A stretch of DNA of 64,000 nucleotides from a virus. Its lineage: Duplodnaviria; Heunggongvirae; Uroviricota; Caudoviricetes. Below are positions 1 through 64,000 of the stretch, one piece after another (positions within the stretch are counted from its first letter, which is position 1; every line of letters begins with the position of its first letter). The DNA lies in the IMG/VR virus record IMGVR_UViG_3300037471_001733, positions 22,201 through 86,200 of that record. One strand, given 5' to 3'. The notes below the pieces were generated by a model. That model was not told the DNA's origin and searched no databases. It saw only the letters and a list, made by a program, of their open reading frames with translations. A program made the translations under genes and the position numbers.

Positions 1-116
1 ACGCCGCCGGCAGGAACTGCCCACGACATGACAGGGAAAAGCACCTGCGCGGGGGCATCGCCGGCACCCTCAATGGATACAGGGCCGACAACAACGGCTT
101 GAAGGGTCATGGCTGC

Positions 117-650
117 TCAGCTAATTGATGCGACCGTGCCGTCGCTGTTGTAGGTCCACGTCTGCAGCGTCACGCTGCCGCTCGTGACGGTGGAGACTTT
201 CTTTTTGCCGTTAACGGTGGTGTAGTTGACCGTGTAGGTCACGCCGTTGACGGTGTACGTCGCAACGGATTTGTCCGAGTTGTACGTATAGGTTGCGCCG
301 CTATTGATGATCCCCAGCAGCTTCAAATCGGCGGCATTGGTCGTCACCGAGAACCGCTTGGTGCCAGCTGAGAAATTGACCGGCAGCGTGGCGCTGCTAC
401 CGGACTGAGGCGATGTGCGCTCAAACGTATCGCCGCCGAGATACGTTCCCTCGCCGGTCTCCCACTGTCCGGTCGGCTGGTAGTTGGCATCCACGGCCTC
501 ATAGCGGTACGGGATGCGCGCGTTTACCGCAGCAACCGATTGCAGCGTGCGACGGCCCGGGAAAGGCGTCGTGGGGGACAGCGTGACGTTGCCAGTGCCG
601 GTACTTGTGCTCGTCTGAGCCACCGCGTCATGGAATTCCTTGATCGGCAT
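117..650 (-). CDS. Hypothetical virion (neck/tail-proximal) protein
   Basis: 177-aa ORF directly downstream of the head-tail adaptor gene in the structural operon; T/S/G-rich; no motif recognised. Confidence 0.4.
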   Translation of the reverse strand: MPIKEFHDAVAQTSTSTGTGNVTLSPTTPFPGRRTLQSVAAVNARIPYRYEAVDANYQPTGQWETGEGTYLGGDTFERTSPQSGSSATLPVNFSAGTKRFSVTTNAADLKLLGIINSGATYTYNSDKSVATYTVNGVTYTVNYTTVNGKKKVSTVTSGSVTLQTWTYNSDGTVASIS

Positions 651-654
651 GTGT

Positions 655-1017
655 TCAGCTCTTCAGGTTCGTGTTCTCACAAGCCAGGTCGATGAACGCC
701 CTGTCGGAAGTCGGCATGACGGCGCGGATGTCGTAAGGCCTGCCGTCAATGAGCAATCGCATCCCGGCGTCAATACCGGTGCGATGTCGGATGCGCACGG
801 ACGCGCGCACCGTGGAGAGATCTGCGCCGCCCTTCACAGCCTCAAGGCCGTTGACGTGACGCACGTCAGCCCAAAGCCGCGCGATCTCGGTCCAATCGCC
901 GACGACCTCCTGGCCGAAGTCGTCCTTTCCGCTGGGACGCTGTTGCAACGTCACCCGGAAGTTGAAGGCGCCGGCACCCATTAGCCGTAGACCTTGAATG
1001 GTTCCAGCAGTCCGCAC
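655..1017 (-). CDS. Head-tail adaptor / head closure protein (SPP1 gp16-like family, tentative)
   Basis: 120-aa ORF overlapping the gp6-like gene; expected size, position and loose sequence resemblance to phage head-tail joining proteins. Confidence 0.45.
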   Translation of the reverse strand: MRTAGTIQGLRLMGAGAFNFRVTLQQRPSGKDDFGQEVVGDWTEIARLWADVRHVNGLEAVKGGADLSTVRASVRIRHRTGIDAGMRLLIDGRPYDIRAVMPTSDRAFIDLACENTNLKS

Positions 1018-1550
1018 AGATACGGCAGCGCCGTCATCTGCTTGCCTGCAACAGCCTCACGGTTCGCATAGAAGGCGCCGACGTGCAGCAAGATCCACTG
1101 TCGAATGGACTGCGGCACATCTGCGGGGCTGGACCCGAAACCGGCGACGTAGCGCACGCGCACCGTGTTGATTTCGGCGCGCGTCGTCGGCCATGCCTTC
1201 TCGAAGGCTGGCACTAGGTATGCCGGCGACACGTCGTTGCTGTTGTCTAGAACGTAGTCCGCAGGGTCCAGCGTGGCTAGCACGCCGTCCTCATCCACGT
1301 ACTGCAGCGACTCGACGCCCAGCACCCTGGGCCACTCCAGGCGCAGCGCCTCGCCGAATGCGTCCGTCGTCATCTGCCACGTTGTGCTGATGAGCGTGCG
1401 CTGCATCTGGCCTTCGGCAAGTTGCCGAGCGGCGGTTATGAGGCCGCCTATCAGCAAGTCCTCTTCGTCGTGATCGACTCGAAGGTGCAGCTTTGCCTCT
1501 GCGACGCTCACCGGTTCGGTGGTCGCATCCACGAGCTTTACGGTTGACAT
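981..1550 (-). CDS. gp6-like head-tail connector protein (Phage_connect_1-like)
   Basis: 189 aa; N-terminal VSVAEAKLHLRVDHDEEDLLIGGLITAARQ is characteristic of the phage gp6-like connector/DNA-packaging family. Confidence 0.55.
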   Translation of the reverse strand: MSTVKLVDATTEPVSVAEAKLHLRVDHDEEDLLIGGLITAARQLAEGQMQRTLISTTWQMTTDAFGEALRLEWPRVLGVESLQYVDEDGVLATLDPADYVLDNSNDVSPAYLVPAFEKAWPTTRAEINTVRVRYVAGFGSSPADVPQSIRQWILLHVGAFYANREAVAGKQMTALPYLCGLLEPFKVYG

Positions 1551-1553
1551 GCG

Positions 1554-3239
1554 CTACCTTCTTGGACGCTTCGTGTCGTTCAGACGTGGCGCGAAGCCGC
1601 TGCCGCTCGGAGCGCGGCGATATACCTGCGTCGTGTAGACATAAGCCGACAGTGCCGACTGCTGCGTCGCAGCACGCACTACCACTGCACTCAGAGGCGC
1701 CGAGGCAGAGGCTGCATTGACCACGACGGCCGTGACCGGAACGCTGGCGTTCTGAGCAACCTGCACGATCGTGCTCAGGTCTATCGACGTGCTCACGGGG
1801 TGGCTGGCGTCGATGTAGGCGCTCAGGCCAGAAACAGCCTCTGGCTGGCTCAGAACCCCGACACTGAGACCCGCGCTGCGGGTCATGGTGTCAAGCACCG
1901 CAGCACTGACATCAGCAGCCGCCGTGACGCTGACGGCCTCCATGACCATCAGCGACAAGCCGGCCTGCGTCGACTGTGCCGCCGCGATCACGACGTCAAG
2001 CGCCGTCTCCACCGCCTGCTCAACACTCAGTGCCGCACTCAGCGCGGCCTCGACGGCTTGGGTGACCGATACAGGAACTGACAGCTCTGCCTGGAGCAGC
2101 ATCGGCACGTTGATGCAGACATCCAGCGCTGCCGACGTGACCGGCTGATCAAGAACCGCTACCGAGACCTCGGCAAAAGCTTCAACGGGCGTTTCAATCG
2201 CCGCCGACATCTCCACCGTCAACTCGGGGATGGAGTGGATCTGCAGCGACAGATCGGCCGCTAGGGTGTTGCTGAAGAGCACACCGACGCTGAAGGGGAA
2301 ACTTACCTCCGCGTTGGACACCCGGCTGAAAACCGGCATGCCAACCTGCTCGTGCGCGTAAGTCGCCGCCCAGCCGATGTCGGCCGACCAGGCCAGCGGC
2401 AGCCCTTCGTCATAGAACGGGGTGCCAGGCGTCTGCGGCGGCACCGCACCGAGGCCGCCGAGTTCCAGCACTGCGAGACTGCGGAAGCCGGCGTCCTGTC
2501 GGATGTAGACGCTCAGCCCAGTGTTGGCTGAACGCGCCTCCAGCACTGCTGCGGACAACAGCACCTCTGCCGAGCGCGGCTCGTACACGCTGACCGACAG
2601 CGCTGCATCCAGCGAGGCGCTGCGCTGGTTGAACGCCGGCTGCACACCAAGGGGCTGGTATGCATAGATCGCCGACCAGCCGATGTCCGAGGCCCACGCT
2701 TGCGGAAGGCCCTCATCGTTGGCCGGAACCCGCGGCGTCTGCGGCGGCGCTGCTGAGATGCCGCCGGCTTCAAGTAGCGCCAGGCCGCGGAAACCGCTGG
2801 CCGTGGTGACGATCTGCGCGCTCAGTTCGGCGCTGTTCGTGCGCGCGGCCTGCACCGGCGCCGACAGCGGCGCCGACACAGAGCCGGCCTGCTGGACCGC
2901 TACGGACAGCGCCGCATCAGCCTTGGAGACCGGGACGCTGATTGCGCTAAGGCCGCCAGCCTCCAGCAACGCCAGGCCACGGAAACCGCCTTGCCGAATG
3001 TAGACGCTCAGCGGCGCGCTGAGGGTCACGCCCGTGCGCGGCGCGCTGATGCCGCCCAGCTCCAACAGCGCAACACTGCGCCAGCCGCCGTCCAGACGTA
3101 CCAGCGCGCTCAGCGGCGCGCTGGCCGTGGGCTTTGTGCTGACGGCTACCGAGAGCCCAGCCGAGGTGGTGCGCCCGGGGCCGAGCGCACTGACGCCACC
3201 CAGCTCTGGTAGCGCCAGCGAGCGAAAACCGCCCGCCAC
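1554..3239 (-). CDS. Repeat-rich virion protein: five GFRxLALLExGG repeats, then an A/V/S-rich C-terminal half
   Basis: 561-aa ORF in the structural operon. Interspersed imperfect DNA repeats (core GCCAGGCCACGGAAACCGCC) at about 2455, 2770, 2965, 3065, 3190. Confidence 0.5.
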   Translation of the reverse strand: MAGGFRSLALPELGGVSALGPGRTTSAGLSVAVSTKPTASAPLSALVRLDGGWRSVALLELGGISAPRTGVTLSAPLSVYIRQGGFRGLALLEAGGLSAISVPVSKADAALSVAVQQAGSVSAPLSAPVQAARTNSAELSAQIVTTASGFRGLALLEAGGISAAPPQTPRVPANDEGLPQAWASDIGWSAIYAYQPLGVQPAFNQRSASLDAALSVSVYEPRSAEVLLSAAVLEARSANTGLSVYIRQDAGFRSLAVLELGGLGAVPPQTPGTPFYDEGLPLAWSADIGWAATYAHEQVGMPVFSRVSNAEVSFPFSVGVLFSNTLAADLSLQIHSIPELTVEMSAAIETPVEAFAEVSVAVLDQPVTSAALDVCINVPMLLQAELSVPVSVTQAVEAALSAALSVEQAVETALDVVIAAAQSTQAGLSLMVMEAVSVTAAADVSAAVLDTMTRSAGLSVGVLSQPEAVSGLSAYIDASHPVSTSIDLSTIVQVAQNASVPVTAVVVNAASASAPLSAVVVRAATQQSALSAYVYTTQVYRRAPSGSGFAPRLNDTKRPRR

Positions 3240-3250
3240 AGTGGGCTACC

Positions 3251-3727
3251 TCAGGCGGCGCCGACGATGGGCACGGCCGCCGCGTCGGTGGTCAACGTCT
3301 GGGTGTACTGAGTCGTGGAGCCATCGGTCTTCTTGACCGTCAGCGTCGCGCCGGAAATGCTGAAGTCAGCGCGCAGGCCGGTGGTCTCAAGCCACTCGGT
3401 GCCTCCCACCAAGCTCTCGTACACGTTCGACGGAACGACCATGTAGTCATGCCACACGGGCAGCGCACCGGTTTCGTTCACTGCCACGCGCAAGCGGCCG
3501 AGAGTACCGGTGTCGGTGGCATTGATGGCCACGCTGTAGTAGCCGTTCTCCATGTGCGTTGCGGTAGTCGTTTCCGACTTTTGCGCGAAGGCTGCGGCGT
3601 TCTTGGACAGGCGGATCTTTGCTTGAGTCAGCGACAGAGCAGTCTCGGCCGTGAAACCATCGGTGCTGTCAACAAACGGACCGAGCACCAGCGTGGCGGC
3701 CGTGGATTGCTTGAGAAGAGTGCTCAT
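3251..3727 (-). CDS. Hypothetical structural protein
   Basis: 158-aa ORF, 12-bp gap to the next gene, co-oriented in the structural operon. Confidence 0.45.
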   Translation of the reverse strand: MSTLLKQSTAATLVLGPFVDSTDGFTAETALSLTQAKIRLSKNAAAFAQKSETTTATHMENGYYSVAINATDTGTLGRLRVAVNETGALPVWHDYMVVPSNVYESLVGGTEWLETTGLRADFSISGATLTVKKTDGSTTQYTQTLTTDAAAVPIVGAA

Positions 3728-4455
3728 TGCGCGGACCTCAGTCGGAATTGATGCATGGAACGAGGGGCCTGTGACTGGCTGCTGCCGGAGCCGAGAACTT
3801 CGATGGCGGCCAGCGTCCAGGTCTGTGAAGCGGGGGCCGTCATGCCAATCGCGTAGGTGCCAGTGGCGCCTGAATCGGCGTGGTAGCCGTGGTACACGCA
3901 GTACTCGTTGGCCAGTGTGTCGTTGTTCTGCGCAACGGCAGCAGTGCGCTGCGTGAACGTCCCGGCATTGCTGCGGTATGTCTGCGATGTCAACGCAGTG
4001 GCCGCACGGTCGCCGATGAACATCACCGCCGCCGAGTTGGCCCCGGTGGTCGTCAAGTTGACGGACGGAGCCGTGCCGGTACCGGAGCCAGAGACAACGG
4101 CACCGACGCCGCCAGCACTGCGGAACTGGTACGCCGTCGCGCCGAACACGATGCCATCGTCTCCTTCAGTGCCAGCGCCGCGCGAGACCGAGATCGTCAC
4201 GGACGCTGCCGTGGACGCAGTGGCGGTCCAGATGTAGAGCTCAGCGTGCGACGAGTCGACCGCGACGTCCGCGCGTTGCGTGTACGTGTTCGTCGCGCTG
4301 TCGCTAACGACTAGGCCGTCAATGTGCGATTTCAGGGTGCCAATGACGACGATCAGGTCGCCAACCTGCGTCGTGAGCGACATGGTCAGCGCGCTGCCGA
4401 AGGCCTGGGCCCATGTGCTCGTGTTTACGCTGGTGACAAAGGTTGGTGCTGCCAT
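3724..4455 (-). CDS. Hypothetical structural protein
   Basis: 243-aa ORF; ATGA overlap with the upstream gene; T/S/A-rich beta-like composition. Confidence 0.45.
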   Translation of the reverse strand: MAAPTFVTSVNTSTWAQAFGSALTMSLTTQVGDLIVVIGTLKSHIDGLVVSDSATNTYTQRADVAVDSSHAELYIWTATASTAASVTISVSRGAGTEGDDGIVFGATAYQFRSAGGVGAVVSGSGTGTAPSVNLTTTGANSAAVMFIGDRAATALTSQTYRSNAGTFTQRTAAVAQNNDTLANEYCVYHGYHADSGATGTYAIGMTAPASQTWTLAAIEVLGSGSSQSQAPRSMHQFRLRSAQ

Positions 4456-4457
4456 GG

Positions 4458-5933
4458 TCAGGTTCTCTGGTAAGCGCCGCGGGTCCAGTTGCCAGCCACG
4501 CGCGGGACGCCATCCATGTCGATGTCGTACGGCGCCGCCAAGTCGATGCCGGCCGCAAAGCTGGCGGTGCTGGCGATGTGGTAATCGGCGCCGGCGTAGT
4601 TCTTGAAGATGGACGTCGGCACGCTGAAAATTGCGTTCGTTCCGGAGCCGCTGTAACTCGTGTTCGAAAACGCGTTATGCGACACCACTGAACCGCTTCC
4701 GGCCGTGATGGAGCCGCCGCTACCGATCCAGAGGTTGTTGCGCACGGTGTTGCCGCTGCCGTCCGGGAACTGGATGCCGGCGTTTCCTTCGAGGCCGCGG
4801 ATGAACGTGTTGTTGACGATCACGCAGCCAGTGCCGTTGCCGCCGTTGGTCGGGTTGCCCAGGAAGCCGATGGCGGCATCGCCGACATAGAACGTGTCGA
4901 AGACATTGCCGTACACGAAGATCGCGGGCTTGCGGCTCTGCGAGCGGTTGACGGCCACGGCGATGAGCGCGGTGCCGCCGAGCCCAGACTGGTAGCTGTT
5001 GCGCCAGACGTTGTGCCGAATGACGGTGTCGAACACCGAGAAATACACGTTGACGATTTCGCCGTGGTGCGTGCCGTTGCTCCACGCGTTCTCGCAGGCG
5101 TTGTATTCGATCACGCAGCCATCGGTCTGACGGATGAAGAAGACGTTGCTGCTGCGGTTTATGTAGTTGCGACTGAAGACGATTCCCGTACCCTGAATGT
5201 CGTTCGAGTCTGTATCGAACGTGTACGGCCGGTAGTTGCTGTCGGTCTGCGGGCCAATGCCGTAGCAGTAGCAGCGCGTGATGGTGACGTTGTTGACGGC
5301 TGTGCCGCCGAAGCGGATGTTCTGGCCGCGGGCGTTGCCGCCGGGGCCGGTGGTCGTTCCGTTGCCGCCGGACGTCGAGTGGTCGATGCGGATGCCGTAG
5401 CTGTCGCCGTCGAACCAGTTCAACTCGTTGCGCGTGCCGCCGTCAATGATCCAGTTGCTCGTGTTGATGGTGATCGGTTCGAGCTGGCTGGTGAAGTACG
5501 CCTGGCCGGTGCCGAAGGAATCTGACCAGCCCTGGTTGGTGCCGTGATCCGAGATAGTGGCCTTCTTGATCGTGATGTAGAGCGATCCGTTCGTGGCCGT
5601 GCTCAGCGTGCGCGTGGTGTAGGTACCAGACTTCAGGTAGTACGTGAATCCGCGCTGAAAATTGACTGTGCTCCAGGGCGCCACGTTGTTCCAGTCATCC
5701 CCGGATTGGTCACCAGAGGGCAGCGGACCAACGTACTTGGCATTCGTCGGCGCCTGCGCCTGCTGATCGATCTGCATTGACAGGCCGGCAGATAGAAGCC
5801 GCTGGTACCGCAATGCGAGGGAAAGCGGGCCCGACGCAATGGCGGACGCCGGCTGCGCAAACGACTCCGATGGTCGCTTGCGCTGCGGTCGCCCCATGCC
5901 GGCGCGCACTGCAATGGGCCTGCTGTACGCCAT
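4458..5933 (-). CDS. Right-handed parallel beta-helix (pectate-lyase-like) protein; putative depolymerase or spike
   Basis: 491 aa; repeated NNxFxxG...GIxF...GNTVRNNxW-type coils (NNTFIRGLEGNAGIQFPDGSGNTVRNNLWIGSGG; RHNVWRNSYQSGLGG) typical of beta-helix glycosidase or tailspike domains. Confidence 0.6.
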   Translation of the reverse strand: MAYSRPIAVRAGMGRPQRKRPSESFAQPASAIASGPLSLALRYQRLLSAGLSMQIDQQAQAPTNAKYVGPLPSGDQSGDDWNNVAPWSTVNFQRGFTYYLKSGTYTTRTLSTATNGSLYITIKKATISDHGTNQGWSDSFGTGQAYFTSQLEPITINTSNWIIDGGTRNELNWFDGDSYGIRIDHSTSGGNGTTTGPGGNARGQNIRFGGTAVNNVTITRCYCYGIGPQTDSNYRPYTFDTDSNDIQGTGIVFSRNYINRSSNVFFIRQTDGCVIEYNACENAWSNGTHHGEIVNVYFSVFDTVIRHNVWRNSYQSGLGGTALIAVAVNRSQSRKPAIFVYGNVFDTFYVGDAAIGFLGNPTNGGNGTGCVIVNNTFIRGLEGNAGIQFPDGSGNTVRNNLWIGSGGSITAGSGSVVSHNAFSNTSYSGSGTNAIFSVPTSIFKNYAGADYHIASTASFAAGIDLAAPYDIDMDGVPRVAGNWTRGAYQRT

Positions 5934-5936
5934 GAC

Positions 5937-6380
5937 TCAGCCGTCGATCTCTTCGATCGCCAGGTTGATCGTCACGTTGCCCGTGCCGCTGGCACTGCGG
6001 ATGCTGACCTGGCCGCTGACAGGCACCGGGAACTCCCAGCCGGGCGCGGCGACGTACTTGTCGATGCCGCCGTTGGCGTTGGGGCCCATGCGCCACAGGA
6101 TTGCGCCGTCCAGCGTCGGGGCTGCGGCCCAGGTCGTATAGACGCTGAAGGACGCCGCTGCGCTGGACGGGTTCAGCTTGCTGGGCGTGATCGCGCCGCC
6201 GGGCGTCGTGCCTCCGGAACTGCGCTGCACCAGGATTTCGTTGACGGCCGATGCCGTGTCCATCCCTTTGATGTCGATGACGGTGATGCGCAACGGCTTG
6301 GTGGAACTGGCGACGATGGTGAGCAGGTCGGCCGTCGTGCTGAGCGTGGTGCGGGCACGCGAAACTGAGAAGAGAGGCAT
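5937..6380 (-). CDS. Hypothetical structural protein
   Basis: 147-aa ORF with a 3-bp gap to the beta-helix gene. Confidence 0.45.
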   Translation of the reverse strand: MPLFSVSRARTTLSTTADLLTIVASSTKPLRITVIDIKGMDTASAVNEILVQRSSGGTTPGGAITPSKLNPSSAAASFSVYTTWAAAPTLDGAILWRMGPNANGGIDKYVAAPGWEFPVPVSGQVSIRSASGTGNVTINLAIEEIDG

Positions 6381-6398
6381 TGCAGGTTCTCCAGAAGA

Positions 6399-6650
6399 TC
6401 AGGGCTGCAGGTCCTGGCGAGACACCACGACCGCCCCGCTTGCGCTATCCACGTAGACACGCACGCCGGCCAGTTCGACCACGACCCACTCGACGTTCGA
6501 CTGAGCCTCCGTCCCGACATCCCTGATGCCGCGGCGGCGGAAGATCGCGCCTTCGGTGTCATGGAGCGCGACACGGACGGAGCCGTTGGACGCTGCGCGC
6601 ATGCCGCTCTGTGCGTCTGCGTCGATTTCGAAGGGGATGGGCTGGGTCAT
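6399..6650 (-). CDS. Hypothetical protein
   Basis: 83-aa ORF in the structural operon, downstream of an intrinsic terminator. Confidence 0.4.
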   Translation of the reverse strand: MTQPIPFEIDADAQSGMRAASNGSVRVALHDTEGAIFRRRGIRDVGTEAQSNVEWVVVELAGVRVYVDSASGAVVVSRQDLQP

Positions 6651-6661
6651 GAGGTGTTGGC

Positions 6662-6690
6662 GCGAAAAAGCCGCCTCGTGGGCGGCTTGT
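6662..6690 (-). terminator. Rho-independent terminator after the 162-aa gene
   Basis: On the minus strand, GCCGCC-CACGA-GGCGGC hairpin followed by TTTTT. Confidence 0.55.
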
Positions 6691-6727
6691 TAGGTGATCC
6701 GTATCTGAGAGCGCTATTAGTTGCGCC

Positions 6728-7216
6728 TCAGACTTCATCCCAGGAAAAGTAGACGCTGTCACCTTGCGCGAGGCCGCCCGTCGCAGTCGACTGCACTTCG
6801 CACATCAGGACCAAGTGGTCGCCCTTTTCGCCAGTGCTCGTGTACGGGCCGGCGCCAAGACTCAGCGCGGAGCCGGACGTGTAGCCAAAGAAGTTGTTGT
6901 AGCCGGTGGTAGCCGTGGCCTCGGCCGGCGTGGCGTAGGTGGTCACGGCCTTTGCCCACAGCAGAACACCGGTGCCCAGGCTGTTGGTGCCGTCGGAGTA
7001 CGCCTTGATGCCGGTGATCTGCGAGTACGTGCCGCCGGTCACCTCCAGGCGCAACCACTTCTCATACGAGAAATCGCTGCCGCTGGTCGGCTTGACCATC
7101 GGGTTGTTCAGATCGACGGCGCTGTTGTCCGCATTTTTGAACCGGATGCCACTGGCCGCGTCCGTCGCGGTTGCACCGGCCCCATTTTTTTGCACGATGC
7201 GAGTCGTTGCGGCCAT
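6728..7216 (-). CDS. Hypothetical abundant virion protein (possible decoration or fibre)
   Basis: 162-aa ORF bracketed by intrinsic terminators. Confidence 0.5.
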   Translation of the reverse strand: MAATTRIVQKNGAGATATDAASGIRFKNADNSAVDLNNPMVKPTSGSDFSYEKWLRLEVTGGTYSQITGIKAYSDGTNSLGTGVLLWAKAVTTYATPAEATATTGYNNFFGYTSGSALSLGAGPYTSTGEKGDHLVLMCEVQSTATGGLAQGDSVYFSWDEV

Positions 7217-7225
7217 GTGGCCTCC

Positions 7226-7254
7226 TCAAAAAGAAAAGCCGCCCGAAGGCGGCT
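7226..7254 (-). terminator. Rho-independent terminator after the 145-aa gene
   Basis: On the minus strand, GCCGCC-TTCG-GGCGGC hairpin followed by TTTTCTTTTT. Confidence 0.55.
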
Positions 7255-7276
7255 TGATGGTTGCAAGTGAAGCGGC

Positions 7277-7714
7277 TTAGGCCGGCGTGCTAGCCGGGTG
7301 GCCCTTGATCACGTTCACGGCGATGGGCGTGCCAGCGCCGTGGGTGCCGCTGAAATCAGCGGTGACCTTCAGGTAACGGCGTTCGCCGATGTAGGCCACC
7401 TTGGCGACGGTGGCCGCAGCGTGAGCAGCGGTCAGCGAGCGCACGATGCCGCCGGTGCCCACGCTGGAGTCAGCGTTGGTCAGAAGGCGCACGTCATCAC
7501 TGGTCACGGCGGTGTACGTGGTGTCGTCCTTCGAGTGAGTCAGCAGGAACTCGATCTTGTTGGACGTGGTGAACGTGATGCCGCCGACGCCGACACCGAT
7601 GGAGACAACGGCGCTGTCGAAGCCCTTGAGATCAATGGCAGAGGAGGTCGTGTCGCTGGACAGCGTGGCGTTGAGCGCCGGCACGATGGAGATGTTGTTA
7701 GCGAGGTCTCGCAT
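7277..7714 (-). CDS. Hypothetical abundant virion protein (possible capsid decoration)
   Basis: 145-aa ORF immediately after the capsid gene, with a strong RBS and terminators on both sides. Confidence 0.5.
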   Translation of the reverse strand: MRDLANNISIVPALNATLSSDTTSSAIDLKGFDSAVVSIGVGVGGITFTTSNKIEFLLTHSKDDTTYTAVTSDDVRLLTNADSSVGTGGIVRSLTAAHAAATVAKVAYIGERRYLKVTADFSGTHGAGTPIAVNVIKGHPASTPA

Positions 7715-7741
7715 GACAATTCCTTTGGAAGCCTGGGTGAA

Positions 7742-7770
7742 GAAAGGCCTGTCAGTGCAGGCCTTTTTCA
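7742..7770. terminator. Bidirectional hairpin terminator between the capsid gene and the next gene
   Basis: GGCCTG-TCAGTG-CAGGCC hairpin with TTTTT on the plus strand and TTTCTTC on the minus strand. Confidence 0.5.
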
Positions 7771-7785
7771 GTGGTCAGTCGTGGA

Positions 7786-9033
7786 TCAGGACGCGGAAAT
7801 TTTGAGCTTCTTCATCGCGTCGCTCTGACGCACGCCGCCACCGACGCGCTTGCGGGCGCGGTACACCACGAGGCCGTTGTCGGCTTCGGTGATGTAATCG
7901 GCCTGGAAGCCCAGGCCGATGCGATCAACGATGGTGTATGCGCGCTTGAAGTCACCCCACAGCACCGGGTAGGCGCTGGCCGCGATGTCCGGAAGGTCAG
8001 GGAACTCAACGTACGGAGCGCCCAAGATCGTGTTCGCCACGGCGTTGGCGAAGCCAGGGGTCCAGAGGTAGTTGCCTTGGCCGTCCTTAAGCTTGCGGAT
8101 GTCACGGATGGTCTTGCGGTTCAGCGCGAACATCGCGTTGGCAGCGTAGGCCGTCTTCAGCTCGAACTGCAGGTTGATCAGGCCGTCAGACGTGATCTTG
8201 GTAGCGTCGCCGCTGACCACCTCACCGATGCCAGAGGCCACCAGCAGGCCCTCCATTTGCTGAGCGGCGGAGCCAACGCCGTTGATGGACTCGGCGCCTT
8301 CCTTCACGGCCATCTGCTCGGCGACTTCCATGCGCAGCTCGCCAAGGAGGTCGTAGTCCGAATCCTCCAACATCTGTTGCGACACGCGGTTGCGCGCGAA
8401 CATTTCCGGGGCCGTGATCTCGCCCATCCCATACTTGGGATCGGTCGTGTCCGTACGGGTCTCGATTTCACCGACGCGCTTGGCGCTGCCGGTGCCGACA
8501 CGCTTGGGCCACTTGTACGAGTGGCCGCCGATAATGCGCACGGTGGCGAGTCGACGGATGGGCGACTGCTCCACGATGTCCTTGAGGATCGCGCGCTCCA
8601 GATCCGGCGGGGCAAGCAGGTAGCCGGCGGACTGGTCGTCGCCCTTCACCAGAGACGCCATGTGCGTCTTGATGACCTGCATGTCCTCCAGCGAGCGGGC
8701 CTCATGGCGGGTGCGCATCACGCGGTTGAACGCGGCTTGCAGCTTGGCGTTCTCGGCGGCGGAGTCGGCAGCGGTGGAGCCGGGGCGCTGCAGCATGGTC
8801 TGGACTTGATCCAGTTGCTCCTGCATGGCCTTCGCAGCATTCTGCTGGGCCAGCAGTTGCTGGTTCATGTTCTCGTAGCGATCCAGCGTATCGCTGATCG
8901 CCTCGACCTTGGCAGTCAGGTCGCCAACGGCCTTGCCGTCAGCCTTGGCCGAGATGAGCTTGTCGTTGTGCTCACGCAGTTGCGTGACGGCTTCCATTAC
9001 TTCCTGGATGCCATCATTGGTGATGTTGGGCAT
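7786..9033 (-). CDS. Major capsid protein, HK97 family, with N-terminal delta (scaffold-like) coiled coil
   Basis: 415 aa; C-terminal LWTPGF...ILGAPYVEFPDL...GLGFQADYITEADNGLVVYRARKRVGGGV is typical of HK97-type capsid proteins. Confidence 0.85.
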   Translation of the reverse strand: MPNITNDGIQEVMEAVTQLREHNDKLISAKADGKAVGDLTAKVEAISDTLDRYENMNQQLLAQQNAAKAMQEQLDQVQTMLQRPGSTAADSAAENAKLQAAFNRVMRTRHEARSLEDMQVIKTHMASLVKGDDQSAGYLLAPPDLERAILKDIVEQSPIRRLATVRIIGGHSYKWPKRVGTGSAKRVGEIETRTDTTDPKYGMGEITAPEMFARNRVSQQMLEDSDYDLLGELRMEVAEQMAVKEGAESINGVGSAAQQMEGLLVASGIGEVVSGDATKITSDGLINLQFELKTAYAANAMFALNRKTIRDIRKLKDGQGNYLWTPGFANAVANTILGAPYVEFPDLPDIAASAYPVLWGDFKRAYTIVDRIGLGFQADYITEADNGLVVYRARKRVGGGVRQSDAMKKLKISAS

Positions 9034-9049
9034 TTGGATTCCTACAGAC

Positions 9050-9076
9050 GTAAAAAAGCCCGCTCGGGGCGGGCTT
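9050..9076 (-). terminator. Hairpin plus U-tract in the 66-bp gap between protease and capsid genes (attenuator or processing site)
   Basis: On the minus strand, GCCCGC-CCCGA-GCGGGC followed by TTTTTT, immediately upstream of the capsid RBS (TAGGAATCCAAATG). Confidence 0.45.
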
Positions 9077-9099
9077 CGTTGGGCTTGGGGACGGTTTGG

Positions 9100-10182
9100 C
9101 TACTTGCTGATGAGGCTCAGGATGTGGGCCTTCAGGTTCGCCAGCTCGGTTGCGCTTTGCTCGTCACGAGCAGGCGCGGCCGGAGCCGCAGGTGCGGCAG
9201 CGGCGGGTTCCCGAGACTCGTCGCGAGGCCCGGTGTGCAGCGCGGCCTTGGCCAGTGCGATGACGCACTTGGCCTCGGCCGCAGAAAGGCCAACCGCATC
9301 ACGCAGTTGGCGCTCAAGGATGCGGACCTCAGGCGTGCCGTCGTCGTCGCCGGCAGGCACGAGGTCTTGCGGGGTGTTCTTGAAGAAGGGCAGCATGGCC
9401 GAGCGCGCATGCGTCAGCGCGGCCTTCTTCTCCTTCTTCTTGGCCGGCACCATCGTGTCGGCGAATCCTTTGTCCACGGCGTCCTGGCCGCGGAACCACG
9501 TTTCGGCGTCAACCCACGAGGCGATTTCGGCGCGGTCGCCACCGGTGCGCGCGACGTAGATGTCGATGAGGCCGGCTTCCAGCGTGTCCAGCACGTCGGC
9601 TTCCTTGCGCAGGGCCTTGGCGTTGCCGGCGAGAATCGTCCACGGCGCGTGGATCATGAAGTTCGCGCCTTCAGCGATGCGGATCTCGTCGCCGGCCATC
9701 GCAATTACGGAAGCGATGCTGGCGGCAATGCCATCGACGTGCACGATGATCTTGGCCTTGTGCGTGGCCAGCGCGTTGTAGATGCTGACGCCGTCGAACA
9801 CGGACCCGCCTGGCGAGTTGATGTGTACGTGCAGCTCATCAGCATCCAGCGCGGCGAGTTCGCGCACTGTGTCCTCGGCATTAACGCCGCCGTCCCAGTA
9901 GCCGCCGATGTCGCCGTATACAAACAGCTTCGGCGCTTCGCCTTCGTCGGCGGCCAAGCGCAGGTGGCCAGGGCCCAGCGCGCGCGGCGCCAGATTCATT
10001 GCCCGCTCGGGCAGGCCGGCGAGATTGATGACGGGTTTGGTCATTGCGGCCGTCCCTTCCTCATTGCTTTCTTGTTCCTCGCCCAACTCGGAGAGGACTG
10101 CGGCCAGCGACACCTGAGCGTCGCGGATGCGAGATTCGTTGCGGGCGCTCAGCACGCGCCCGGCGTTCAGACGTTGGCCCAT
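9100..10182 (-). CDS. ClpP-like (S14) prohead protease with C-terminal extension
   Basis: 360 aa; INSPGGSVFDGVSIYNALATHKAKIIVHVDGIAASIASVIAMAGD matches the ClpP/prohead-protease catalytic core. Confidence 0.8.
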   Translation of the reverse strand: MGQRLNAGRVLSARNESRIRDAQVSLAAVLSELGEEQESNEEGTAAMTKPVINLAGLPERAMNLAPRALGPGHLRLAADEGEAPKLFVYGDIGGYWDGGVNAEDTVRELAALDADELHVHINSPGGSVFDGVSIYNALATHKAKIIVHVDGIAASIASVIAMAGDEIRIAEGANFMIHAPWTILAGNAKALRKEADVLDTLEAGLIDIYVARTGGDRAEIASWVDAETWFRGQDAVDKGFADTMVPAKKKEKKAALTHARSAMLPFFKNTPQDLVPAGDDDGTPEVRILERQLRDAVGLSAAEAKCVIALAKAALHTGPRDESREPAAAAPAAPAAPARDEQSATELANLKAHILSLISK

Positions 10183-10185
10183 GGG

Positions 10186-11481
10186 CTACCCTTGGTTGCG
10201 CGCTGAAAGCGCTTGACTGGATGCCGCCAAGTCGTTGTTGTCTTGCTGTGCCGGGGCCGCGCCAGCGGGGTTGCTTGGCATGCCTAATTCCGGATCAGAG
10301 GCGTCGCCCATGTTCACGGGCGCGCGGTAGATTTCGCCGCCCTCGTACGGGTTCTGCTCCTCGTAGGCGCGGATCTCGTTCGCGTTGAGCGCGCCCATCT
10401 GCCAGAGGCGGAAGTAGTACTCGGCGCGGTCACGCGCGGCGCCGCGCATCAAGGCATTGGCGTTGAACTTCGCGTAGATACCGTCGTCCAGGTCACGCTC
10501 GCTAAGCAGGTTGCAGTCGATGCTCTGCTCGATGCGTTCGTACCAAGGCGCCAGGCAGTGCACCACGTGCGCCAGGAACATCTGCTCCGCGCTGGCGTAA
10601 GTGGCCGTCTTGTCGCTGTAGCCGACCATCAGTGGCGCGCACCTAAAAATTCTGCACACCTCTTCGATCTGGTGACGTCTCGTTTCGAGATGCTGGCTAT
10701 CAACGCCCGTCATCGACGTCGGCACAAACTTGGCGCCGCGGTCAAGAATCATCGGGCGGAATCTCGCTTCGCCTGTCATGTTCTTCTCGACCCAGTTGCG
10801 CAGAGCAAGGAACTGGTCCGGAAGCAGCTTGTCGTCCACGCTGTAGATGCCAGTGGACTGCGCGCCATTGGCATGCATCAGCGCATGCGCCTCTTCGGTC
10901 GCCATCGCAAGGCCTATGGCCTCGCGAGCCAACTGCAACGGCTTTAGGCCGTCATAGCCGTTCCAACTCAGCCCTTTGACGTGCCAGATCGCCTCAGCCG
11001 GGAAGTCCTGCGACTGCCCAGTGATCTCGCTGCTTACGCGGTACACCGGCCGGCGGAACTGGTCCACATCCACGCACACCTCGTGCGGGAGAAACGGGAT
11101 CAACTCGCGGATCTTGCCGTTGACGACGTTCTTGAACGCCACGAAACGACCGGCCAAGCACACATGCGCGGCCAGCATCTCGCGGAACTCGAAGGACGTC
11201 TGCCAAGGGTTCGGCCGGCGGTACAGCACGCGATACAGCGGGTGGTCCTTCGCCGGATCGCTGCCGCCGTCGTCACGCTCCTTGTAGAGCTTCAAGGGCA
11301 CCTGCGCGATGCCCTCGGCAATCACGCGCACGCACGCCAGGACCGTCGTCACCTGCAGCGCGGTTTCCACCGTGACGTTCTGACCCGAACGCGACGCAGG
11401 AAACCAGCCGCTCCAGAAAGGCTCAGTGAACGCCTGCGCCCGGCGCTGCCGCGGCGCCATCATCTTCGACAGGAAACTCAC
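10186..11481 (-). CDS. Portal protein, HK97 family
   Basis: 431 aa, positioned between the large terminase and the protease; sequence typical of HK97-family portals. Confidence 0.8.
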   Translation of the reverse strand: MSFLSKMMAPRQRRAQAFTEPFWSGWFPASRSGQNVTVETALQVTTVLACVRVIAEGIAQVPLKLYKERDDGGSDPAKDHPLYRVLYRRPNPWQTSFEFREMLAAHVCLAGRFVAFKNVVNGKIRELIPFLPHEVCVDVDQFRRPVYRVSSEITGQSQDFPAEAIWHVKGLSWNGYDGLKPLQLAREAIGLAMATEEAHALMHANGAQSTGIYSVDDKLLPDQFLALRNWVEKNMTGEARFRPMILDRGAKFVPTSMTGVDSQHLETRRHQIEEVCRIFRCAPLMVGYSDKTATYASAEQMFLAHVVHCLAPWYERIEQSIDCNLLSERDLDDGIYAKFNANALMRGAARDRAEYYFRLWQMGALNANEIRAYEEQNPYEGGEIYRAPVNMGDASDPELGMPSNPAGAAPAQQDNNDLAASSQALSARNQG

Positions 11482-11756
11482 TCGGCAGCCTTCCCGTCAC
11501 CGGCACGCGCGCGGATGCCCATCAGGCCCAGGCCCAGCGCCAGCAAGCCGCCGACGATGAAGCCAGCCGGCAGGGAGTACAGGCCGGTGCCATAGGCAAC
11601 AGCCCCGGCGCCGCCCAGCGCCAGCATGTCCGGCATCAGAAAGGCCAACAGTTCGCCGCCGGCCGCAATCAGGCCCAGCATGGCGCGGCCAAGGGTCAAC
11701 ATTCGGCGGGCCAGAAATGTCCTGGCACCGGCGATCTTCGTTCGCAGGTTTTTCAC
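11478..11756 (-). CDS. Small hydrophobic protein between terminase and portal
   Basis: 92 aa, Gly/Ala/Leu-rich predicted membrane segments; overlaps the stop and start of both neighbours. Confidence 0.4.
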   Translation of the reverse strand: MKNLRTKIAGARTFLARRMLTLGRAMLGLIAAGGELLAFLMPDMLALGGAGAVAYGTGLYSLPAGFIVGGLLALGLGLMGIRARAGDGKAAE

Positions 11757-13513
11757 GGCGTCAGGACTTCCCAGAATGACTTTCCAGTGGACTCGGTGGT
11801 TCTGGACATCAAGCCCACGGCCATCACAGCCGCCACGATGAGGTCGATGCGGCCCGTGGCCTTTTCCTTGCTGAGCTTGCGGTTCTCGGCGTCATCCATC
11901 ACCGTCACCGCGTTGCTCGCACACCAGTTGAAAACTGGGTGGTCGTTGTGCGCCAACTCGTTGTTGAGCAGCATTCGCTCGAACTCTTCAACGGCTGGCG
12001 AAGCCTCTTTGTAACCTTGCCCGAACGCGACCATGGGCGGTAGGCTGATGCCTTCGTCGTCGGCAAGCGCCAGCAAGTCTTCGATGCGCCAGCGGTCGTA
12101 TGCGACGCCCTGGATCTCGAATGCCTCGGACAGCGCGGACAGCCGCTGCAGCACGTTGCGCTTGCTGATCGCGCGCCCCGGCGTGGTGTCCAAGTGCCCG
12201 GCAGCTTTCCACTGCACGTAGGGCACTCGATCGGTTTCGGCCTTCTTCTGCAGCCCCTCATCAGGCAGCCAGGCGAACGGCACTAGGTGCCACGGCTCGC
12301 CTTCCTCTTGCGGCTCAACCAGCAGCACCAGCCCCGTAAGGTCGGTGGTGGACGACAGGTCCAGCCCGGCCCAGGCTCGCCGGCCGCGCAGGTCTTGCCA
12401 GTTGAAGGTGCGAATCGCACTCTTCCAAACGTCGGCCGACAGCCACGGCGAATCGGCATCCGTCCACTGGCAGAAATTCAGCCGGCGGACGATCGCCTCC
12501 TTAGACGGCATGCCGCGCGCTTCGGTCACCTGCTCGCGCAGGTACTTCATGCCCGGCAGATCGGCGTCCTGCAGCGAAGGGTTGGCCTTCACCCAGCACG
12601 ACTCGTCCGAGAAAGGATCCTCGCCTTCATCTAGGGCGCACACGAAACTGAAGAACGCATCGTCCTCCAGCGTCCCCGCTGCGACCTTTGCGCCGTACTC
12701 GTGGTACGCCCAGCACGGCCCCCGTTTGTCGGAGCCGCTGTTGGTGATCATGAAGATCAGCGCCTGCCGCCGGCTCTTGGTGCCGGCGCGCATCATCTCC
12801 ACGACCGTGTTGGTCTTGTGCTCGTGCAGCTCGTCGATGAGCGCAATGTGCGGCCGCGGGCCGGACTGCCCATCGTCCGAGCTGATCGGGCGGAAGAAGC
12901 TGCCGGCCTGCAGGTAGGCCAGGTTCCACACCCGCTCGCCCGTGCCGCTCTTGGTCAGCCGCTTAGCGAGTTCCGGCGACTGGTCCACCATGGCCACCGC
13001 GTCGCGGAAGAGGATCATGGCCTGATCCTTCTTCGTCGCCGCAGCGTAGACCTCTGCGCGCGCCTCGCTGTCGGCGGTCAGGCCAAGAAGCCCAATGCCC
13101 GCCGAAAGGGGCGACTTCCCGGAGCCCTTGGCCGTCTCGACGTAGGCAACACGGAACCGCCGCCAGCCGTCAGAACCCTTCCAGCCGAACAGACTGCCGA
13201 TGACGAATTTCTGCCACGGCAGAAGCTCGAAGGGCTTTCCCTCAAAGTCGCCGCCGTTGAGCTTCAGGACGTTGCGGTAGTACCGCAGCGCCTTCAGGGC
13301 GGTCTCCAGGTCCCAATTCAGGCCGCGTGCCGGGCCTTTCTCCAGGTCGCGCAGGTGGCGCGCGCATGCCGCGCGCACATGCGGGCCGGCGATGCGTTTG
13401 CCGTCAACGACGGATTGGGCGTACTCGGTGACCGGATCGTCACCAGTCGGGACGTCAGCCGAAGAATTCCTGTAAGTGGTCTTCCTTTTGGTCGTCGTCG
13501 GCGTTTTGGACAT
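11753..13513 (-). CDS. Terminase large subunit
   Basis: 586 aa; Walker-A-like ETAKGSGKSPL plus a C-terminal nuclease-like region; Terminase_1-type. Confidence 0.85.
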   Translation of the reverse strand: MSKTPTTTKRKTTYRNSSADVPTGDDPVTEYAQSVVDGKRIAGPHVRAACARHLRDLEKGPARGLNWDLETALKALRYYRNVLKLNGGDFEGKPFELLPWQKFVIGSLFGWKGSDGWRRFRVAYVETAKGSGKSPLSAGIGLLGLTADSEARAEVYAAATKKDQAMILFRDAVAMVDQSPELAKRLTKSGTGERVWNLAYLQAGSFFRPISSDDGQSGPRPHIALIDELHEHKTNTVVEMMRAGTKSRRQALIFMITNSGSDKRGPCWAYHEYGAKVAAGTLEDDAFFSFVCALDEGEDPFSDESCWVKANPSLQDADLPGMKYLREQVTEARGMPSKEAIVRRLNFCQWTDADSPWLSADVWKSAIRTFNWQDLRGRRAWAGLDLSSTTDLTGLVLLVEPQEEGEPWHLVPFAWLPDEGLQKKAETDRVPYVQWKAAGHLDTTPGRAISKRNVLQRLSALSEAFEIQGVAYDRWRIEDLLALADDEGISLPPMVAFGQGYKEASPAVEEFERMLLNNELAHNDHPVFNWCASNAVTVMDDAENRKLSKEKATGRIDLIVAAVMAVGLMSRTTESTGKSFWEVLTP

Positions 13514-13955
13514 GAACCTTGGACCTCGCGGCCGGCGTCAGCCCGAACTCGACCAGCCACGCCTTGAAGCGCCGGTCGGCATCGGCCAGCATGGCCACCG
13601 CCGGGTTCGCTTTGATGCTGCGGTCGCCCTGCGTGTTCGTTGTTTCGTAGGTAGGGCCGTCCTGGTTCACCAGTTCCTGATACCGCAGGATCTCGGCGTA
13701 CACGGCGCAGCCTCTCTCAAGGGCGTAGGCATCGGCCTCGGTTAGCACGCCCATCCGATCCAGCAGCACAGACATGCGGCCCCAGGCAACCTTGGCCTCG
13801 TCGGACAAGTGGCTGGGGCAACTAGGTATCTCGCGGCGTGGTTTGGGCTCGCTCTTGTTGAGCGCGCGCCTTCCCGGGTTGCCTGTAACTATTTTTAAGT
13901 GGCTCGGTTTTGGCCTGCGCCCCGCCATATCTCTATTCCTTGACTGGCCAGCCAT
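13455..13955 (-). CDS. Terminase small subunit, P27 family
   Basis: 166 aa; KPSHLKIVTGNPGRRALNKSEPKP...FGLTPAARSKV is typical of P27-family small terminases. Confidence 0.7.
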   Translation of the reverse strand: MAGQSRNRDMAGRRPKPSHLKIVTGNPGRRALNKSEPKPRREIPSCPSHLSDEAKVAWGRMSVLLDRMGVLTEADAYALERGCAVYAEILRYQELVNQDGPTYETTNTQGDRSIKANPAVAMLADADRRFKAWLVEFGLTPAARSKVHVQNADDDQKEDHLQEFFG

Positions 13956-14214
13956 CCACCCCGATCACCGGCCGAACTCGATGACCTAGATCTCGCGCCG
14001 TTTTGTCACGGTGACAGGGGGTACATAGCCCCTGAGCCTGGCCCGGGTCTTCGTGGAAGTCCTTGCCGCCGTTGACTAGCGCGACTTTGTGGTCCAACTG
14101 AGTTGCGGCAGCAAGTCGGCCATGGCGTGAGCACTCAGCACAAAGCGGGTTCAGCCGCAAGTAGTAGTCGCGGAACCGCTGCAGCGGGCGGCCACGCAAG
14201 CGATCAGTGGCCAT
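13933..14214 (-). CDS. HNH endonuclease (terminase-associated)
   Basis: 93 aa; CAECSRHGRLAAATQLDHKVALVNGGKDFHEDPGQAQGLCTPCH is an HNH motif; overlaps the small terminase start, as in cos-packaging phages. Confidence 0.75.
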   Translation of the reverse strand: MATDRLRGRPLQRFRDYYLRLNPLCAECSRHGRLAAATQLDHKVALVNGGKDFHEDPGQAQGLCTPCHRDKTARDLGHRVRPVIGVDGWPVKE

Positions 14215-14271
14215 GCGCGCCTCGGGAAAGAAAAGGCCCGCCTGCCGGAGAGCCGGGGCGAGCAGAAACCT

Positions 14272-14358
14272 GTGGCGCGGACGGCTGGGCTCGAACCAGC
14301 GACCTGCAGCGCTGGTCTTTGCGAACCCGCTGCTTCTCTACCGGCTGAGATACGCCCG
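14272..14358 (-). tRNA. tRNA-like element with aberrant 16-18-nt anticodon loop (pseudo-tRNA or intron-containing)
   Basis: Minus-strand sequence GCGGGCG-TA-TCTC-AGCCGGTA-GAGA-A-GCAGCG[16 nt]CGCTGC-AGGTC-GCTGG-TTCGAGC-CCAGC-CGTCCGC-G-CCA. Acceptor, D and T arms are canonical; the anticodon arm is not. Confidence 0.45.
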
Positions 14359-14365
14359 CGTCGGA

Positions 14366-14392
14366 AACGAAAAAGCCCGCGCGAGGCGGGCT
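14366..14392. terminator. Bidirectional hairpin terminator
   Basis: GCCCGC-GCGAG-GCGGGC hairpin flanked by AAAAA and TTT. Confidence 0.5.
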
Positions 14393-14552
14393 TTGAGAAA
14401 TCTGCAGAGACACCTATCCCACGGACCTGTCGGAATTGGGATAGATTCACCGGGAGGCCGTAAGCGTAGCCGGCGTGGGCCAATTGTACGGCTTGTTGTC
14501 TTGCACACGCAACAGGGGCTGTCAAGGGCTCGCGAGCGACGCCCACATATCT

Positions 14553-15449
14553 CTATAACCCCAACTGCAGTTGACCAAGAGACTTGCTTCCCTTGGACCG
14601 GTTGCACCCAAAGCACTCGCACTGCGTGTTGCTATAGCTGTGTGGACCTCCATCGCGCAGGCTGACAACGTGACCAAGCTCCGGTGCGCCCTCAATCCTC
14701 TTGCCCATCTTCGACCTCGGCGTCTTAATGCCGCAAATCTTGCAGCGCCAGCCGTCGCGCTCAAAGACAGACAGCTTGTCCACCTTCTCGTACTCGCAGC
14801 CGAACTTTCTGGCGCGACGCCGATGCGTGGTGCCGCTAGTGGCTCTGTAACGGTAGCTCAGCTGACAGGCTATCGAGCAGTACTTTTGGCGCAGGTCGCC
14901 ATAGTCCGGCGTGAACGCAACTTCGCAGAAGCCGCACTTGCGAGGCGACCGGTCGCGGCTACGCTCTTGCTTCTTCCGATTGTAAACCTTGCTCCTGCAT
15001 TTGCTGCTACAGAAGTTCGCATCCGGCATCTTGGCCATGAAGTCGCGCCCGCAGGACGGGCTGGCGCAGACCCTGGCATAGCGCAGCTTATTCTGGCCGC
15101 GCTCCTTTTTCTCCGGCGCTGGAACGCACTCATAGCAGAACTTGCGCGGCTTGCCGTTCTTAAATAGTGGCTTTGGGTGGCGGCAGCCGTTTTCATTCCG
15201 GGTCCTGCACTCGTCGGAGCAATGACTGCGGCGCAGCTTCGTCGGCTTGAAGGGCATTCCACAGTAGGCGCATAACCGCGGCGGTTTCGGAGGCACGGGC
15301 GGATTCTTCCGTGGTCGTCCAGCGCCAGGACGGCGGCCGCCAGAGTTTGGACGCGGGCCACCGCGCTTTGAACGCGACGCCTCGACCAGTGCGCATAGCG
15401 CGCCTTTGCAGCCGCCAACAGACAGCCGCCTATACTCGCCTTCAACCAT
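14553..15449 (-). CDS. HNH endonuclease with N-terminal Arg/Pro-rich multi-zinc-finger region
   Basis: 298 aa; many CxxC pairs, then C-terminal GWRCKICG...ELGHVVSLRDGGPHSYSNTQCECFGCNRSKG (HNH); RBS AGGAAG. Confidence 0.7.
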   Translation of the reverse strand: MVEGEYRRLSVGGCKGALCALVEASRSKRGGPRPNSGGRRPGAGRPRKNPPVPPKPPRLCAYCGMPFKPTKLRRSHCSDECRTRNENGCRHPKPLFKNGKPRKFCYECVPAPEKKERGQNKLRYARVCASPSCGRDFMAKMPDANFCSSKCRSKVYNRKKQERSRDRSPRKCGFCEVAFTPDYGDLRQKYCSIACQLSYRYRATSGTTHRRRARKFGCEYEKVDKLSVFERDGWRCKICGIKTPRSKMGKRIEGAPELGHVVSLRDGGPHSYSNTQCECFGCNRSKGSKSLGQLQLGL

Positions 15450-16190
15450 GCTGACTTCCTATACAAGTTGGTATGGCCAGAGACCCGGTCGTGTTGCAAG
15501 CGCGACTGGGTTTCGCCATTTTGGCCTAGAACCAACAAATCTGCTGGACAAAACCACAGTTCCCAGGGCGCCAAGAATTTCCTCTCAAAACGCGCCTCTG
15601 AACAGCAAGGTCAACCGATGGTTTACAAGCCGAGGGCTGGGAAGAACTGATTGGGGTATTGGGGGGTGCGCCTCGACTCTCCCCACGCCCAGCCGCGCCA
15701 GCTGTCAGCGCACGAGCTGCCGCTCAGCACGAGCTGCGCCGCTCGATCCCTGCTGGTGCTGGTGCTGCGCGTTGTCACGAGGGGTGCGGCGCCGCCTGGC
15801 TGTCGAGTGCCTGCGGTTATGTGGCGAGGGTCTGCCGCTGCGCCAGTGCACCCGGGCCGCTGCGCGGCCGTGCTCCTGGTGGTGGCGTGCTGGAGCTCCG
15901 ACCGATCGGCGCAGGCAAGCGCCATGGTGCGAACGGTGCACGAGGGAATGCGGCGCAGTGCTGGTGCCTGCGGCTTAGTGGAGTGCTGCGGCTTTGTGGA
16001 GTGGCGCAACTAGTGGAGTGCGCCGTGCTGCAGGGCATGGCGCCATGGACAGGGGTGCAGCGCTGCTGCGCCGCTGGTGCTGTCTCACCCGTGCCGATCG
16101 GCTTCCGCTGCAGGGGCGCTGGTGCTGGAATGCAGGCACCAAAGCAAAAGGGCCGCACGAGGCGGCCCATGGCGTGGAGTGCTTTGGTCT
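15450..16190. repeat. Non-coding GC-rich repeat region (candidate cos/pac or replication origin)
   Basis: No credible ORF in any frame. GTGGAGTG at 15999, 16017, 16034 (17-18 bp spacing) and 16194; GCTGGTGCTG-type motifs at 15771, 15985, 16095, 16142, 16210. Confidence 0.5.
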
Positions 16191-16440
16191 AGGTGCTGGC
16201 GGCTTTCCGCTCCCGTCCTATACGGATGGCATGGGCAAGCGCGGCCATCTCCCGACCGTTGTCGTAAGGGCCGCGCGCCACCGGCTTTTTGCTGATGCCT
16301 GCGGCTGGCAGCAGGCCAACGAAGCCGGCTTCGTCCACGAAGTCTAGATATGTCATGGCGCCGATGGTCTTGACTGCGATGACACAAGCAACGCTGCCGC
16401 CGCCGATGGTGGGGCGCATGAAAAGGTCCCCGGCTTGCAT
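16189..16440 (-). CDS. Hypothetical protein (last gene of the small-gene operon)
   Basis: 83 aa; junction CTGAGGAGGGGACGCC-ATG with the upstream gene. Confidence 0.4.
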   Translation of the reverse strand: MQAGDLFMRPTIGGGSVACVIAVKTIGAMTYLDFVDEAGFVGLLPAAGISKKPVARGPYDNGREMAALAHAIRIGRERKAAST

Positions 16441-16452
16441 GGCGTCCCCTCC

Positions 16453-16746
16453 TCAGTGGGCCAGCAGATGCCGCACGCTGGCGCCATCCGGTATCCGCAG
16501 CATTGCCGCCACTGCATCCACGTATTCCGGTGCAGGCCGGCGCAATTTGTACTGCTGGTCTCCATACGAGTTGGGAATGGTGCGCGATTCAATCAAGCCG
16601 CGTTCCCTAAGCGCGCGGAATGCCCGGGTGTCATCTTCTGGCGCCACCTCAGCAGCGGCGGCAATGTCATGCCATGAGGGGAGACGGATAGTCCCGTCTG
16701 CATTGGTACGGGAAGCGAGCAGGGCATACAGACGATTGAGGTTCAT
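16453..16746 (-). CDS. Hypothetical protein, possible winged-helix DNA-binding
   Basis: Start chosen at MNLNRLYALLASR (97 aa) because of the CTGAGGGGCCGCGCC-ATG junction; the longer ORF (to 16911) overlaps the upstream gene. Confidence 0.4.
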   Translation of the reverse strand: MNLNRLYALLASRTNADGTIRLPSWHDIAAAAEVAPEDDTRAFRALRERGLIESRTIPNSYGDQQYKLRRPAPEYVDAVAAMLRIPDGASVRHLLAH

Positions 16747-16757
16747 GGCGCGGCCCC

Positions 16758-17132
16758 TCAGATGTCCCAGACGCCATCCACGGTCGCGCCGTGCGCCGCC
16801 TCGTGGGCGTGCGCCGCGATGGCCGCCACGAGGCGCCCGCCGGGCGTTGCTTCCAACGTATCGCCCTCGCTGCACTGGTACTGCAGGCACCGCGCCAGCG
16901 AATGGAACCATGCGGCGGTCTGATTTGGCATGGGGCGCGCCAGCAGTGCACGCAGGCCCTGCAGCGGCTGCCGATCCTCCGGGTAACGCCCCTCATAGCG
17001 GGTTGCGTGGGCGTAGTTGTTGGCTGCACGCAGCGAGATAGCCGCCTGCGCCGCATCGTCGGCGATGCCCTGGGAAACGGCCCATTGCGCCACGGTGGCC
17101 ACGTGCAGATCAGAGCAGATAAAGCAAGACAT
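16758..17132 (-). CDS. Hypothetical protein
   Basis: 124 aa; RBS AGGAGAT 7 nt before the ATG. Confidence 0.4.
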   Translation of the reverse strand: MSCFICSDLHVATVAQWAVSQGIADDAAQAAISLRAANNYAHATRYEGRYPEDRQPLQGLRALLARPMPNQTAAWFHSLARCLQYQCSEGDTLEATPGGRLVAAIAAHAHEAAHGATVDGVWDI

Positions 17133-17182
17133 GGTGTGATCTCCTATTGCCGCTCATGCTGGCGGCGCAGCGGGTTGAAGGG

Positions 17183-17453
17183 TTAGTCCTCGCGCGGTGT
17201 CTCAATTTGATGCGGCAGGGGTCGCCCCATGCCGTCGGCGCAGTAAAGGGACGTAGAAGCACCGCACGGCAGGTATGCCGGCGCGTCAATTGGCCCGCCT
17301 GCCGTCACATCCATACATGCCCCGTACCGAAATTGCCGCCGGTCTTGATGCAGATGGATCAATTCGACCGTCTGCCGTTGGACTTGCCCGCCGGTCACAT
17401 TGTGGAAAGCGCCAGCAGCAGCGCGGCGGATGGTTTCTGATTGCATGGACATG
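17183..17453 (-). CDS. Hypothetical protein
   Basis: 90 aa starting MSMQSE; preceded by the exact junction CTGAGGAGCGAACC-ATG. Confidence 0.45.
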
Positions 17454-17462
17454 GTTCGCTCC

Positions 17463-17691
17463 TCAGTTGAAGCCCTTGTCCGCCTCGATCTGGCGCAGGA
17501 TCTCGACTGCCTCAGCGATCGGCACGAAGTCAGACAGGGGGTCAACAATCGTTTTCTTGCCCACGGTCACCAGCACGACGCGAAACTTTCCGCGCGCCGC
17601 CTCAGTGCTGATTCCGGGCATGCCGGTGGCGGCGCGCGCGGCAAGGGTGGCGGCTCGCAATTGCTTGAGTTGCTCAAACATGGTTCGCTCC
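17463..17691 (-). CDS. Hypothetical protein
   Basis: 76 aa starting MFEQLK; preceded by CTGAGGAGCGAACC-ATG. Confidence 0.45.
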
Positions 17692-17931
17692 TCAGATACC
17701 GAAAACTTGATTGATCGCAGCGCGGCGCAGTGCCTCGCAGTGCATCTGCGCCACGGGTTGATTGATCTCGTCCACCACGTCAAGTGCATCGTTAACGGCA
17801 TCCATGAGATGCGCCATGGCGATATCTTCCGGGTTTGCTTCTACGTGATTGCGCAACTGCAGGCGGGCGCTCAGCAGGTTTTCGACGATCACGTCGAATT
17901 GCTTGACATGCATGGTCACAGGGGTGGGCAT
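17692..17931 (-). CDS. Hypothetical protein
   Basis: 79 aa starting MPTPVT; junction CTGAAAGGTCGAGCC-ATG. Confidence 0.4.
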   Translation of the reverse strand: MPTPVTMHVKQFDVIVENLLSARLQLRNHVEANPEDIAMAHLMDAVNDALDVVDEINQPVAQMHCEALRRAAINQVFGI

Positions 17932-17942
17932 GGCTCGACCTT

Positions 17943-18176
17943 TCAGCGCATGTTGATGTAACCCGGCATGCCGAGTGCGCGCGCCAGCACGTTTGCCGCG
18001 TGGCGGTCTGCAAGGTTGCATATCAGGTACTTGGCCTGCGCGACCGCTTCGAAGTGCGCGCTCTGCGCCTCTTCGTATTCCTGATGGGTTCGATTGCTGT
18101 CGCCGATCATGTGCACGTGGCCACCGATGGCGGGCCGCAATTCCTTGGCGATGCTGATGGCAGTTCGGATATTCAT
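17943..18176 (-). CDS. Hypothetical protein
   Basis: 77 aa starting MNIRTA; preceded by CTGAGGAGCGAACC-ATG. Confidence 0.45.
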   Translation of the reverse strand: MNIRTAISIAKELRPAIGGHVHMIGDSNRTHQEYEEAQSAHFEAVAQAKYLICNLADRHAANVLARALGMPGYINMR

Positions 18177-18186
18177 GGTTCGCTCC

Positions 18187-18318
18187 TCAGTGCGCCGCAC
18201 GAATGGCGGCAATGTCTGCATGGATCAGCGCGCGGACTTGCAGGCGGCGCACGAGGGATTGATCGTTGCGCATGGGTAGCAGAACCCGCAGCGCATACAT
18301 AAGAGAGAAACGAGACAT
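18187..18318 (-). CDS. Possible 43-aa leader ORF of the leftward operon
   Basis: MSRFSLMYALRVLLPMRNDQSLVRRLQVRALIHADIAAIRAAH; RBS AAGGGG; its TGA lies inside the CTGAGGAGCGAACC-ATG junction of the next gene. Confidence 0.3.
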   Translation of the reverse strand: MSRFSLMYALRVLLPMRNDQSLVRRLQVRALIHADIAAIRAAH

Positions 18319-18366
18319 CTCAACCCCTTGCCACTGATTACGCGCGGCGCCGTTTGGTATGTCTCT

Positions 18367-18395
18367 AATGTAGGCGATACGACTACATGATGCAA
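18367..18395 (-). promoter_or_regulatory. Leftward sigma70-like promoter with palindromic operator O1 in its spacer
   Basis: Minus strand TTGCAT-N17-TACATT; the spacer contains the palindrome ATGTAG-N9-CTACAT (18368-18388). Confidence 0.55.
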
Positions 18396-18660
18396 GCCCT
18401 TGCGCAAACTTTTTTCATGCGCCATGGCGGCGCGGCTGCACGTATATTGATAGTGCTGCGCCGCATAGGTGCGGCTTTGCTTTGCCTGCTCGCTTTTGCC
18501 TGCTGGTGCTGCAGCATGGGCACGAGTGCCTGCGCCATGGATGCGCCGCACTGGTCTGCGCGCCGTGCGCCGCCTCGTGCTGATCAGCTGCGCCGCCGGT
18601 CGAGCTGGTGCGCGACGTTGAGCGGCTGCCTCGTGCTGGCAATCGAGCGAGTGCGCGACC

Positions 18661-18770
18661 TGGCGCACCCCCTCTGATGGAAACACAGGCAACCCCCTGG
18701 AGTGGAAACACAGGCCAGGCGCACCCTCTCCACGGGAATTACGGAACCCCCTGAGATGGAAACAGGAATT
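18661..18770. repeat. Four tandem direct repeats of about 27 bp between the divergent promoters
   Basis: GCGCACCCCCTCTGATGGAAACACAGGC / CCCCCTGGAGTGGAAACACAGGCC / GCGCACCCTCTCCACGGGAATTACGG (degenerate) / CCCCCTGAGATGGAAACAGGAATT. Confidence 0.6.
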
Positions 18771-18784
18771 CACAAATAAACTAC

Positions 18785-18813
18785 TTGCGTTCTGTAGTCG
18801 TTGCGCCTACATT
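18785..18813 (+). promoter_or_regulatory. Rightward sigma70-like promoter with palindromic operator O2 in its spacer
   Basis: TTGCGT-N17-TACATT; the spacer contains CTGTAG-N9-CTACAT (18792-18812), about 60 bp upstream of the 18873 gene. Confidence 0.55.
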
Positions 18814-18872
18814 GGACACATCGCAGCACTGCTGCAGCGGCGCCACCCGCGACGAGTGGCACTGGAGTTGAT

Positions 18873-19547
18873 ATGTTTGGAAAATACGGCAAGCGGATTA
18901 CCGATCCTGCGGAACTGCGCGAGTATCGTTTGAGCTATGTCCCGGCCGCGCTGCGCGACCAGTGCCAGCACGTGAAGTGCAAAACCGGCGATGCTGAGGC
19001 GTGGATCTGGAGCGACAAGGGCCGCGCCTACGCGGTGGGTTTCTCCGGTCGCGGCAAACACCCGTGGTCGCGCAATGGTGGCCAGGGAGCGGCCTACTAC
19101 TTCAAAACCCCGGAAGCGCGCCGCTCCTGGGTTGCGGAACTGTTTGCAGACGCCATGGCCGACGCAAAGCGCGCCGAGGAGCGCAAGGCGCAAAAGGCCG
19201 CAGCGCGTGCAAAGCCGCACGCCTTGCAGGTGGGAGATGTGTTGCGCTCCTCCTGGGGGTACGACCAAACCAATATCGACTATTACGAGGTCACGAAGCT
19301 TGTCGGCTCACAGATGGTCGAGGTTCGGCGCATTGCCTGCCAGTCTGAGGAAACCGCGCACATGCAAGGCGTGAGCGTTCCCGCCCCTGGCCACTACATC
19401 GGCGAGCCGAAGCGTTGCAAGGTCTCCGACTACGGCAACCGCGACTCGGTCAAGGTGTCCGAGGTGGCGCACGCCTACAAGATGACCCCGCGCATCGTCG
19501 GCGGCGTCAAGGTTTTCAACTCGTCTAGCTGGACGGCCTACGCCTGA
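18873..19547 (+). CDS. Hypothetical protein (first gene of the rightward operon)
   Basis: Start moved to the internal ATG at 18873 (RBS GGAG 5 nt upstream); 224 aa; no family recognised. Confidence 0.5.
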   Translation: MFGKYGKRITDPAELREYRLSYVPAALRDQCQHVKCKTGDAEAWIWSDKGRAYAVGFSGRGKHPWSRNGGQGAAYYFKTPEARRSWVAELFADAMADAKRAEERKAQKAAARAKPHALQVGDVLRSSWGYDQTNIDYYEVTKLVGSQMVEVRRIACQSEETAHMQGVSVPAPGHYIGEPKRCKVSDYGNRDSVKVSEVAHAYKMTPRIVGGVKVFNSSSWTAYA

Positions 19548-19605
19548 TCAACCAGGGCCGCTCATGCGGCGGCCCCCTTACGTGAATTTCACAGGAGCAC
19601 CGACC

Positions 19606-19908
19606 ATGGGCACCACGACCGGCCGACTCTTCCGCACGATCCGCAGCACGGGACGTGGAAGCGACTACTTCGGCACCTGCGACCAGTGCGGCAAGCACAT
19701 GAGCGAATGCCACGTGAGCCAAGTTCAGCGCGAATATCGGCGCGACGATGGCACCACGTACACCGGGCCCGTGACCGGCGGCGCCTATGGGCATCGTGAG
19801 TGCTTGGTCAAGCACTTCGGCGAACCCGTCCCAGCGGTGACGCGCGAATCCGTGCGAGTTTCGCCCTTTACTGATCCGGCGCGCTTCCCCAAAACGCTGC
19901 GCGCCTGA
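19606..19908 (+). CDS. Hypothetical Cys/His zinc-binding protein
   Basis: 100 aa; CDQCGKH...CH...HREC; RBS AGGAG. Confidence 0.45.
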   Translation: MGTTTGRLFRTIRSTGRGSDYFGTCDQCGKHMSECHVSQVQREYRRDDGTTYTGPVTGGAYGHRECLVKHFGEPVPAVTRESVRVSPFTDPARFPKTLRA

Positions 19909-19944
19909 CCCCTTCCGTAGATTGCACAGCAGGAGCACCACACC

Positions 19945-20340
19945 ATGGGAGCAGCAGCAGAACACCGGGGCAATGCCCTGATCCGCAGGCAGGCCGGCGC
20001 AGCGCATGCCGCGCGCCAAGCCATCGAGGACGCAGCGCGCGCCGCGCAGGTGGCCGAGGACTGCAACGAGTTTGCCCGCCAAGCGTGGGCGTATCTGCTC
20101 GACCCTTCCGGCCTGCGGCAACCCGCAGTGGAGCGCGCAAAGACTCGGCGCGGCTGGGCTAAGCGCCATGCGGAACTCAGTGCCGCGCATTGCGCATGGG
20201 TTGATGCGGACCATCGCAACGCCATGGCCTACCTTAGCGCCTGCATCCGCCGCGCGAAAGCCGCGCATGCGCTACTCACATTTGCGCTGGGCGGCTGGAC
20301 GATCCCGGATCACATTGAAGTGCCGCGCGCTGCGGCTTGA
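19945..20340 (+). CDS. Hypothetical alpha-helical protein
   Basis: 131 aa; RBS AGGAG. Confidence 0.45.
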   Translation: MGAAAEHRGNALIRRQAGAAHAARQAIEDAARAAQVAEDCNEFARQAWAYLLDPSGLRQPAVERAKTRRGWAKRHAELSAAHCAWVDADHRNAMAYLSACIRRAKAAHALLTFALGGWTIPDHIEVPRAAA

Positions 20341-20453
20341 CCCCTTCCGGCGCACTCGCAAGGGTGCGCATTGCGATGCAGCCACGCGGAAGCATCGCAA
20401 TGCGCCAGCGCGCATAACGGCGCCGTCCCGGCTTGAGGCGGCAGGAGATTCAG

Positions 20454-22262
20454 ATGTCAGCACAAGACTTGATTGTTAGGATCAACGCAGCCGCCCAGGT
20501 GGCCCCGGAGCAACTGCCCAAAGGGGCGCAGCCGCGCGACCACATGATTGCCTTTGAGTACACCGACGCCCACGGCACGCGCGGCTGCATGCGCATCCTG
20601 AACACCCGGGCGCGGCTGCTGGCCTTCGCTGAGCAGGTGCGGAAGAACGCGGCAGCATTCGACGGCAAGCCGCGCAGCAAGCCCGCCGGGCCGCGCAAGA
20701 TTGCCGGCGCATCCCCGCTTTCCACGGCGCGCGCACTGCTCAAGGATGGCGCGCGGGTTGAAGCCCTCGCAGCGCTTGAGGCGCGCGGCGGGGAGGTGTT
20801 TTTCGGCGCCGCTGGCGTGCCTGTGCTGCATCAGGTTGCACAGCGCGTGGAGCACGAGGGCCGCCGCTGGGTTGTCACGCGCTGCGCCGTTGATGGTCTC
20901 ATCTACCTCATTCACGAGGCGTCCGGGCTGTCAGCAGGCGGCAAGGGCTTGCCTGAGATGCGCAGCATTGCGGATGCCCTGGCGCGGCTTGAGCTCGTGC
21001 ACCGGGACGAGGCGGAAAACGGCTACCGGCAGCGAATGATTGCTGCGATCGAGCAAGCGGCGGATTACGACCAGCAGGCGGCGCGCGCGGCTTTCGAGGC
21101 GTGCGATGGTCTCAAGAGCAAGGATGCCGCGCCGGTGGCTCAGGAAGCGTACCAGCAGGCGCGCGCGCTGTCGGCGGCGCAGGTGGCGCCCGATGTCGAG
21201 CCGGCAGTAGATGCAGACCCCTCCCCGGTGGAAAGCGAAGCCGAGGCGGCACCCCCTGTAGCGGAAACGCCTGCGGCAGCTGACACCCCTGCAGCGGAAA
21301 TCGAGTCCAGCGCGCCGGCGGTTGCGCCAGCATCCCCTCCGGCGGATTCACAGGCAGGCGCTGCACCCCCTGCGATGGAAAGCGCGCAGCCTGCGCCGCT
21401 TGCCACCGCGCCAGGCCGATCGGATGCGCTCATCGCGCGGGCCATCGCTTGGGTTGCCGTAGTCTGGGGAACCGCCAGCGTGCCGAGCGTTGCGGACTAC
21501 CGCGCCGGCCGGTGCGATGACACATTCCCGTGGGCGGGCGGCAGCCGCGCCGCCGGCTATCTGACATGGGCCGACCTCATTGGCGAGTGCATGGCCGCGC
21601 TGGAGCGCGACGACAGCGCCGACCAGGCGGCACGAGACGCCGCACTGCAACCACCGACCCCCATCCGTAGGAAAGGCCCGCGACAACATGAGCAGCACAC
21701 CCCATCCCGTGCAACCCGCAGTGCCAACCGGCCGCGAGTGGTGGACCCGCGGGCTGCTCGACTGGCACGCCGAGGCGCTGCACGCCGCCCAGGAGATCGC
21801 CGCGCTGCGCGAATCACTGGCTGCGGAGCGCGCAATGGTCCGCGAGCTGCAGGAGGCGCTCGCTGCCCGCCGGCAGGCCGCTTGACCCCTTCCCGGGGAA
21901 TCACGGCGCCACAAGCTTGCCGCCCCTGGCGCGACGCCAGCGAAACCCGAGACTGCACCCATAAAAACCTGGAGCACAGCATGACCTACACCGAAGCCAT
22001 CCAAGCCCTGCGCGACGCTATTGCGCAGGCCCCGAAGGGTGAAAAGCTGCAAGCCTTCCAAGCCAAGCGGGAGAAGATAATAGGGGCAATGCCCAAGGTG
22101 GAAATCTGTGGCGGCGAGCAGTGCATCCGCTATCCCAAGGGCTACCGCTTTGACTGCGGTCGCGAGGTCCACACGGACTGGATGTGGCAACCGTTTGCCA
22201 GCGAGGAAATCGCCATGCGGCCTGGCAACCTGCCGTACATCCTGCGCATGCCGGCTGCCTGA
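20454..22262 (+). CDS. Large ORF with acidic Pro/Ala-rich repeat linker; the 3' third is doubtful (possible frameshift or composite of two or three genes)
   Basis: No stop from 20454 to 22262, but 21650-21980 translates as Arg-rich low-complexity while another frame gives a coiled-coil ORF (21688-21885); a separate RBS plus ATG at 21981 starts a Cys-containing C-terminal domain. Confidence 0.35.
   Translation: MSAQDLIVRINAAAQVAPEQLPKGAQPRDHMIAFEYTDAHGTRGCMRILNTRARLLAFAEQVRKNAAAFDGKPRSKPAGPRKIAGASPLSTARALLKDGARVEALAALEARGGEVFFGAAGVPVLHQVAQRVEHEGRRWVVTRCAVDGLIYLIHEASGLSAGGKGLPEMRSIADALARLELVHRDEAENGYRQRMIAAIEQAADYDQQAARAAFEACDGLKSKDAAPVAQEAYQQARALSAAQVAPDVEPAVDADPSPVESEAEAAPPVAETPAAADTPAAEIESSAPAVAPASPPADSQAGAAPPAMESAQPAPLATAPGRSDALIARAIAWVAVVWGTASVPSVADYRAGRCDDTFPWAGGSRAAGYLTWADLIGECMAALERDDSADQAARDAALQPPTPIRRKGPRQHEQHTPSRATRSANRPRVVDPRAARLARRGAARRPGDRRAARITGCGARNGPRAAGGARCPPAGRLTPSRGITAPQACRPWRDASETRDCTHKNLEHSMTYTEAIQALRDAIAQAPKGEKLQAFQAKREKIIGAMPKVEICGGEQCIRYPKGYRFDCGREVHTDWMWQPFASEEIAMRPGNLPYILRMPAA
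21688..21885 (+). CDS. Alternative-frame 65-aa coiled-coil ORF inside the large ORF
   Basis: RBS AGGAAAGG; MSSTPHPVQPAVPTGREWWTRGLLDWHAEALHAAQEIAALRESLAAERAMVRELQEALAARRQAA. Confidence 0.3.
   Translation: MSSTPHPVQPAVPTGREWWTRGLLDWHAEALHAAQEIAALRESLAAERAMVRELQEALAARRQAA
21981..22262 (+). CDS. Possible independent 93-aa Cys-containing protein (same frame as the large ORF)
   Basis: RBS TGGAG 6 nt before the ATG; CGGEQC...DCGREVH. Confidence 0.35.
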   Translation: MTYTEAIQALRDAIAQAPKGEKLQAFQAKREKIIGAMPKVEICGGEQCIRYPKGYRFDCGREVHTDWMWQPFASEEIAMRPGNLPYILRMPAA

Positions 22263-22404
22263 CGCATTGTCCGGTGGCGCAGCCTTTGGCGTTCAGCGCT
22301 ATTTGAACAAGGTGCGCGGTTTAGTTCAGGCGTACTTGAATAGCGCCCCCCCATGTAGTGAAAACAGGGCATCAACCCCATCCAGCGGATACAGGAGTCA
22401 AACC

Positions 22405-22695
22405 ATGGGAAGTATCAACCTCGGCCGCCACCACGTCGCCATCAGCGATCAATGGACGATCTACACCCCTGGCCTACCTGGCTGGCAGATGCTGGGCGTG
22501 ATCACCCGCAGCAAGGGTGGCGAGCAGATCACGAAGGCGCTGGCCCGCAGCCCGAAGGGCGAGCTCTGCGCGGTGCGTGGGCTGTCAGCCGAGCCGCTTG
22601 TCCAGCGAAAGGCTGAAGCGGCGCTGGCGGCTGCGATGCGCGAGGCCCATCCGGTGGAAACAGATGGCACCCATTCCGAGGGAAACAGGGCTTGA
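22405..22695 (+). CDS. Hypothetical protein
   Basis: 96 aa from the internal ATG with RBS AGGAG; the upstream part of the track ORF is GC-rich junk. Confidence 0.45.
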   Translation: MGSINLGRHHVAISDQWTIYTPGLPGWQMLGVITRSKGGEQITKALARSPKGELCAVRGLSAEPLVQRKAEAALAAAMREAHPVETDGTHSEGNRA

Positions 22696-22719
22696 ATATG
22701 TAGGTTAAGCGCCTACACT
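22691..22719 (+). promoter_or_regulatory. Promoter of the XRE gene with palindromic operator O3 in its spacer
   Basis: TTGAAT-N17-TACACT; the spacer is ATGTAG-N9-CTACAC (22698-22718), 8 bp before the ATG. Confidence 0.5.
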
Positions 22720-22725
22720 GGCATC

Positions 22726-22956
22726 ATGAGCACCTTACCGCCGCGCACGCCAGAGAACATCAAAGCCTTCCGCCAGCGTGCCGGCTGGACGCAGGAGAAG
22801 GCATGCGAGATGGCGTGCATCCACGACCGCCAAACCTGGCGTAAGTACGAAAACGGCACGCTCAAGATGAGCGAAGAGCGCTGGCGGCTGGCGCACTTTA
22901 TGGCCAACCTGCACCCCGACTTCGACGTTCGGCCGCGTACCAAGGCTGCGGCCTAG
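22726..22956 (+). CDS. XRE-family HTH transcriptional regulator (candidate operator-binding autoregulator)
   Basis: 76 aa; IKAFRQRAGWTQEKACEMACIHDRQTWRKYENG matches the HTH_XRE pattern. Confidence 0.7.
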   Translation: MSTLPPRTPENIKAFRQRAGWTQEKACEMACIHDRQTWRKYENGTLKMSEERWRLAHFMANLHPDFDVRPRTKAAA

Positions 22957-22989
22957 CCTTCGCCCTCTGAGTACCGCCGGGAGGCGGCG

Positions 22990-23334
22990 TCAACCGTTTG
23001 GGTTCTGTGCCAGCCAAGCCCGGATCATCGCCTTGACCGCGGCGTGCAGGCCGTGTGGCGCGTAGACGCCACGCACTTCCTCGATACCTCTTTCCTTGAG
23101 CAGGGCCCTTCTTGCTCGATTCCTCTCTGTCGAGCTCTTCCCCGAAGGGGCTTTCGCGGTGGCGTTCATGAGCAGTTCCGTGCCATCGATTTTCTTCTCA
23201 GGCAAGGAGCAGGGGGCCAGTTCGCACTCTGCGGGAGCATTTGAGGGGGGCGGTTTGTTCTCGACCATTTGGCATTGACCCGTCGCGCGCGACGGTCCAT
23301 CATTCTTCGCTTTTCGACGATCAGAAGCCGCCAT
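22990..23334 (-). CDS. Hypothetical protein (weak)
   Basis: 114-aa ORF convergent with the XRE gene; no clear RBS. Confidence 0.3.
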   Translation of the reverse strand: MAASDRRKAKNDGPSRATGQCQMVENKPPPSNAPAECELAPCSLPEKKIDGTELLMNATAKAPSGKSSTERNRARRALLKERGIEEVRGVYAPHGLHAAVKAMIRAWLAQNPNG

Positions 23335-23568
23335 AAGTTGTGATGCGGCCGGAGTGCGCTAGTTGCAAGAACTATCAATTGGCATTCTCAAGGCGCAAGC
23401 GTGTCTTGCCAAGACTTTGTTGCACAGAGAGCGGCATGGATGCCGCTTTTGCGTTTGTGCAATCACCTCGAAAGGTTCCTGCCAGAGGATGCCGCCGATT
23501 GCCCACTATGGGGCAGGAACCAGTTCCACAATCGAAGCGCCACGCACTACGAAGAGTGGAGTTGCGCC

Positions 23569-24279
23569 ATGGACTGCGGCAAGAGAAGAACATGGGAGTG
23601 TGGCGTGACAACGAACTCTAAGAGGCTTTCTGGTAGACCATCTTTTAATTGGTCTATACCTGAGCCAGAAGAAGTTAAAGAAGTTAGATTGAAAGCCAAT
23701 TTGTCTCAGAGAGAAGCTTGTAATCTTTCTGGGATTAAAGAAGTAATGACTTGGAGTAATTGCGAAACTAGGAGAGCCGATGGCACTCCTAAGGCCCGCA
23801 TGGACCCAATTAGATGGGAATATTTCCTTCTAATAGTTGGACAACATTCCAAATTCGTTATTCTTCCGAGACTCGGGGTTGAACAGCCAAGAGAGGCGGC
23901 AGCTTTAACTAGGAAAGGTCCGTCTCTGCCTGGGGAGAACATTACTTTCGCAGTCGAGAGCCGAACTAGTGAAGACGAGTGGCGCTTGGTAGAAGGCGGA
24001 CAGTTCACAGCTCTGACTGCGGCATGTGTGGCCATAGACACGATGGTTGCCTGCAGGAACCTAAATGAACTAAGGGTGTCGCGTTACTCAGGTGGCGACT
24101 TCGTGATGGCAGTGCATGGGCCTGGTGTCTCTATGGACGAAGGCCCGAAGCGTTTTACCCATGCAAAGGCTGCGCCATCTCGAAGGACTGGGACTGACAG
24201 GAACGGAGCAGACCCAGGAGACCCAGATAATGATGGAAATGGAAGCAGAAATTCCAATGGTTTCGACCCTCAGGATTGA
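23569..24279 (+). CDS. HTH_XRE-domain protein with unknown C-terminal domain, in a low-GC island
   Basis: Start at the internal ATG (RBS GGAG); VRLKANLSQREACNLSGIKEVMTWSNCE is HTH-like; local GC about 45-50% against about 65% in the flanks. Confidence 0.5.
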   Translation: MDCGKRRTWECGVTTNSKRLSGRPSFNWSIPEPEEVKEVRLKANLSQREACNLSGIKEVMTWSNCETRRADGTPKARMDPIRWEYFLLIVGQHSKFVILPRLGVEQPREAAALTRKGPSLPGENITFAVESRTSEDEWRLVEGGQFTALTAACVAIDTMVACRNLNELRVSRYSGGDFVMAVHGPGVSMDEGPKRFTHAKAAPSRRTGTDRNGADPGDPDNDGNGSRNSNGFDPQD

Positions 24280-24306
24280 CATTCCCCGAAATAGGGAAGC
24301 CCAGGA

Positions 24307-25227
24307 TCAGCCACCTTGGGCATGCAGGAACCTTCGCATTTCTCGCTCCACCTCGCCGAGCATCTCGCTCATGCGGTCAAGCATGTGGCCCGCAAAGCGG
24401 CGCTGGACATCGGTCTCGCCAAGCGACTCACGAACCAGGCCGGTGCCTCGGCAGAAGCGGCACTTCATCTGCAGCGCAGAGCCGTAGGCACCCTGGGTAT
24501 CCTTCCCTCCTTTCTTGCCGACGCGCGGCTGCGATTGAAGTACCGATCCGACGCCGCAGCACGGACCACAACGGGGATTGAGCCAACTGCGCAGCACGCG
24601 GCCTGTGATCGCCGCCACAGCCTTGTCGGACAGGCTGCTTTGCTGGGCTGCCTTGGTGACCCGTCGATGCCATTCTTGATGCCGAGCTCGCAACTGCTCG
24701 TCGGTCTCGCCCTGCCGCCGTCTCGGTTCGGCCGGCAGCCGGAGTCCCTGCAGCGGGAACTTTGAGGCTTCGATGGTTGCCCAGCGGAACAGCGCGTCGC
24801 GCGCCGACTCCAGCGTCCTCAGCTTCGACAACATCAGCGCTTGCTCGGAGATCGCCTCGCGCTTAGCTTGGTCGCGCAGCGCTTCAAGGTCGGCGATCTT
24901 CTGCTCAAGCACCTCCTTGTCCTGCGCCGCCTGGCTCAGCATCAGCCGCGAAACCTCCTTCGCTGCCGACTTGATCGCCTCCTCCAGTTGGATCTGACGC
25001 CTCAAGGCCAGCGCGTGATCGCCTTTCACGCCGTCCCACTCGACGTGCAGTCTGAGCAGCAGTGGCGCAAGCGCACGCTCGGCATTGCCGCGATACCGGC
25101 TCTCGACGCAGCCGGCGGCGATGAGCAAGTCGACGTCCGTGATGCGTAGTCTGTTGACTTTCAAGCGCTTGGCAGTGATGGCCTGGCCGTACCGCTCTTC
25201 AATGGTGATAGGGGCGTCGGAAGTCAC
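24307..25227 (-). CDS. Coiled-coil protein with C-terminal DnaJ-type zinc finger (two CxxCxGxG motifs)
   Basis: 306 aa; CGPCCGVG and CRFCRGTG motifs; central heptad-rich region. Confidence 0.5.
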   Translation of the reverse strand: MTSDAPITIEERYGQAITAKRLKVNRLRITDVDLLIAAGCVESRYRGNAERALAPLLLRLHVEWDGVKGDHALALRRQIQLEEAIKSAAKEVSRLMLSQAAQDKEVLEQKIADLEALRDQAKREAISEQALMLSKLRTLESARDALFRWATIEASKFPLQGLRLPAEPRRRQGETDEQLRARHQEWHRRVTKAAQQSSLSDKAVAAITGRVLRSWLNPRCGPCCGVGSVLQSQPRVGKKGGKDTQGAYGSALQMKCRFCRGTGLVRESLGETDVQRRFAGHMLDRMSEMLGEVEREMRRFLHAQGG

Positions 25228-25278
25228 AGCGAATCCTCTCGGTCCTGCTTCAAATTTCCAGATTGACGGAGACGCCGG

Positions 25279-25749
25279 TCACGGCTTTTTGGCGGATTGC
25301 ACGGCTTCTTGGTAGATGGACTCGTAGATGCCGCGCAGCCAGGTGGTCACGATGGTCTTGGCCAGGAGCAGCACGTCACCAATGACGTTGCTGGCCATGC
25401 TGATGGGCCACACGATCATCCAGTGCACGATACGGCCAGCTTGGCGCGCGGGAGACAGGTGGGCGTAGCTTTCCCGTCCGGGGTTGTTGTCCACAGCATC
25501 GCGCACGAAGCGGCGGTAGCGCCAGATGCTCCAAACCACGCCGATCAGCACATAGCCTATGGCCCCGTAGAGCACGTGTTGCGGCGGCACCTGGAAGAAC
25601 AGATAGGCCACGAAGCCGGCGATCACCGCGAAGAAAAGCGCAAAGCCGGTGGACTCCATGGCCTCGCAGAAGATGGCCACGAGGACCAGCGCAGAGAGGG
25701 CGATCCAGTTGAGCAGGTAGCCTGTGACCAGGCCCATCACAAATTCCAT
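25279..25749 (-). CDS. Integral membrane protein (about four TM helices)
   Basis: 156 aa with four hydrophobic stretches. Confidence 0.5.
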   Translation of the reverse strand: MEFVMGLVTGYLLNWIALSALVLVAIFCEAMESTGFALFFAVIAGFVAYLFFQVPPQHVLYGAIGYVLIGVVWSIWRYRRFVRDAVDNNPGRESYAHLSPARQAGRIVHWMIVWPISMASNVIGDVLLLAKTIVTTWLRGIYESIYQEAVQSAKKP

Positions 25750-26070
25750 GTCGATTCCTTCCAGAGTTTTCGATCAGGGCATGGCCCTGCTGATATTCGG
25801 CACGATCAGGCGTATTCGCTTCCGATTTGGCCCGGAGCGTCCGAGGCTGAACATTGATTTTTGTGATTGCTAGCCGAGGGACATCTAGCGAACCCGCAGT
25901 GTCCGCAAAGGTTCCTGCGCAGCACCGTGATGCCAGGCGGCAGCCACGAGATCGGTCCCGGGCCGGCAAGCCTAGCTTTGAGCCGCCGCGCCTCGTCGAC
26001 ATCGCATTGGCGGCACCAGCACGCCCCGAACTGCTTGCGCATGGGGCTGCCTCGGCCTGAATTCGGGCGC

Positions 26071-26421
26071 TTACCGCGGGGCATCAGCCCTCCCTGCATC
26101 GAGGCGCAGCAGGTGATGGGCGCCGCGCGGCTCGCTTGATCTGGGCACGTCGTCTTGCCGCTGGAGATGGCGCACGATGCGCTCGGCCCAGGGCTCCATC
26201 AGGATGACGACCGTGCCGTAGAGCGTCTCGCGCAGCGGCTCCCGCGTCTTGAGGTCGACAACAAATCTGCCGGCGCTGTCAGCGACATAGCGCACCAACT
26301 CACGCCGCTCCTCGTCGGCCGTCAACACGTAGCTGCGTTCTATGCCGTCAAGCAGCACCCTCACCTTTCCTGGGCAGCCGCCGATGTATGCAGGGTCCGT
26401 GGGGTCTAGGCTCAGTCGCAC
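26071..26421 (-). CDS. Hypothetical protein
   Basis: 116-aa ORF; C-terminal end GC-junk-like. Confidence 0.35.
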   Translation of the reverse strand: MRLSLDPTDPAYIGGCPGKVRVLLDGIERSYVLTADEERRELVRYVADSAGRFVVDLKTREPLRETLYGTVVILMEPWAERIVRHLQRQDDVPRSSEPRGAHHLLRLDAGRADAPR

Positions 26422-27008
26422 GCGTCACCCTCTCCGTCGCTGTCCAGATTGCGCTGCCACTTGGCCAGCCGTGCTTCGAGCTCCAGCGTTCCGGACAGGT
26501 TGCTCCAGCCTGGGTGTGACAGCTCCAACTCGGGCCCGCCCTCACCCACTAGGCGCCAGCCTCCCTCGTGAACGCCTCCTCGCTCCCAAAGTGCCACGCT
26601 GGTTATGTCGTCTCCGCCTGCGCCGTCGATGCCGACCTTGTACGGGTACGGCTCGCCCAGGTGATGCCGCTGAAACGCCTTCATGTGGCCCACCTCGCCG
26701 GGCGCACCGGTGATAGCGGCGATGTAGGCATCCACCAGCTCCTGCACTCGCAGCGGTTCGCCCACCTTCAGCGTGCCTGCTGGGACCGTGCCCAGCACCA
26801 TCGTGCATGGCCCATCGGGCACCGGCACCCACTTCTTGACCACCTCCACAGGCTCGCCGTTGACCCGTACCGAGAAGATGGTCCGCTTGGCCGGCGCGCG
26901 TTCGGGTTCTGACTCAGGCGCCAGCATCGGCGCCGGGGGCAGCGGGTGGCGCAGCACGGTGGCCCTGAGGGTGTGCTGCCACAGCAGGCGCTTGATGGTC
27001 TTGCTCAT
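26412..27008 (-). CDS. Hypothetical protein
   Basis: 198 aa; 4-bp overlaps chain the six ORFs from 28414 down to 26412. Confidence 0.45.
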   Translation of the reverse strand: MSKTIKRLLWQHTLRATVLRHPLPPAPMLAPESEPERAPAKRTIFSVRVNGEPVEVVKKWVPVPDGPCTMVLGTVPAGTLKVGEPLRVQELVDAYIAAITGAPGEVGHMKAFQRHHLGEPYPYKVGIDGAGGDDITSVALWERGGVHEGGWRLVGEGGPELELSHPGWSNLSGTLELEARLAKWQRNLDSDGEGDACD

Positions 27009-27271
27009 GCTGCGACACCTTTCTGGACAAAAGGCTTCTGAGCCTGGACTTCCTCCACGTAGAAGCGTCTGAATTCCGTCTCATCCGGGGAGAGATAGCG
27101 GACTCGGACCGTCGCCGCAGCGTCTTGCTTGGCGATGTTCTCCCGATAGCGGTCCCACTCTTTGGCGATGGCAATGTTTTCGAGGAACTGCTTGTCAAAG
27201 CTCCAACTGAGCACATCAAAGGTGCCCCAGTTCTCGCCCACCTCGCACAACAGGTAAATCGTTTCCATCAC
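27005..27271 (-). CDS. Hypothetical protein
   Basis: 88 aa; ATGA overlap. Confidence 0.45.
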   Translation of the reverse strand: MMETIYLLCEVGENWGTFDVLSWSFDKQFLENIAIAKEWDRYRENIAKQDAAATVRVRYLSPDETEFRRFYVEEVQAQKPFVQKGVAA

Positions 27272-27564
27272 CAGTTTCCTTCCTCGCTGCCTCGCGCGTC
27301 CGCCTGGATCACCTGCAGCGACTCCCTATTGCTGAGAATCAGTGTGCGGATACCCGGCGGCAGGTGCTCTGCGAGCCACTTCTTTGCGCCGTTGTGCATG
27401 TCGGCGGACAGGGTGGGCGTGTTGATGCGCAGCACAAGCACGTCACCAGGCTTCAGCGTGAGCTTTGCTGCCTCGGTGATGAGTGGGAACGTCGGCTCTG
27501 GCTCGATACGGCGCCGCTCCCACAAAACTTCCGGGTTCTGGTTCAGGGTGGCCGGCATGGTCAA
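27268..27564 (-). CDS. Hypothetical protein
   Basis: 98 aa; ATGA overlap. Confidence 0.45.
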   Translation of the reverse strand: MTMPATLNQNPEVLWERRRIEPEPTFPLITEAAKLTLKPGDVLVLRINTPTLSADMHNGAKKWLAEHLPPGIRTLILSNRESLQVIQADARGSEEGNW

Positions 27565-28172
27565 GCCTCCACAGGACGGCGCTGCAGGCTTGGCAAAGCC
27601 AGCGCGCCACGGTTGCGCTTGATGATCCAGTACGTCAGCAGCACACCACCCAGCACGGACGCCAGTACCAGGCCGATGGCCAGCAAAGCAAGCGCCGCCT
27701 TCGGGTCGTCAATATCGAGGTCCAAGTCCTTGAACAAGCTGCCGGCGCCATCGAGCGCGCCGCCCATGTTCTGGAATGCGTCGTATGTGTTCTTGAGGTT
27801 GGCGAACGTGTTCCAAGACGTGATGGCGAGATTGGTCAAGGACCGCTCGCGCCACAACTCAATCCACGAATGGATCATGATCACCCAACCGCTCATGAGC
27901 GCCGGGATGATGACGAGGACGTACCAAAGCCCCGACATCTGCTTTGCGTACTCCTTGGGCAGACAGCCGGCGGCTATTGCTATGCCGGACAGCATCAGCA
28001 TGAGTACGGCCGAGAAGCCCACTGCAGACTGCACTGCGCCGCTCCAGACAACGAGGCGCATCCAGCCGCCGAGGGCTTTTACCTCATCCCAGACTTTGCC
28101 GCAGACGCGAGCGTTCCAGTACGAGATGCCTATGGTCAGCAGGATCAGGCCGACAAGAAGAAGTGTGTTCAA
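27561..28172 (-). CDS. Integral membrane protein (about five TM helices)
   Basis: 203 aa; multiple hydrophobic helices. Confidence 0.5.
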   Translation of the reverse strand: MNTLLLVGLILLTIGISYWNARVCGKVWDEVKALGGWMRLVVWSGAVQSAVGFSAVLMLMLSGIAIAAGCLPKEYAKQMSGLWYVLVIIPALMSGWVIMIHSWIELWRERSLTNLAITSWNTFANLKNTYDAFQNMGGALDGAGSLFKDLDLDIDDPKAALALLAIGLVLASVLGGVLLTYWIIKRNRGALALPSLQRRPVEA

Positions 28173-28414
28173 GCAAAGACTCCGAAAGTGAGACGAGACA
28201 GAAGGGACGCTTTGGGGCGGGCCGGCGGCGTCACCGCTTCCTTGATGAGCCGCGCAATCTCTTCAGGTGACTCGCGCACATGCACATACTTGCCATGCGT
28301 CAGGTAGACGGCGGTCAATGTGCTAGAGCTGCGATGGACGTGCGTTATGTGCTCGGCGATGAGCCATTCATCTAGGCCGCAGTCACTGGTGAACTTTATG
28401 GGGTGCATGTTCAA
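28169..28414 (-). CDS. Hypothetical protein
   Basis: 81 aa; first gene of the overlap-coupled six-gene set. Confidence 0.4.
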   Translation of the reverse strand: MNMHPIKFTSDCGLDEWLIAEHITHVHRSSSTLTAVYLTHGKYVHVRESPEEIARLIKEAVTPPARPKASLLSRLTFGVFA

Positions 28415-28461
28415 ACTCCTATTTGAGAAGGTCTACTCGGCCGGTGAGCACAAATTGCGCT

Positions 28462-28791
28462 TCATCCATACAGCTTCCTGATGGTTTCGTTGAGCACCGA
28501 CAGTTCGGTGGCCTTGTAGACGGCCCACATGCGCTTCTCCCCATGCCAGCCATTCCGACTACCTTGATGGCAGTCTTTGCACAGCGGCAGAACCAAAAAA
28601 TGTCGGCCTTGCTCGATGTGATGGGCGTCACTTGGGCCGGGATGACCGCACACGCCGCAGGACAACTCCTTCACGCGCGCGATGTGATCAGACTCAGAAG
28701 CCGTGATCGCCTTGGCGTTCTTGGTCCTCACCTCTGCTTTTCCTTCCACGCCATAAAGGGCTGCCGAAAGCGCTTGTTGAAGCACTCCCAA
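28462..28791 (-). CDS. Cys/His-rich protein, possible HNH-like (DUF968-like)
   Basis: 109 aa; SCGVCGHPGPSDAHHIEQGRH...PLCKDCH. Confidence 0.4.
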   Translation of the reverse strand: MGVLQQALSAALYGVEGKAEVRTKNAKAITASESDHIARVKELSCGVCGHPGPSDAHHIEQGRHFLVLPLCKDCHQGSRNGWHGEKRMWAVYKATELSVLNETIRKLYG

Positions 28792-29366
28792 GCGGTGGAG
28801 TCGACGTCAAGGTGCGATCTAGATTCGACCCCGCAGATTTCACGCACCACCATGGCGGACAGTTCCGCCCGACTCTTGGAACCCGGTCCGGATTGGTCTA
28901 ACGCCCAGAGCCAAACGGTCTCCGTGGTTGGCTCGCGTTGGAGCCACTGCTGGAACTGCTCGTCGTTGCACCACTGCGCCGCGAGCGCTGCCTTGCTGCC
29001 GCCGCGGGCCTCCATGCGCTGCTTGGCTTCGCGCTCGCGCATCGGCATGGTCTTGAGCGCAGCCAAGGCCAGTGCTGCGCCAGGTGTGCCGAACTGCTTG
29101 AAAGCCGCTCGGGCGAAGCGCGGGTCGATGTCGACACTGAGCCTCAACGCGCCTTTGGCCATGGTCTGCACCGGGCCGCTTGCGCCTTCGATGGCCTCGG
29201 CTTCGTCCTTGCTGCGGAGTGCGATCAACGCCATGGGCGTGCCCCTACTGCCGAACAGATCGAAGGCCGCCTGTGCGAGCTCTGCCGCGATATTCACGGG
29301 CAGTCGCAGAGTTCCGTCGCCCATCGTGCGCCCTGCTCCGCTGGTGGCCTCGATGATCCCTTCTTC
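28728..29366 (-). CDS. Hypothetical protein with internal tandem duplication
   Basis: GTG start with RBS GGAGG, overlapping the stop of the upstream small gene (GTGA); duplicated segments LRLPVNIAAELAQAAFDLFGSRGTPMALIAL and LRLSVDIDPRFARAAFKQFGTPGAALALAAL. Confidence 0.4.
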   Translation of the reverse strand, partial: EEGIIEATSGAGRTMGDGTLRLPVNIAAELAQAAFDLFGSRGTPMALIALRSKDEAEAIEGASGPVQTMAKGALRLSVDIDPRFARAAFKQFGTPGAALALAALKTMPMREREAKQRMEARGGSKAALAAQWCNDEQFQQWLQREPTTETVWLWALDQSGPGSKSRAELSAMVVREICGVESRSHLDVDSTAWECFNKRFRQPFMAWKEKQR

Positions 29367-29368
29367 GC

Positions 29369-29551
29369 TCACAGCACCTCCCCGAATGCGCCAGCCAGCG
29401 CCCAGCCCAGGCCGGCGCCGGACGCCGCCGCAAAGTCGCGCGTCAGTTGGCTCCACGCGGACGGGTCCAACTGCCAAGCGGAGAACGCTGCCACGAGATA
29501 GCTGATGCCGGCGCCAATAGCGAACCCGGCTGTGGCCTTGATCGCGGTTTT
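29369..29551 (-). CDS. Small membrane protein (61 aa)
   Basis: MKTAIKATAGFAIGAGISYLVAAFSAWQL... Confidence 0.35.
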   Translation of the reverse strand, partial: KTAIKATAGFAIGAGISYLVAAFSAWQLDPSAWSQLTRDFAAASGAGLGWALAGAFGEVL

Positions 29552-29796
29552 CATGCGGCACCCCTCGTCGCGCAGCTGCGCCCGGCATAGACCTGCTCCA
29601 GCGCGTCGTTGGGCTTGGCGTCGCGCCACTCGGTGCTCGTGCTGATCACGCGCGGCTCCCGGTCGGGCAGCAGCGAGACAAGGTCCATGCGCTCGCACAG
29701 CACTTCGACCTGGAGCACCACACGCCCGTACCAAGTGCGGCGCGGGCGGACGCGGCCGGTCAGCGAGCGGTGGTATATGGGAGGCAGCGCGGCCAT
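29551..29796 (-). CDS. Hypothetical protein
   Basis: 81-aa ORF. Confidence 0.3.
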   Translation of the reverse strand: MAALPPIYHRSLTGRVRPRRTWYGRVVLQVEVLCERMDLVSLLPDREPRVISTSTEWRDAKPNDALEQVYAGRSCATRGAA

Positions 29797-29798
29797 GG

Positions 29799-30161
29799 TC
29801 AGGCGCCCTCCTGCACGCCGTAGAAGGCTGCCAAGATCAGTCGATGGATGTAGGCGTCTGCTACCCCGATATCGACCTCCTCAACGCCACCATCCGCGTA
29901 CAACGTCCCGGGGATGAAGCCGGCCGCGATCAGTGGCTGGTAGAGGTCGTAGCACCAGTCGCTGTTGCCGAACGGGCGCTTGCCGCTGAACCCATCCTGC
30001 TCGTCCCACAGCGTCTGCAGCAACTTGCACAGGTAGTCGCGCACGCGCAAGTTTGCGCCCGCGTCAGAGTCGAAGCGCAGATCCAGCGCGGCCAACAGCC
30101 CCTTGTCGGCCTGCTGCTCCGGCATTGGCACGTACTGCACACCGTCGATCACAACCGTCAT
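29799..30161 (-). CDS. Hypothetical protein
   Basis: 120-aa ORF. Confidence 0.4.
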   Translation of the reverse strand: MTVVIDGVQYVPMPEQQADKGLLAALDLRFDSDAGANLRVRDYLCKLLQTLWDEQDGFSGKRPFGNSDWCYDLYQPLIAAGFIPGTLYADGGVEEVDIGVADAYIHRLILAAFYGVQEGA

Positions 30162-30361
30162 ACCTCCTCCACCTCATGCAGGAAAGACAGCGAATGGACA
30201 GCCACGTCCGCCACCCCGTACTGCTTCGCAATCTGCTGCTTCAGGTCGTCGAAGTGCTGCTGCGAGTCGATGCGCAGCCGGGCGACGAAGATGCCGTCCA
30301 GATCTATCGTGCGGCTGCGGCCCATGTCGGCCACGGCGTGGTAGTGATACGCATACGCCAT
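30158..30361 (-). CDS. Hypothetical protein
   Basis: 67 aa from the internal ATG with RBS AAGGGAG; TGATG overlap with the upstream gene. Confidence 0.35.
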   Translation of the reverse strand: MAYAYHYHAVADMGRSRTIDLDGIFVARLRIDSQQHFDDLKQQIAKQYGVADVAVHSLSFLHEVEEV

Positions 30362-30579
30362 CACTCGGCTCCCTTGTCGGCCTGCTTCGACTTGTCCAAG
30401 TAATCGGCCCACTGGATGAGTTGCAGGCCCAAGAATCTGGCGCATTCCGTGGTCATGAACACAGCGCTTTGGGATGTGCCGCCAGTACTCAGCAGCACCT
30501 TCTCGTCCTTGCCCTCGCAGACGCCAATGCCGACAGAGACGGCTCCCTTGTTTTGCGGCGGGTGGAAACCGTGGCTCAT
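30361..30579 (-). CDS. Hypothetical protein
   Basis: 72-aa ORF. Confidence 0.35.
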   Translation of the reverse strand: MSHGFHPPQNKGAVSVGIGVCEGKDEKVLLSTGGTSQSAVFMTTECARFLGLQLIQWADYLDKSKQADKGAE

Positions 30580-30761
30580 TCGTTAGCTCCTTTGTTGGCC
30601 TTCTGCGCCTCGTACTCCGCCCGCGTCACCGGCTCGGGCAGCCGCTTGCACACAGGCGCACCGCGCACGCGCTCGTGGGTGAGCTCGACGCCGTAGCGGA
30701 TGACCAGCTTGCCGCCGCAGTGACGGCAGACCTGGCCGTTGTTGTCGGGGCCGCTGCTCAC
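30576..30761 (-). CDS. Zinc-ribbon protein
   Basis: 61 aa; CRHCGG...C. Confidence 0.4.
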   Translation of the reverse strand: MSSGPDNNGQVCRHCGGKLVIRYGVELTHERVRGAPVCKRLPEPVTRAEYEAQKANKGANE

Positions 30762-31447
30762 TGGTTGGGCCCTTTGATGCTTGCCGGTAGGCTGTAGAGC
30801 TGCAGTTCCTGCGCGTTCTCAACCATGAGATCCAGTGCGGCCGACTGCGCTGGCGTCGGGCCGGGCGCCTCACCGTTGAGGATTTGGTCGATGGCCTCGC
30901 CGTAGTACGAGCCCTTGTATGGCTGGTTATCGCGCTGGCGCTGCGGGTTGCGCCGCGGCGGCACTTGGCCGCTGCGCCTTTGAGACAGCGCCTCGCGCAA
31001 CTGCGTCGGCGTCATCATGCTGGCGCTGAGCACAGGTTTGTCGCCGCACCGGCTGCCGTCGCACTCCCCGCAGCACTCGCCATTTGCATCGGCCGCCTCC
31101 TTGGCCCTCCGCTCCTGCAGCGCCTTGAACGCAGCCTCGCCCGCAATGACATATGGCGTGAACACTCCGTACCCATGACGCTCTTCGGCTGGCGGCACCT
31201 GCGCGGTATGCAGCGGTCGCTGCACTGGGTTGGACGATGCCGGCCACTGGCGAGGCGGGACCATGCCTTGCGGCCTTGGGATCGGATGCGGCGGCACATG
31301 GCCGCGGTAGTCCATCAAGGCCATTGAGTCCTGCAGATCGAGCCACGCGCGAAGCGCCAGGACGATGGCCGCGAAGGCCAGAGCAACCACCGCGACAAGG
31401 ATGTACGGCGCGGCCGGCGATGTAGCGAAGTCGATGAACCAGCCCAT
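30758..31447 (-). CDS. N-terminally membrane-anchored Pro-rich protein with Cys cluster
   Basis: 229 aa; TM segment ILVAVVALAFAAIVLAL; GECCGECDGSRCGD. Confidence 0.45.
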   Translation of the reverse strand: MGWFIDFATSPAAPYILVAVVALAFAAIVLALRAWLDLQDSMALMDYRGHVPPHPIPRPQGMVPPRQWPASSNPVQRPLHTAQVPPAEERHGYGVFTPYVIAGEAAFKALQERRAKEAADANGECCGECDGSRCGDKPVLSASMMTPTQLREALSQRRSGQVPPRRNPQRQRDNQPYKGSYYGEAIDQILNGEAPGPTPAQSAALDLMVENAQELQLYSLPASIKGPNQ

Positions 31448-31456
31448 GGCGCACCC

Positions 31457-32305
31457 TTACCTGACGGACACCAGAGGCTGCGCGCCGTACGGGACCATGA
31501 TCGTGGTGTTGCCGTCCTTCGCGGCAATCGCGCGCTGGGCCTCGATCTCACGCATCTTCAGCACCTGCGGCGTGATGCTGGCAGCAAGGATCTCGTTGGC
31601 TTTGGCAGTGGCCTGCGCGCGCAATACATCAGCCTTGGCGATGCGCTCCACTACCTCCATCTGCCGTGCCGTCTCAGCCTTCTCCAGCGCCAGTTCCTTC
31701 TGCTTGGCCTCGATTTCCTTGTCCTTGGCTGCGGCGTTGCGGATGGCCTGCTCAATGGCAGGGTCCGTCACCATGTTGCGCACGTTGATGTTGGTGATGA
31801 CGAAGGCCTCCTTGTCGGTGTCGTCCAGCGCCTTTTGCAGTGCCTTCTGGATCGCTTGGCCGACCTCGTTGCGCTTGGTGTGCATCGTGGTGGCATCGAA
31901 GTCCGCAAACGCCTTGTAGATGGCTTCGCGCCCCTCGCGGCTCACGCGGTTGAATCCGACGACCGAATCTCCGTTGTCAAGCTTGCGGACATCGCCCTGG
32001 TACTTGATGAACAGGGCCGCGACCTTGGCCGGGTTGACGCGGAAGTAGATGTCGAGGTCCACGTCCTGCATGGAGAGGTTGTCCTTCGACTTCGGCGCCA
32101 TGTTGTCGAACGACACGGCGATTTCCTTGGTCGTGAACTCGTCCACCGTCTTGAACATCGTGAAGTACACGCCCTGAGGAAGTGTCTCGGGGCTGACCTT
32201 GCCGATGGTCCGCTCGACGCCCACGTTGCCGGTGTCGATCTGCGTGCAGGCGCCCAGCAGCATGACGATGCCCATCAGGGCCAGGGAGAACAGTCGCTTG
32301 ATCAC
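31457..32305 (-). CDS. SPFH/band-7 (prohibitin/HflKC-like) lipoprotein
   Basis: GTG start giving signal peptide VIKRLFSLALMGIVMLLGAC (lipobox); band-7 core, then a coiled-coil EAKQKELALEKAETARQMEV. Confidence 0.7.
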   Translation of the reverse strand: MIKRLFSLALMGIVMLLGACTQIDTGNVGVERTIGKVSPETLPQGVYFTMFKTVDEFTTKEIAVSFDNMAPKSKDNLSMQDVDLDIYFRVNPAKVAALFIKYQGDVRKLDNGDSVVGFNRVSREGREAIYKAFADFDATTMHTKRNEVGQAIQKALQKALDDTDKEAFVITNINVRNMVTDPAIEQAIRNAAAKDKEIEAKQKELALEKAETARQMEVVERIAKADVLRAQATAKANEILAASITPQVLKMREIEAQRAIAAKDGNTTIMVPYGAQPLVSVR

Positions 32306-32316
32306 AGGTTCTTCTT

Positions 32317-32508
32317 TCAAAGCAGGTTGGTGGACGGGAGGTAATAGGCCGACGCAACGAGCGCCAGCAGGACGAGCACGAGCGCGCCGAGACGCAGACC
32401 GTGCCGGGTGACAAGGCGCGCGGCTTGGCTGCGCTCCTTGTGGTCGAAGAACTGCCAGGCGCCGTAGCCGAGCACCAGCAGCACGATGAGCAGGAGCAGG
32501 TGTTTCAC
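32317..32508 (-). CDS. Small two-TM membrane protein next to the SPFH gene
   Basis: 63 aa; MKHLLLLIVLLVLGYGAWQFF...LGALVLVLLALVASAYY. Confidence 0.45.
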   Translation of the reverse strand: MKHLLLLIVLLVLGYGAWQFFDHKERSQAARLVTRHGLRLGALVLVLLALVASAYYLPSTNLL

Positions 32509-32696
32509 TGGACCATCTCCGGTGCAAGGTGAAGGTTTGCGGTCAGTGCGGGCCGCATCTCGACCTCGTGTTCTGACTCAGTGGCGCATGCAGTGGCGCC
32601 GCCCACCGCGCGCAGCACGAGGCACGCGCCGACAGCGCCGCTGGCCACGCCGACAAGGGCGAACAGGCTGACAGCGAACAAGACGGGATGCTTCAT
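32505..32696 (-). CDS. Small secreted or lipoprotein-like ORF (weak)
   Basis: Internal start MKHPVLFAVSLFALVGVASGAVGAC. Confidence 0.3.
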   Translation of the reverse strand: MKHPVLFAVSLFALVGVASGAVGACLVLRAVGGATACATESEHEVEMRPALTANLHLAPEMVQ

Positions 32697-32931
32697 TGCT
32701 GCACCTGCACAAAGACCGAACAAACGGCCCGCAGTTGGTCCGAAACCACCCCCGCCGGATCTAGCTTTTCCTCCTGCCCAGCCGGCTGTTCCTTGGCTTG
32801 GACCCCCTTGCAAAACCTGTCACGCGCAGGCCGGCGGTCCAGTTGAATGAGGTCGCGGGGAAGGACGTAGAAGGGAGGGACGATTGGGAACTTCAACATC
32901 GGGGGGCCTCTTGGGAACGAATCGGACGCAG

Positions 32932-33255
32932 TTACTTCAGTTTCGAAGCGCCGGACAGATGCCGGAACTTGGCCGCGATCAGCAGGCACTGCTGCTCAAC
33001 CCAGCCCATGAATCGCCACATGCGCGACGGCGCGAAAAGCTTTGCCTCTGGACCGCAAGGTCCGTCGGATGCACGCATCTCGCCCACCCGCATGGCCCAC
33101 GCATTGCCCTGCTGGTACTTGCTGCGCGACTTCAGATGGAAAGTGCCTGTGTACTGGTCCATGACATGGTCAAAGCCGTCCCAGTGCTCCTGGCAGTACG
33201 CGGCGCCATTGCGGCGACTGATGTGCAGGTGCTTGCAGCCGGTGCAGGGCTTCAT
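32932..33255 (-). CDS. Cys-rich hypothetical protein
   Basis: 107 aa; CTGCKHLH...C. Confidence 0.4.
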   Translation of the reverse strand: MKPCTGCKHLHISRRNGAAYCQEHWDGFDHVMDQYTGTFHLKSRSKYQQGNAWAMRVGEMRASDGPCGPEAKLFAPSRMWRFMGWVEQQCLLIAAKFRHLSGASKLK

Positions 33256-33728
33256 CAGACGTCCTCCTCAATCCAGCCGCCACCATCCTTCTTGGGGCGC
33301 GGGAAGATCACCTTGAACACAAGCGGATAGGCGTCAGCCGCAACACGCATCTTCACTTTCGCGTCGTCCTGATAGACAGCCTTGGCGCCCTTCACGTCGC
33401 GGAGCTCAAGCCTCCCATCGGCAGCCAACACCGCGAAGTCGGGCGTGAGGAATGTGTTGTCCGCGAGACGCAGCTTCACACCCTCAAAGCGGAACCACAG
33501 CACGCGGCCGGCGACGCGCTCAGCCTCAAGGTACTTGGCGTACTTGGCCTCAAGCGGGTTCATCTCGCCGGTCTTGAGCCTGCCAAGCGCGTACAGCCCG
33601 GCCTTTGTGCTGGCCGGCTTGGCTGGCGCTGGCGGCGCCTTAGCGGCCGGCGTCGACACGGGCTTGCCCTGCTTGGCCTTGTGCTCAGCCAACTGCTCCT
33701 CTGACCAGCGAAGCATCGTGCCCATCAC
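33255..33728 (-). CDS. Hypothetical protein
   Basis: 157 aa. Confidence 0.45.
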   Translation of the reverse strand: MMGTMLRWSEEQLAEHKAKQGKPVSTPAAKAPPAPAKPASTKAGLYALGRLKTGEMNPLEAKYAKYLEAERVAGRVLWFRFEGVKLRLADNTFLTPDFAVLAADGRLELRDVKGAKAVYQDDAKVKMRVAADAYPLVFKVIFPRPKKDGGGWIEEDV

Positions 33729-33955
33729 GCACCGCCTTTCGGATCAGCGGCGAGACCACGCCAAGGGGCGTTCTGCCAGCCGCTGAGGGCCCGGCGGAAC
33801 TCGACGGCCTCGGCTTTGTCGGGCCCGGAGAAATTCCATTGGCGGCCGTCCCACCATCCCCAATACAAATCGCCCTCGATGTCGCGCTGGTACAGGCCAG
33901 GGCGCACCGGCTGGACGTCTGCCGAATACCACGGCGTGAGCTTCTGATTACTCAA
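33725..33955 (-). CDS. Hypothetical Trp-rich protein
   Basis: 76 aa. Confidence 0.4.
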   Translation of the reverse strand: MSNQKLTPWYSADVQPVRPGLYQRDIEGDLYWGWWDGRQWNFSGPDKAEAVEFRRALSGWQNAPWRGLAADPKGGA

Positions 33956-34149
33956 TCGCCCTCTCCTTCGCTTTCGTCGTCCGGTTCAAAACCAAGCGGC
34001 ATCACGCCCGCCTCAAGGCACATCACGACATCGCATTCGTCGCACCTGGCCGTGCCGTCAAACTCGTCGTTCGTATGCATCTCGATCAGCGTCAGAGGGC
34101 GACCGCATGACTTGCAGTTCGGCTCCATGTGCAGGGCTTCGGCGGTCAT
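33952..34149 (-). CDS. Zinc-ribbon protein
   Basis: 65 aa; CKSCGRP...CDECD. Confidence 0.4.
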   Translation of the reverse strand: MTAEALHMEPNCKSCGRPLTLIEMHTNDEFDGTARCDECDVVMCLEAGVMPLGFEPDDESEGEGD

Positions 34150-34451
34150 GCGTGACCGCCTTCCTTGTCGAGTTCCACGACCGCCGCGGCCACGTCATAG
34201 GCCCCGCCGTCCTGGTTCATTGCGCGCCGGCCGGTGGCCACATCAATCAGCGTCCAACCGCGCATGGTCGATGTGACCCGCAGCAGGCGCCCGTCGCGCA
34301 GCTTCACGCGCACGCCGTCTGCGATGTGGCCGCGCATCGGGTGGAATGCCGCGGACTCCACAAAGTCGCTCATGCCGGCGCCCTCCATTGCACCCAGGCA
34401 CCCCGGGCGTAGACCACCGAGTACGCCGTGGCCAACGGGATCAGGCCCCAT
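34146..34451 (-). CDS. Hypothetical protein (start probably internal, at MSDFVESAAF)
   Basis: 101-aa ORF. Confidence 0.35.
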   Translation of the reverse strand: MGPDPVGHGVLGGLRPGCLGAMEGAGMSDFVESAAFHPMRGHIADGVRVKLRDGRLLRVTSTMRGWTLIDVATGRRAMNQDGGAYDVAAAVVELDKEGGHA

Positions 34452-34735
34452 GCCTCAACCTGCCATGCGAAAACCATCCAGAAGGGCTGGCCTGCCAAGC
34501 CGATCAGCGGCGCCCACTTCCGGCCGCGTGCGCTGTGCCCCATCGAGAGCCACATCGCCGTAAGGCCGAACAGAGCCAGTGCGGACTGGATCAGCGCACT
34601 GCTCACGTCGCCGACCTCGCCGCCTGCAGGGCAACCATCAGCGCGTCCAGTTCTTCCCACCGCGCCGACACCGCGAAGCGCAAGGCCAGATCCTTGCCGG
34701 TCGCGATGACGTTGGCGCCTTCGAGGTTGCTCCAC
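34370..34735 (-). CDS. Small membrane protein (probable GTG start near 34613)
   Basis: Hydrophobic C-terminal 80 aa; the upstream part is GC junk. Confidence 0.3.
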   Translation of the reverse strand: MEQPRRRQRHRDRQGSGLALRGVGAVGRTGRADGCPAGGEVGDVSSALIQSALALFGLTAMWLSMGHSARGRKWAPLIGLAGQPFWMVFAWQVEAWGLIPLATAYSVVYARGAWVQWRAPA

Positions 34736-34815
34736 TGCATCACCGACACCGTGAAGCCGTCGCGGCCCTCAAGGAATACCTCGGTGGTCGGGTTCTTGAG
34801 CGTCTCCAGCTTCAT
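34603..34815 (-). CDS. Hypothetical protein
   Basis: 70 aa. Confidence 0.4.
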   Translation of the reverse strand: MKLETLKNPTTEVFLEGRDGFTVSVMQWSNLEGANVIATGKDLALRFAVSARWEELDALMVALQAARSAT

Positions 34816-35015
34816 GCGGCGGTCCTCACAGGCTCAGGCGCCAGGTCAGCTTCCGGGATGAGCCCTTCGCAGACCGTGCCGCCGATCACCACGACCCACC
34901 AAAAGCGCTGGGCGCCGTCCAATAGGTCGATGAGCCGGCAGCGCTTGCCGGCGTTGCCGAGCTCGCTGCGCAGAATGATTGCGGTGTCGCCCGGTTTCAC
35001 GCCGTCACCTCGCAA
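34812..35015 (-). CDS. Hypothetical protein
   Basis: 67 aa. Confidence 0.35.
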   Translation of the reverse strand: MRGDGVKPGDTAIILRSELGNAGKRCRLIDLLDGAQRFWWVVVIGGTVCEGLIPEADLAPEPVRTAA

Positions 35016-35323
35016 GGTTTGCTGGTGTCGCGCAGCACCTCGTCCTGGCCATCCGAGTCGCGCAGCGGGCGCAGCCAGTCATCTGGCACGGCGCCGATCT
35101 TCACTGTCCGCCCAGCCTCGTAGAGCTTGCCGTTCTGCTGAGCCGTCACCGGCAGCACGACCGGGATGTGTTCCTTGAGCCACCAGCAGGTCTTGCTGCG
35201 GTACTCCATGGTCCGGTCCACTTGGACGACCTTGCCGAGAAGCGCCGTCATGCCCGGGTCCGTCCGCACGATGATGGCAATGTCATTGGGCTTGCAGTTG
35301 AGCGCCACAGCTTCGCTCCTCAC
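34997..35323 (-). CDS. Hypothetical protein
   Basis: 108 aa. Confidence 0.4.
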   Translation of the reverse strand: MRSEAVALNCKPNDIAIIVRTDPGMTALLGKVVQVDRTMEYRSKTCWWLKEHIPVVLPVTAQQNGKLYEAGRTVKIGAVPDDWLRPLRDSDGQDEVLRDTSKPCEVTA

Positions 35324-35456
35324 GCACGCGCCAGCGCAGCCTTGCGCGCGTCAGCCCACTGTGTGGCGTCCCGGTGCATACCGAGACCCCAGCAGGTCAG
35401 CGACACCAATGCCCGCTCGATCAGGCCCCACAAGAAATCGAACAGCGGCCAGCGCA

Positions 35457-36125
35457 TCACGCGCCTCTCGTGGCGTCGATGCCGTGGGGCGGCGGGGCGC
35501 CTACACCGTCGCGTATCGCCGCATCAACAGCCGCATCGAACGCTGCACCCTCTGGGACATGCTGGCCGGGCCAGTACGCCGCCTCCATCTCGTCCAGATC
35601 AGCATGGCGCAGCCAGCGATACCGGGCTGCATCCAGGGCATCCTGTTGCGCCGGCTGCGCGGCGCTCAGAAGCAGCGGCTGCAGGCTGGCGAACTGATCC
35701 TCGTCCAGCAGTGCCGCCAGGCGCGCGCCCAGCTTGCGCAGCGGCTCCGGACTACTGGCGATCATGTGCTGAACCACGCACTCCGCCTGCTCGATCACCT
35801 GCGGTGAAGGCTCGCCGTCGTCGTTGGGCTCGCTGCGCTTTGCGGGCTGCCACGCCTGCGCGCCTGCTTGATCCGGCGCGACGCACACCAGCACAACCCG
35901 GGCAGCGCCGCCGCAGTGCGCGGCTTGGGCCTCTGCCTCCTCGTGCGTCAGCAGGTGCTGGCCGTAGGTATCTGGGCCGTAGGCCACGACATAGCCGATG
36001 GGCTTGCCCCACAGGCTGCGCCGCGGCGGGGCCGCAGGCACAGGCGGCCTCTGGCTGGGGGCGTCAGGATTCACGTTGGAGAACTTGCGGTGGTCCATAG
36101 CTATTAATCCAGGTTCGGTACTCAT
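35457..36125 (-). CDS. Hypothetical protein
   Basis: 222 aa. Confidence 0.4.
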   Translation of the reverse strand: MSTEPGLIAMDHRKFSNVNPDAPSQRPPVPAAPPRRSLWGKPIGYVVAYGPDTYGQHLLTHEEAEAQAAHCGGAARVVLVCVAPDQAGAQAWQPAKRSEPNDDGEPSPQVIEQAECVVQHMIASSPEPLRKLGARLAALLDEDQFASLQPLLLSAAQPAQQDALDAARYRWLRHADLDEMEAAYWPGQHVPEGAAFDAAVDAAIRDGVGAPPPHGIDATRGA

Positions 36126-36295
36126 TGCGTCAGCCCAATCTCGGCACGCGGATAGCGCAAGTTGTGCTTCTTGGCCGCATGAATCTCAGGTTCATCACAG
36201 CCCTCCCAGTACAGGCACGCCCAGCGTGACGAGCGTTATGGCCGCCAGCAGCGCAGAAGCGGCGACAACGGCCACGGCGTGGATTGCTGCGCGTG

Positions 36296-36583
36296 TCATT
36301 GATCGCTCCACGCAGCCGCCCGCAGATCGCGTATCGCAGCGTCCTTGGCTTTGTCCAGGCCGACGTAGCAGCGGTCGGTGGAGTCCACCACGTATAAGTC
36401 CGCATCGACGCCGGGCTCCCTCGCGTAGCCCTTGAAGCGCAGCGACAGCAGCACCAGCACCTCTCCGTCATCTGTGGCCACCAACGCATAGGAGCCAAAG
36501 CCGTAGTCGTGCCATGCGGCGTCATCTATGCGCGCCAGGCGCTCCTGCGTGGCGCAGGATTGATCCAGAACCGGGGTGTTCAA
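36296..36583 (-). CDS. Hypothetical protein
   Basis: 95 aa. Confidence 0.4.
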   Translation of the reverse strand: MNTPVLDQSCATQERLARIDDAAWHDYGFGSYALVATDDGEVLVLLSLRFKGYAREPGVDADLYVVDSTDRCYVGLDKAKDAAIRDLRAAAWSDQ

Positions 36584-37452
36584 GCAGGGACTCCTTCCGC
36601 TTCCGCCGCAGCCTTCGCGGCCTCGTTAGCAACCATCTCCGCGCACTCGCGCACGAGCTGCGCGGGGCTCTGCGACAAGACGGCTTCGGCAACAGAGCAG
36701 TACGTCTCCAGCGTCGCCACCACCAGATCCAGTTCGCTGTTGTCGTCGGGCTTGGTCAGGTCGCGCAGCCGGCGCAAAGTGGCGGCCACCATGCGGCCGA
36801 CGCCATGCATCTGCGCCTTGAGCACCGTCTTGCCACTCGCGTCCTTCACGCCATCCGGCTTCGGGCTCGCCGCAGTGACGACGTTCTTGTCCATGTAGAC
36901 CCGGCGCAGCACCTCCTGCTCTGCGCGCACCAGCACGCCGCGGGTGCAGTTCGGGTGCTCGCGCTGCGCGTCGTGCACGAGCAGTAGCCCGGCCACAGCT
37001 TCCAGGCCCAGGCGGTCCAGCGGGCACACACCGGGCTTGCCCAGCGGCGCCAGCGGATCAACCTGCTTGCCGGGCTTGGGCTTCGGGCAGAACCGCTTCA
37101 GTTCTTCGAGCACGCGCTGCGCGGTGACGACGGCGAATTCGTGTTCGGCGCCCAGCCCCCAGTTGCAGAGCACGACAGCGATGTTCGCGGCGCCAGCAAG
37201 GATCTGGGCATGGCGCACTTGGCCGTTGCCGGCAGCAATGGCAGACAGAGCACCGTGCTGGCGCAGCGACACCTCAACGAGCTTGCGCTGCTGCAGCGGC
37301 CAGTTCCCCATCTGCAGTCGGACGATGGGCTCGCGGCGCAGGCATCGGGCCCGCAGCGCCAGCGGCTGGCGCCACAGCACAGGCCGCGGCTTGGGCACGA
37401 GATGCAGTTGCGGAACAGGCCGGGCCTTCGGCTGCTCGGTGCGCTTGTTCAT
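36580..37452 (-). CDS. Hypothetical protein
   Basis: Internal start MNKRTEQ (about 290 aa). Confidence 0.4.
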   Translation of the reverse strand: MNKRTEQPKARPVPQLHLVPKPRPVLWRQPLALRARCLRREPIVRLQMGNWPLQQRKLVEVSLRQHGALSAIAAGNGQVRHAQILAGAANIAVVLCNWGLGAEHEFAVVTAQRVLEELKRFCPKPKPGKQVDPLAPLGKPGVCPLDRLGLEAVAGLLLVHDAQREHPNCTRGVLVRAEQEVLRRVYMDKNVVTAASPKPDGVKDASGKTVLKAQMHGVGRMVAATLRRLRDLTKPDDNSELDLVVATLETYCSVAEAVLSQSPAQLVRECAEMVANEAAKAAAEAEGVPA

Positions 37453-37463
37453 TGCGGCAGACC

Positions 37464-37940
37464 TCATTCCCCGCCCTCCACTCGGAACATCCAGCGCGAC
37501 GCATCGACACAGGCCATGTCGCCACACGTCCCATCCGACTGGCGCGCGCAGTTGCTGCACGACTTCTCATCCGCCGGCACATCCTCGGCGCGCATTTCCT
37601 GCCAGCGCTGCAGGGTGTCGATGGCCTCGGCTACGTCCTTGGCCTGATCCTTGGCGCCGCGTAGGCCAGCGCACAGCAGCTTCTTAATGCTGTGCTGCAG
37701 GCAAGGCGACGTGACGCCGAACAACTCCAAGACCCGGTACACATCGACCGTCTGGAGCTTCGAAACGTCCTTGAAGTAGTGCGGGTGCTTCCGCAGCGAG
37801 ATCGGCGCTCCTGCGGGCTCCTGAGCGGCCGCAGGGGTATCGGCGCGTGGCTCATGATCGTCGCACCACCAGATTTCAGGCCCGCGCATTTGGCAATTGG
37901 CCTTCTGGCACGTCGCGCAGTTGCGTTGCGTCGCGCTCAT
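37464..37940 (-). CDS. Phage protein, DUF3310-like
   Basis: Start MSATQRN (ATGA overlap with the HNH gene); HPHYFKDVSKLQTVDVYRVLELFG. Confidence 0.45.
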   Translation of the reverse strand: MSATQRNCATCQKANCQMRGPEIWWCDDHEPRADTPAAAQEPAGAPISLRKHPHYFKDVSKLQTVDVYRVLELFGVTSPCLQHSIKKLLCAGLRGAKDQAKDVAEAIDTLQRWQEMRAEDVPADEKSCSNCARQSDGTCGDMACVDASRWMFRVEGGE

Positions 37941-38482
37941 GCGGCGATACCTCCCCAGGAAAACACGGACGCGCCGTTCATGGCTTCTGCCCAGTTGTGC
38001 CCGCGGCAAATTTGCGTCACCGACGAATACGGCATGCCGGTCCGCTCAGCGATGCTCTTCAACGACATTCCGGCGCTCCTCAGTTCGCGCAGCTCTCGCG
38101 CCTTCTCCATGGAGTACCGCTTGGCTTTCGCGCGCACTCCTGCCGTCTTGGCAGCCCTTACGGCGGGAGTTCTGTACACACCGCGCTTCGCGTGCTCGGC
38201 GTTGCACTCGGCGCGCGTCGCCAGCTTCAGATGACACAGGCACCGCTGGTGGAAACAGCCCGGCATTACCAGAAAGCCATCAGGGATCGGTCCTTTGGTT
38301 TTCTGCCAGAGCCACCTGCGGACGTTCGTGCCACGCAAGCCCTGCACCGACGCTTGAGGGACCCCCATGCGCATTGATCCCTTCCAGAGGCGGCACTCAC
38401 CCTCTTCGACCGTGCGCGCGTCCAGCCACGCGCCAATCCACGCCTGAACGTGCGCGTCATGAGGTTTCTTTGGCTTGGTCAT
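37937..38482 (-). CDS. HNH_3-type homing-endonuclease-like protein with C-terminal HTH
   Basis: CRLWKGS...RRWLWQKTKGPIPDGFLVMPGCFHQRCLCHLKLATRAEC; C-terminal MSLKSIAERTGMPYSSVTQICRG. Confidence 0.6.
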   Translation of the reverse strand: MTKPKKPHDAHVQAWIGAWLDARTVEEGECRLWKGSMRMGVPQASVQGLRGTNVRRWLWQKTKGPIPDGFLVMPGCFHQRCLCHLKLATRAECNAEHAKRGVYRTPAVRAAKTAGVRAKAKRYSMEKARELRELRSAGMSLKSIAERTGMPYSSVTQICRGHNWAEAMNGASVFSWGGIAA

Positions 38483-38727
38483 GCCGCGACCACCGCGCGC
38501 ACCAGCGCCTTGAAATGCTTCACGTGCGCGTCGTGCTTGACCACCTTGGCGGCAGCAGTGCACTCCGGGCAGTGCAGGAGCACCCTGCGGTAGCGGCTGC
38601 AGCCTTCGATGCTGCTGAGCTGCTTGTGGCAGCCGTCGCAGCGCGCCGTGACAGCGTGACCGGGGCCGGCGGGCTTGTAGCGGACGTCCTGCGCGCCGCG
38701 CACGGACTCATAGCGGGTGGCGGTCAT
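38479..38727 (-). CDS. Zinc-finger protein
   Basis: 82 aa; CDGCHKQ...CPEC. Confidence 0.4.
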   Translation of the reverse strand: MTATRYESVRGAQDVRYKPAGPGHAVTARCDGCHKQLSSIEGCSRYRRVLLHCPECTAAAKVVKHDAHVKHFKALVRAVVAA

Positions 38728-39125
38728 GCGGCACCCCCAGTCGCCTTGGCAATGACGGCTCGGGCGTTCGCCTCAGCCTTGGAAGCCGCCAGCATGGCGC
38801 GCTCGTGTGCAACACGTTCCCGGCCAGCGTCGCCGAAGTTCTCGTGCGCCACCGTGTACGCCATGGCGGCCTTCGCCTCGGCGTTGCGCGTCGTCAGCAC
38901 GTCTTGGAGCGCCGCCAGCAACTCAGGCGCGGCAGCGAACAAGTCCGGCCCGTAGCTGCCGAAGTAGCCGGAGAAGTTGACGTAGAAGTCATTCCACGAC
39001 TGGCTGCCATCGGTGTTGGAGAAGCTGCTGGCGTTCTCGATTCGGAACTGGTCGCGGGTCTCGCCCTCTGGCGCGCAGGAGGTGACACGCAATGGCCCTG
39101 GCGTGAGTTTTGGTTTTGCGGTCAT
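38724..39125 (-). CDS. Hypothetical protein; paralog of 46401-46769
   Basis: 133 aa; C-terminal ARAVIAKATGGAA matches ARAAIAKATGGV in the other gene. Confidence 0.45.
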   Translation of the reverse strand: MTAKPKLTPGPLRVTSCAPEGETRDQFRIENASSFSNTDGSQSWNDFYVNFSGYFGSYGPDLFAAAPELLAALQDVLTTRNAEAKAAMAYTVAHENFGDAGRERVAHERAMLAASKAEANARAVIAKATGGAA

Positions 39126-39967
39126 GCAGAGGCTCCCTTGGCACCGGCCGCGCTCATGGCGGCGTCGATGGCCTCGCGCGAGAGTCCGTTGCCGGCAACG
39201 ATCCCCTCGCGCCGCAGCCCGGCCCAGTCGCCAACCCGACGGATCAGCCAGTCCAGGCGCGTGGCGTCGGGATGGGGCTGCACCAGCGGAGGTGCGAACT
39301 GCCGCTCCGCATAGAGGCGGATCACCTCGTTCTGCTGGTCGATCTCGTTGCGCAGGCGCTTGTTCTCGGCGATCACCTGAGCCAGCAGCCGCTGCTGGCA
39401 CTCCTCGACTCCGCTGCTGTCGCAGGTGTCGCAGTCATCGCACGGCTTGGCCGGCTCGGGCTGCGCCACCGAGGCGCCAGCCGGCTTCAGCAGCGCGTCA
39501 TCAAGCAGCACGAGGGCGTCGCCAATGGCCGGAACGTACTCCGCCGCAGGCACGACGAGCGTTTGCCGCGTGCGACGCAGAGCGACACGCAGCCGCTCAA
39601 GATCCGCCTCACGCTGATTCAGCGCAGCCCACAGCGCCCGCACCTCAGCGTTGTTGTGGTCCCGCTCGCAGTTGAGGCAGGCATCGCCAGGGATGCGCGT
39701 TTTCCAGCCGCAGACCTCGCATGCCTCCAGCGCCTGTTGGTCGTAGGTCTCAGCCTGCTGACCATCGTCAGCCGCACCGCGTGCCCGGATGGCAGCCTCA
39801 AGATCAACCGGCCCACCGTACATCGCCACCAGATCAATGCACGCCTCGCGCTCGGCTTCCGTCACCAGCGCAGCGAAGCGCTCCAGAACCGGCACGACAT
39901 CGGGACTAGGCTCCAGGCGCTCGGGATGAGCCTCGCGGGCCAGCTTCACAACCTCCTCGCGCGTCAT
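39122..39967 (-). CDS. Hypothetical coiled-coil protein
   Basis: 281 aa. Confidence 0.45.
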   Translation of the reverse strand: MTREEVVKLAREAHPERLEPSPDVVPVLERFAALVTEAEREACIDLVAMYGGPVDLEAAIRARGAADDGQQAETYDQQALEACEVCGWKTRIPGDACLNCERDHNNAEVRALWAALNQREADLERLRVALRRTRQTLVVPAAEYVPAIGDALVLLDDALLKPAGASVAQPEPAKPCDDCDTCDSSGVEECQQRLLAQVIAENKRLRNEIDQQNEVIRLYAERQFAPPLVQPHPDATRLDWLIRRVGDWAGLRREGIVAGNGLSREAIDAAMSAAGAKGASA

Positions 39968-40302
39968 GCCTTCGCTCCTTCGTCATCGCCACACATGCGC
40001 AGCCAGTCAGCCATGGCAATGAACCGCGGCCCCCAATCGTCAGCCGGCAGGTCAGGCTCATGCTCGTCGTCGTGCCAGTAGATCCAGCCGCCGATGGCCG
40101 CCGACAGTTCACGCAGCCGCTGCAGCGACTCCTCAGGCACCACGTCTTGGCCGTAGCTGCGATCCGGCGCGGTCTCCGTCGCCATGGCCCACAGCGAGAA
40201 CTCGTTGCCCATGATCCATCCAGCGCAATAGCAGTCCTCGCTGATGTCGCTCATCAGCTCGTAGAGCTCGTTCTGCTGAGGGGTCAGGTTTTGCTCGCTC
40301 AT
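39964..40302 (-). CDS. Hypothetical acidic protein
   Basis: 112 aa. Confidence 0.45.
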   Translation of the reverse strand: MSEQNLTPQQNELYELMSDISEDCYCAGWIMGNEFSLWAMATETAPDRSYGQDVVPEESLQRLRELSAAIGGWIYWHDDEHEPDLPADDWGPRFIAMADWLRMCGDDEGAKA

Positions 40303-40820
40303 GCCTTGGCTCCTTCAGCGGGCTCGTCTTTTCGGCGTTGGTCAGCTTCGCCAGCCAAGTGCAGGCCATGAATCGCTAGCGCCTCACGAATCCTGGCGAT
40401 GGATGTGGGTCCAATGCCGCCGAACCGGCGCCGAGTCAGGTCCGCAGGAGTGAGCCTCGTCAGGGCGCCAATCGTTCGCACGCCATTGCGGTCCAAGGAG
40501 CCGGTCACCCTGGGCGTGAGGCCATCAAGCGCGGCGGGCGAGAAGGCCAGGAAGCCGACGTCATCAGGGTGCGGGCCCTGCTCGTGGCGCGGCTCGATGA
40601 GCGGCGGACGGGCCGGAGACGGCGCAGGAGCGGGCTCGGGCGCCGGCACAGGGATCGTGAAGCTCACCGGCTTCAGGCGCACCTTCAGCATCTCGTCGGC
40701 CACCATGTACGACACGATGGCAACCTGCTCCGGGCTGATGTCGCCGCCGTAGGCGCCCAGCAGGGACTGCATGGCACCCTCAGCGAGCTTGTCGCGCAGC
40801 TTGGTCAATTGCTTGCTCAT
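40299..40820 (-). CDS. Helix-hairpin-helix protein (RNA polymerase alpha-CTD-like C-terminus)
   Basis: Start MSKQLTKL (ATGA overlap); C-terminal GVRTIGALTRLTPADLTRRRFGGIGPTSIARIREAL. Confidence 0.45.
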   Translation of the reverse strand: MSKQLTKLRDKLAEGAMQSLLGAYGGDISPEQVAIVSYMVADEMLKVRLKPVSFTIPVPAPEPAPAPSPARPPLIEPRHEQGPHPDDVGFLAFSPAALDGLTPRVTGSLDRNGVRTIGALTRLTPADLTRRRFGGIGPTSIARIREALAIHGLHLAGEADQRRKDEPAEGAKA

Positions 40821-41599
40821 GCTCCAGCCCTCCGCGCAGTCGGCCGGTAACTCTCCCAAGGAAACGGCACCCAGCGACACGTCTCGGCCAGTCGATCAAA
40901 GGTGCGCTCACCAACGAACTGCTTGAAGCCCGCCGAGTTCTGGTTCGTGAGCAGGATGGTCGGCTTGACATCGCGGTAACGGCCGTCCAGCACGTCGAAG
41001 ACGATGTTCTGCTCGCTATCGGTGCCGTACTGCACGCCAACCTCGTCGATGACCAGCAGGTCCAGGTCCGTCAGGTAGCGCAGCACCTGCGTCTCGCTCT
41101 TCTCGCTGTCGCGCCGCCACGTCTCGCGGATCATGCGGATCAGGTCCATGCAGGTCACGTAGCGCACATCCGGCGAAAGCAGCGACTGCAGGACAGCGCC
41201 AGCGAGGTGGCTTTTGCCGGTGCCCGGCTTGCCGGCCAAGATCAGCCCGGAGCCCTTGCGCGAGTGCTCGGCAAAGTTCTCCGCGAAATCGCGCGTCACC
41301 GTCAGCGCATGGCGCTTCTCGTCGGTGTCGGCCACGAAGTTGTCGAACGTGCGGCCGATGAAGCGCGTCGGGATCATGGCGCTGGCCAGCATCCGGCTAT
41401 GGCGCTCTTCAGCGTCGCGGCGCTTTTGCTCAGCCTCGGCCGCGCGGTCCTCCTTGGCCTTGGCCTCTTCGCAGGCAGGACAGCGCGACCAGATGCGGCC
41501 GAAGATGTTGCGGCTCGTGTAGTCCCCGTGCTCGAGGCAAGAGGCTGCGCGCTCTTCCACCTGGCGCCTCACGGTGTCAGACAAGCGATCCATCGTCAT
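40817..41599 (-). CDS. DnaC-like/IstB-like replicative helicase loader ATPase
   Basis: Walker A GKPGTGKSHLAG; Walker B LLVIDEVG; C-terminal TILLTNQN. Confidence 0.75.
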   Translation of the reverse strand: MTMDRLSDTVRRQVEERAASCLEHGDYTSRNIFGRIWSRCPACEEAKAKEDRAAEAEQKRRDAEERHSRMLASAMIPTRFIGRTFDNFVADTDEKRHALTVTRDFAENFAEHSRKGSGLILAGKPGTGKSHLAGAVLQSLLSPDVRYVTCMDLIRMIRETWRRDSEKSETQVLRYLTDLDLLVIDEVGVQYGTDSEQNIVFDVLDGRYRDVKPTILLTNQNSAGFKQFVGERTFDRLAETCRWVPFPWESYRPTARRAGA

Positions 41600-42656
41600 C
41601 CACGCCTTCGCGGTAGTCCTTGGAGTCAAAACCAGCGTGCTTGCTGGCACCTTGGCTGCCGGCGACCGGCAGTTCGTCCATCCAGCGCCCCTGGTTCAAC
41701 CAAGTAGACGGATGCGGGATGTACTTGCCGCCATCGCGCGTCCAGTCAGTGGACTGCTTCTGCACCTTGATGGCATTCAGCATCGTGGCCAGCAGCTCAA
41801 CTCCAACTTGGCGCTTTTCAAAGGCGCGACGTGCCGCGTCAATGCCGACCTTCCTCGGGTATGCGCTCCAGAAATCCTCGAATCGACCGTCACCCCCAGG
41901 GGGGTTAGGGGGGTATTGGTTCCCTTGACGGTTAATTGACGGTTCTCCGTACCGTTTTTGGGACTGCTTCTCGGGAAAAACGGTACCGCTTCCACGGAAA
42001 AACGGTACTGCTTCACCATCCTCCGAAGCTGTACCGTTTTTGGCATAGCTTCCCAGACGTCGAGTCCGCTCCGCGATTGTTGCCGCGCGCAACTTGCTGG
42101 GAGTGCCTTCGTTCTTGCACAGCGGGTCCAAGTCGTACTGGCGGAACAGCCTCATTTCTGCCGCGCTGGCCTCCTCCGGCGTTTCAAACACCTCCAACAC
42201 CTCGCGCACCAGCAGGCGGCCGGCAGCGATCTGCTCGCGCGGCCACTTGCCGCTTCCACGATAGGCGTCTGCCTCGGGGTCTCCGCAAAAAGAGCGCTTA
42301 CCCAGGTAGAAATTGCCCGTCTCCGGGTCTGTCACTCGGTACGTGTAGTGCGTGGCTGACGCCGTAGGCAGGCCAAGCAGCCGATAGACCGGGATGGAGC
42401 CGGTCACACCAACGCGCTTGCCCGTGTCCATAAGCAGACCGGCGTCTTGCAAGTTCTTGATGTTCTTGATGAGAGTCTTGCGGTCGCAGCAGGTGTCCTG
42501 CTCCAGCCGCAGGATGCTCGGGTAACAGAACCCGAACTCGTCGGCGTAGTTGGCAAGGCAGACCATCAAGAACTTTTCGCTGGACTTCGGCATGTCCAGC
42601 TTGAAGGCGTAGGCGAGGGCTGGGATGCTCACAGCGGACCTCCCCGCACGTTCCAT
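41577..42656 (-). CDS. Replication initiator/replisome organiser (lambda-O-like N-terminal HTH); contains a possible GIY-YIG-like segment
   Basis: Start MERAGR; N-terminal LMVCLANYADEFGFCYPSILRLEQDTCCDRKTLIKNIKNLQDAGLL; internal YTYRVTDPETGNFYLGKRS. Confidence 0.6.
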   Translation of the reverse strand: MERAGRSAVSIPALAYAFKLDMPKSSEKFLMVCLANYADEFGFCYPSILRLEQDTCCDRKTLIKNIKNLQDAGLLMDTGKRVGVTGSIPVYRLLGLPTASATHYTYRVTDPETGNFYLGKRSFCGDPEADAYRGSGKWPREQIAAGRLLVREVLEVFETPEEASAAEMRLFRQYDLDPLCKNEGTPSKLRAATIAERTRRLGSYAKNGTASEDGEAVPFFRGSGTVFPEKQSQKRYGEPSINRQGNQYPPNPPGGDGRFEDFWSAYPRKVGIDAARRAFEKRQVGVELLATMLNAIKVQKQSTDWTRDGGKYIPHPSTWLNQGRWMDELPVAGSQGASKHAGFDSKDYREGVDDDGSLV

Positions 42657-42895
42657 TGCCGCGCAGCCTCTACTGCAGCCTCCATGGCGTCTTCCAGCAC
42701 CACATCGGGCCCGTGCGACTCGCACTGCCAGCACTCGACCTTGGCGTTGAATGCCAGGTCGCCGTTGTTGTCCGTGGTCGGGCTGACCTCAGCGCATGCG
42801 TTGCCGTCGTTGCAGAACGGGCACGGCTTCAGGCCGGCGTTGATTTTTTCCAGCTCAGCGTTGAACCGTTTGCTGTTGAAACGGGGGTTGCTCAT
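42629..42895 (-). CDS. Lar-family-like zinc-finger protein
   Basis: 88 aa; CPFCNDGNACAEV...CWQCESHG. Confidence 0.45.
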   Translation of the reverse strand: MSNPRFNSKRFNAELEKINAGLKPCPFCNDGNACAEVSPTTDNNGDLAFNAKVECWQCESHGPDVVLEDAMEAAVEAARQWNVRGGPL

Positions 42896-43092
42896 GCGCG
42901 CCCCCTTTGCTCTACACTTCTCTCCACAGCTTCCTCTGCGTGATAGAGGTTGCGAAATGAGGCCTCGGCTGTTGGCGCAGTCGAGGCCTCGCCACTTGCA
43001 GCGCTGCTTTTGATGCAGCCGCCATCGGCACGGCGAGCGAAGTCGCCATGTCCGAGGTCAGCGTGAGCAGCGCGCAAAAACATGGAATTCCT

Positions 43093-43368
43093 TCAGCCGG
43101 CGCGGCGCCATCCAAGCGCCACAGCCAACTCGCGGAAGAAGGACGGGCGCTCAGGCTTGGCGCGGGGCGTTTGGGGCTCTTGCGGGGCCTGGCGCTTGGC
43201 TTCGCGGGCCTTCCTCTCGGCGTCTTGCTCGGCCCACTGCTTGCGCAGGTACTCGGCCTGCCAGTTGGCAAAAGCAACGTGTGCCTGCGCCGCGCGGAAC
43301 TCTTCGAGACGCTCCGCGCGCTGCGCGAGCCGGGCCTTGTAGGCGGGGACGGGGCGGCTGGGCTTCAT
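43093..43368 (-). CDS. Hypothetical protein
   Basis: 91 aa, Ala/Arg-rich helical. Confidence 0.4.
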   Translation of the reverse strand: MKPSRPVPAYKARLAQRAERLEEFRAAQAHVAFANWQAEYLRKQWAEQDAERKAREAKRQAPQEPQTPRAKPERPSFFRELAVALGWRRAG

Positions 43369-43970
43369 AGGAGGGGCTGACCAAAGTGACGGGCGAGGTA
43401 GTCATTCAGGGCCGCACTCCAGTAGTGCGCGTCCTTTACCTTGTCCTTTTCCTGCTCACACAACTCGCAGGGCACCGGCGGCGGCGCACCGTAGGCTTCA
43501 AACGGGTGCGGGAAGACTCCCGGGCCGCGCCGGAGATTGCAGGCACGGCAGACGGGCTGGACGAAGAGCAGATGGTTGTAGTCGCGGTGCTCGTAGTCCT
43601 GGGCCTGCTCACCACAGTCGACACACTTCAGGGTATGGACCCTCGGGAGCAGGCCCTTCCTCACCGCGCAGCTCACCGTGGCGTGGGCCCTGGTCAAGAT
43701 GGCTTGCTTGATGTTGAAGCGCAGGCTGCGGCACTTGTCACATCGCTGCGGTCGCAGCCAACCGCCCATGCCCTTCAGATAGCCGGGCGCAGCAACATCG
43801 GTCGACTGAAACGTTGCCAAGCAGTCTCTGCAGCACTGATGCTTGGGCTCGCTCGCGGCCACTCGCCTCTTCGGCGGCGGGCAGTTCCCGCAGAACTTGG
43901 CCGAGTAGTGCCGGTTGATGATCTTTCCGGAGCAGCGCGGACACAGGCGGTCGTTGGGGTCGAGCCTCAT
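43365..43970 (-). CDS. Multi-zinc-finger protein
   Basis: 201 aa with many CxxC pairs. Confidence 0.45.
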   Translation of the reverse strand: MRLDPNDRLCPRCSGKIINRHYSAKFCGNCPPPKRRVAASEPKHQCCRDCLATFQSTDVAAPGYLKGMGGWLRPQRCDKCRSLRFNIKQAILTRAHATVSCAVRKGLLPRVHTLKCVDCGEQAQDYEHRDYNHLLFVQPVCRACNLRRGPGVFPHPFEAYGAPPPVPCELCEQEKDKVKDAHYWSAALNDYLARHFGQPLL

Positions 43971-44286
43971 GACTGCCCCCTTTTGGTGGTGTTACCGCAG
44001 TGTTCAAAGACCTGAACGCGGCCTTCTACGGGGTGTGCTTTGCAAGAAACTGTTGCGGTGCAGCACGGTGCTGCTGGAGCGAAATGCTCCGTGCTTCGGT
44101 TGGTGCGGTGCGAGGGGAAATGCGCCCTCTGGATGACAGGCCCGGCGATCTTCGACCATTCGGTCGAGTCGTTGCAGATTTGTACACTTAATGGTTTAAG
44201 GACATTGGCCCATGTACATGACGCGGTGTACCTTTGCCCCATGGAAACGCAGCAATTCGTGACGCGCATCACAGGGAGCGGGTTCA

Positions 44287-44610
44287 TTACACCGGCTCCG
44301 TTGCATCTGCGGGCACAGCAGATGCGCCTTGGCCATCAGTCCAAATCTCTTTCCCGTCGTCAGGATGCAAATGGAATCGCGTGACCTTGCCGCCGGTATT
44401 CCGCTCAATCAGTACAGACAATTTCGGGTTGCTGGGACTCAGCCCGTACATGACGTTGCGGAGGCGACCGAGGGAGACACCACAGCTGGCAGCGAACTCT
44501 TTCCTAGCTTTCGCGTTGGGCAAAGCTTTGACGAAGTCGTACAGCGGGGTGATGTACAGACTGCGGTCGCGTCCATTGACCTTCGTAGCGGTGTAGGTTC
44601 CGGTGCACAT
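44287..44610 (-). CDS. Cro-like / YdaS-family HTH regulator (first gene of the leftward early operon)
   Basis: Start chosen at MCTGTY; ALPNAKARKEFAASCGVSLGRLRNVMYG is HTH-like; its start sits at the centre of a 34-bp palindrome. Confidence 0.5.
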   Translation of the reverse strand: MCTGTYTATKVNGRDRSLYITPLYDFVKALPNAKARKEFAASCGVSLGRLRNVMYGLSPSNPKLSVLIERNTGGKVTRFHLHPDDGKEIWTDGQGASAVPADATEPV

Positions 44611-44685
44611 AACACCGAATCCTACACTGATGAATGCATACCTAGCAAACACCGTTCGTGGCCTGCCGCGCAGTCCACTACTGGT

Positions 44686-45180
44686 GTGAGTGACGACCGC
44701 TTAATCCGTATCAGCAATCTGCGCAGGGTGTGCGCCGAGCGCAGGCTCAAGACCGCCGATCTACACCGGCTCCTGCCCTATGCCCGCTACACCTACTGGC
44801 GTGACGTACTGGAGGGCGACAAGCCCTTTGGAGAGAAGGCAGCGCGCAAGGTAGAAGCCAAGCTCGGCCTGCCCGACCGGTGGCTGGACACGCCGCGGGA
44901 CCCTGTTGAGTTCCGCGAGGTGTTACCCAGCGTGCCCGACGACGACGAAGACGAGCACCCAGATGAAGGGGGCCATGAATCGCACTGGCGCCACATCGCG
45001 GAGCTGTTTGCCGATATCTGCACGGAGCAGGACATCAAGATGCTGCCGTCCACCTTCTTGCTGATCGTTGATGCCGGCGTCCAGCGCGTGAATGAAGCGG
45101 CCGACAAGCGCAAGGCTTCCGAGGTTTTCAGCAAGCTTCTTCGCGTACTACAGCACGGCAAAGACCAAAATAGGGGCTAA
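44686..45180 (+). CDS. CI-like HTH repressor candidate (GTG start; no S24 peptidase domain)
   Basis: VSDDRLIRISNLRRVCAERRLKTADLHRLLPYARYTYWRDVLEGDKPFGEKAARKVEAKLGLP is HTH-like; divergent from the Cro-like gene; upstream part of the track ORF overlaps the Cro-like gene. Confidence 0.45.
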   Translation: MSDDRLIRISNLRRVCAERRLKTADLHRLLPYARYTYWRDVLEGDKPFGEKAARKVEAKLGLPDRWLDTPRDPVEFREVLPSVPDDDEDEHPDEGGHESHWRHIAELFADICTEQDIKMLPSTFLLIVDAGVQRVNEAADKRKASEVFSKLLRVLQHGKDQNRG

Positions 45181-45281
45181 TACCTCTTTTCGTAAAACCG
45201 CACCCCCGGGCTTTGCCTTGGCGTAACGAATTACGGAACCTGTAGTTCTTGCAGTAGTCTTCACCACTATGAACCGCACGG

Positions 45282-45596
45282 GTGTTGCGGTTTGGAGCAG
45301 TGGTGGGATCGGTCTGGAACGAAGAAAAGCACGGCAGCCGCCTTCTCGTGGCCGCTAACGAGGGACATGCCCCGGCGCCGACGGAACCCCCGTCGATCAC
45401 GGCGGGGCTGCTGCAGCAGAGATTGCGCAGCAACGCTCCAATCAAGGCCATGAGCAACGCCGCGGCTGATGCCCTGGTCGGGCTGCTCGCTGGCGACACC
45501 GACGCCGCTACGGTGCGCGCGTGGATCGCTGATCTTGACGCCATGGTGCGCAAGGAGATCGTCTTGCCCTCCCAGGGGCCCGTCGGGCTCGCCTAA
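45282..45596 (+). CDS. Hypothetical ORF following the CI-like gene (weak)
   Basis: 104-aa ORF ending 12 bp before a strong terminator. Confidence 0.3.
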   Translation: MLRFGAVVGSVWNEEKHGSRLLVAANEGHAPAPTEPPSITAGLLQQRLRSNAPIKAMSNAAADALVGLLAGDTDAATVRAWIADLDAMVRKEIVLPSQGPVGLA

Positions 45597-45607
45597 CCAA
45601 CCCCTTT

Positions 45608-45640
45608 AAGCAAGCAAGAAGCCGCCTTCGGGCGGTTTTC
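45608..45640 (+). terminator. Rho-independent terminator
   Basis: GCCGCC-TTCG-GGCGG followed by TTTTCTT. Confidence 0.6.
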
Positions 45641-45649
45641 TTGGCACAC

Positions 45650-45673
45650 CGTACTGTGTATTTTATCAGTACG
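45650..45673. promoter_or_regulatory. Palindromic site CGTACTG-N10-CAGTACG upstream of the rightward promoter
   Basis: Perfect 7-bp inverted repeat, 38 bp upstream of the -35 element. Confidence 0.35.
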
Positions 45674-45710
45674 TATTTACTTAGGTAATCGAAAAGCACA
45701 CCGTTTTGTG

Positions 45711-45740
45711 TTGACCGTCGCCGGGCTGCGGTGTTGTAAT
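45711..45740 (+). promoter_or_regulatory. Sigma70-like promoter of the rightward operon
   Basis: TTGACC-N18-TGTAAT, 30 bp upstream of the 45770 ATG. Confidence 0.4.
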
Positions 45741-45769
45741 GACTCCAACGCGCTACACCAAAAAGCGCA

Positions 45770-46111
45770 ATGGAGACGGCAATGAACACCAGTGGCAGCG
45801 GCTACTCCTTCCAGAGTTTTCTGGGGGCGATCCCGGTAACTGTCTTCTATTGGGTAGAAGACGGTTTCGTGACGCCGATGACCTGCGATGTCGGCGGGAA
45901 GGTTGCATCGCTGCTGGATGACGGAGACCACTTCTCTCCGGTGCAGCTTCGCGTTTGGCAGCGCGCCGCCGAAGCCGACTACAGCCGCCGCACTGGCGCC
46001 GACTTCGAGCCCGATCCCACCGACTTCTTCAGCGACCCCGCAGGATGCGCCACGCGCTCGCTGGCCAGCTACTTCGACCGCGTTGATGCGGCTGCTCGGT
46101 GGGGTGCGTGA
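45770..46111 (+). CDS. Hypothetical protein
   Basis: 113 aa. Confidence 0.45.
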   Translation: METAMNTSGSGYSFQSFLGAIPVTVFYWVEDGFVTPMTCDVGGKVASLLDDGDHFSPVQLRVWQRAAEADYSRRTGADFEPDPTDFFSDPAGCATRSLASYFDRVDAAARWGA

Positions 46112-46404
46112 TGACCACCCTCTACGCCGAATTCTCTGCCTTCGCCGCAGAGTTCAAAGCCGCCCGCCCCGAGCGCTTCGGCCGCCGTTCTGAACGCGCT
46201 AAACGCTCTGAAGCACCGTTCCGTGGCGTTCCTGCGCGCCTGGACGTTGATGCTGCGCGCGCTGAGCTGAGGGAACTGGTTGCGCGTCACGACGCGCGCT
46301 ATGAGTACAGCGACGACTACTCCGTCTGGGCTCGCGGTCAGGCTGAAGCCCAGCGGATCGCGGATCTGCGGTCGGCGATCGCCAAGGCTGGGGCAGCGGC
46401 ATGA
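46099..46404 (+). CDS. Hypothetical protein
   Basis: 101 aa. Confidence 0.45.
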   Translation: MGCVMTTLYAEFSAFAAEFKAARPERFGRRSERAKRSEAPFRGVPARLDVDAARAELRELVARHDARYEYSDDYSVWARGQAEAQRIADLRSAIAKAGAAA

Positions 46405-46769
46405 ACGGCGCACATCTGACTAGCCAGCGGGCCATCAATGGGCCGTCGAAGCCGACAGCCGATGCTCCTGAAGGCGGCGACTACGCCATCGTTGTTGACG
46501 GACAGATCATCGCTGAGGTGTTCTACCGGTCATCGCCCACGCACACGCATGACGCGTGCGCCACTGCCCGCCTGTTCTCTGCCGCGCAGGACCTTCTGGA
46601 CGCCCTGCAAGACCTCCTGCGCGCCAACACCGAGGCGGCGAACTTCTCGATGAGCATGGTCACCGACCGCGAGGAGTTCGATGGCTTCCTGCGCGAGTGC
46701 GAGGCCAAGGTGGATGCGGCTGAGACGAAGGCTCGGGCTGCGATTGCAAAAGCGACTGGAGGCGTGTGA
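46401..46769 (+). CDS. Hypothetical protein; paralog of 38724-39125
   Basis: 122 aa; C-terminal ARAAIAKATGGV. Confidence 0.45.
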   Translation: MNGAHLTSQRAINGPSKPTADAPEGGDYAIVVDGQIIAEVFYRSSPTHTHDACATARLFSAAQDLLDALQDLLRANTEAANFSMSMVTDREEFDGFLRECEAKVDAAETKARAAIAKATGGV

Positions 46770-47251
46770 TGCGCGGCGTGTTTGCCGACCTGCGTGACCG
46801 AGTGTTTGGCCGCCTGGTAGTTGTGGACATGCATGACAAGCTGCCCACCGGCCAAGTGCTGTGGCTGTGCCTGTGCGAGTGCGGTGAAACGAAGGCTGTT
46901 CAGAGCGGCCACTTGACAAGCGGCCGCATCAGTTCCTGCGGCTGCCTGAAGCGCGAGAGTCAGCCTGCGCACCTGTGGACCGCCGAGAACATCGCCAAGT
47001 CCAGTGCTGCCCGCCTGACCAAGCGCGCAGCACGCTTTGAGCAGGCCCGCCGCCGTGTATGGGGGCTTCTCACTCCTGTTGAGAGCATCGACCGCCAAGG
47101 TGAGGAGTTCTGGCGTTGCGCGTGTGTGTGTGGTGGAGAAAGAACTGCCTGGGCAGCCGACATACGCCGCGGCAAGACCATCTCTTGCGGCTGCAGTCGG
47201 CGTGGCTTGTCCTACGGCAAGGCTCATGACGGAGTCGCGACATGCGCGTGA
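46766..47251 (+). CDS. Zinc-binding protein with duplicated CxCxCG...SCGC motif
   Basis: CLCECGETKAVQSGHLTSGRISSCGC and CACVCGGERTAWAADIRRGKTISCGC. Confidence 0.45.
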   Translation: MMRGVFADLRDRVFGRLVVVDMHDKLPTGQVLWLCLCECGETKAVQSGHLTSGRISSCGCLKRESQPAHLWTAENIAKSSAARLTKRAARFEQARRRVWGLLTPVESIDRQGEEFWRCACVCGGERTAWAADIRRGKTISCGCSRRGLSYGKAHDGVATCA

Positions 47252-47649
47252 TGCTCATCGCCTGCTCGAAGGCCAAGCGCCCGCACGAAGCGGTTGCGGC
47301 CGAGCTCTACCAGGGCGACCTGTTCAAGAAGGCTCGCGCACTGGCCGAGAATCGCGGGGCCCGCTGGTTTGTGCTTTCGGCCAAGCATGGAGTGGTTTCG
47401 CCCGACCGCGTGCTGCACCCCTACGACGACACACTGGCGCATGCCACGCGGGACCGCCTCGCCGCCTGGAATGCGCTGGTGCTGTCTCAACTGGTCGAGG
47501 CCAAGCTGCTGGCTGAGCCGCTGGAGATCCTGGCTGGCCGCTGCTACCGCGGCTGGGCTTCATGCCTGGATGCGACTGTTCCGATGCGCGGTATGGGCAT
47601 CGGCAAGCAGAAGGCGTGGCTTGCCGAGCAACTGCGGAGGGCTGCGTGA
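47242..47649 (+). CDS. Hypothetical protein
   Basis: 135 aa; MRVMLIACSKAKR... Confidence 0.45.
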   Translation: MRVMLIACSKAKRPHEAVAAELYQGDLFKKARALAENRGARWFVLSAKHGVVSPDRVLHPYDDTLAHATRDRLAAWNALVLSQLVEAKLLAEPLEILAGRCYRGWASCLDATVPMRGMGIGKQKAWLAEQLRRAA

Positions 47650-47822
47650 TGGCCCGCCGAGACGGTTTAGCACGCGGCTCCAAGTGGCTACTGCCCAGCG
47701 GCCGCGTGGCAACGGTGGATGTCCTGAAGGGCTACCACGTCACGCTGCGGTACGCGGACGACACGGACGAGTCTGTGGAACTGCTGCTGTCGTTCCTGAC
47801 GCAACACGGCATCGAAGTATGA
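47649..47822 (+). CDS. Small hypothetical protein (57 aa)
   Basis: TGATG overlap with the upstream gene. Confidence 0.35.
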   Translation: MARRDGLARGSKWLLPSGRVATVDVLKGYHVTLRYADDTDESVELLLSFLTQHGIEV

Positions 47823-48043
47823 GCAGCCTCACCGAAGCCACGCTGGCCGAAGGCGACTTCACTGCCCGCGAGCGCGCACTGTTGCAGGCGCTCCAGCCGT
47901 TCGCTTACTACGGAAGCCTCGACGGCACCGTGCATCACTTTGCCGCGCTGTTCCCTGTGCACGAGCGCGAGCGGATCAAGGAAGAGTTTGCGCGGGCAAC
48001 CCGCGTGTACCGGAAGGCGACTTCCGCCAAGGAGGAATCGTGA
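47819..48043 (+). CDS. Hypothetical protein (74 aa)
   Basis: ATGA overlap. Confidence 0.4.
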   Translation: MSSLTEATLAEGDFTARERALLQALQPFAYYGSLDGTVHHFAALFPVHERERIKEEFARATRVYRKATSAKEES

Positions 48044-48456
48044 ATGCTGTCATCGAATCTTGGTTCCCATCGAGGGCGAAGAAGCCCGCGAAGCCACAGC
48101 AAACCCGCCTAGGCCGTCGCCGGATGCTAGACCTCAACACCATCGCGCCGGCTGCGGTCCCCGGCCCGTACATCAAGCGCGCTGGCGACCGCTGCCTGTA
48201 CGCCGAAGTCGGCGGTGAGATGGTGCTGCTGGGCATGGCGTTCCAAGGTCTGCACCCGACGATCACCCCGGCGATGAGCGAAGCGACTGCGCAGCAGTTC
48301 AAGGCGGCCCCGGACCTGTTTGCGGTGACGCTGGAGCTGGCGCGGCTGGCCGACCAGGCGCACGAGCTTGATGAGCAGGCGCTGCGCCAGCGCGTTGCTG
48401 CGCTGTTCGACCCGGCTGAGGTTGCGCTGGCCCGTGCGACTGGCCTGCTGGGGTGA
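48040..48456 (+). CDS. Hypothetical protein
   Basis: 138 aa. Confidence 0.45.
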   Translation: MNAVIESWFPSRAKKPAKPQQTRLGRRRMLDLNTIAPAAVPGPYIKRAGDRCLYAEVGGEMVLLGMAFQGLHPTITPAMSEATAQQFKAAPDLFAVTLELARLADQAHELDEQALRQRVAALFDPAEVALARATGLLG

Positions 48457-48459
48457 GTC

Positions 48460-48675
48460 ATGAGCGCGCAACTCCACCAATCTGCGATCCGCATCCTGTT
48501 TGCGGCCCGACAAGCTGACCCGCTGCAGGTTGATGCGCTGATCGCTCGGCACGAGCGTGAGTGCGTCGCCGAGATGGCCGAAGAGGCAGCGGCTGGCCAA
48601 CTGACGTGCCCGCCGTGCACGAGAAATTGCAGCCAGGGCCTCACCTGTCCTGCCCGTCAACAGAAAAATGGTTAA
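48460..48675 (+). CDS. Hypothetical protein
   Basis: 71 aa. Confidence 0.35.
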   Translation: MSAQLHQSAIRILFAARQADPLQVDALIARHERECVAEMAEEAAAGQLTCPPCTRNCSQGLTCPARQQKNG

Positions 48676-48943
48676 GGAGCCGACCATGGACCAGAACAGC
48701 GCCATCCTTTATCGCCGCGCCCGCGAAGAAGACTTTGTGGACACGGAGCCGGCAGCGTTCGACGGCCACATCCCGCTGTCCGAGTGCAGCGAGGAAACGC
48801 AGTCCCTCTGGGCCGAGCACCAGATAGCGGCCTGCGCGCGCTGCCGGTATGGCTGCAACCCGCCGCTGCCGAGTTGTACTGGCGGCATCGGCATCAAGGA
48901 GATCTTGGGATTTCTGTTCTATCCCCTGGCGCGGAGGGCTTGA
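48668..48943 (+). CDS. Cys-rich hypothetical protein
   Basis: 91 aa. Confidence 0.4.
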   Translation: MVKEPTMDQNSAILYRRAREEDFVDTEPAAFDGHIPLSECSEETQSLWAEHQIAACARCRYGCNPPLPSCTGGIGIKEILGFLFYPLARRA

Positions 48944-48944
48944 A

Positions 48945-49103
48945 ATGCTGGATCACTACTTCCTGGCCGGCGACGGCCCCAAGGAACTGATCGACCGTGA
49001 GTTTGTGCGCACGCGCAACGACCGGGCACGGTCGCTGGTGTGGGACGTGCTCGCCTTTGTCGGCGGCATCGGCCTGTTCGTGCTGTCTTACCTCAGCCGC
49101 TGA
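48945..49103 (+). CDS. Small membrane protein (52 aa)
   Basis: Internal ATG; C-terminal hydrophobic helix. Confidence 0.3.
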   Translation: MLDHYFLAGDGPKELIDREFVRTRNDRARSLVWDVLAFVGGIGLFVLSYLSR

Positions 49104-49112
49104 AAGCAAACC

Positions 49113-49604
49113 ATGACCGAAAAACAAACAATCACCGAAGAGTCCGGTATCCACAATGAGTGGTACGAAGAGGCCAAGAAAGTCACGCTGGAAACTCTGC
49201 CGGCCTTCGTCACCAAGCTGTGCAACGACTACTCGCACGACTACGGGACCATCTGCCACGCCATGGCTGCCGCGATGACGGCGGCCATGAACGCAGTGGA
49301 CAGTTCGCCTACCGGTGGCATCACCGGATTCCAGGCCGGCTGCGTCATGTGGATGGTGCTGAAGCACGCATTCCACAAGGATGGGCCGATGTCTCTCGTG
49401 GACTGGACGAACCTGCTTTATCCGCAGTACGCCGATCGCTTCACCACGATTCCCAAGCAATCCTGGGAACGAGTTCGCGAGATAGCGCAGAAGAAACTCA
49501 GTGAAGACGACAAGCGTTACTGGTCGCTAGGCGTGCTGTCTCACATGCAGTCCATCGCTGAACACGGTATCCCGCCCTTCGGGCTGAAGGTTGCCGCCAA
49601 CTGA
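49113..49604 (+). CDS. Hypothetical protein
   Basis: 163 aa; GC slightly lower than its surroundings. Confidence 0.5.
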   Translation: MTEKQTITEESGIHNEWYEEAKKVTLETLPAFVTKLCNDYSHDYGTICHAMAAAMTAAMNAVDSSPTGGITGFQAGCVMWMVLKHAFHKDGPMSLVDWTNLLYPQYADRFTTIPKQSWERVREIAQKKLSEDDKRYWSLGVLSHMQSIAEHGIPPFGLKVAAN

Positions 49605-49658
49605 GCTACGGGCGCACCGGCTGCCCTGACGCCGGCATCCAACCTCTCGGAGACCGCC

Positions 49659-50366
49659 ATGACGTATCGTGCAGTTGACCCTTTGACCGGCAAGTCCATA
49701 GGCCTCGGCAACTACAAGCCGCGGCCTGAACTGGAGAAGCGCTTGGCCGAGCAGGTGCAGCGCAAGACCAGCGAAGGCACGTTCAAGACCGGCGCCGATG
49801 GGCGCACAACGTTCGTGCCCAAGTTCATTGAGGAGGCAGCTGCGCATGCGGTCACCGCCGCACCGTTGACGCAGTTCAAGCCGGGCGACCGCGCGCGAGT
49901 CATCGCCTCTGCTGCTGAGCTGCACGAGGCCGGCTTCAGCGCGGGCTTCTCCGCATTTCTTGCTGGGCGCGAAGTTGTGATTGAGGAAGAGGCCCGGTGC
50001 GGGTTTGGTCAGGCCCGTCACCTCGTGAGCTTTACCTACACAGATAGTTGGGGCGACTCGGCCAGCGTCAGGGCGGTGTTCCTGAGTCGCATCCATGAAG
50101 CCGAGGGCGACGACGAGCGAGAAGCCATGGGCCTGACCTCGGCTGAGGCTGGCGTGCTGTCGCCTAGCGAGGCCGCTCGGGAATTTGATCCGTTCGCGGA
50201 GCCGTTGGGCATTGGCGACTACGTGGAATGCGTACGCGAAGACAGCATGCTCTTTGGCTGTCGCGGAGAGGTTGACCAAATCGACGGCACATGGGTGCAC
50301 GTGCTTGGGCTTGGCGGGTGGGATGCCGACCATCGCCACTTCCTGAAGCTCATCGCCAAGGCCTGA
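49659..50366 (+). CDS. Hypothetical protein
   Basis: 235 aa. Confidence 0.5.
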   Translation: MTYRAVDPLTGKSIGLGNYKPRPELEKRLAEQVQRKTSEGTFKTGADGRTTFVPKFIEEAAAHAVTAAPLTQFKPGDRARVIASAAELHEAGFSAGFSAFLAGREVVIEEEARCGFGQARHLVSFTYTDSWGDSASVRAVFLSRIHEAEGDDEREAMGLTSAEAGVLSPSEAAREFDPFAEPLGIGDYVECVREDSMLFGCRGEVDQIDGTWVHVLGLGGWDADHRHFLKLIAKA

Positions 50367-50432
50367 CCATCTAACTGATCCATGCCCGGCGCGGGCTGCG
50401 CGCCAATTCCACAGAAGACGGAGACGGAAACC

Positions 50433-51374
50433 ATGACTACTGCACTCGCTCTCATGAGCAACCGCCTGGCGCAACGCTTCGGCATGGTCGAAGACGCCGA
50501 GTTGATTCCTGTGCTCAAGGCAACTGCGTTCAAAGGTCAGGTCAGTGACGCGCAGATGACGGCGCTGCTGATCGTTGCCGATCAATACGGCCTGAATCCG
50601 TGGACCAAGGAAATCTACGCTTTCCCAGACCCGCAGAACGGCATCGTGCCGGTGGTCAGCGTTGACGGCTGGAGCCGCATCATCAATGAGCACCCCGCCT
50701 TCGACGGCATTGAGTTCGAGTTGTCCGGCAAGGGCGATGACATGGAGATGCTGTGCCGCATCTTCCGCAAGGACCGCAGCCGCCCGATCGCAGTGACGGA
50801 GTACTTGACCGAGTGCAAGCGTGAAACGAAGCCTTGGAAGTCTCACCCGCGACGCATGCTGCGTCACAAGGCTGAGATCCAATGCGCCCGATTGGCCTTC
50901 GGCTTCGCTGGGCTCCACGACCACGACGAGGCGGAGCGCATTGTGGAAGCATCGTCTGGCGCACCGAAGAACATGGGGGCAGCCCAGGTGGTCGAGGCCG
51001 CCGCAGCTGCGGAAATGCCGCTCGGCCTGCTGGAGTCAGCCGAGAGCGCTGCGACCGAAGGGGTGGCCATCTATCAGGAATTCTGGAAGTCAACCGGCCC
51101 GGAAAACCGCAAGGCGCTGGCTGGCCACCATGCGCGGCTGAAGCAAGCAGCCATTGACGCCGACGCGGCGCGCACGGTGGAGATGCCCACGACCGGCGGC
51201 CAAGCCGAGCAGCCCACGCTGGACCTGGTGGCGCTGGAGCGGCGCATCGGCAGCTGCAACGACGCTCAGGTGTTGCTGCTCATTGCCGACGACGTGGCCA
51301 CGCTGCCCGAGGGTGAGGATCGCGCGCGGCTGGAGAAGTTGATCGCGGTGCGCGGCGAAGCGCTGGAGGGCTGA
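50433..51374 (+). CDS. recT: RecT-family single-strand annealing protein
   Basis: LNPWTKEIYAFPDPQNGIVPVVSVDGWSRIINEHPAFDGIEFE...MLRHKAEIQCARLAFGF; RBS GGAGACGG. Confidence 0.8.
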   Translation: MTTALALMSNRLAQRFGMVEDAELIPVLKATAFKGQVSDAQMTALLIVADQYGLNPWTKEIYAFPDPQNGIVPVVSVDGWSRIINEHPAFDGIEFELSGKGDDMEMLCRIFRKDRSRPIAVTEYLTECKRETKPWKSHPRRMLRHKAEIQCARLAFGFAGLHDHDEAERIVEASSGAPKNMGAAQVVEAAAAAEMPLGLLESAESAATEGVAIYQEFWKSTGPENRKALAGHHARLKQAAIDADAARTVEMPTTGGQAEQPTLDLVALERRIGSCNDAQVLLLIADDVATLPEGEDRARLEKLIAVRGEALEG

Positions 51375-51377
51375 TCT

Positions 51378-52064
51378 ATGGCGCTAATCGTCCACACCGA
51401 CCCGCAGGGTAGTGAGGCGTGGCTCGCGGCACGCCGCGGCATCCCGACCGGCAGCCGTTTCAAGGATTGCCGTGACTACCTAAAGCCCACGGCAGCCGAG
51501 GTCAAGGCCGGCGCCACGCGCGGCAAGCCCTCCGCGAAGCTGCTGGGCTATGCGATGGATCTGGCGCGCGAGCGGGTCGGTGGCCATGTGCCTCCCGTGT
51601 TCCAGACCGCCGCGATGCGTACCGGCCATATCGAGGAGCCAAAAGCACGACTCGCCTACGAGGAAGAGACCGGCAACATCGTGATCGAAGCCGGCTTCAT
51701 CACGACGGAAGACCGGCGCTGGGGCGTGTCGGTGGACGGCCTCGTGAAGCCCAAGGGTGGAATCGAGGTGAAGACTATGGTGAGCAGCGCCACGCTGTTC
51801 AAGGCCGTGGTCGAAGGCGACATCAGTGAGTACATCGACCAGATCAACGGCGCGATCCTGCTGCTTGAACTGGACTGGCTCGACCTTGTGCTCTGGGCGC
51901 CCGACCTGGCGCACCTGGGGCGCGGGCTCACCATCCGCCGCATCTGGCGTGACGAAGCTGCGATCCGAGCACTGGAAGCGGACCTGCTGACCTTCGTGGC
52001 GCTGGTCAATGACTTCGAGGCCGCGCTGCGTGCGCCGGCAGTGGAAACCGAAGGAGCCTTCTGA
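51378..52064 (+). CDS. YqaJ-like PD-(D/E)XK exonuclease (RecE/lambda-exo partner of RecT)
   Basis: HTDPQGSEAWLAARRGIPTGSRFKD N-terminal motif; immediately downstream of recT. Confidence 0.75.
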   Translation: MALIVHTDPQGSEAWLAARRGIPTGSRFKDCRDYLKPTAAEVKAGATRGKPSAKLLGYAMDLARERVGGHVPPVFQTAAMRTGHIEEPKARLAYEEETGNIVIEAGFITTEDRRWGVSVDGLVKPKGGIEVKTMVSSATLFKAVVEGDISEYIDQINGAILLLELDWLDLVLWAPDLAHLGRGLTIRRIWRDEAAIRALEADLLTFVALVNDFEAALRAPAVETEGAF

Positions 52065-52321
52065 TGGCAATCGACAAGTCCCTGCGCGGCGGCCAGTTCG
52101 AGACCGTCTACAGGAAGGACACGATTTCGCTCGAATGGGTGCAGCCGGGTCCAGACAGGAAGTCGCTAGTGCTCGCAACCGTCGATACGCAATTGTGCGA
52201 CGAAGATTTTGCGCTTGAGCAGGCGTTTGCGGAGTTTCAGCGGCACCTGATGTCTTCGTTCCTCAAGCACAGGCTGGGCTTTGTCTCGGTTAGGCCGGGA
52301 GACGGGCCGGACACGCACTAG
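52064..52321 (+). CDS. Hypothetical protein
   Basis: 85 aa; ATGA overlap. Confidence 0.4.
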   Translation: MAIDKSLRGGQFETVYRKDTISLEWVQPGPDRKSLVLATVDTQLCDEDFALEQAFAEFQRHLMSSFLKHRLGFVSVRPGDGPDTH

Positions 52322-52341
52322 ACACTTTTCGGGCGATCCCA

Positions 52342-52397
52342 GCGTGATGAGCTTTTTCCAATCTTCGTCTCCTCCCTAGCGGGCTTGCTCATCACGC
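52342..52397 (+). promoter_or_regulatory. Perfect 11-bp inverted repeat (stable RNA hairpin) upstream of the 7-deazaguanine genes
   Basis: GCGTGATGAGC-N34-GCTCATCACGC. Confidence 0.35.
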
Positions 52398-52607
52398 GCA
52401 GCTTCGGCTGCCGCCTTTCTTCTTTCTGCGGCGAACAACAGCACGACGGGGTCTGCTTCCTCCCTGTACTCCTCCTTACCCGTCGTGCGGCGGCGTGTGC
52501 TGCCAGCCGCTCTTTCTTTTGATGGCAACTGCGAAAACCCCGGGGCTACGAGCGCGGCCAGCAGAGCCGCGCCGCCAGCCCCACCAACCAACTACAGCGA
52601 GATTCAC

Positions 52608-53357
52608 GTGATCCACTACCACGGACTGCCGATTACGCCGGACACGGCAGCAGAGCGTGCTATTGCTGGCGGCCATGCGTTTGTGTCATTCGCGCACCCT
52701 GAGCAATTGGGTCTCGCTGCGGCTGTGGCGCAATCATTCGCCATTGATAACGGCGCGTTCTCGGCTTGGCGGGCCGGCCGTCCGGTAACGGACTGGACGC
52801 CTTTCTACGAATGGGCTGCCGCAGCCAAGCGCATCCCTGGCTGCGACTTCGCCGTCATACCTGATGTCATTGACGGCACTGAGGCTGACAACGATGCGTT
52901 GCTTGCCGAGTGGCCGCTGCCCAACTGGTTCGGGGCGCCCGTGTGGCACATGAACGAGGGCCTGGATCGCCTGGAGCGCTTGGCCACCGTCTTCCCTCGC
53001 GTGTGCATCGGCAGTTCTGGCGAGTTCGCAATGGTGGGAACGCCGACGTGGTGGGGCCAGATCGCCCGCGCCATGCGTGTTGTGTGCGACGACGATGGGC
53101 GCCCGATGTGCAGGCTCCATGGCCTGCGCATGCTGGACCCGGAAGTGTTCAAGCATCTCCCGTTTTCCAGCGCAGACAGCACGAATATCGGCCGCAACAT
53201 TGGCATCGATCAAGCTTGGCGCGGCACCTATACGCCGCCGACGAAAGAGGCGCGGGCAGCTGTCATGCGCTCGCGCATTGAGGCTGAGAACGCGCCAGCA
53301 CGCTGGGCGTTTCGCATCCCCGAGTTCCATCCTGAAGACCAAGGGAGCCTGCTGTGA
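52608..53357 (+). CDS. Candidate DpdA-family (TGT-like) DNA-guanine transglycosylase; start uncertain (GTG 52608; track ORF from 52485)
   Basis: Call rests on context: directly precedes and overlaps queC-queE-queD. N-terminal HYHGLPITP is reminiscent of the TGT HGxxxTP motif. No family-level motif verified. Confidence 0.4.
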   Translation: MIHYHGLPITPDTAAERAIAGGHAFVSFAHPEQLGLAAAVAQSFAIDNGAFSAWRAGRPVTDWTPFYEWAAAAKRIPGCDFAVIPDVIDGTEADNDALLAEWPLPNWFGAPVWHMNEGLDRLERLATVFPRVCIGSSGEFAMVGTPTWWGQIARAMRVVCDDDGRPMCRLHGLRMLDPEVFKHLPFSSADSTNIGRNIGIDQAWRGTYTPPTKEARAAVMRSRIEAENAPARWAFRIPEFHPEDQGSLL

Positions 53358-53890
53358 GCAAAGTTATCCTGTTGTCCGGCGGCCTGGATTCCGCCCTGTG
53401 CTTGGCTCGCTACGGCGCCGACTTGGCCATTGGCTTCAATTACGGACAGCCGCATGCGATTGAGTTGGCCCATGCCGAGCGCATTGCAAGGCAGCACGGC
53501 GTGCCTTTCGAGATCCATGCGCTGCCGACCATGCCGCGCGTCAACGACGTCGTCTTCGCCGGCCGCAATGCGGTGATGCTGACGGCAGCCGCAGCCATTG
53601 CTCAGGCGCGCGGCCACGACGCGGTGTTGATCGGCTGCAACTTCTCGGATGCCACCCGGTTTCCTGACTGCCGGCCGGAATTCATTCGCAACATCAGCAA
53701 GGCGCTTGAGTCGGCATATGGCGTAAGCGTCTGCGCGCCGCTGCTGTTGTCCACCAAGACGCAGATAGTGGCAGAGGCCAAGCAACGCGGCATCACGGAC
53801 ACCTGGACCTGTTACGCGCCCACAACTGATGGTCAGCAGTGCGGCCAGTGCTACTCCTGCCAGGGCATCGCCTCAGCGAGCGCGTCATGA
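53354..53890 (+). CDS. queC: 7-cyano-7-deazaguanine synthase QueC
   Basis: PP-loop VILLSGGLDSALCL; C-terminal CGQCYSCQ zinc site; GTG start overlapping the upstream stop. Confidence 0.85.
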   Translation: MSKVILLSGGLDSALCLARYGADLAIGFNYGQPHAIELAHAERIARQHGVPFEIHALPTMPRVNDVVFAGRNAVMLTAAAAIAQARGHDAVLIGCNFSDATRFPDCRPEFIRNISKALESAYGVSVCAPLLLSTKTQIVAEAKQRGITDTWTCYAPTTDGQQCGQCYSCQGIASASAS

Positions 53891-54507
53891 CCTATACCGT
53901 CAAGGAGATCTTCTACACGCTGCAGGGCGAGGGCTTGCACGCCGGGCGCCCAGCGGTGTTCTGCCGCTTCGCCGGGTGCAACCTGTGGAGCGGGCGTGAG
54001 CAGGACAGGAGCAAGGCGGCATGCCGTTTCTGCGACACCGAGTTCCGCGGCGGCACGAAGTACCGCACGCCCGAGGATTTGGCTGATGCCATTGAGCAGG
54101 CGTGGGCGCCGCAGGTGGTGGCCCGACGCATGGTGGTGCTCACCGGCGGCGAGCCGGCGCTGCAGGTGGATCAGGCGCTTGTGCACTTGCTGCAGGCCCG
54201 CGGGTTCTATGTCGCCATCGAGACGAACGGCACCAAGGAACTGCCGCAGGGTCTGGATTGGGTGTGCGTGAGCCCCAAGGGCGATGAGCCGCTGCGTGTG
54301 GTGCATGGCAACGAGCTGAAGCTGGTGTACCCGCAGATGCTGGCACTGCCGCAGCGGTTTGAGGAGTTGGCCTTCGACCACTTCCTTCTGCAGCCCATGG
54401 ACGGCCCGTTCCTTGAGGCCAACACCCAGGCTGCCATCGAGTTCTGCATGGGCAACCCAAAGTGGCGGCTCTCGGTGCAGACCCACAAGTACATCGGAGT
54501 GCGCTGA
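53887..54507 (+). CDS. queE: 7-carboxy-7-deazaguanine synthase QueE (radical SAM)
   Basis: FCRFAGCNLWSGREQDRSKAACRFCDT cluster; ATGA overlap with queC. Confidence 0.85.
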   Translation: MTYTVKEIFYTLQGEGLHAGRPAVFCRFAGCNLWSGREQDRSKAACRFCDTEFRGGTKYRTPEDLADAIEQAWAPQVVARRMVVLTGGEPALQVDQALVHLLQARGFYVAIETNGTKELPQGLDWVCVSPKGDEPLRVVHGNELKLVYPQMLALPQRFEELAFDHFLLQPMDGPFLEANTQAAIEFCMGNPKWRLSVQTHKYIGVR

Positions 54508-54509
54508 CC

Positions 54510-54965
54510 ATGCCCACCACCATCATGAAACGCCTGGAGTTCGACGCCGGGCACCGCATCCCCAACCACGCCAGCAAGTGCCGCAACCTGCACGGCCACA
54601 GGTACGCGCTGGAAATCACGCTGGTGGGCGAGCCCATCGACGCCCCCGGCACCAGCAGCCACGGGATGCTGGAGGACTTCAGCGACGTGAAGCGCTTGGC
54701 GATGGAGCACCTCGTGGAGCCCTGGGACCACGCTTTCCTGGTGTACGAGGGCGACACGCAGGTGCTGGCGCTGCTGGCCGCGCTGCCCGGCCACAAGACC
54801 GTGGTGCTGCCGCGCGTGCCCACGGCCGAGAACCTCGTGGCGCTGGCCTTTGAAACGCTGGCGCCGATCTACACCGACCGCTTCGGCAACGGGCTGCGCC
54901 TGGAGCGCGTGCGCCTGTGGGAAACGCCGACGTGCTGGGCGGACTTCAGTTCCACAACCAACTGA
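54510..54965 (+). CDS. queD: 6-carboxy-5,6,7,8-tetrahydropterin synthase QueD
   Basis: RLEFDAGHRIPNHASKCRNLHGHRY is typical of the QueD/PTPS family. Confidence 0.8.
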   Translation: MPTTIMKRLEFDAGHRIPNHASKCRNLHGHRYALEITLVGEPIDAPGTSSHGMLEDFSDVKRLAMEHLVEPWDHAFLVYEGDTQVLALLAALPGHKTVVLPRVPTAENLVALAFETLAPIYTDRFGNGLRLERVRLWETPTCWADFSSTTN

Positions 54966-54973
54966 CGAGCACC

Positions 54974-56038
54974 ATGTTCAAAAACTTGACCTTGTTGCGC
55001 ATCAGCAGCGACTGGCTGCCCGATGCCATCGCTGCCGAGGACCAGCTGGCGCGCGAGCCCTTCACCGCCTGCGGTGCGACACAACCCGCGAGTGCTGGCT
55101 GGGTGCCGCCGCGAGGTGTGCCGCATGCGCCGCTGCTGGAGGTCATCGGCGGCCATTGGATTCTGTCGTTGATGTCAGAGCGCCGGCTGCTGCCCGGATC
55201 TGTCATCAAGGACCGCGTTGCCGAGATGACTGCCGAGTTCGAGAAGGCCAACGGCTACAAGGTCGGCAAGCGCCAGCGCAAGGAACTGGTGGCGCAGGCC
55301 GAGCAGGAGTTGCTGCCGAAGGCATTCACGAAACGCTCGCTGACCAAGGTGTGGCTCGACCCCCGCGCCCGCCTCCTAGCGGTCGACACCGGCAGCGCCA
55401 GCGCGGCCGAGTCTGTGGTTTCGATGCTGGTCAAGAGCCTGGACGGCTTTGGTGTGCAGCCTGTGACGACTTGGCTGGCGCCGGCCGGCGCGATGGCGGC
55501 TTGGATCAGCGAAGGCTGCGCGCCAAGCGGCTTCAGCCTGGACCGCGAGTGCGAGCTCAAGTCCACGGACGAGATGAAGAGCGTCGTCCGCTACGCCCGC
55601 CACTCGCTGGACAACGATGACGTGCGCCGCCACATCGCATCCGGCAAGCGCCCGACGCGCCTGGCGCTGTCCTGGGGCGACCGCGTGGCGTTCACCTTGA
55701 CCGATGGGCTTGTGCTCAAGCGCATCGAGTTTCTTGACGTCGCCATGGAAGGCCGCTCCGAAGTGGACGCGGCAGAGGCCTTTGACGCTGATGCTGCTAT
55801 CGCCTGCGGCGAGCTCAGCCGCCTGATACCGGATCTGCTGGCGGCGCTTGGTAACGAGGCTGAGCAGTCGCGCATCCACGAGGAAGAATCCAGCCCCAAG
55901 GCTGCGCTACAGGACCCCGCAGTGCCGAATTTGGACCACATCAGTACATCAGCGCTCTACTTGGCAGCGCAGGTGGAGCAGCAGATGGCTCCGATACGCG
56001 CGGCCCTGTCCGAGACTGCAGGAGCCGCCAAGGCATGA
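54974..56038 (+). CDS. rdgC: Recombination-associated protein RdgC
   Basis: MFKNLTLLRISSDWLPDAIAAEDQLAREPFTACGATQPASAGWVPP parallels the RdgC N-terminus. Confidence 0.7.
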   Translation: MFKNLTLLRISSDWLPDAIAAEDQLAREPFTACGATQPASAGWVPPRGVPHAPLLEVIGGHWILSLMSERRLLPGSVIKDRVAEMTAEFEKANGYKVGKRQRKELVAQAEQELLPKAFTKRSLTKVWLDPRARLLAVDTGSASAAESVVSMLVKSLDGFGVQPVTTWLAPAGAMAAWISEGCAPSGFSLDRECELKSTDEMKSVVRYARHSLDNDDVRRHIASGKRPTRLALSWGDRVAFTLTDGLVLKRIEFLDVAMEGRSEVDAAEAFDADAAIACGELSRLIPDLLAALGNEAEQSRIHEEESSPKAALQDPAVPNLDHISTSALYLAAQVEQQMAPIRAALSETAGAAKA

Positions 56039-56616
56039 GCCTGCACATCGTCCCGATCACGCTTGAGCAGGCCAAGAGGTTCGTGCGCCGGCACCACCGC
56101 CACAACAAGCCGCCCACGGGCTGGAAGTTCGGCGTGGGCCTGTGCCACAGCGCCGGGCCGCTAGTGGGAGTGGCGACCGCTGGGCGCCCGGTGTCGCGCG
56201 AGATCCAGGAGCGCGAGCCGCTGACGCTGGAGGTCAACCGCACGTGCACGGACGGCACGCGCAACGCCAACTCGATGCTCTACGGCGCGATCTGGCGCGC
56301 GGCCAAGGCCCTGGGCTACACGCGCGCCATCACCTACATCCAAGGCAACGAGACGGGCGCCTCGCTCAAGGCTGCGGGCTGGGTGAAGGTGCGCGACCTA
56401 GATGCGCGCGGCTCCTGGAAGGAGTCGAGCAAGAAGTTGGCGCACCTGCGCGACGACGAGGGCACGGGCGGCGTGGCGCGGCAGCTGTGGGAAATCCGCG
56501 CTGCGACCGCCGGCCCAGTGGTGCTGCCCGACCTGGGCGCCGACGACGATCTGACAGACGACACAGAAGACCCCACGGGCGACTTGTTCGCCGAAGCTGA
56601 AGGAGAGCCCGCATGA
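56035..56616 (+). CDS. Hypothetical protein with acidic C-terminal tail
   Basis: 193 aa; no family recognised. Confidence 0.45.
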   Translation: MSLHIVPITLEQAKRFVRRHHRHNKPPTGWKFGVGLCHSAGPLVGVATAGRPVSREIQEREPLTLEVNRTCTDGTRNANSMLYGAIWRAAKALGYTRAITYIQGNETGASLKAAGWVKVRDLDARGSWKESSKKLAHLRDDEGTGGVARQLWEIRAATAGPVVLPDLGADDDLTDDTEDPTGDLFAEAEGEPA

Positions 56617-56774
56617 CCATCGTCGCCCGCCAACCCATCCGCCAAGCCTTCAAGGCCGCCCTCAAGATCGACCCGCACAAGACGCTGGAGCAGTGCATCG
56701 AGGACGCCATCCAGACCGTCGCCAAGGAGCGACGCCTGCCGGCCGAGTTGGTGCGGCAGGCCATTGAGGACTGA
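56613..56774 (+). CDS. Small hypothetical protein (53 aa)
   Basis: ATGA overlap; not in the ORF track (under 60 aa). Confidence 0.3.
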   Translation: MTIVARQPIRQAFKAALKIDPHKTLEQCIEDAIQTVAKERRLPAELVRQAIED

Positions 56775-56778
56775 CACC

Positions 56779-57249
56779 ATGAGCACGAATCCCATTGCCT
56801 CCATCACCGAGTGGATGGATGGAGCAGGCCACGGACCCGAGAGCCTGCCGCTGTACTTCGCTCTGACGCTGGAAGAAGGCGGGCAGGAGATGCTGGACCC
56901 GGTGTCGCTGCTGCACCCCAACGACAGGGTTGAGCCCACCGAAAGGCTTGGACTGATGCTGAAGAACCTGAGCCGAATGATCCGCAACGGCGATGTGCGC
57001 TTGGATGTGGCCAACCGCGCGGAGCTACTGGATGCAGCGCTGGACACCGCCTGGGTTGCCCTGTGCCTGGCGCGCACGCTCACCGGCGACAGGCTGGGAG
57101 AGGCTTGGGCGGAACTGCATCGCAGCAACGTGACGGACAAGCAGCAGGACGGCGTGTTCGTCAAGGACGCATCAGGCAAGGTCTGCAAGCCGAATGGCTA
57201 CAGAGGCCCGAACTTCGCGCAGTTCCTATTAGCGGCAAAGACTAGTTGA
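56779..57249 (+). CDS. Possible MazG-like all-alpha NTP pyrophosphohydrolase
   Basis: RBS GAGGA; EEGGQEML...ELLDAALDTAWVALCLARTLTGDRLGEAWAELHRSN resembles the MazG helical core. Confidence 0.4.
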   Translation: MSTNPIASITEWMDGAGHGPESLPLYFALTLEEGGQEMLDPVSLLHPNDRVEPTERLGLMLKNLSRMIRNGDVRLDVANRAELLDAALDTAWVALCLARTLTGDRLGEAWAELHRSNVTDKQQDGVFVKDASGKVCKPNGYRGPNFAQFLLAAKTS

Positions 57250-57335
57250 TTTGTGTGACTATGCGTCGAGAAATGCCTTATCCACAGGCTTTTTAATACA
57301 CTCAGTCAGTGCCGCGTTGACCCAGGAGCCTGCCC

Positions 57336-57665
57336 TTGAACCAAGACGACAAGCCAATCCGAGAAGCCCGTGCGGCGCTTCTGGAACTGCGCGGCCTCGG
57401 CATCGAAAAGCCTGCGCGTGCACAGCAACTGTTCGCGCGCATCGGGCTGGCGCTGGATGCCGTTGCTGCGGACCAGCACATGAGCCTGTTCCTCGCCGCC
57501 TATGCCGTGCTTCAGCAGCGCCAGCACGGAGGCGTCACGCCGCACGGATGGGAGCAGTTGTGGAATGCGGCTGACGCGCTGCTGGGGCACTACGGGATCA
57601 CCGGACCGGCAGACGTGGATGCGCTGCAGGAGCAACTTGACGAACGAATGGAGCAGCCGGCTTGA
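57336..57665 (+). CDS. Hypothetical protein (TTG start)
   Basis: 109 aa; RBS GGAG 9 nt upstream. Confidence 0.4.
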   Translation: MNQDDKPIREARAALLELRGLGIEKPARAQQLFARIGLALDAVAADQHMSLFLAAYAVLQQRQHGGVTPHGWEQLWNAADALLGHYGITGPADVDALQEQLDERMEQPA

Positions 57666-58108
57666 ACTACATGATCGACCAGCCCTCTTGGGCGGATGCG
57701 CCAGCGTGGGCCACGCATCTGCTGCGCCATGACACCAATTTTCCGCACGAGGTCTACGCCTGGGCATGCGATGGCGGTGACAGACGCCTTTATGCCGGCC
57801 CGGCTGGGCATGTCAATGCGCGACTGCAGCTTGTTGTTGGCGAGCACGACGACCTGTGGAAGATGATCGAAACGCGGCCGGCAGCGCCAGCCGCCGACAT
57901 AGGGCACTGCGGCCAGTGCCACTTCGCCGGCCCCGTGGAGATGAGGATGTGCCTATGCCGGCGCCACGCCCCAACAGGCGTGCGCAATCCGCCGCATGTA
58001 GTTGACATTCGGAGCGGCTGCCTGTCGTCGGCGGCGCCAGCGTTTCCGCTCATGGCCGCAGAGCGCGACTGGTGCGGCGACTTTCGGCGCCGGGAGGCTG
58101 GAGCATGA
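57662..58108 (+). CDS. Hypothetical Cys/His-rich protein
   Basis: 148 aa. Confidence 0.4.
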   Translation: MNYMIDQPSWADAPAWATHLLRHDTNFPHEVYAWACDGGDRRLYAGPAGHVNARLQLVVGEHDDLWKMIETRPAAPAADIGHCGQCHFAGPVEMRMCLCRRHAPTGVRNPPHVVDIRSGCLSSAAPAFPLMAAERDWCGDFRRREAGA

Positions 58109-58461
58109 GCAACGACACCTATCTGACCATCGTGTACCGCGGCATCCAGGCCGGCGACGAAGCCCGCGCACTGACCGAGCACCCGAAAGCCTCGGTGCTC
58201 GCATGGGGGCATCAACTGCTCAAGCGCGACATCCTGCAGGAGACGGTGGACTGCCAAGCCGCCGAGATCGCGTCGCTCAAAGCCGCGCTGGAGCACTCGC
58301 AGCGTGCCGGCGGAACGCAGCAGCAACCTGGCGATCAGATGGCAAGGCTGCGCGAACTGTCAGCACTGGATGATCGGATCAACGCGCTGCGCGACAAGCG
58401 CGACACGCTGCTGCGCTTGATTGCGGAAAGCCACGCGGGCACCACCGGGAGCGCGGCATGA
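58105..58461 (+). CDS. Hypothetical coiled-coil protein
   Basis: 118 aa; RBS GGAGG. Confidence 0.45.
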   Translation: MSNDTYLTIVYRGIQAGDEARALTEHPKASVLAWGHQLLKRDILQETVDCQAAEIASLKAALEHSQRAGGTQQQPGDQMARLRELSALDDRINALRDKRDTLLRLIAESHAGTTGSAA

Positions 58462-59000
58462 GAAACGAGAACGCTAATCCCGCGCCGGCCATCCAAGTCG
58501 CCGAAATCGTGGAGATACTGCCCACACGCATCTGGATCGAGTCCGATTTTTTGGGCGGGCGCCATGTCGTGCTGCAGCACCAGGACTGCGAGCAGTTCAC
58601 CTACGCGAGCTTTGGCTACGACTGGCGCTACACCAGCAACGCCGGCACGTATGAAGCCGCGCGGCAGATTGCGCTGGCGCTCGGAGCGCAAGAACCGATT
58701 GAGGAGCGCACGCGCGGCCTGGAGCCGCCTGACTCGACGGCGATGCAGTACCTGGCGCTCACGGACGCCATGCACTACGAGGCCGGCCCGCAACTGCTGT
58801 CGCCGGAGGAATACGCCGCCGCGCTGTACGCCGATGCCGCACGCTACCGCTGGCTCATGGGCGACTGCGACGGCGACGCGCAGGACGACGTGATTCAGTG
58901 GCTCGCCAAGACGGTAGCCAGCAAGGGCTGCATTGATGCGCTCATCGACAACGCCAGGATGGACCCGGCCACAGGCGCCATTGAGGGAGCGCAGCCATGA
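58458..59000 (+). CDS. Hypothetical protein
   Basis: 180 aa. Confidence 0.45.
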   Translation: MRNENANPAPAIQVAEIVEILPTRIWIESDFLGGRHVVLQHQDCEQFTYASFGYDWRYTSNAGTYEAARQIALALGAQEPIEERTRGLEPPDSTAMQYLALTDAMHYEAGPQLLSPEEYAAALYADAARYRWLMGDCDGDAQDDVIQWLAKTVASKGCIDALIDNARMDPATGAIEGAQP

Positions 59001-59668
59001 GCACCGTCACCATCAGCCGCGCCACGCTAGAGCGCTGGGAGGGTTTGCTGTTCGCTGCCCACCAAGGCATTGCGCACAAGTCGGTAGTGCGTGATGTGCG
59101 CGGCGAGATGCAGACCACGTTGGCGGACGCGGACACCATCGCACACAGCGAGTGGAAGTGCGGCAACGAGTTCCTGCCATACCACCCGCAGGCATCACAC
59201 GCACCGCCCGACTACAGGGATGGCTGGAATGCCTGCTTTAAGGCGGCAATGGCGCTGCGCCAGCCCATCCCCGAATCCATGCTCACCGGTCCAGCGCTTG
59301 GCGAGGCCATCGAGGCAGCGCGCGCCAAGAAAGGCGTCACCAAGAAGGCCATGGCCGACCACTTCGGCGTTGAGCCGCCGTCGATTCAGGGCTGGGTCAA
59401 CTGCGGCACCATCAGCAAGGAAAAGCTGCCGAAGCTTTGGGCGTACTTCAGCGACGTGGTCGGCCCGGAGCATTGGGGGCTTAGCGCCTACGCGGCGCCG
59501 GTCTCGCGATTCAGCGACGCGGATGTCAAGCAAATCATGGCGCTGGTCCACGACGCCAAGAACGCCTCCGTGATGATTGGCAAGGGCTGCGACTACGCCG
59601 CCTGGTATCGCAAGGCAGAGAAAGCTACCGATGAAATTGAGGCGCTGCTGCGCGCTGCTGGAGGTTGA
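58997..59668 (+). CDS. Hypothetical protein with internal HTH-like segment
   Basis: KKGVTKKAMADHFGVEPPSIQGWVNCGTISKEKL. Confidence 0.45.
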   Translation: MSTVTISRATLERWEGLLFAAHQGIAHKSVVRDVRGEMQTTLADADTIAHSEWKCGNEFLPYHPQASHAPPDYRDGWNACFKAAMALRQPIPESMLTGPALGEAIEAARAKKGVTKKAMADHFGVEPPSIQGWVNCGTISKEKLPKLWAYFSDVVGPEHWGLSAYAAPVSRFSDADVKQIMALVHDAKNASVMIGKGCDYAAWYRKAEKATDEIEALLRAAGG

Positions 59669-59782
59669 CATGGACGAGACCCTGCACACCGGCCTGACGC
59701 TCGCTGCCCTCATCGGAGCCATCCTGTTTCTGGCGTGGGCCTGGACCCGCGAGGACCGGCGCGACGAGCGCGGGGACTGACG

Positions 59783-60076
59783 ATGCCCGATGCCCTGCTT
59801 TTCCTCGCAGACGTGCTCCTGCTGGCGCTGGTGATCGTCGGCATGTGCCTACTGCACAGCCAGCAGAAGAACCGCGAGAAGGTCGATGCTGCCGTGCGCG
59901 AACTCAACACAGCCGTGCAACGGGTGTTGGACGCGCGCGACAAGATCATTGAACTCGGCTACGAGCAGGACCGCAAGGCCGCCGAGCTGCGCCAGTACCT
60001 CAACGGCTTCGCGGGCTGGCTGTCGCTGCAGCGGGCCATTCACGATGCGGCCGAAGCCGCCACCAAGAAGGACTGA
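59783..60076 (+). CDS. Membrane-anchored coiled-coil protein
   Basis: 98 aa; N-terminal TM segment LLFLADVLLLALVIVGMCLL. Confidence 0.4.
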   Translation: MPDALLFLADVLLLALVIVGMCLLHSQQKNREKVDAAVRELNTAVQRVLDARDKIIELGYEQDRKAAELRQYLNGFAGWLSLQRAIHDAAEAATKKD

Positions 60077-60078
60077 GC

Positions 60079-60519
60079 ATGGCCGTATCCGCGATTCAAC
60101 CGAAGCGCCCCAAAACCTCTGGCTGGGTTCCGGTGCCAGCATGGCAACAGCAGAAGCGGCACATTGAGCTGGTGTGCGACTTCCCTTCTGAGGCGTGGCT
60201 GCACCGCAGCAGCGGCATCTACGTGATCAGTTCTGTGGAAGTGGCTCACGACCCAGGGCAGCCCGACCTTGGGCCGGAATACCACCTGAGTATGAGCCGC
60301 AATGGTGGGCGCTGCACCAGCGGCGATGCGCTGTGGGTGCTGTCCTGCTTCGACGTGTCCGACGCGAAGGAAGACAACCATGTGCCCAACGGCATCGCCA
60401 GGAATTGGTGGCGCCCGGTGGCCGACAACCTCAGCGGCTACGAGTGCCCGTGCCAGGATGAAGAGCCGGCGATGCGAGAGGACAAGGGCGACTATGTTTG
60501 GCGCGGAGTGACGCGGTGA
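60079..60519 (+). CDS. Hypothetical protein
   Basis: 146 aa. Confidence 0.45.
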   Translation: MAVSAIQPKRPKTSGWVPVPAWQQQKRHIELVCDFPSEAWLHRSSGIYVISSVEVAHDPGQPDLGPEYHLSMSRNGGRCTSGDALWVLSCFDVSDAKEDNHVPNGIARNWWRPVADNLSGYECPCQDEEPAMREDKGDYVWRGVTR

Positions 60520-60758
60520 GCCTGTTCACCGTTCTGACGCCCGCTGAGGCTGAGTTGATGCAGACCGAAATCCGCCTGCTGCGCGAAACCGTGAAAGGCC
60601 TATCCACCGTGCTCAACATCGCCCGCACGCATAAATGCGGCAGCGTGGGCGACTACATCCCGACAAATGCAGGCAGCCAAGTACGGTGTGCAGATGCGCT
60701 GGCCATGGCGCATACAGCGCTGCTACTTGGGACCAGGAAACCGCTGGAGAAAAACTGA
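60516..60758 (+). CDS. Hypothetical protein (GTG start)
   Basis: 80 aa; GTGA overlap. Confidence 0.35.
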   Translation: MSLFTVLTPAEAELMQTEIRLLRETVKGLSTVLNIARTHKCGSVGDYIPTNAGSQVRCADALAMAHTALLLGTRKPLEKN

Positions 60759-61036
60759 TGACCACCACCCAGACACCCGAGATGCTGGACGAGCTGCTGC
60801 GCGTCACGACCCCGGCGCAACCTCGGATCGACTACGACACGCTGCGTGCGCGGTACGAGTGGCTGTGCAGCAACCTGGGCAAGCTCTACAGGGTTGAAGC
60901 CCTTCGACGCGCTGGTGCCGCAGACGGCGACCCCGTGGACGCCACGAGATTCGAGTTCAGGAAGTGGGATGGCTGCGTGTTTGACCCGGCCAGCGTGGAT
61001 GCATTGGTGGCGAAGGCTATGAAGGGGGAAGGCTGA
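60758..61036 (+). CDS. Hypothetical protein
   Basis: 92 aa; TGATG overlap. Confidence 0.4.
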   Translation: MTTTQTPEMLDELLRVTTPAQPRIDYDTLRARYEWLCSNLGKLYRVEALRRAGAADGDPVDATRFEFRKWDGCVFDPASVDALVAKAMKGEG

Positions 61037-61227
61037 TGGCGAGCCCATACGCCAGATGCACCTGCCCCCTGGGAAGCACCTGCTCCTGTGGTGCCCTGAC
61101 CTACGGCGACCTACAGAACCACGAGGTCAAGATGCTGCGCGAGGCCGTGACGAAGCTGCGCAATAAGGCAAAGGCCGCGGCGCCGGCAGACACGCAGGCG
61201 GCGCTGGGGCTGGAGGGCAAGCCTTGA
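61036..61227 (+). CDS. Small Cys-containing protein
   Basis: 63 aa. Confidence 0.35.
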   Translation: MASPYARCTCPLGSTCSCGALTYGDLQNHEVKMLREAVTKLRNKAKAAAPADTQAALGLEGKP

Positions 61228-61424
61228 ACAGCCGCAGCACCCGCTGGCACGCTCGCGTCGGCATGGCATGGCTTGCCGCCTCATTCCTCTGCGACTTCGG
61301 CCGCTTGGCCGTTGACAGGCTCAGCACTGTGGACAGCGTGCTCTTTGGCGCGCAATTGGTCTGCATCGCGGTATCGGCCGCTCATGCCGTCGCGTCGATC
61401 GCTACATGGAGGTCGCAACCTTGA
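61224..61424 (+). CDS. Small membrane protein
   Basis: 66 aa. Confidence 0.35.
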   Translation: MNSRSTRWHARVGMAWLAASFLCDFGRLAVDRLSTVDSVLFGAQLVCIAVSAAHAVASIATWRSQP

Positions 61425-61738
61425 AGCTGCGTCAACTCAAGCGGAAGCACGTCGGGCGCCTGCGCCTGCGCATCGTCATGGCGCGCATGGCCGCGCTGAG
61501 GATCGAGTGGGACCGCGCCTTAGACGACATGGCCGGCGCGATGGCAAAGGCCATCCTTGGCTATGGCGAGGCGATCAAGCAGCGCCTGCTACTGGTCTTC
61601 AACAAGACCGGCGATCTCGTGGCCCACAGCGATACCGCTTGCCAACCGGACACGCCGATGACCATGGGCCTGATCCCCGCCAACACGCAAATCAAAGGCC
61701 ACATCGCCAGTGCGCCGCTGGAAATGCATGACCGATAG
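61406..61738 (+). CDS. Hypothetical protein
   Basis: 110 aa. Confidence 0.35.
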   Translation: MEVATLKLRQLKRKHVGRLRLRIVMARMAALRIEWDRALDDMAGAMAKAILGYGEAIKQRLLLVFNKTGDLVAHSDTACQPDTPMTMGLIPANTQIKGHIASAPLEMHDR

Positions 61739-62237
61739 CAACTTCCCCGACACCCCTACCCTGCGCGACGAGTTCGCTCTGCACGCCCCCATTGATTTCA
61801 ACGCGGCGCTGCGCCTATGGGGCGATGCGGACGCTGACTTGGTCAACGACGCGAACCGGGTCACGTTCATGATGCTCTGGGCGATGCACCGGTACGACTA
61901 CGCCGACGCCATGCTGGCTCAGCGCGACGAGCCACAGCGTGAGCCCGGGCAGCCGTTGCCATCCGGTGAGGACCGGCGCCTGGACCGCAAGCTGGTGACG
62001 CTCGACTTCTGGGACTACCGCGTCACGAAGCCTCTGGCCACCGCCGGCATCGAGACCCTGCGACAGCTGCTGGCGCTGGACATCTACCAGCTCGACGCCA
62101 TCAAGGGCATCGGGCCGGACGGGCTGCGCGACATCATCGACCGGCTCAACCGCGAGGGGCTGCGCCTGGCGCCAAAGGCAGCGCCAGCATTCGTGGACGA
62201 TGCGCCTGGGATCGGCGAAGAGACGATTGGGGGCTGA
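61728..62237 (+). CDS. Helix-hairpin-helix protein (alpha-CTD-like); domain paralog of 40299-40820
   Basis: LDIYQLDAIKGIGPDGLRDIIDRLNREGL. Confidence 0.45.
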   Translation: MTDSNFPDTPTLRDEFALHAPIDFNAALRLWGDADADLVNDANRVTFMMLWAMHRYDYADAMLAQRDEPQREPGQPLPSGEDRRLDRKLVTLDFWDYRVTKPLATAGIETLRQLLALDIYQLDAIKGIGPDGLRDIIDRLNREGLRLAPKAAPAFVDDAPGIGEETIGG

Positions 62238-62239
62238 TC

Positions 62240-62425
62240 ATGTTCTGGAATGCACTTCTGCTAGTAGTGTTCTGCGTCGCGCTGCCGATTTTCGCTGGCA
62301 TGCTGAGAGAGGGAGCATCCCCGAAAGAGCTTGGCCAATTCGTGACCTCGCAATGGGGCATGACCATCTTCTTCCCGATTGGGATGGTCCTGTTCGTGAT
62401 TTGGCTGCTTGAGTACAGGCCTTGA
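62240..62425 (+). CDS. Small two-TM membrane protein
   Basis: 61 aa. Confidence 0.4.
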   Translation: MFWNALLLVVFCVALPIFAGMLREGASPKELGQFVTSQWGMTIFFPIGMVLFVIWLLEYRP

Positions 62426-62555
62426 GTGCACCGACCACCGGCTGGCCGCCGCCCGCGCTGGCGCAGGACGACTGCTTTGAGCTTTTCCGGTGGTTCGCGT
62501 CCAAGCCTGACGCGCGGCGGCTGGTGCGCGAGCACTGCGCGCGCATCGCTGCGAA

Positions 62556-62957
62556 TCAGGGGCGCGCCTTGCGCTCAATGTCCTCAGCCGTTTCCGGCCG
62601 GCGCGCGATCCAGCCCTGCGGCTCGTCGTGCTCGCTGACAGTGGGTTTCGCGGGCAGGGATTCGCCCGGGGCGGTTGGGGCCGGCATCCAGTGCGTGACG
62701 TTGAACATTTCATAGCCGCAGCTCATCCACTGGCCGTCGATGTAGAGGCCCAGCAGCTTGCGCGTCGGGTTGCGCAGGTCGGGCGAATAGAAGATCACGT
62801 CCTCGCGGTCCACCGGCAGCCGCTCGCTGACCGGAATCCAAGGTTCCGGCTGCGTCTGCGGGGCGGCGGCCAGCACGCTTTCCGCCCAATCCAGCAGCTT
62901 CAGTTCGTCCGCGTAGAACAGTTCGACGGACAGCTTCGGAAGCGTCGGTGTAGTCAT
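62556..62957 (-). CDS. DUF551-like phage protein
   Basis: GLYIDGQWMSCGYEMFNVTHWMPAPTAP. Confidence 0.5.
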   Translation of the reverse strand: MTTPTLPKLSVELFYADELKLLDWAESVLAAAPQTQPEPWIPVSERLPVDREDVIFYSPDLRNPTRKLLGLYIDGQWMSCGYEMFNVTHWMPAPTAPGESLPAKPTVSEHDEPQGWIARRPETAEDIERKARP

Positions 62958-62986
62958 TGGTACTCCAGAAAATCAGATTCGTGGGC

Positions 62987-63484
62987 TTATCTGATGGTTA
63001 TTTCCGCGCTTTTCAGCATGGCGCGCAGTTCTTCAACCTCGATCCGGCAGGTTTGCTCCGGCGGTCGGCCTTGCCCGGTTTCTCTGAAGTGAATGGCGCT
63101 CTCCATAGCGGTGAGGCACCGTTGAGCAAGGTCGTGCCAGCCTTGCGGCTCCGGCTGCGCCTGCGGGGCGGCGGCCAGGATTGCGATGGCGGCCTCCACC
63201 CGGTCGTCGGGGTACTGGGTGGTGTCACGCAGCTTGGCCTCCGCTTCCAGCGCACGGCGCTTCCAGTCCAGCAAATCCTCCCGGGCGCCTTCGTAGGCGT
63301 CGCGGAAGTCGTTGGGCTGCGCCTGCGGGGCGGCGTCCTCCAGTTCCCGTAGCGCCGAAATCATCGCGGCGCGGGCCTCGTTGGTGGCGGCGTCGGACCA
63401 CGCGCCGGCATTGCCTGCCCGCCACTTGGCTTCAGCGTAGGTGTCCAGCAGGGCAATCAGCTTGTTGGTGGTGGGTCGGTTCAT
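62987..63484 (-). CDS. Hypothetical protein sharing a LAAAPQAQPEP repeat with 62556-62957
   Basis: 165 aa; the DNA 27-mer GGCTGCGCCTGCGGGGCGGCGGCCAG occurs three times across the two genes. Confidence 0.45.
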   Translation of the reverse strand: MNRPTTNKLIALLDTYAEAKWRAGNAGAWSDAATNEARAAMISALRELEDAAPQAQPNDFRDAYEGAREDLLDWKRRALEAEAKLRDTTQYPDDRVEAAIAILAAAPQAQPEPQGWHDLAQRCLTAMESAIHFRETGQGRPPEQTCRIEVEELRAMLKSAEITIR

Positions 63485-63559
63485 GGTTCGTAATCCAGAT
63501 AATTTGACGTAGGGCTAGGGTAGTTAAGGACCTCTTATCTCAAATAAGAAAAATCGTGT

Positions 63560-64000
63560 TCAAGTCGGGAAGGCGGTGTGCTCCACGCCATCCAGCAGGC
63601 GGCCGGCGGCCTTCTTGCCAACGTGGATTGCCGTGTCGCCGTCAGGCAGCGAGCGGCAGCGCACGGTCGGCCCGTAGACCTGGGCCAGCCGCTGCACTTC
63701 GCTCGCATCGCTGCCAGCACCCAGCCATTCTCCCCACTGCTTGAACAGGAACGGCACGCCGGCAGCTGCGCATTGGTCGCGCAGATCTCGGGCCCACTGC
63801 AGGTGCATCGGCCGCGCCTTCGGGCCGCTCTCGCCGCCGACGATGACCCAGCTGATGAGCGACAGCATCGCGGCGCTGGCACCGCTCTCCCCCCAGGGGC
63901 GCACTGTCCGCCGCAGGTCTACCGGTCCCAGCAGAGGCTCCATGGACAGGAACCGCACGCGCGCTGGCGTGGCCAGCAGCTTCGGCGCGTCGCGGTCGGC
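63560..64000 (-). CDS. Phage Gp37/Gp68-family protein (partial; N-terminus beyond the window)
   Basis: EPLLGPVDL...WVIVGGESGPKARPMHLQWARDLRDQCAAAGVPFLFKQWG. Confidence 0.6.
   Translation of the reverse strand, partial: ADRDAPKLLATPARVRFLSMEPLLGPVDLRRTVRPWGESGASAAMLSLISWVIVGGESGPKARPMHLQWARDLRDQCAAAGVPFLFKQWGEWLGAGSDASEVQRLAQVYGPTVRCRSLPDGDTAIHVGKKAAGRLLDGVEHTAFPT

Follow-up and report, generated by a model that had tools for sequence, protein, structure and literature searches.

Between its packaging genes and the end of its early arm, a temperate HK97-type cos phage with lambdoid gene order carries a block of genes that closes with a small helix-turn-helix (HTH) gene, and the question is what such a block does for the phage. 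A preliminary description proposed a counter-defence or host-takeover operon with acr-aca-like regulation. The window (the whole stretch of DNA analysed, 64,000 nucleotides) was found to contain at this position a two-armed island of 16 genes. We put at about even the chance that it is an anti-defence or establishment island under an Aca-like regulator, acr-aca-like in its working but only a candidate for that class; the reading is drawn from sequence.

Genes of the rightward arm

The rightward arm (18873-22956) consists of eight co-oriented genes; the preliminary description had allowed for seven or eight, and both the ORFs and a gene call made independently on a public contig of identical sequence (L081) give eight. 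Their frames are tracked by GC content at the third codon position:

18873-19547, + strand: g1, 224 aa (ORF and L081 gene call)
19606-19908, + strand: g2, 100 aa, predicted zinc-binding (C25-x2-C28 ... H63-x2-C66)
19945-20340, + strand: g3, 131 aa, most conserved cargo gene
20454..21670, + strand: g4, conserved part about 395-405 aa, ORF open to 22262
21688-21885, + strand: g5, 65 aa, probable coiled coil, overlapping the open g4 ORF in its +1 frame
21981-22262, + strand: g6, 93 aa, with its own Shine-Dalgarno sequence
22405-22695, + strand: g7, 96 aa, orphan
22726..22956, + strand: g8, 76-aa XRE/MqsA-like HTH (HTH_31 and phrog_3 matches)

Shine-Dalgarno sequences precede g1 to g7 and are absent only before g8. 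Those of g1 to g4, g6 and g7 are of the type (C)AGGAG, 7-9 nt upstream of the ATG (CTGGAG for g6 and CAGGAG for g7), and that of g5 (AGGAAAGG) is weaker. The flanking genes bear out the earlier placement of the block between the early and packaging modules and opposite to both in orientation: on one side is the packaging module, with HNH genes, TerS, TerL and portal, and on the other the distal end of the minus-strand early arm, which includes RusA, DnaC and O-like genes. A megablast search of the region against 50,697 phage records gave no match.

The g1 protein belongs to an uncharacterised family that is widespread in phages and occurs in hundreds of viral contigs; of 80 loci with a g1 homologue, 11 have an O-like or DnaC gene within a few kb and none has a detectable terminase. 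It is predicted to have an N-terminal alpha/beta domain, a long helix and a C-terminal beta-barrel domain. Structure prediction had been suggested earlier as a way to function, but confident models of g1 and of the g4 N-domain matched only generic SH3/Tudor/chromo-like barrels (Z <=6.1), and these folds gave no functional clue.

The earlier description of g2 as a CxxC zinc protein agrees with the prediction, and its CxxC...HxxC residues are conserved in the plasmid homologues. By tblastn, homologues with ~48% identity were found on 667 plasmids; of the plasmid records matched, 557/668 are typed as conjugative, and most are from Klebsiella. Two viral contigs encode g2 homologues (66-75% identity) among exonuclease, RecT, SSB and integrase genes, these neighbours being assigned by eye from translations. 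The g3 protein is 76% identical to a gene product of the sister island described below, 67% identical to a homologue in a viral contig (L090) and 65% identical to a protein encoded on the Aeromonas caviae conjugative plasmid NZ_CP068231, next to genes for a 3'-5' exonuclease, an EcoRI-family methyltransferase and a PLD-family protein. The plasmid homologues of g2 and g3 sit in accessory regions, which need not be leading regions.

The region from g4 to g6 is more intricate than a large acidic-repeat protein followed by a separate Cys-rich protein of 93 aa, as had been described. The acidic repeat is real: g4 comprises an N-domain (1-~230), an acidic Ala/Pro/Glu linker (~230-325) and a small C-domain (326-394). 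The separation is not, since the g4 frame has no stop codon before g6, which lies in the same frame, and the ORF spans 602 codons in all. A programmed -1 frameshift that would end g4 at an out-of-frame TAG (21668) was considered and not adopted, since no slippery heptamer was seen on inspection. A scan of viral contigs with g4 gave no match. Third-position GC switches to the g5 frame within the open g4 ORF; g5 had been absent from the earlier list of products, and it gave no homologues in phage and plasmid searches. Stand-alone homologues of g6 exist (P0128, 95 aa, 46% identity, and P0152, 101 aa), among which the cysteines are not conserved, so that the label Cys-rich is incidental. For g7, no match was obtained in Pfam, PHROGs, PADLOC, PDB sequences, NCBIfam, phages or plasmids. 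When g2, g3, g5, g6 and g7 were concatenated, the only match in a word-indexed protein search was the 602-aa ORF of the window itself, and tblastn gave plasmid matches and none in phages.

Operator, promoters and the leftward arm

A 19-bp palindrome, TGTAG-N9-CTACA, occurs exactly three times in the 64-kb window (0.00 expected), at 18793, 22699 and 18369. With the consensus TGTAG(G/T)(C/T)-N5-(G/A)(C/A)CTACA, it spans the spacer and -10 element, at an equivalent place, of three promoter-like sites of one family (TTGnnT-N16/17-TACAyT):

18359..18396, - strand: P_L, leftward promoter-like site, TTGCAT-N17-TACATT, operator TGTAGGC/GACTACA in spacer and -10
18784..18821, + strand: P_R, operon promoter-like site, TTGCGT-N17-TACATT, operator TGTAGTC-N5-GCCTACA
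22692..22720, + strand: P_g8, internal promoter-like site, TTGAAT-N16-TACACT, operator TGTAGGT-N5-GCCTACA

The preliminary description had recognised the operator common to the operon and HTH promoters; the third copy, in the divergent leftward promoter, escaped it, as did the eight leftward genes (16189-18318) under the same operator. This third copy makes the unit a two-armed island, wider than the rightward operon. P_L and P_R are divergent and separated by 390 bp, and form a 38-nt inverted repeat with 82% complementarity. With -35 elements that agree with the consensus in TTG or TTGA alone, none of the three sites was called by a generic scan for sigma-70 promoters, so that we infer promoter activity for P_L, which aligns with six other island promoters. 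The promoter/operator pattern had one match in the metagenome collection, on an unrelated 43% GC contig, which was judged to be due to chance. As the g8 ATG lies 6 nt downstream of the P_g8 -10 element, a message from P_g8 would be nearly leaderless. Predicted folding of the P_R leader and of the g7-g8 junction was no better than that of shuffled sequences, and comparison with Rfam gave sub-threshold matches only.

That a small XRE-type HTH gene ends the operon was confirmed by the match of g8 to PF13560 HTH_31 (29.3 bits, cut-off 27, E 1.1e-6). The protein also matches HTH_3 (E 4e-4) and phrog_3, 'transcriptional repressor' (E 2e-7), has sub-threshold matches to MqsA and RstR, and is 32% identical to the HTH domain of r2, another member of its subfamily, encoded in a neighbouring segment of 53% GC. 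Aca2 was the one described Aca family compared with g8 by model, and the match to Aca2_YdiL of Pfam (13.5 bits, E 0.086) was under the 23.8 cut-off. No PDB sequence matched g8 at E<=0.1, so that no solved Aca was matched. We presume from these assignments and the placing of the operators that g8 would bind at P_L, P_R and P_g8 and repress all three.

The leftward arm was called as follows on the L081 contig:

18187-18318, - strand: leftward gene 1, 43 aa
17943-18176, - strand: leftward gene 2, 77 aa
17692-17931, - strand: leftward gene 3, 79 aa
17463-17681, - strand: leftward gene 4, 72 aa
17183-17452, - strand: leftward gene 5, 89 aa
16758-17132, - strand: leftward gene 6, 124 aa
16453-16746, - strand: leftward gene 7, 97 aa
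16189-16440, - strand: leftward gene 8, 83 aa
16150..16168, - strand: intrinsic terminator closing the arm, GGGCCGC-CTCGT-GCGGCCC then TTTTGCTTTG

These genes have high third-position GC. Four of their seven junctions read TGAGGAGCGAACCATG, which tightly couples stop, Shine-Dalgarno sequence and start, and two more are close variants. The eight proteins had no match in Pfam or PHROG apart from a sub-threshold one to a Crp-type winged helix in the 97-aa protein, and a concatenated tblastn query gave no homologues in the phage and plasmid collections. The terminator, 21 nt past the stop of the last gene, makes the leftward arm a unit of its own; an HNH gene (298 aa) lies beyond it, and HNH93 and TerS lie beyond another terminator-like site (14394-14372).

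Two kinds of repeat were found in the island. The motif TGACCCCTTCC is present in three exact copies, with no others in the 64 kb, each at a stop codon:

19906..19916, + strand: junction motif at the stop of g2
20338-20348, + strand: junction motif at the stop of g3
21883-21893, + strand: junction motif at the stop of g5
18664..18766, + strand: repeats (A/C)CCCCT-N4-5-GGAAACA between the divergent promoters (families D1, D2, D8, D10)

Pairing of CCCCUUCC with the downstream Shine-Dalgarno sequence amounts to <=4 bp by inspection. The promoter-region repeats are linked to 21249-21385 in g4 (GCACCCCCTnnnGnGGAAA, encoding Ala-Pro-Pro-x-x-Glu) and also to 22643-22689 at the end of g7, and a related copy lies in an intergenic region of the sister phage. 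Iterons or activator sites upstream of P_R and P_g8 were considered and rejected, since the GGAAACA unit is common to the coding repeats of the g4 linker; the repeats at 18664..18766 are probably decayed or duplicated copies of that coding sequence.

A sister island and its domain links

The sole related phage found is a prophage of Azohydromonas aeria (L082), with a TerL 85% identical to that of the window; scans of viral and genome collections anchored on the flanking gene r3, with the single protein and with an alignment, returned only this prophage, so that the comparative evidence rests on one relative. Its island, on the + strand with about 20 called genes, is placed equivalently, with the packaging genes on one side and the r3 homologue on the other. 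The cargo common to both islands is g3 and g4 only, and a near-complete difference in gene content is as expected of an accessory hot-spot. The first leftward genes of the two islands, that of the window encoding 43 aa, are 48% identical. The sister island contains four promoters of the window's family with a different spacer sequence. The two phages differ both in the operator box and in their HTH proteins, a co-variation that rests on two genomes. Nineteen copies of CCCCTTCC (0.8 expected), all on the + strand, are found in the sister island, mostly at or just past stop codons in gene junctions.

Proteins encoded in the sister island include a tandem MqsA-like HTH, an LPD30-LPD29 protein and a homologue of AcrVA2, the latter confirmed against PDB 7ci1 (E 8e-18) and not reproduced in a Pfam search. 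AcrVA2 is a validated anti-Cas12a protein (bioRxiv 10.1101/2022.11.29.518452). In the sister phage, the sequence that follows LPD29 matches the C-domain of g4 (E 4e-9). Multi-domain proteins of 800-1000 aa contain, as recurring modules, the N-domain and C-terminal tail of g4 and the C-domain of g1: in P0145, a metagenomic protein of 1000 aa, the g4 N-domain is joined to the g1 C-domain, and in P0147 it is joined to a region similar to LPD30-LPD29. The contig encoding P0145 has the same layout, with HNH on one strand and RadC, P0145 and small genes on the other, followed by RusA and DnaB. A position beside HNH, TerS and TerL is held by the island in the window, in the sister phage and in L094. 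No Pfam LPD domain was detected in the window proteins.

Function of the island and its known counterparts

From the genes, the three operator copies, the HTH fold of g8, the variability of the island between phages and the homology links, we infer promoter activity, g8 binding, early timing and an anti-defence role. On entry into a cell lacking g8, host RNA polymerase would fire P_L and P_R at once, P_L driving the eight small orphan genes leftward and P_R driving g1-g7 rightward. As g8 accumulates, it would bind as a dimer and occlude all three promoters, and would then keep the island, itself included, at a low set-point in the lysogen. The cargo would most likely act on host defences or on the establishment of the incoming DNA, and its domains would come from the pool out of which 'polyvalent' invasion proteins are built in phages and conjugative elements. 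For solo LPD domains encoded near structural genes of phages, a contribution to the early invasion phase has been proposed (PMC5512222). In addition, LPD29 genes occur in Aca-regulated operons, as reported for aca4 operons, and Aca proteins often control neighbouring operons (PMC13551039). The acr-aca-like architecture claimed earlier, with a distal HTH gene and an inverted-repeat operator in its own and the operon promoter, is thus borne out by the sequence, whereas the counter-defence function has only circumstantial support, in the AcrVA2 homologue and LPD30-LPD29 protein of the sister phage, the P0145 and P0147 fusions, the plasmid homologues of g2 and g3, and the contrast in cargo between the two phages. 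No Acr homologue was found among g1-g8 in Pfam, PHROGs and NCBIfam, or among the PDB sequences for g2, g3, g6, g7 and g8, and no window product matched a known anti-defence protein, defence protein or solved fold.

Other readings account for parts of the evidence. The island may be a lysogenic-conversion ('moron') island expressed from the prophage to the benefit of the lysogen (superinfection exclusion, defence or host physiology), with g8 tuning its expression. Promoters and a terminator of its own, orientation against the flanking operons and proximity to packaging genes are moron-like features in lambdoid phages, and all are present here; an autoregulated leaderless repressor message would suit steady expression in a lysogen, and defence and anti-defence genes are found in common hot-spots. 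However, PADLOC models returned no family at E<=0.01 for g1-g8, r1 and r2, and the homologies lead to anti-CRISPR, LPD domains and conjugative plasmids and not to defence systems. The operator overlaps the -10 elements of P_L and P_R, so that both cargo promoters should be silent in the presence of g8; we regard this reading as unlikely. If wrong about counter-defence, we would be dealing with an ordinary moron-type block of orphan genes. A bolder extension of the anti-defence reading is quite unlikely: the island would be a new cassette array, its modules bounded by GCC-TGA-CCCCTTCC ... AGGAG-N7-ATG and equipped with a dedicated promoter family and a swappable HTH/operator, with g1-g7 and the leftward genes as new anti-defence or takeover proteins, g1 among them as a widespread family with a new fold. 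The junction would mediate cassette exchange between phages and plasmids by short-homology recombination, e.g. through the phage's RecT, or alternatively act as a stoperator-like silencing site. Such an array would explain why only 2/~20 island genes are common to phages with 85%-identical terminases, as well as the decayed cassette fragments in the promoter region.

It also seems improbable that g1, g4 and perhaps others are virion cargo, made late, packaged in the head and injected, whence the proximity to the packaging genes. The occurrence of g1 and g4 domains in the large multi-domain proteins, one of them with LPD29, and the position beside HNH, TerS and TerL in the window, the sister phage and L094 agree with this. 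Late packaging followed by injection, instead of early expression, was also what Iyer et al. proposed for the polyvalent proteins of phages (PMC5512222), which counts against early expression of the island. In contrast, transcription runs away from the structural operon from promoter-like sites with a repressor operator, no late-promoter features were identified, and no MuF-type or other known head-targeting domain was matched. Finally, P_L, P_R and g8 could be the immunity-like core of a decayed nested element or a switch for access to packaging, with the cargo as hitch-hikers. Divergent promoters and an autoregulated small HTH on one operator resemble a cro/cI-type switch, and the decayed coding repeats between the promoters, the neighbouring r2 and the winged-helix-like match in the 97-aa leftward protein fit as well. 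We consider this very unlikely, since no integrase, replication or packaging gene of its own was found within the island, a cI-like region is present elsewhere in the phage, at about 44.3-45.2 kb, the sister phage retains both the promoter family and the position of the island, and the terminator and terminator-like site before the HNH and TerS genes mean that P_L does not obviously feed the packaging genes.

Under the anti-defence reading, about fifteen candidate counter-defence or host-takeover proteins would be at hand, including g1, whose structure is predicted with confidence and has no counterpart among solved folds, and g2 and g3, common to conjugative plasmids (large Klebsiella plasmids included). 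The lambdoid morons bor and lom of lambda are one counterpart, likewise independently transcribed, counter-oriented and located between an early/late arm end and the packaging genes. The island differs in its far larger size, its own repressor and operator set, the lack of any membrane or lipoprotein signature, and homology links to anti-CRISPR and plasmids. The stoperators of mycobacteriophage L5 and the start-associated sequences of cluster K are short, asymmetric, one-orientation repeats at many gene boundaries. CCCCTTCC is similarly short, asymmetric, in one orientation to transcription and at many gene boundaries, but has another sequence and no known binding protein, is confined to the island and not genome-wide, and directly follows stop codons; a role in recombination or translation is equally possible. 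Together with the promoter family, the junction motif could serve as a signature for similar islands beyond the reach of protein homology.

With the polyvalent proteins and their LPD pool (Iyer, Burroughs, Anand, de Souza and Aravind 2017; PMC5512222), the island shares i) g1 and g4 domains that are modules of 800-1000-aa proteins, ii) solo forms adjoining phage structural genes (HNH, TerS, TerL and portal here), and iii) the occurrence of g2 and g3 on conjugative plasmids. In contrast to those proteins, it has no Pfam LPD domain, consists of separate small genes under a repressor and not of one large polypeptide, and is proposed to be transcribed early instead of being packaged and injected. 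The acr-aca operons (Aca1, Aca2, Aca4, Aca11-14; PMC13551039) are matched in that a small HTH gene comes after a series of small orphan genes, an operator with inverted repeats lies across the promoter of the regulator-encoding operon, one regulator has predicted sites at its own and adjacent operons, one of them divergent, and LPD29 genes of aca4 operons have a counterpart in the LPD30-LPD29 gene that accompanies the AcrVA2 homologue in the sister island. The differences are that g8 was assigned to no described Aca family (Aca2 being the one compared by model, E 0.086), the window genes lack homology to known Acr, g8 has an internal, nearly leaderless promoter of its own in addition to the operon promoter, and the island, with its 16 genes in two arms, is far larger than typical loci. 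If the anti-defence reading holds, one small repressor, three operators and two divergent cargo promoters would make up a simple regulatory logic, extending the picture of an Aca that controls several operons to an unrelated HTH and unrelated cargo.

Island genes and their phage setting

The window, with a GC content of 64%, reads as a single temperate phage with lambdoid gene order, and its positions 12762-26660 are identical to a public assembly contig. The island is bordered on one side by the packaging genes and on the other by the distal end of the early arm, with its transcription opposed to both.

Gene modules of the phage
~117-15449, minus strand: tail and head genes, including protease, portal, TerS, and HNH proteins of 93 aa and 298 aa
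7786-9033, minus strand: major capsid protein
11753-13513, minus strand: TerL
right of the island, minus strand: early arm with O-like initiator, DnaC-like loader and RusA
44329-45180: cI-like gene
plus strand: arm with RecT, YqaJ exonuclease and 7-deazaguanine genes

In lambda, the DNA packaged last enters the cell first, and in HK97-type phages cos lies just upstream of the HNH-TerS region. By analogy, if cos lies just upstream of the 93-aa HNH and TerS genes here, the island would be within about 2-9 kb of the first-entering end.

Eight plus-strand genes (g1 to g8) occupy 18873-22956, bearing out the co-oriented operon of the preliminary description. Their coordinates agree with independent gene calls, the frames are matched by third-position GC, and a (C)AGGAG Shine-Dalgarno sequence is located 7-9 nt 5' of the start in g1-g4, g6 and g7. 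Homologues elsewhere or a protein-family model match were found for six of the eight (g1-g4, g6 and g8). The list given previously missed g5 (21688-21885), which is backed by codon-position GC and by a TGACCCCTTCC junction also found after g2 and g3. The product of the last gene, g8 (76 aa, the presumed repressor), had been taken for a small XRE HTH protein and does match HTH_31 (E 1e-6).

To the right of g8 is a segment of 53% GC (22990-24300) containing two genes: the convergent r1 (92-114 aa; 22990-23334, minus strand) and r2 (236 aa; 23569-24279), which has an N-terminal HTH with 32% identity to that of g8. Promoter-like sites lie between r1 and r2, and the segment gave no PADLOC matches; it may have been inserted more recently and have brought a regulator along. 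The adjacent r3 (306 aa; 24307-25227, minus strand), which contains a coiled coil and two CxxCxGxG motifs resembling a DnaJ-type zinc finger, is the final early-arm gene and the right-hand island border in both this phage and its sister phage, a prophage of Azohydromonas aeria. Its C-terminus is strongly conserved between them (LVRESLGETD..RRFA.H.LDRM.EML).

A DNA-modification cluster was noted on the early plus-strand arm (52485-56616), encoding QueC (53354-53890), a radical-SAM QueE-like protein, PTPS/QueD, RdgC and a sub-threshold Mom-like protein (56035-56616), with a possible DpdA-like gene, lacking a Pfam match, upstream (52485-53357). The phage DNA probably carries 7-deazaguanine modifications, and these would be a further anti-restriction investment.

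Operators, promoter-like sites and the leftward arm

The palindrome TGTAG-N9-CTACA has exactly three copies in the 64 kb, versus none expected. The operon and g8 promoters had been reported to carry the same operator; this holds for 18793 and 22699 and was an understatement, a third copy being present at 18369. The earlier observation is confirmed and extended.

Operator copies, with the promoter-like sites as aligned, and leftward terminator
18369: P_L, leftward arm, CTTGCAT-N17-TACATT
18793: P_R, operon, CTTGCGT-N17-TACATT
22699: P_g8, g8, CTTGAAT-N16-TACACT
16168-16150: strong intrinsic terminator, end of the leftward arm

At all three sites the palindrome, with arms of 7 bp (TGTAG(G/T)(C/T)) 5 bp apart, covers the spacer and overlaps the -10, and a protein bound there would keep RNA polymerase off the promoter. 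P_L and P_R together form a 38-nt inverted repeat. Since a generic promoter scan does not call any of the three, the -35 match to consensus being TTG or TTGA only, we infer their promoter function from the conserved arrangement. The g8 start is 6 nt past its -10 and has no Shine-Dalgarno sequence; therefore, the predicted g8 transcript is nearly leaderless. Repeats at 18664-18766 and 22643-22689, which are non-coding or at gene ends, have the same DNA unit, GCACCCCCTnnnGnGGAAA, that encodes A-P-P-x-x-E in the acidic linker of g4. Segments consisting of linker fragment, promoter and operator may therefore have been duplicated inside the island.

Four promoters of the sister phage can be aligned with these three. 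TTG, CGCCTA and a downstream CA are invariant, whereas the spacer box of the sister promoters differs (CATGCC-N4-CGCC), and we therefore consider that the two phages have a dedicated promoter family in common, with a phage-specific, operator-bearing spacer. The comparison of these two genomes fits a regulator/operator pair that may be exchangeable.

Downstream of P_L, at 18318-16189 on the minus strand, are eight small orphan genes, mostly linked by TGAGGAGCGAACCATG. The arm forms a separate unit, and read-through into the HNH/terminase genes is not obvious. At 15444-15517 (plus strand), Rfam gave a match to the SymR antitoxin sRNA that stays below threshold (31 bits, gathering score 61; E 0.008). 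This match, which is probably due to chance, begins where the 298-aa HNH gene has its 5' end and reaches into the 740-nt ORF-free gap before the leftward terminator.

Cargo of the island and comparison with the sister phage

A single close homologue of g4 was detected among 5.8 billion proteins, in the A. aeria prophage, and this prophage was the sole relative found from any anchor tried. It has the layout of the window, with TerS and TerL at 83-85% identity and a plus-strand island of about 20 called genes. Only g3 (76%) and g4 (58-65%) are common to the two islands; conservation also extends to r3 at the flank (46%) and to the first gene of the leftward arm (48%). Among the products of the sister island are a homologue of the anti-CRISPR AcrVA2 (436 aa; PDB 7ci1, E 8e-18), a protein with the polyvalent-protein domains LPD30-LPD29, and a tandem MqsA-like HTH protein with weak similarity to g8.

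Homologues of g2 occur on 667 plasmids (557 typed as conjugative among all 668 matching records) and in two viral contigs, amid recombination genes and near an integrase. A g3 homologue (65% identity) adjoins exonuclease and methyltransferase genes on an Aeromonas conjugative plasmid, g6 has stand-alone homologues in metagenomes, and g5 and g7 are orphans. The cargo gave no match in the PADLOC defence library.

In a full HMMER search, the g4 N-domain had about 28 remote homologues in proteins of 95-1000 aa; a structure search with its predicted model (pLDDT 91) found no solved counterpart. In one of these proteins (P0147), a g4-like N-domain is followed by an LPD30-LPD29-like region and a tail resembling the g4 C-domain, which also resembles the tail of the sister LPD30-LPD29 protein. 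In another (P0145, 1000 aa), the g4 N-domain is joined to a C-terminal domain that matches that of g1 (44% identity, E 5e-26). A RadC gene and the P0145 gene after it occupy 1122-4675 of an unrelated metagenomic phage contig (JGI Ga0268732_1000602) with the layout of the window: HNH on one strand, then RadC, P0145 and small genes on the opposite strand, followed by RusA/DnaB. The position and orientation of P0145 match those of the window island.

The g4 ORF (20454-22262) is open for 602 codons, but its conservation ends at about residue 394, past which codon-position GC shifts to the +1 frame of g5. The open frame crosses g5 and about 100 Arg-rich codons before it enters g6. In the Azohydromonas homologue (773 codons) the frame is likewise open, and the domain that follows downstream is a different one. 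Such open frames may reflect chance at 70-80% GC, a true fusion or recoding. The C-terminal residue is Ala in seven of the eight operon proteins, g4 falling outside this set because its end is undefined.

Stop-associated junction motif TGACCCCTTCC
19906-19916: after g2
20338-20348: after g3
21883-21893: after g5

The ends of these three genes read GC(C/T)-TGA-CCCCTTCC, and CCCCTTCC has only these three copies in the window. In the sister island (L082, 7117-22197) it occurs 19 times versus 0.8 expected, on the plus strand only and mostly at or just past stop codons within gene junctions, a typical junction being GCCTGACCCCTTCCGC..AGGAG-N7-ATG. The motif may mark the boundary of a cassette, act in silencing or serve as a translation signal. 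The 113-nt g3-g4 spacer (fold z-score -2.2 as a whole) contains a hairpin with a 14-bp stem (20366-20403, GCGCAUUGCGAUGC / GCAUCGCAAUGCGC) and no U-tract, which may be a processing/stability element or an attenuator.

Possible role and relation to known systems

We favour a counter-defence or establishment role, to which we give about an even chance, on three observations besides the anatomy of the locus: i) the presence of an AcrVA2 homologue in the sister island, ii) the occurrence of g2 and g3 homologues on plasmids, and iii) the almost complete replacement of the cargo from one phage to its close relative. Constitutive-type promoters would be blocked by the repressor from the operon end, which would also autoregulate; this anatomy suits an island that would fire upon entry and then be shut down by its own product. 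Such behaviour is established for acr-aca loci. That the island is instead a moron or defence island expressed in the lysogen seems unlikely; that it encodes virion cargo made late is more doubtful, and a leftover or auxiliary switch is the least probable of these. A reading as an array of cassettes would be more novel and is less likely than the counter-defence or establishment role.

It has recently been reported that a single Aca (anti-CRISPR-associated regulator) can control adjacent operons and that LPD29 genes occur in Aca operons (PMC13551039), and solo LPD-type domains beside phage structural genes have been proposed to aid the early invasion phase (PMC5512222). The preliminary description had compared the island to acr-aca anti-defence loci. 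This interpretation receives partial, indirect support. No gene of the window matches an Acr and g8 falls short of the Aca model searched (Aca2), and the locus is therefore not filed as acr-aca. In its predicted working it is like the Aca-regulated anti-defence loci, and it is tied to the polyvalent-protein pool by fusions in other genomes rather than by any catalogued LPD domain in its proteins.

Follow-up and report, generated by a model that had tools for sequence, protein, structure and literature searches.

The 64-kb window, by which we mean the whole stretch of phage DNA that was analysed, carries at 52608-54965 four genes read in the same direction on the plus strand, dpdA-queC-queE-queD, and the four-gene observation on which this work is based was confirmed. 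The dpdA-like gene (52608..53357, GTG start) encodes a protein of 249 aa that is predicted to be a minimal, zinc-less DNA-guanine transglycosylase of TGT fold. It is followed by a short form of queC (53354..53890, 178 aa), with a GTG start inside the overlap with the dpdA stop, by queE (53887..54507, ATG start) for a 7-carboxy-7-deazaguanine synthase of the Cx14CxxC radical-SAM type, and by queD (54510..54965) for a 6-carboxytetrahydropterin synthase of 151 aa, counted from the ATG at 54510. The original prediction had each start overlapping the previous stop. This holds for dpdA/queC (GTGA, the expected overlap of 4 nt) and for queC/queE (ATGA, also 4 nt) but not for queE/queD, where the junction is TGA-CC-ATG, with a 2-nt spacer and a GGAG 9 nt upstream. 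An overlap of 46 nt exists there only with the less likely GTG start at 54462, which was rejected because the Pfam match starts near the ATG at 54510 and the GGAG lies upstream of that ATG. In the case of dpdA, the program-called open reading frame (52485-53357, 290 aa) was set aside, and the GTG at 52608, the start already proposed, is the best choice since close homologues are all 249 aa long and begin with MIHYHG. Judged by its sequence, the locus is a temperate-phage operon for a small DpdA and, of the four enzymes behind its 7-deazaguanine substrate, for three.

The placement of the cluster in a recombination arm, with recT, yqaJ and rdgC as neighbours, was borne out by Pfam and PHROG searches. 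Upstream on the plus strand lie a recT-like annealase gene (50382-51374; Pfam RecT 1.3e-25, PHROG 252 2e-81), a YqaJ-type exonuclease gene (51378-52064; Pfam YqaJ 6.2e-11, PHROG 149 1.6e-25) and, after yqaJ, a small ORF (52064-52321). Downstream, on the same strand and in the same operon, rdgC (54974-56038; RdgC 1.9e-97) is coupled through an ATGA junction to a Mom-like gene of the XF1762 family (56035-56616; NF045478 184.3 bits against a cut-off of 50, PHROG 1384 6.5e-37), and from dpdA through this gene consecutive genes are joined by 4-nt overlaps or by spacers of 2-8 nt. The layout of the window is lambdoid: a divergent Cro-like/CI-like pair lies at 44.3-45.2 kb, the minus strand carries the replication and structural genes, and the plus strand the recombination arm. 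The putative immunity region (44287..45180), the apparent start of the plus-strand early operon, coincides with a dip in GC at 44-46 kb and comprises a Cro-like ORF on the minus strand (44287-44652) and, on the plus strand, an ORF with an HTH inside 44329-45180; we regard the assignment as provisional, since this plus-strand ORF has no Pfam match. An Rfam scan of 44-64 kb detected no preQ1 or other riboswitch, and a scan for promoters and terminators gave nothing beyond the shuffled expectation. The cluster had also been described as prophage-borne. The lambdoid, temperate layout agrees with that description, but integration as such has no trace in the 64-kb window, which comes from a contig of about 120 kb and may not extend as far as the element's ends: neither an integrase or tRNA nor an att site or host gene was detected in it, tblastn with three tyrosine integrases encoded at related loci gave no integrase either, and ten further long ORFs gave no Pfam matches. 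Close relatives of the dpdA region adjoin integrases in bacterial chromosomes. When the cluster and 49 kb of the window were compared with 50,697 phage genomes by blastn and megablast, only short patches matched and no related genome emerged.

The proposal that the ORF of about 250 aa directly upstream of queC is a TGT paralogue of the DpdA type is supported by profile and structure comparisons. Its product matches PHROG 887, 'queuine tRNA-ribosyltransferase', at 1.2e-68, and hhalign pairs the family profile with the DpdA of the dPreQ0-bearing Mycobacterium phage Rosebush at 95.7% probability (E 1e-8), aligning DNGAFS with DSGAFS, PDVIDG with LDVIGD, VWH with TVH and SADST with SVDSS. AlphaFold predicts a (beta/alpha)8 barrel of TGT type (pLDDT 94.3), and many matches of this model in BFVD are phage 'queuine tRNA-ribosyltransferases'. 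Because of these PHROG, hhalign, AlphaFold and BFVD results, we consider a TGT-like TIM-barrel fold to be present in 52608-53357. The protein has no match in Pfam, NCBIfam or PADLOC, a search of all PDB sequences by phmmer with DpdA and with an HMM of 57 sequences returned only coiled-coil noise and no TGT or DpdA, and the family profile did not match the single E. coli Tgt sequence in hhalign.

In an alignment of 57 diverse members of the DpdA family, conservation is complete at D47 and D190 and at least 90% at D86 and H114. All four residues align with the corresponding residues of Rosebush DpdA in hhalign, their order and spacing agree with the active-site positions D95, D130, H181 and D256 of bacterial DpdA (PMC10164549), and in the AlphaFold model they sit at, or just past, the C-terminal ends of barrel strands. 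The family alignment contains no conserved cysteine or CxC motif. The DpdA of Salmonella Montevideo (PDB 7UI4; PMC10164549) possesses a CXCX2CX22H zinc site and a large beta8/alpha8 insertion that binds DNA, whereas the phage protein has neither, its 249 aa standing against 413 aa and leaving the zinc subdomain without a counterpart. As there is no zinc site and no large insertion, we do not class it as a bacterial DpdA or as a TGT proper. Its substrate is probably DNA.

The identities assigned to QueC, QueE and QueD rest on family matches far above chance, and the diagnostic motifs were found where they had been reported. QueE, with the radical-SAM cysteine cluster CNLWSGREQDRSKAACRFC (Cx14CxxC), matches TIGR04508 at 7.3e-95 (316.7 bits, cut-off 240) and PHROG 2076 at 8.4e-32. 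QueD, with the motif HRIPNHASKCRNLHGHRY, matches the Pfam PTPS family at 1.2e-29 (103.1 bits, cut-off 22.4) and scores 87.8 with TIGR03367, marginally short of the cut-off of 89.25; the CxxxHGH signature of the PTPS T-fold is present as KCRNLHGH. QueC, with the PP-loop LLSGGLDS, matches Pfam QueC at 1.8e-38 (132.6 bits against a gathering score of 22) and reaches 118.9 bits with TIGR00364, under the cut-off of 150.3.

By its sequence this QueC is an atypical short form, of 178 aa against about 220 aa for the canonical enzyme, and it lacks a segment of about 20 aa that precedes the RN motif in canonical QueC (2PG3, 3BL5 and Rosebush). The canonical reference class, the 7-cyano-7-deazaguanine synthases of PF06508 cluster 1, is defined by SGGxDS, YxQxHxxE, (VP)xRN, YPDC, a conserved lysine and C(x)8CxxCxxC with an adjoining tyrosine (PMC13329287). 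The short form contains the full set, as SGGLDS, YGQPHAIE (Y30-E37), FAGRN (R71, N72), FPDCR, a conserved K135 and the zinc motif CY-x8-CGQCYSC (C153-Y154, C163, C166 and C169, with x9 in place of x8), and departs from the canonical enzyme in its equivalog score and length. In F103-P-D-C the tyrosine of YPDC is replaced by phenylalanine, a change at Y131 with which E. coli QueC keeps partial activity (PMC13329287). Operon linkage to queD and queE is a hallmark of biosynthetic QueC (PMC13329287), and here queE overlaps the queC stop and queD comes next. The AlphaFold model of the short form has a pLDDT of 91.4, and its family profile scores 112 and 108 bits with canonical QueC structures as against 74 bits with Cap9, so that it is nearer to canonical QueC than to Cap9.

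The absence of a partner gene for GTP cyclohydrolase or for later modification, as originally predicted, also stood: the best tblastn match to folE in the 64-kb window has an E of 0.32, and no QueF or amidotransferase was matched among the scanned operon ORFs. There is no queA, queG or queF that would finish queuosine, and none of the seven operon proteins scanned has a Dpd match in PADLOC.

Our preferred reading, to which we assign a probability of roughly 0.75, is that the cluster is a 7-deazaguanine DNA-modification module that a lambdoid temperate phage carries in its early-left (recombination) operon, the most likely activity of the module being the post-replicative exchange of guanine for preQ0, or possibly ADG, in phage DNA. 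The operon would be transcribed upon induction or infection. Dihydroneopterin triphosphate would be supplied by the GTP cyclohydrolase I of the host and converted by the phage QueD to 6-carboxytetrahydropterin and by the phage QueE to 7-carboxy-7-deazaguanine (CDG), from which the short QueC, with ATP and ammonia, would form first the amide ADG and then preQ0. The 249-aa DpdA would then act on phage DNA that is replicated and double-stranded, putting the 7-deazaguanine base in place of guanines by a double displacement of the TGT type in which, by alignment, D190 may act as the nucleophile and D47 as the general acid/base, with D86 and H114 binding the base. The packaged genome, carrying dPreQ0 and possibly in part or wholly dADG, would impede restriction in the next host. 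As the product, dPreQ0 would agree with the measured phages with dpdA and queCDE and without an amidotransferase, Rosebush and Escherichia phage CAjan, both of which carry dPreQ0; in Rosebush, with the gene set dpdA-queC-queD-queE-folE, it replaces 28% of G (PMC6884629).

Sequence comparison places the DpdA in the clade hitherto termed 'singleton', which includes those of Salmonella phage 7-11 and Pantoea phage MED16; its tblastn identity is 60% to AB3P2, 54% to BTP1 and SPN3UB, 39% to MED16 and 32% to 7-11. In the DNA of 7-11 and MED16, dADG makes up 0.02-0.13% of G and dPreQ0 is nearly absent (PMC6884629, PMC8306585), and the modification of MED16 gives no detectable protection from restriction (PMC8306585). 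Neither queC nor queE was found near dpdA in any of 31 related genome loci. In metagenomic or viral sequences, 14 independent loci have a DpdA of the same clade beside this short QueC, and the QueC subtype is the regular partner of this DpdA. Among these, some loci have queE/queD (L037, L044, L126 and L127), others a YhhQ-type transporter (L038, L042, L043, L045-47, L122 and L136), and one (L123) is too short to reveal a third gene. The relatives form a series of precursor supply, from none through a YhhQ-type transporter, QueC with the transporter and QueC with QueE and QueD to the last of these with FolE added. The consulted parts of a 2026 survey of the QueC family make no mention of the short subtype.

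These findings bear on which base is inserted. The same machinery could place ADG in the DNA if QueC stopped at the amide, if DpdA preferred ADG or if dPreQ0 were later hydrated, an outcome that we regard as possible though not likely. It is suggested by the dADG of 7-11 and MED16, the sole two analysed phages of the clade, and by the deletion of about 20 aa that the short QueC shares with Cap9, a QueC-family enzyme that ends at the amide bond (bioRxiv 10.1101/2025.04.06.647259; PMC13329287). The short QueC is, moreover, kept even beside a YhhQ-type precursor transporter, which would be odd were imported preQ0 the substrate. However, the motifs essential for preQ0 formation (PMC13329287) are all present (Y30, R71, C153-Y154, and F103 at the position of Y131), the profile scores favour canonical QueC over Cap9, and the dpdA+queCDE phages Rosebush and CAjan carry dPreQ0; the dADG of 7-11 and MED16 says nothing about the short QueC because neither phage encodes a QueC. 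A doubtful extension of the same idea is that the zinc-less 249-aa DpdA and the minimal QueC of about 175 aa are a dedicated, co-evolving pair, distinct from DpdA1 with canonical QueC, that uses a base such as ADG, made by a Cap9-like stop at the amide, and does not duplicate the preQ0 of the host. This would account both for the dADG of the clade and for the retention of QueC beside the YhhQ-type transporter, and the pair could be a phage-side relative of Cap9/Cap10 of type IV CBASS.

It is highly improbable that a zinc-less TGT-like protein and a minimal QueC together deazaguanylate a protein N-terminus, as Cap10/Cap9 do, for phage regulation or counter-defence. Type IV CBASS itself, whose substrate is the N-terminus of the CD-NTase (bioRxiv 10.1101/2025.04.06.647259; PMC13329287), was rejected because there is no CD-NTase: neither this nor Cap11 or an effector was found by Pfam, PHROGs or PADLOC in the operon and neighbouring ORFs, whereas queE and queD are present, and the DpdA clade, unlike Cap10, has been linked to modified DNA in two phages. 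A role as auxiliary metabolic genes, raising or changing host tRNA queuosine during infection through a TGT-like protein that acts on tRNA, is scarcely credible: the four proteins do all descend from the tRNA queuosine/archaeosine pathway, and PHROG and GenBank label the DpdA homologues 'queuine tRNA-ribosyltransferase', but the zinc subdomain and insertions that bind the tRNA anticodon arm in bacterial and archaeal TGTs are missing (PMC10164549), the DpdA of phage 9g modifies DNA and fails to complement an E. coli tgt deletion (PMC6884629), the genes to complete queuosine are lacking, and the neighbours serve DNA recombination and DNA modification.

The element itself is of modest importance, being of a known anti-restriction type in an unusual combination of gene subtypes. 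The modification of DNA by 7-deazaguanines is an established counter-defence of phages. It is also targeted by recently discovered modification-dependent defences such as GrwAB (PMC12137116). The former picture of the 'singleton' clade was one of no precursor genes, weak dADG modification and unclear benefit; 'singleton' does not describe the clade as such, as a DpdA of this clade also occurs with its own precursor supply, and the graded series of precursor genes offers a natural experiment on what limits the level of modification. The short QueC also offers a way to learn if nitrile formation requires the missing segment.

The bacterial Dpd system is a host defence, where the present cluster would be a phage counter-defence; the window cluster has no DpdB ATPase, DpdC or dpdD-K restriction genes, and this assignment was dropped for want of DpdB, DpdC and the zinc site. 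Pseudomonas phage iggy (Queuovirinae-like, with dPreQ0 at GA motifs; PMC10484667) shares a high-GC proteobacterial host background and a proposed anti-restriction role, but it is lytic and has an enzyme of DpdA1 type; it does not appear in the listed matches of the search with DpdA, and there is no nucleotide similarity to it. The 'singleton' DpdA phages (7-11, vB_PagS_MED16, BTP1, SPN3UB, SfI, HK106 and Acinetobacter AB3P2; PMC6884629, PMC8306585) have, as here, a DpdA of about 250 aa in the early or recombination region of temperate phages. They have no gene for preQ0 synthesis and are presumed to rely on their hosts, whereas here queC, queE and queD have been added. The closest known systems are the dPreQ0 clusters of Rosebush and CAjan (DpdA1 with QueC/QueD/QueE/FolE; Hutinet et al. 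2019, PMC6884629). As in Rosebush, dpdA overlaps the following queC, queD and queE lie in the same operon and there is no amidotransferase or queF. Unlike Rosebush, folE is absent, DpdA has 249 aa (385 aa in Rosebush) and QueC 178 aa (235 aa), with only 34% identity for QueC and no similarity at the BLAST level for DpdA, and the setting is the recombination arm of a lambdoid temperate genome, while the cluster of Rosebush stands beside the terminase in a genome of lytic type.

The genes for the putative DNA-guanine transglycosylase and its precursor pathway lie in a single tightly packed plus-strand run (50.4-56.6 kb) that begins with genes for a recT-like annealase (50382-51374) and a YqaJ-type exonuclease (51378-52064) and an 85-aa ORF and, beyond a 286-nt gap, continues with the dpdA-like ORF (52608-53357), queC (53354-53890), queE (53887-54507), queD (54510-54965), rdgC (54974-56038) and a Mom-like/XF1762-family gene (56035-56616). 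The recT, yqaJ and rdgC neighbours bear out the placement of the cluster in a recombination arm. Read from the DNA, the dpdA/queC (GTGA) and queC/queE (ATGA) junctions are 4-nt overlaps, as is rdgC/mom-like (ATGA), queE and queD are separated by 2 nt (TGA-CC-ATG, with GGAG 9 nt upstream), and queD and rdgC by 8 nt. The original prediction that every start overlaps the preceding stop thus stands at two of the three dpdA-to-queD junctions and fails at queE/queD. Given these short overlaps and spacers, the dpdA-to-mom-like operon is compact and its genes are probably translationally coupled. The non-coding gap directly upstream of dpdA (52322-52607) is the only one in the operon; it contains a weak terminator-like hairpin (52398-52411) and an antisense 71-aa ORF (52376-52591) and has no Rfam match, and no riboswitch or other Rfam element was found within 44-64 kb. 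The Mom-like GNAT gene is also ATGA-coupled to the next ORF downstream. Its product scores 184 bits against NF045478 (cut-off 50) and 6.5e-37 against PHROG 1384 'Mom-like DNA modification protein', and falls under the Pfam Mom cut-off (23.2 vs 27.1). The temperate phages ZF40, Kapi1 and TL-2011a encode unannotated proteins that share 62-63% identity with it. Possibly this gene adds a second DNA-modification function to that of DpdA.

The ORF upstream of queC, for which there had been a weak TGT-like hint, is identified as dpdA by four independent lines of evidence. Its product matches PHROG 887 'queuine tRNA-ribosyltransferase' (1.2e-68), and tblastn against phage genomes returned 105 records, including Acinetobacter phage AB3P2 (60% identity), the BTP1 and SPN3UB DpdA (54%), Pseudomonas phage Epa33 (51%), Pantoea phage MED16 (39%) and Salmonella phage 7-11 (32%). 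With hhalign, a 57-sequence family alignment matched the DpdA of Rosebush, a mycobacteriophage with 28% dPreQ0 (PMC6884629), at 95.7% probability (E 1e-8, 163 columns), pairing DNGAFS/DSGAFS, PDVIDG/LDVIGD, VWH/TVH, LHG/FHG and SADST/SVDSS. Finally, the AlphaFold model is a (beta/alpha)8 barrel (pLDDT 94.3, pTM 0.91), and many of its matches below E 1e-4 among viral models are phage 'queuine tRNA-ribosyltransferases'. Pfam, NCBIfam and PADLOC gave no match, nor did a HMMER search of PDB sequences; Foldseek against the PDB was uninformative and is not relied on. The mechanical ORF begins at 52485, and the 119 best homologues (the window's own gene call excluded) are almost all 249 aa long (range 246-254) and align only from MIHYHG onward, where those inspected begin, which therefore supports the predicted GTG start at 52608. 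Neither D47 nor D190 varies in the family alignment, and D86 and H114 hardly do; in the model all four sit at or just past the C-terminal ends of barrel strands, and their order fits the general acid/base, two base-binding residues and nucleophile of bacterial DpdA (D95, D130, H181 and D256; PMC10164549). No zinc motif was found in the protein, and the large insertion of bacterial DpdA and TGTs is also missing; it thus falls within the phage DpdA family broadly defined, and outside bacterial DpdA and TGT proper.

The predicted identities of queC, queE and queD were likewise upheld, and all the motifs quoted for them were found in the translations. QueE scores 316.7 bits (7.3e-95) against TIGR04508, the Cx14CxxC subtype (curated cut-off 240), and on this score can be called unambiguous. 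QueD matches Pfam PTPS (1.2e-29), carries the CxxxHGH motif and falls 1.5 bits short of the TIGR03367 cut-off. QueC matches Pfam QueC (1.8e-38), is only 178 aa long and scores 118.9 against TIGR00364, below the cut-off of 150.3. Alignment with solved QueC structures and Rosebush QueC reveals that a single segment of about 20 residues, immediately ahead of the RN motif, has been cleanly deleted. This segment is present in canonical QueC (2PG3, 3BL5, Rosebush) and missing from both the short QueC and Cap9, the QueC-like protein of type IV CBASS (PDB 9NTO); it might, for instance, have a part in converting the amide to the nitrile. Every motif defined or shown essential by Libby et al. 2026 (PMC13329287) is kept (SGGLDS, YGQPHAIE, R71-N72, FPDC, K135 and CY...CxxCxxC); FPDC represents a Y to F change, which leaves partial activity. 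The model is confident (pLDDT 91.4), with residues 61-70, the deletion site, as its sole soft spot. Database searches returned 1850 matches, the best 120 mostly of 171-180 aa, and the closest protein among sequenced phage isolates is 36.5% identical, no close relative being found there. Against a profile of the short form, canonical QueC structures reach 112 and 108 bits, compared with 74 for Cap9. The short QueC is a family of its own.

As predicted, no folE is visible in the 64-kb window (tblastn with phage FolE, best E 0.32), and no QueF, ArcS, Gat or QueF-L homologue, hence no queF or amidotransferase partner, was found among the operon ORFs scanned with Pfam and PHROGs. Because FolE is also needed for folate synthesis, it is a reasonable inference that dihydroneopterin triphosphate is supplied by the host; no host gene could be recognised in the window. 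The finding is thus confirmed as an observation and its original interpretation supported. In the best-supported model, to which we give a probability of roughly 0.75, QueD, QueE and QueC would make a 7-deazaguanine precursor from host H2NTP, and DpdA would put it in place of G in phage DNA after replication. The main uncertainty of this model is the identity of the inserted base. The measured phages with dpdA and queCDE and without an amidotransferase carry dPreQ0 (PMC6884629). For this DpdA clade, however, dADG is the one base reported to date, in its two analysed members, 7-11 (0.02% of G) and MED16 (0.13%) (PMC6884629, PMC8306585), and the QueC here is atypical. We regard dADG as the main product as unlikely.

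The layout of the window is that of a lambdoid temperate phage, with large terminase, portal, protease and major head protein genes at 7.8-13.5 kb and a replication initiator and DnaC-like loader at 40.8-42.7 kb, all on the minus strand, divergent Cro-like and HTH-bearing ORFs in a GC dip at 44.3-45.2 kb, and modification genes in a pL-like recombination arm. With a source contig of about 120 kb, it is plausible that the element is a prophage; no integrase, tRNA or att candidates were found in the window, and no related phage genome was found. The coding strand changes at about 62.3-62.5 kb, beyond which minus-strand ORFs carry two domains associated with phages, DUF551 (62556-62957) and, as a fragment, DUF5131 (63560-63958). 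No integrase was seen at 62300-64000, although a lambdoid left arm would be expected to end with one, and the strand switch may mark the edge of a second element. Two HNH endonuclease genes are present, one just beyond the terminase genes (14553-15449, minus strand), a typical HNH-terminase arrangement, and one in the early-left operon (46766-47251, plus strand). Three long ORFs with coding-like GC3 lack Pfam or PHROG matches: 561 aa (1554-3239, minus), 491 aa (4458-5933, minus) and 609 aa (20433-22262, plus), the last in a local GC peak of 0.69 followed by a trough of 0.58 at 22-24 kb.

The clade to which this DpdA belongs has been described as that of phages without preQ0 genes (Hutinet et al. 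2019, PMC6884629; Šimoliūnienė et al. 2021, PMC8306585), and our survey agrees: queC or queE lay within 8 kb of DpdA at none of 31 reference-genome loci (53-80% identity; Achromobacter, Pseudomonas, Variovorax, Acinetobacter, Comamonas and others), so that singleton DpdA is the rule. Among the nearest metagenomic relatives, one DpdA (78% identity) has nothing related downstream and adjoins ERF/YqaJ and integrase genes, and another (81%) is followed by a YhhQ/Vut_1 transporter gene. In two more (80%), the dpdA stop is overlapped by the start of a gene whose 523-aa product belongs to no Pfam family (L170 2462-4033, L171 2021-3592) and could be another DpdA-linked function; L170 also carries a Lar restriction-alleviation gene a few genes downstream. 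Relatives of the short QueC at at least 40% identity almost always adjoin DpdA of this clade, in two architectures: DpdA-QueC-YhhQ-type transporter (L038, L042, L043, L045-47, L122, L136) and DpdA and QueC accompanied by QueE, QueD or both (the window, L037, L044, L126 and L127, the last also with FolE). In this modular precursor-supply series the window thus comes close to full self-sufficiency, and its combination of DpdA, short QueC and QueE/QueD is absent from sequenced phage isolates and not unique in nature. The Vut_1/YhhQ-type gene, of the queuosine-precursor transporter family, often replaces queE/queD after DpdA and/or short QueC relatives (additionally at L039, L124, L159 and L169); retention of the short QueC beside it is unexpected if the transporter brings in preQ0 itself. 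Overall, this is a known kind of system with two features that merit a bench test, a zinc-less DpdA from a singleton clade and its dedicated short QueC.
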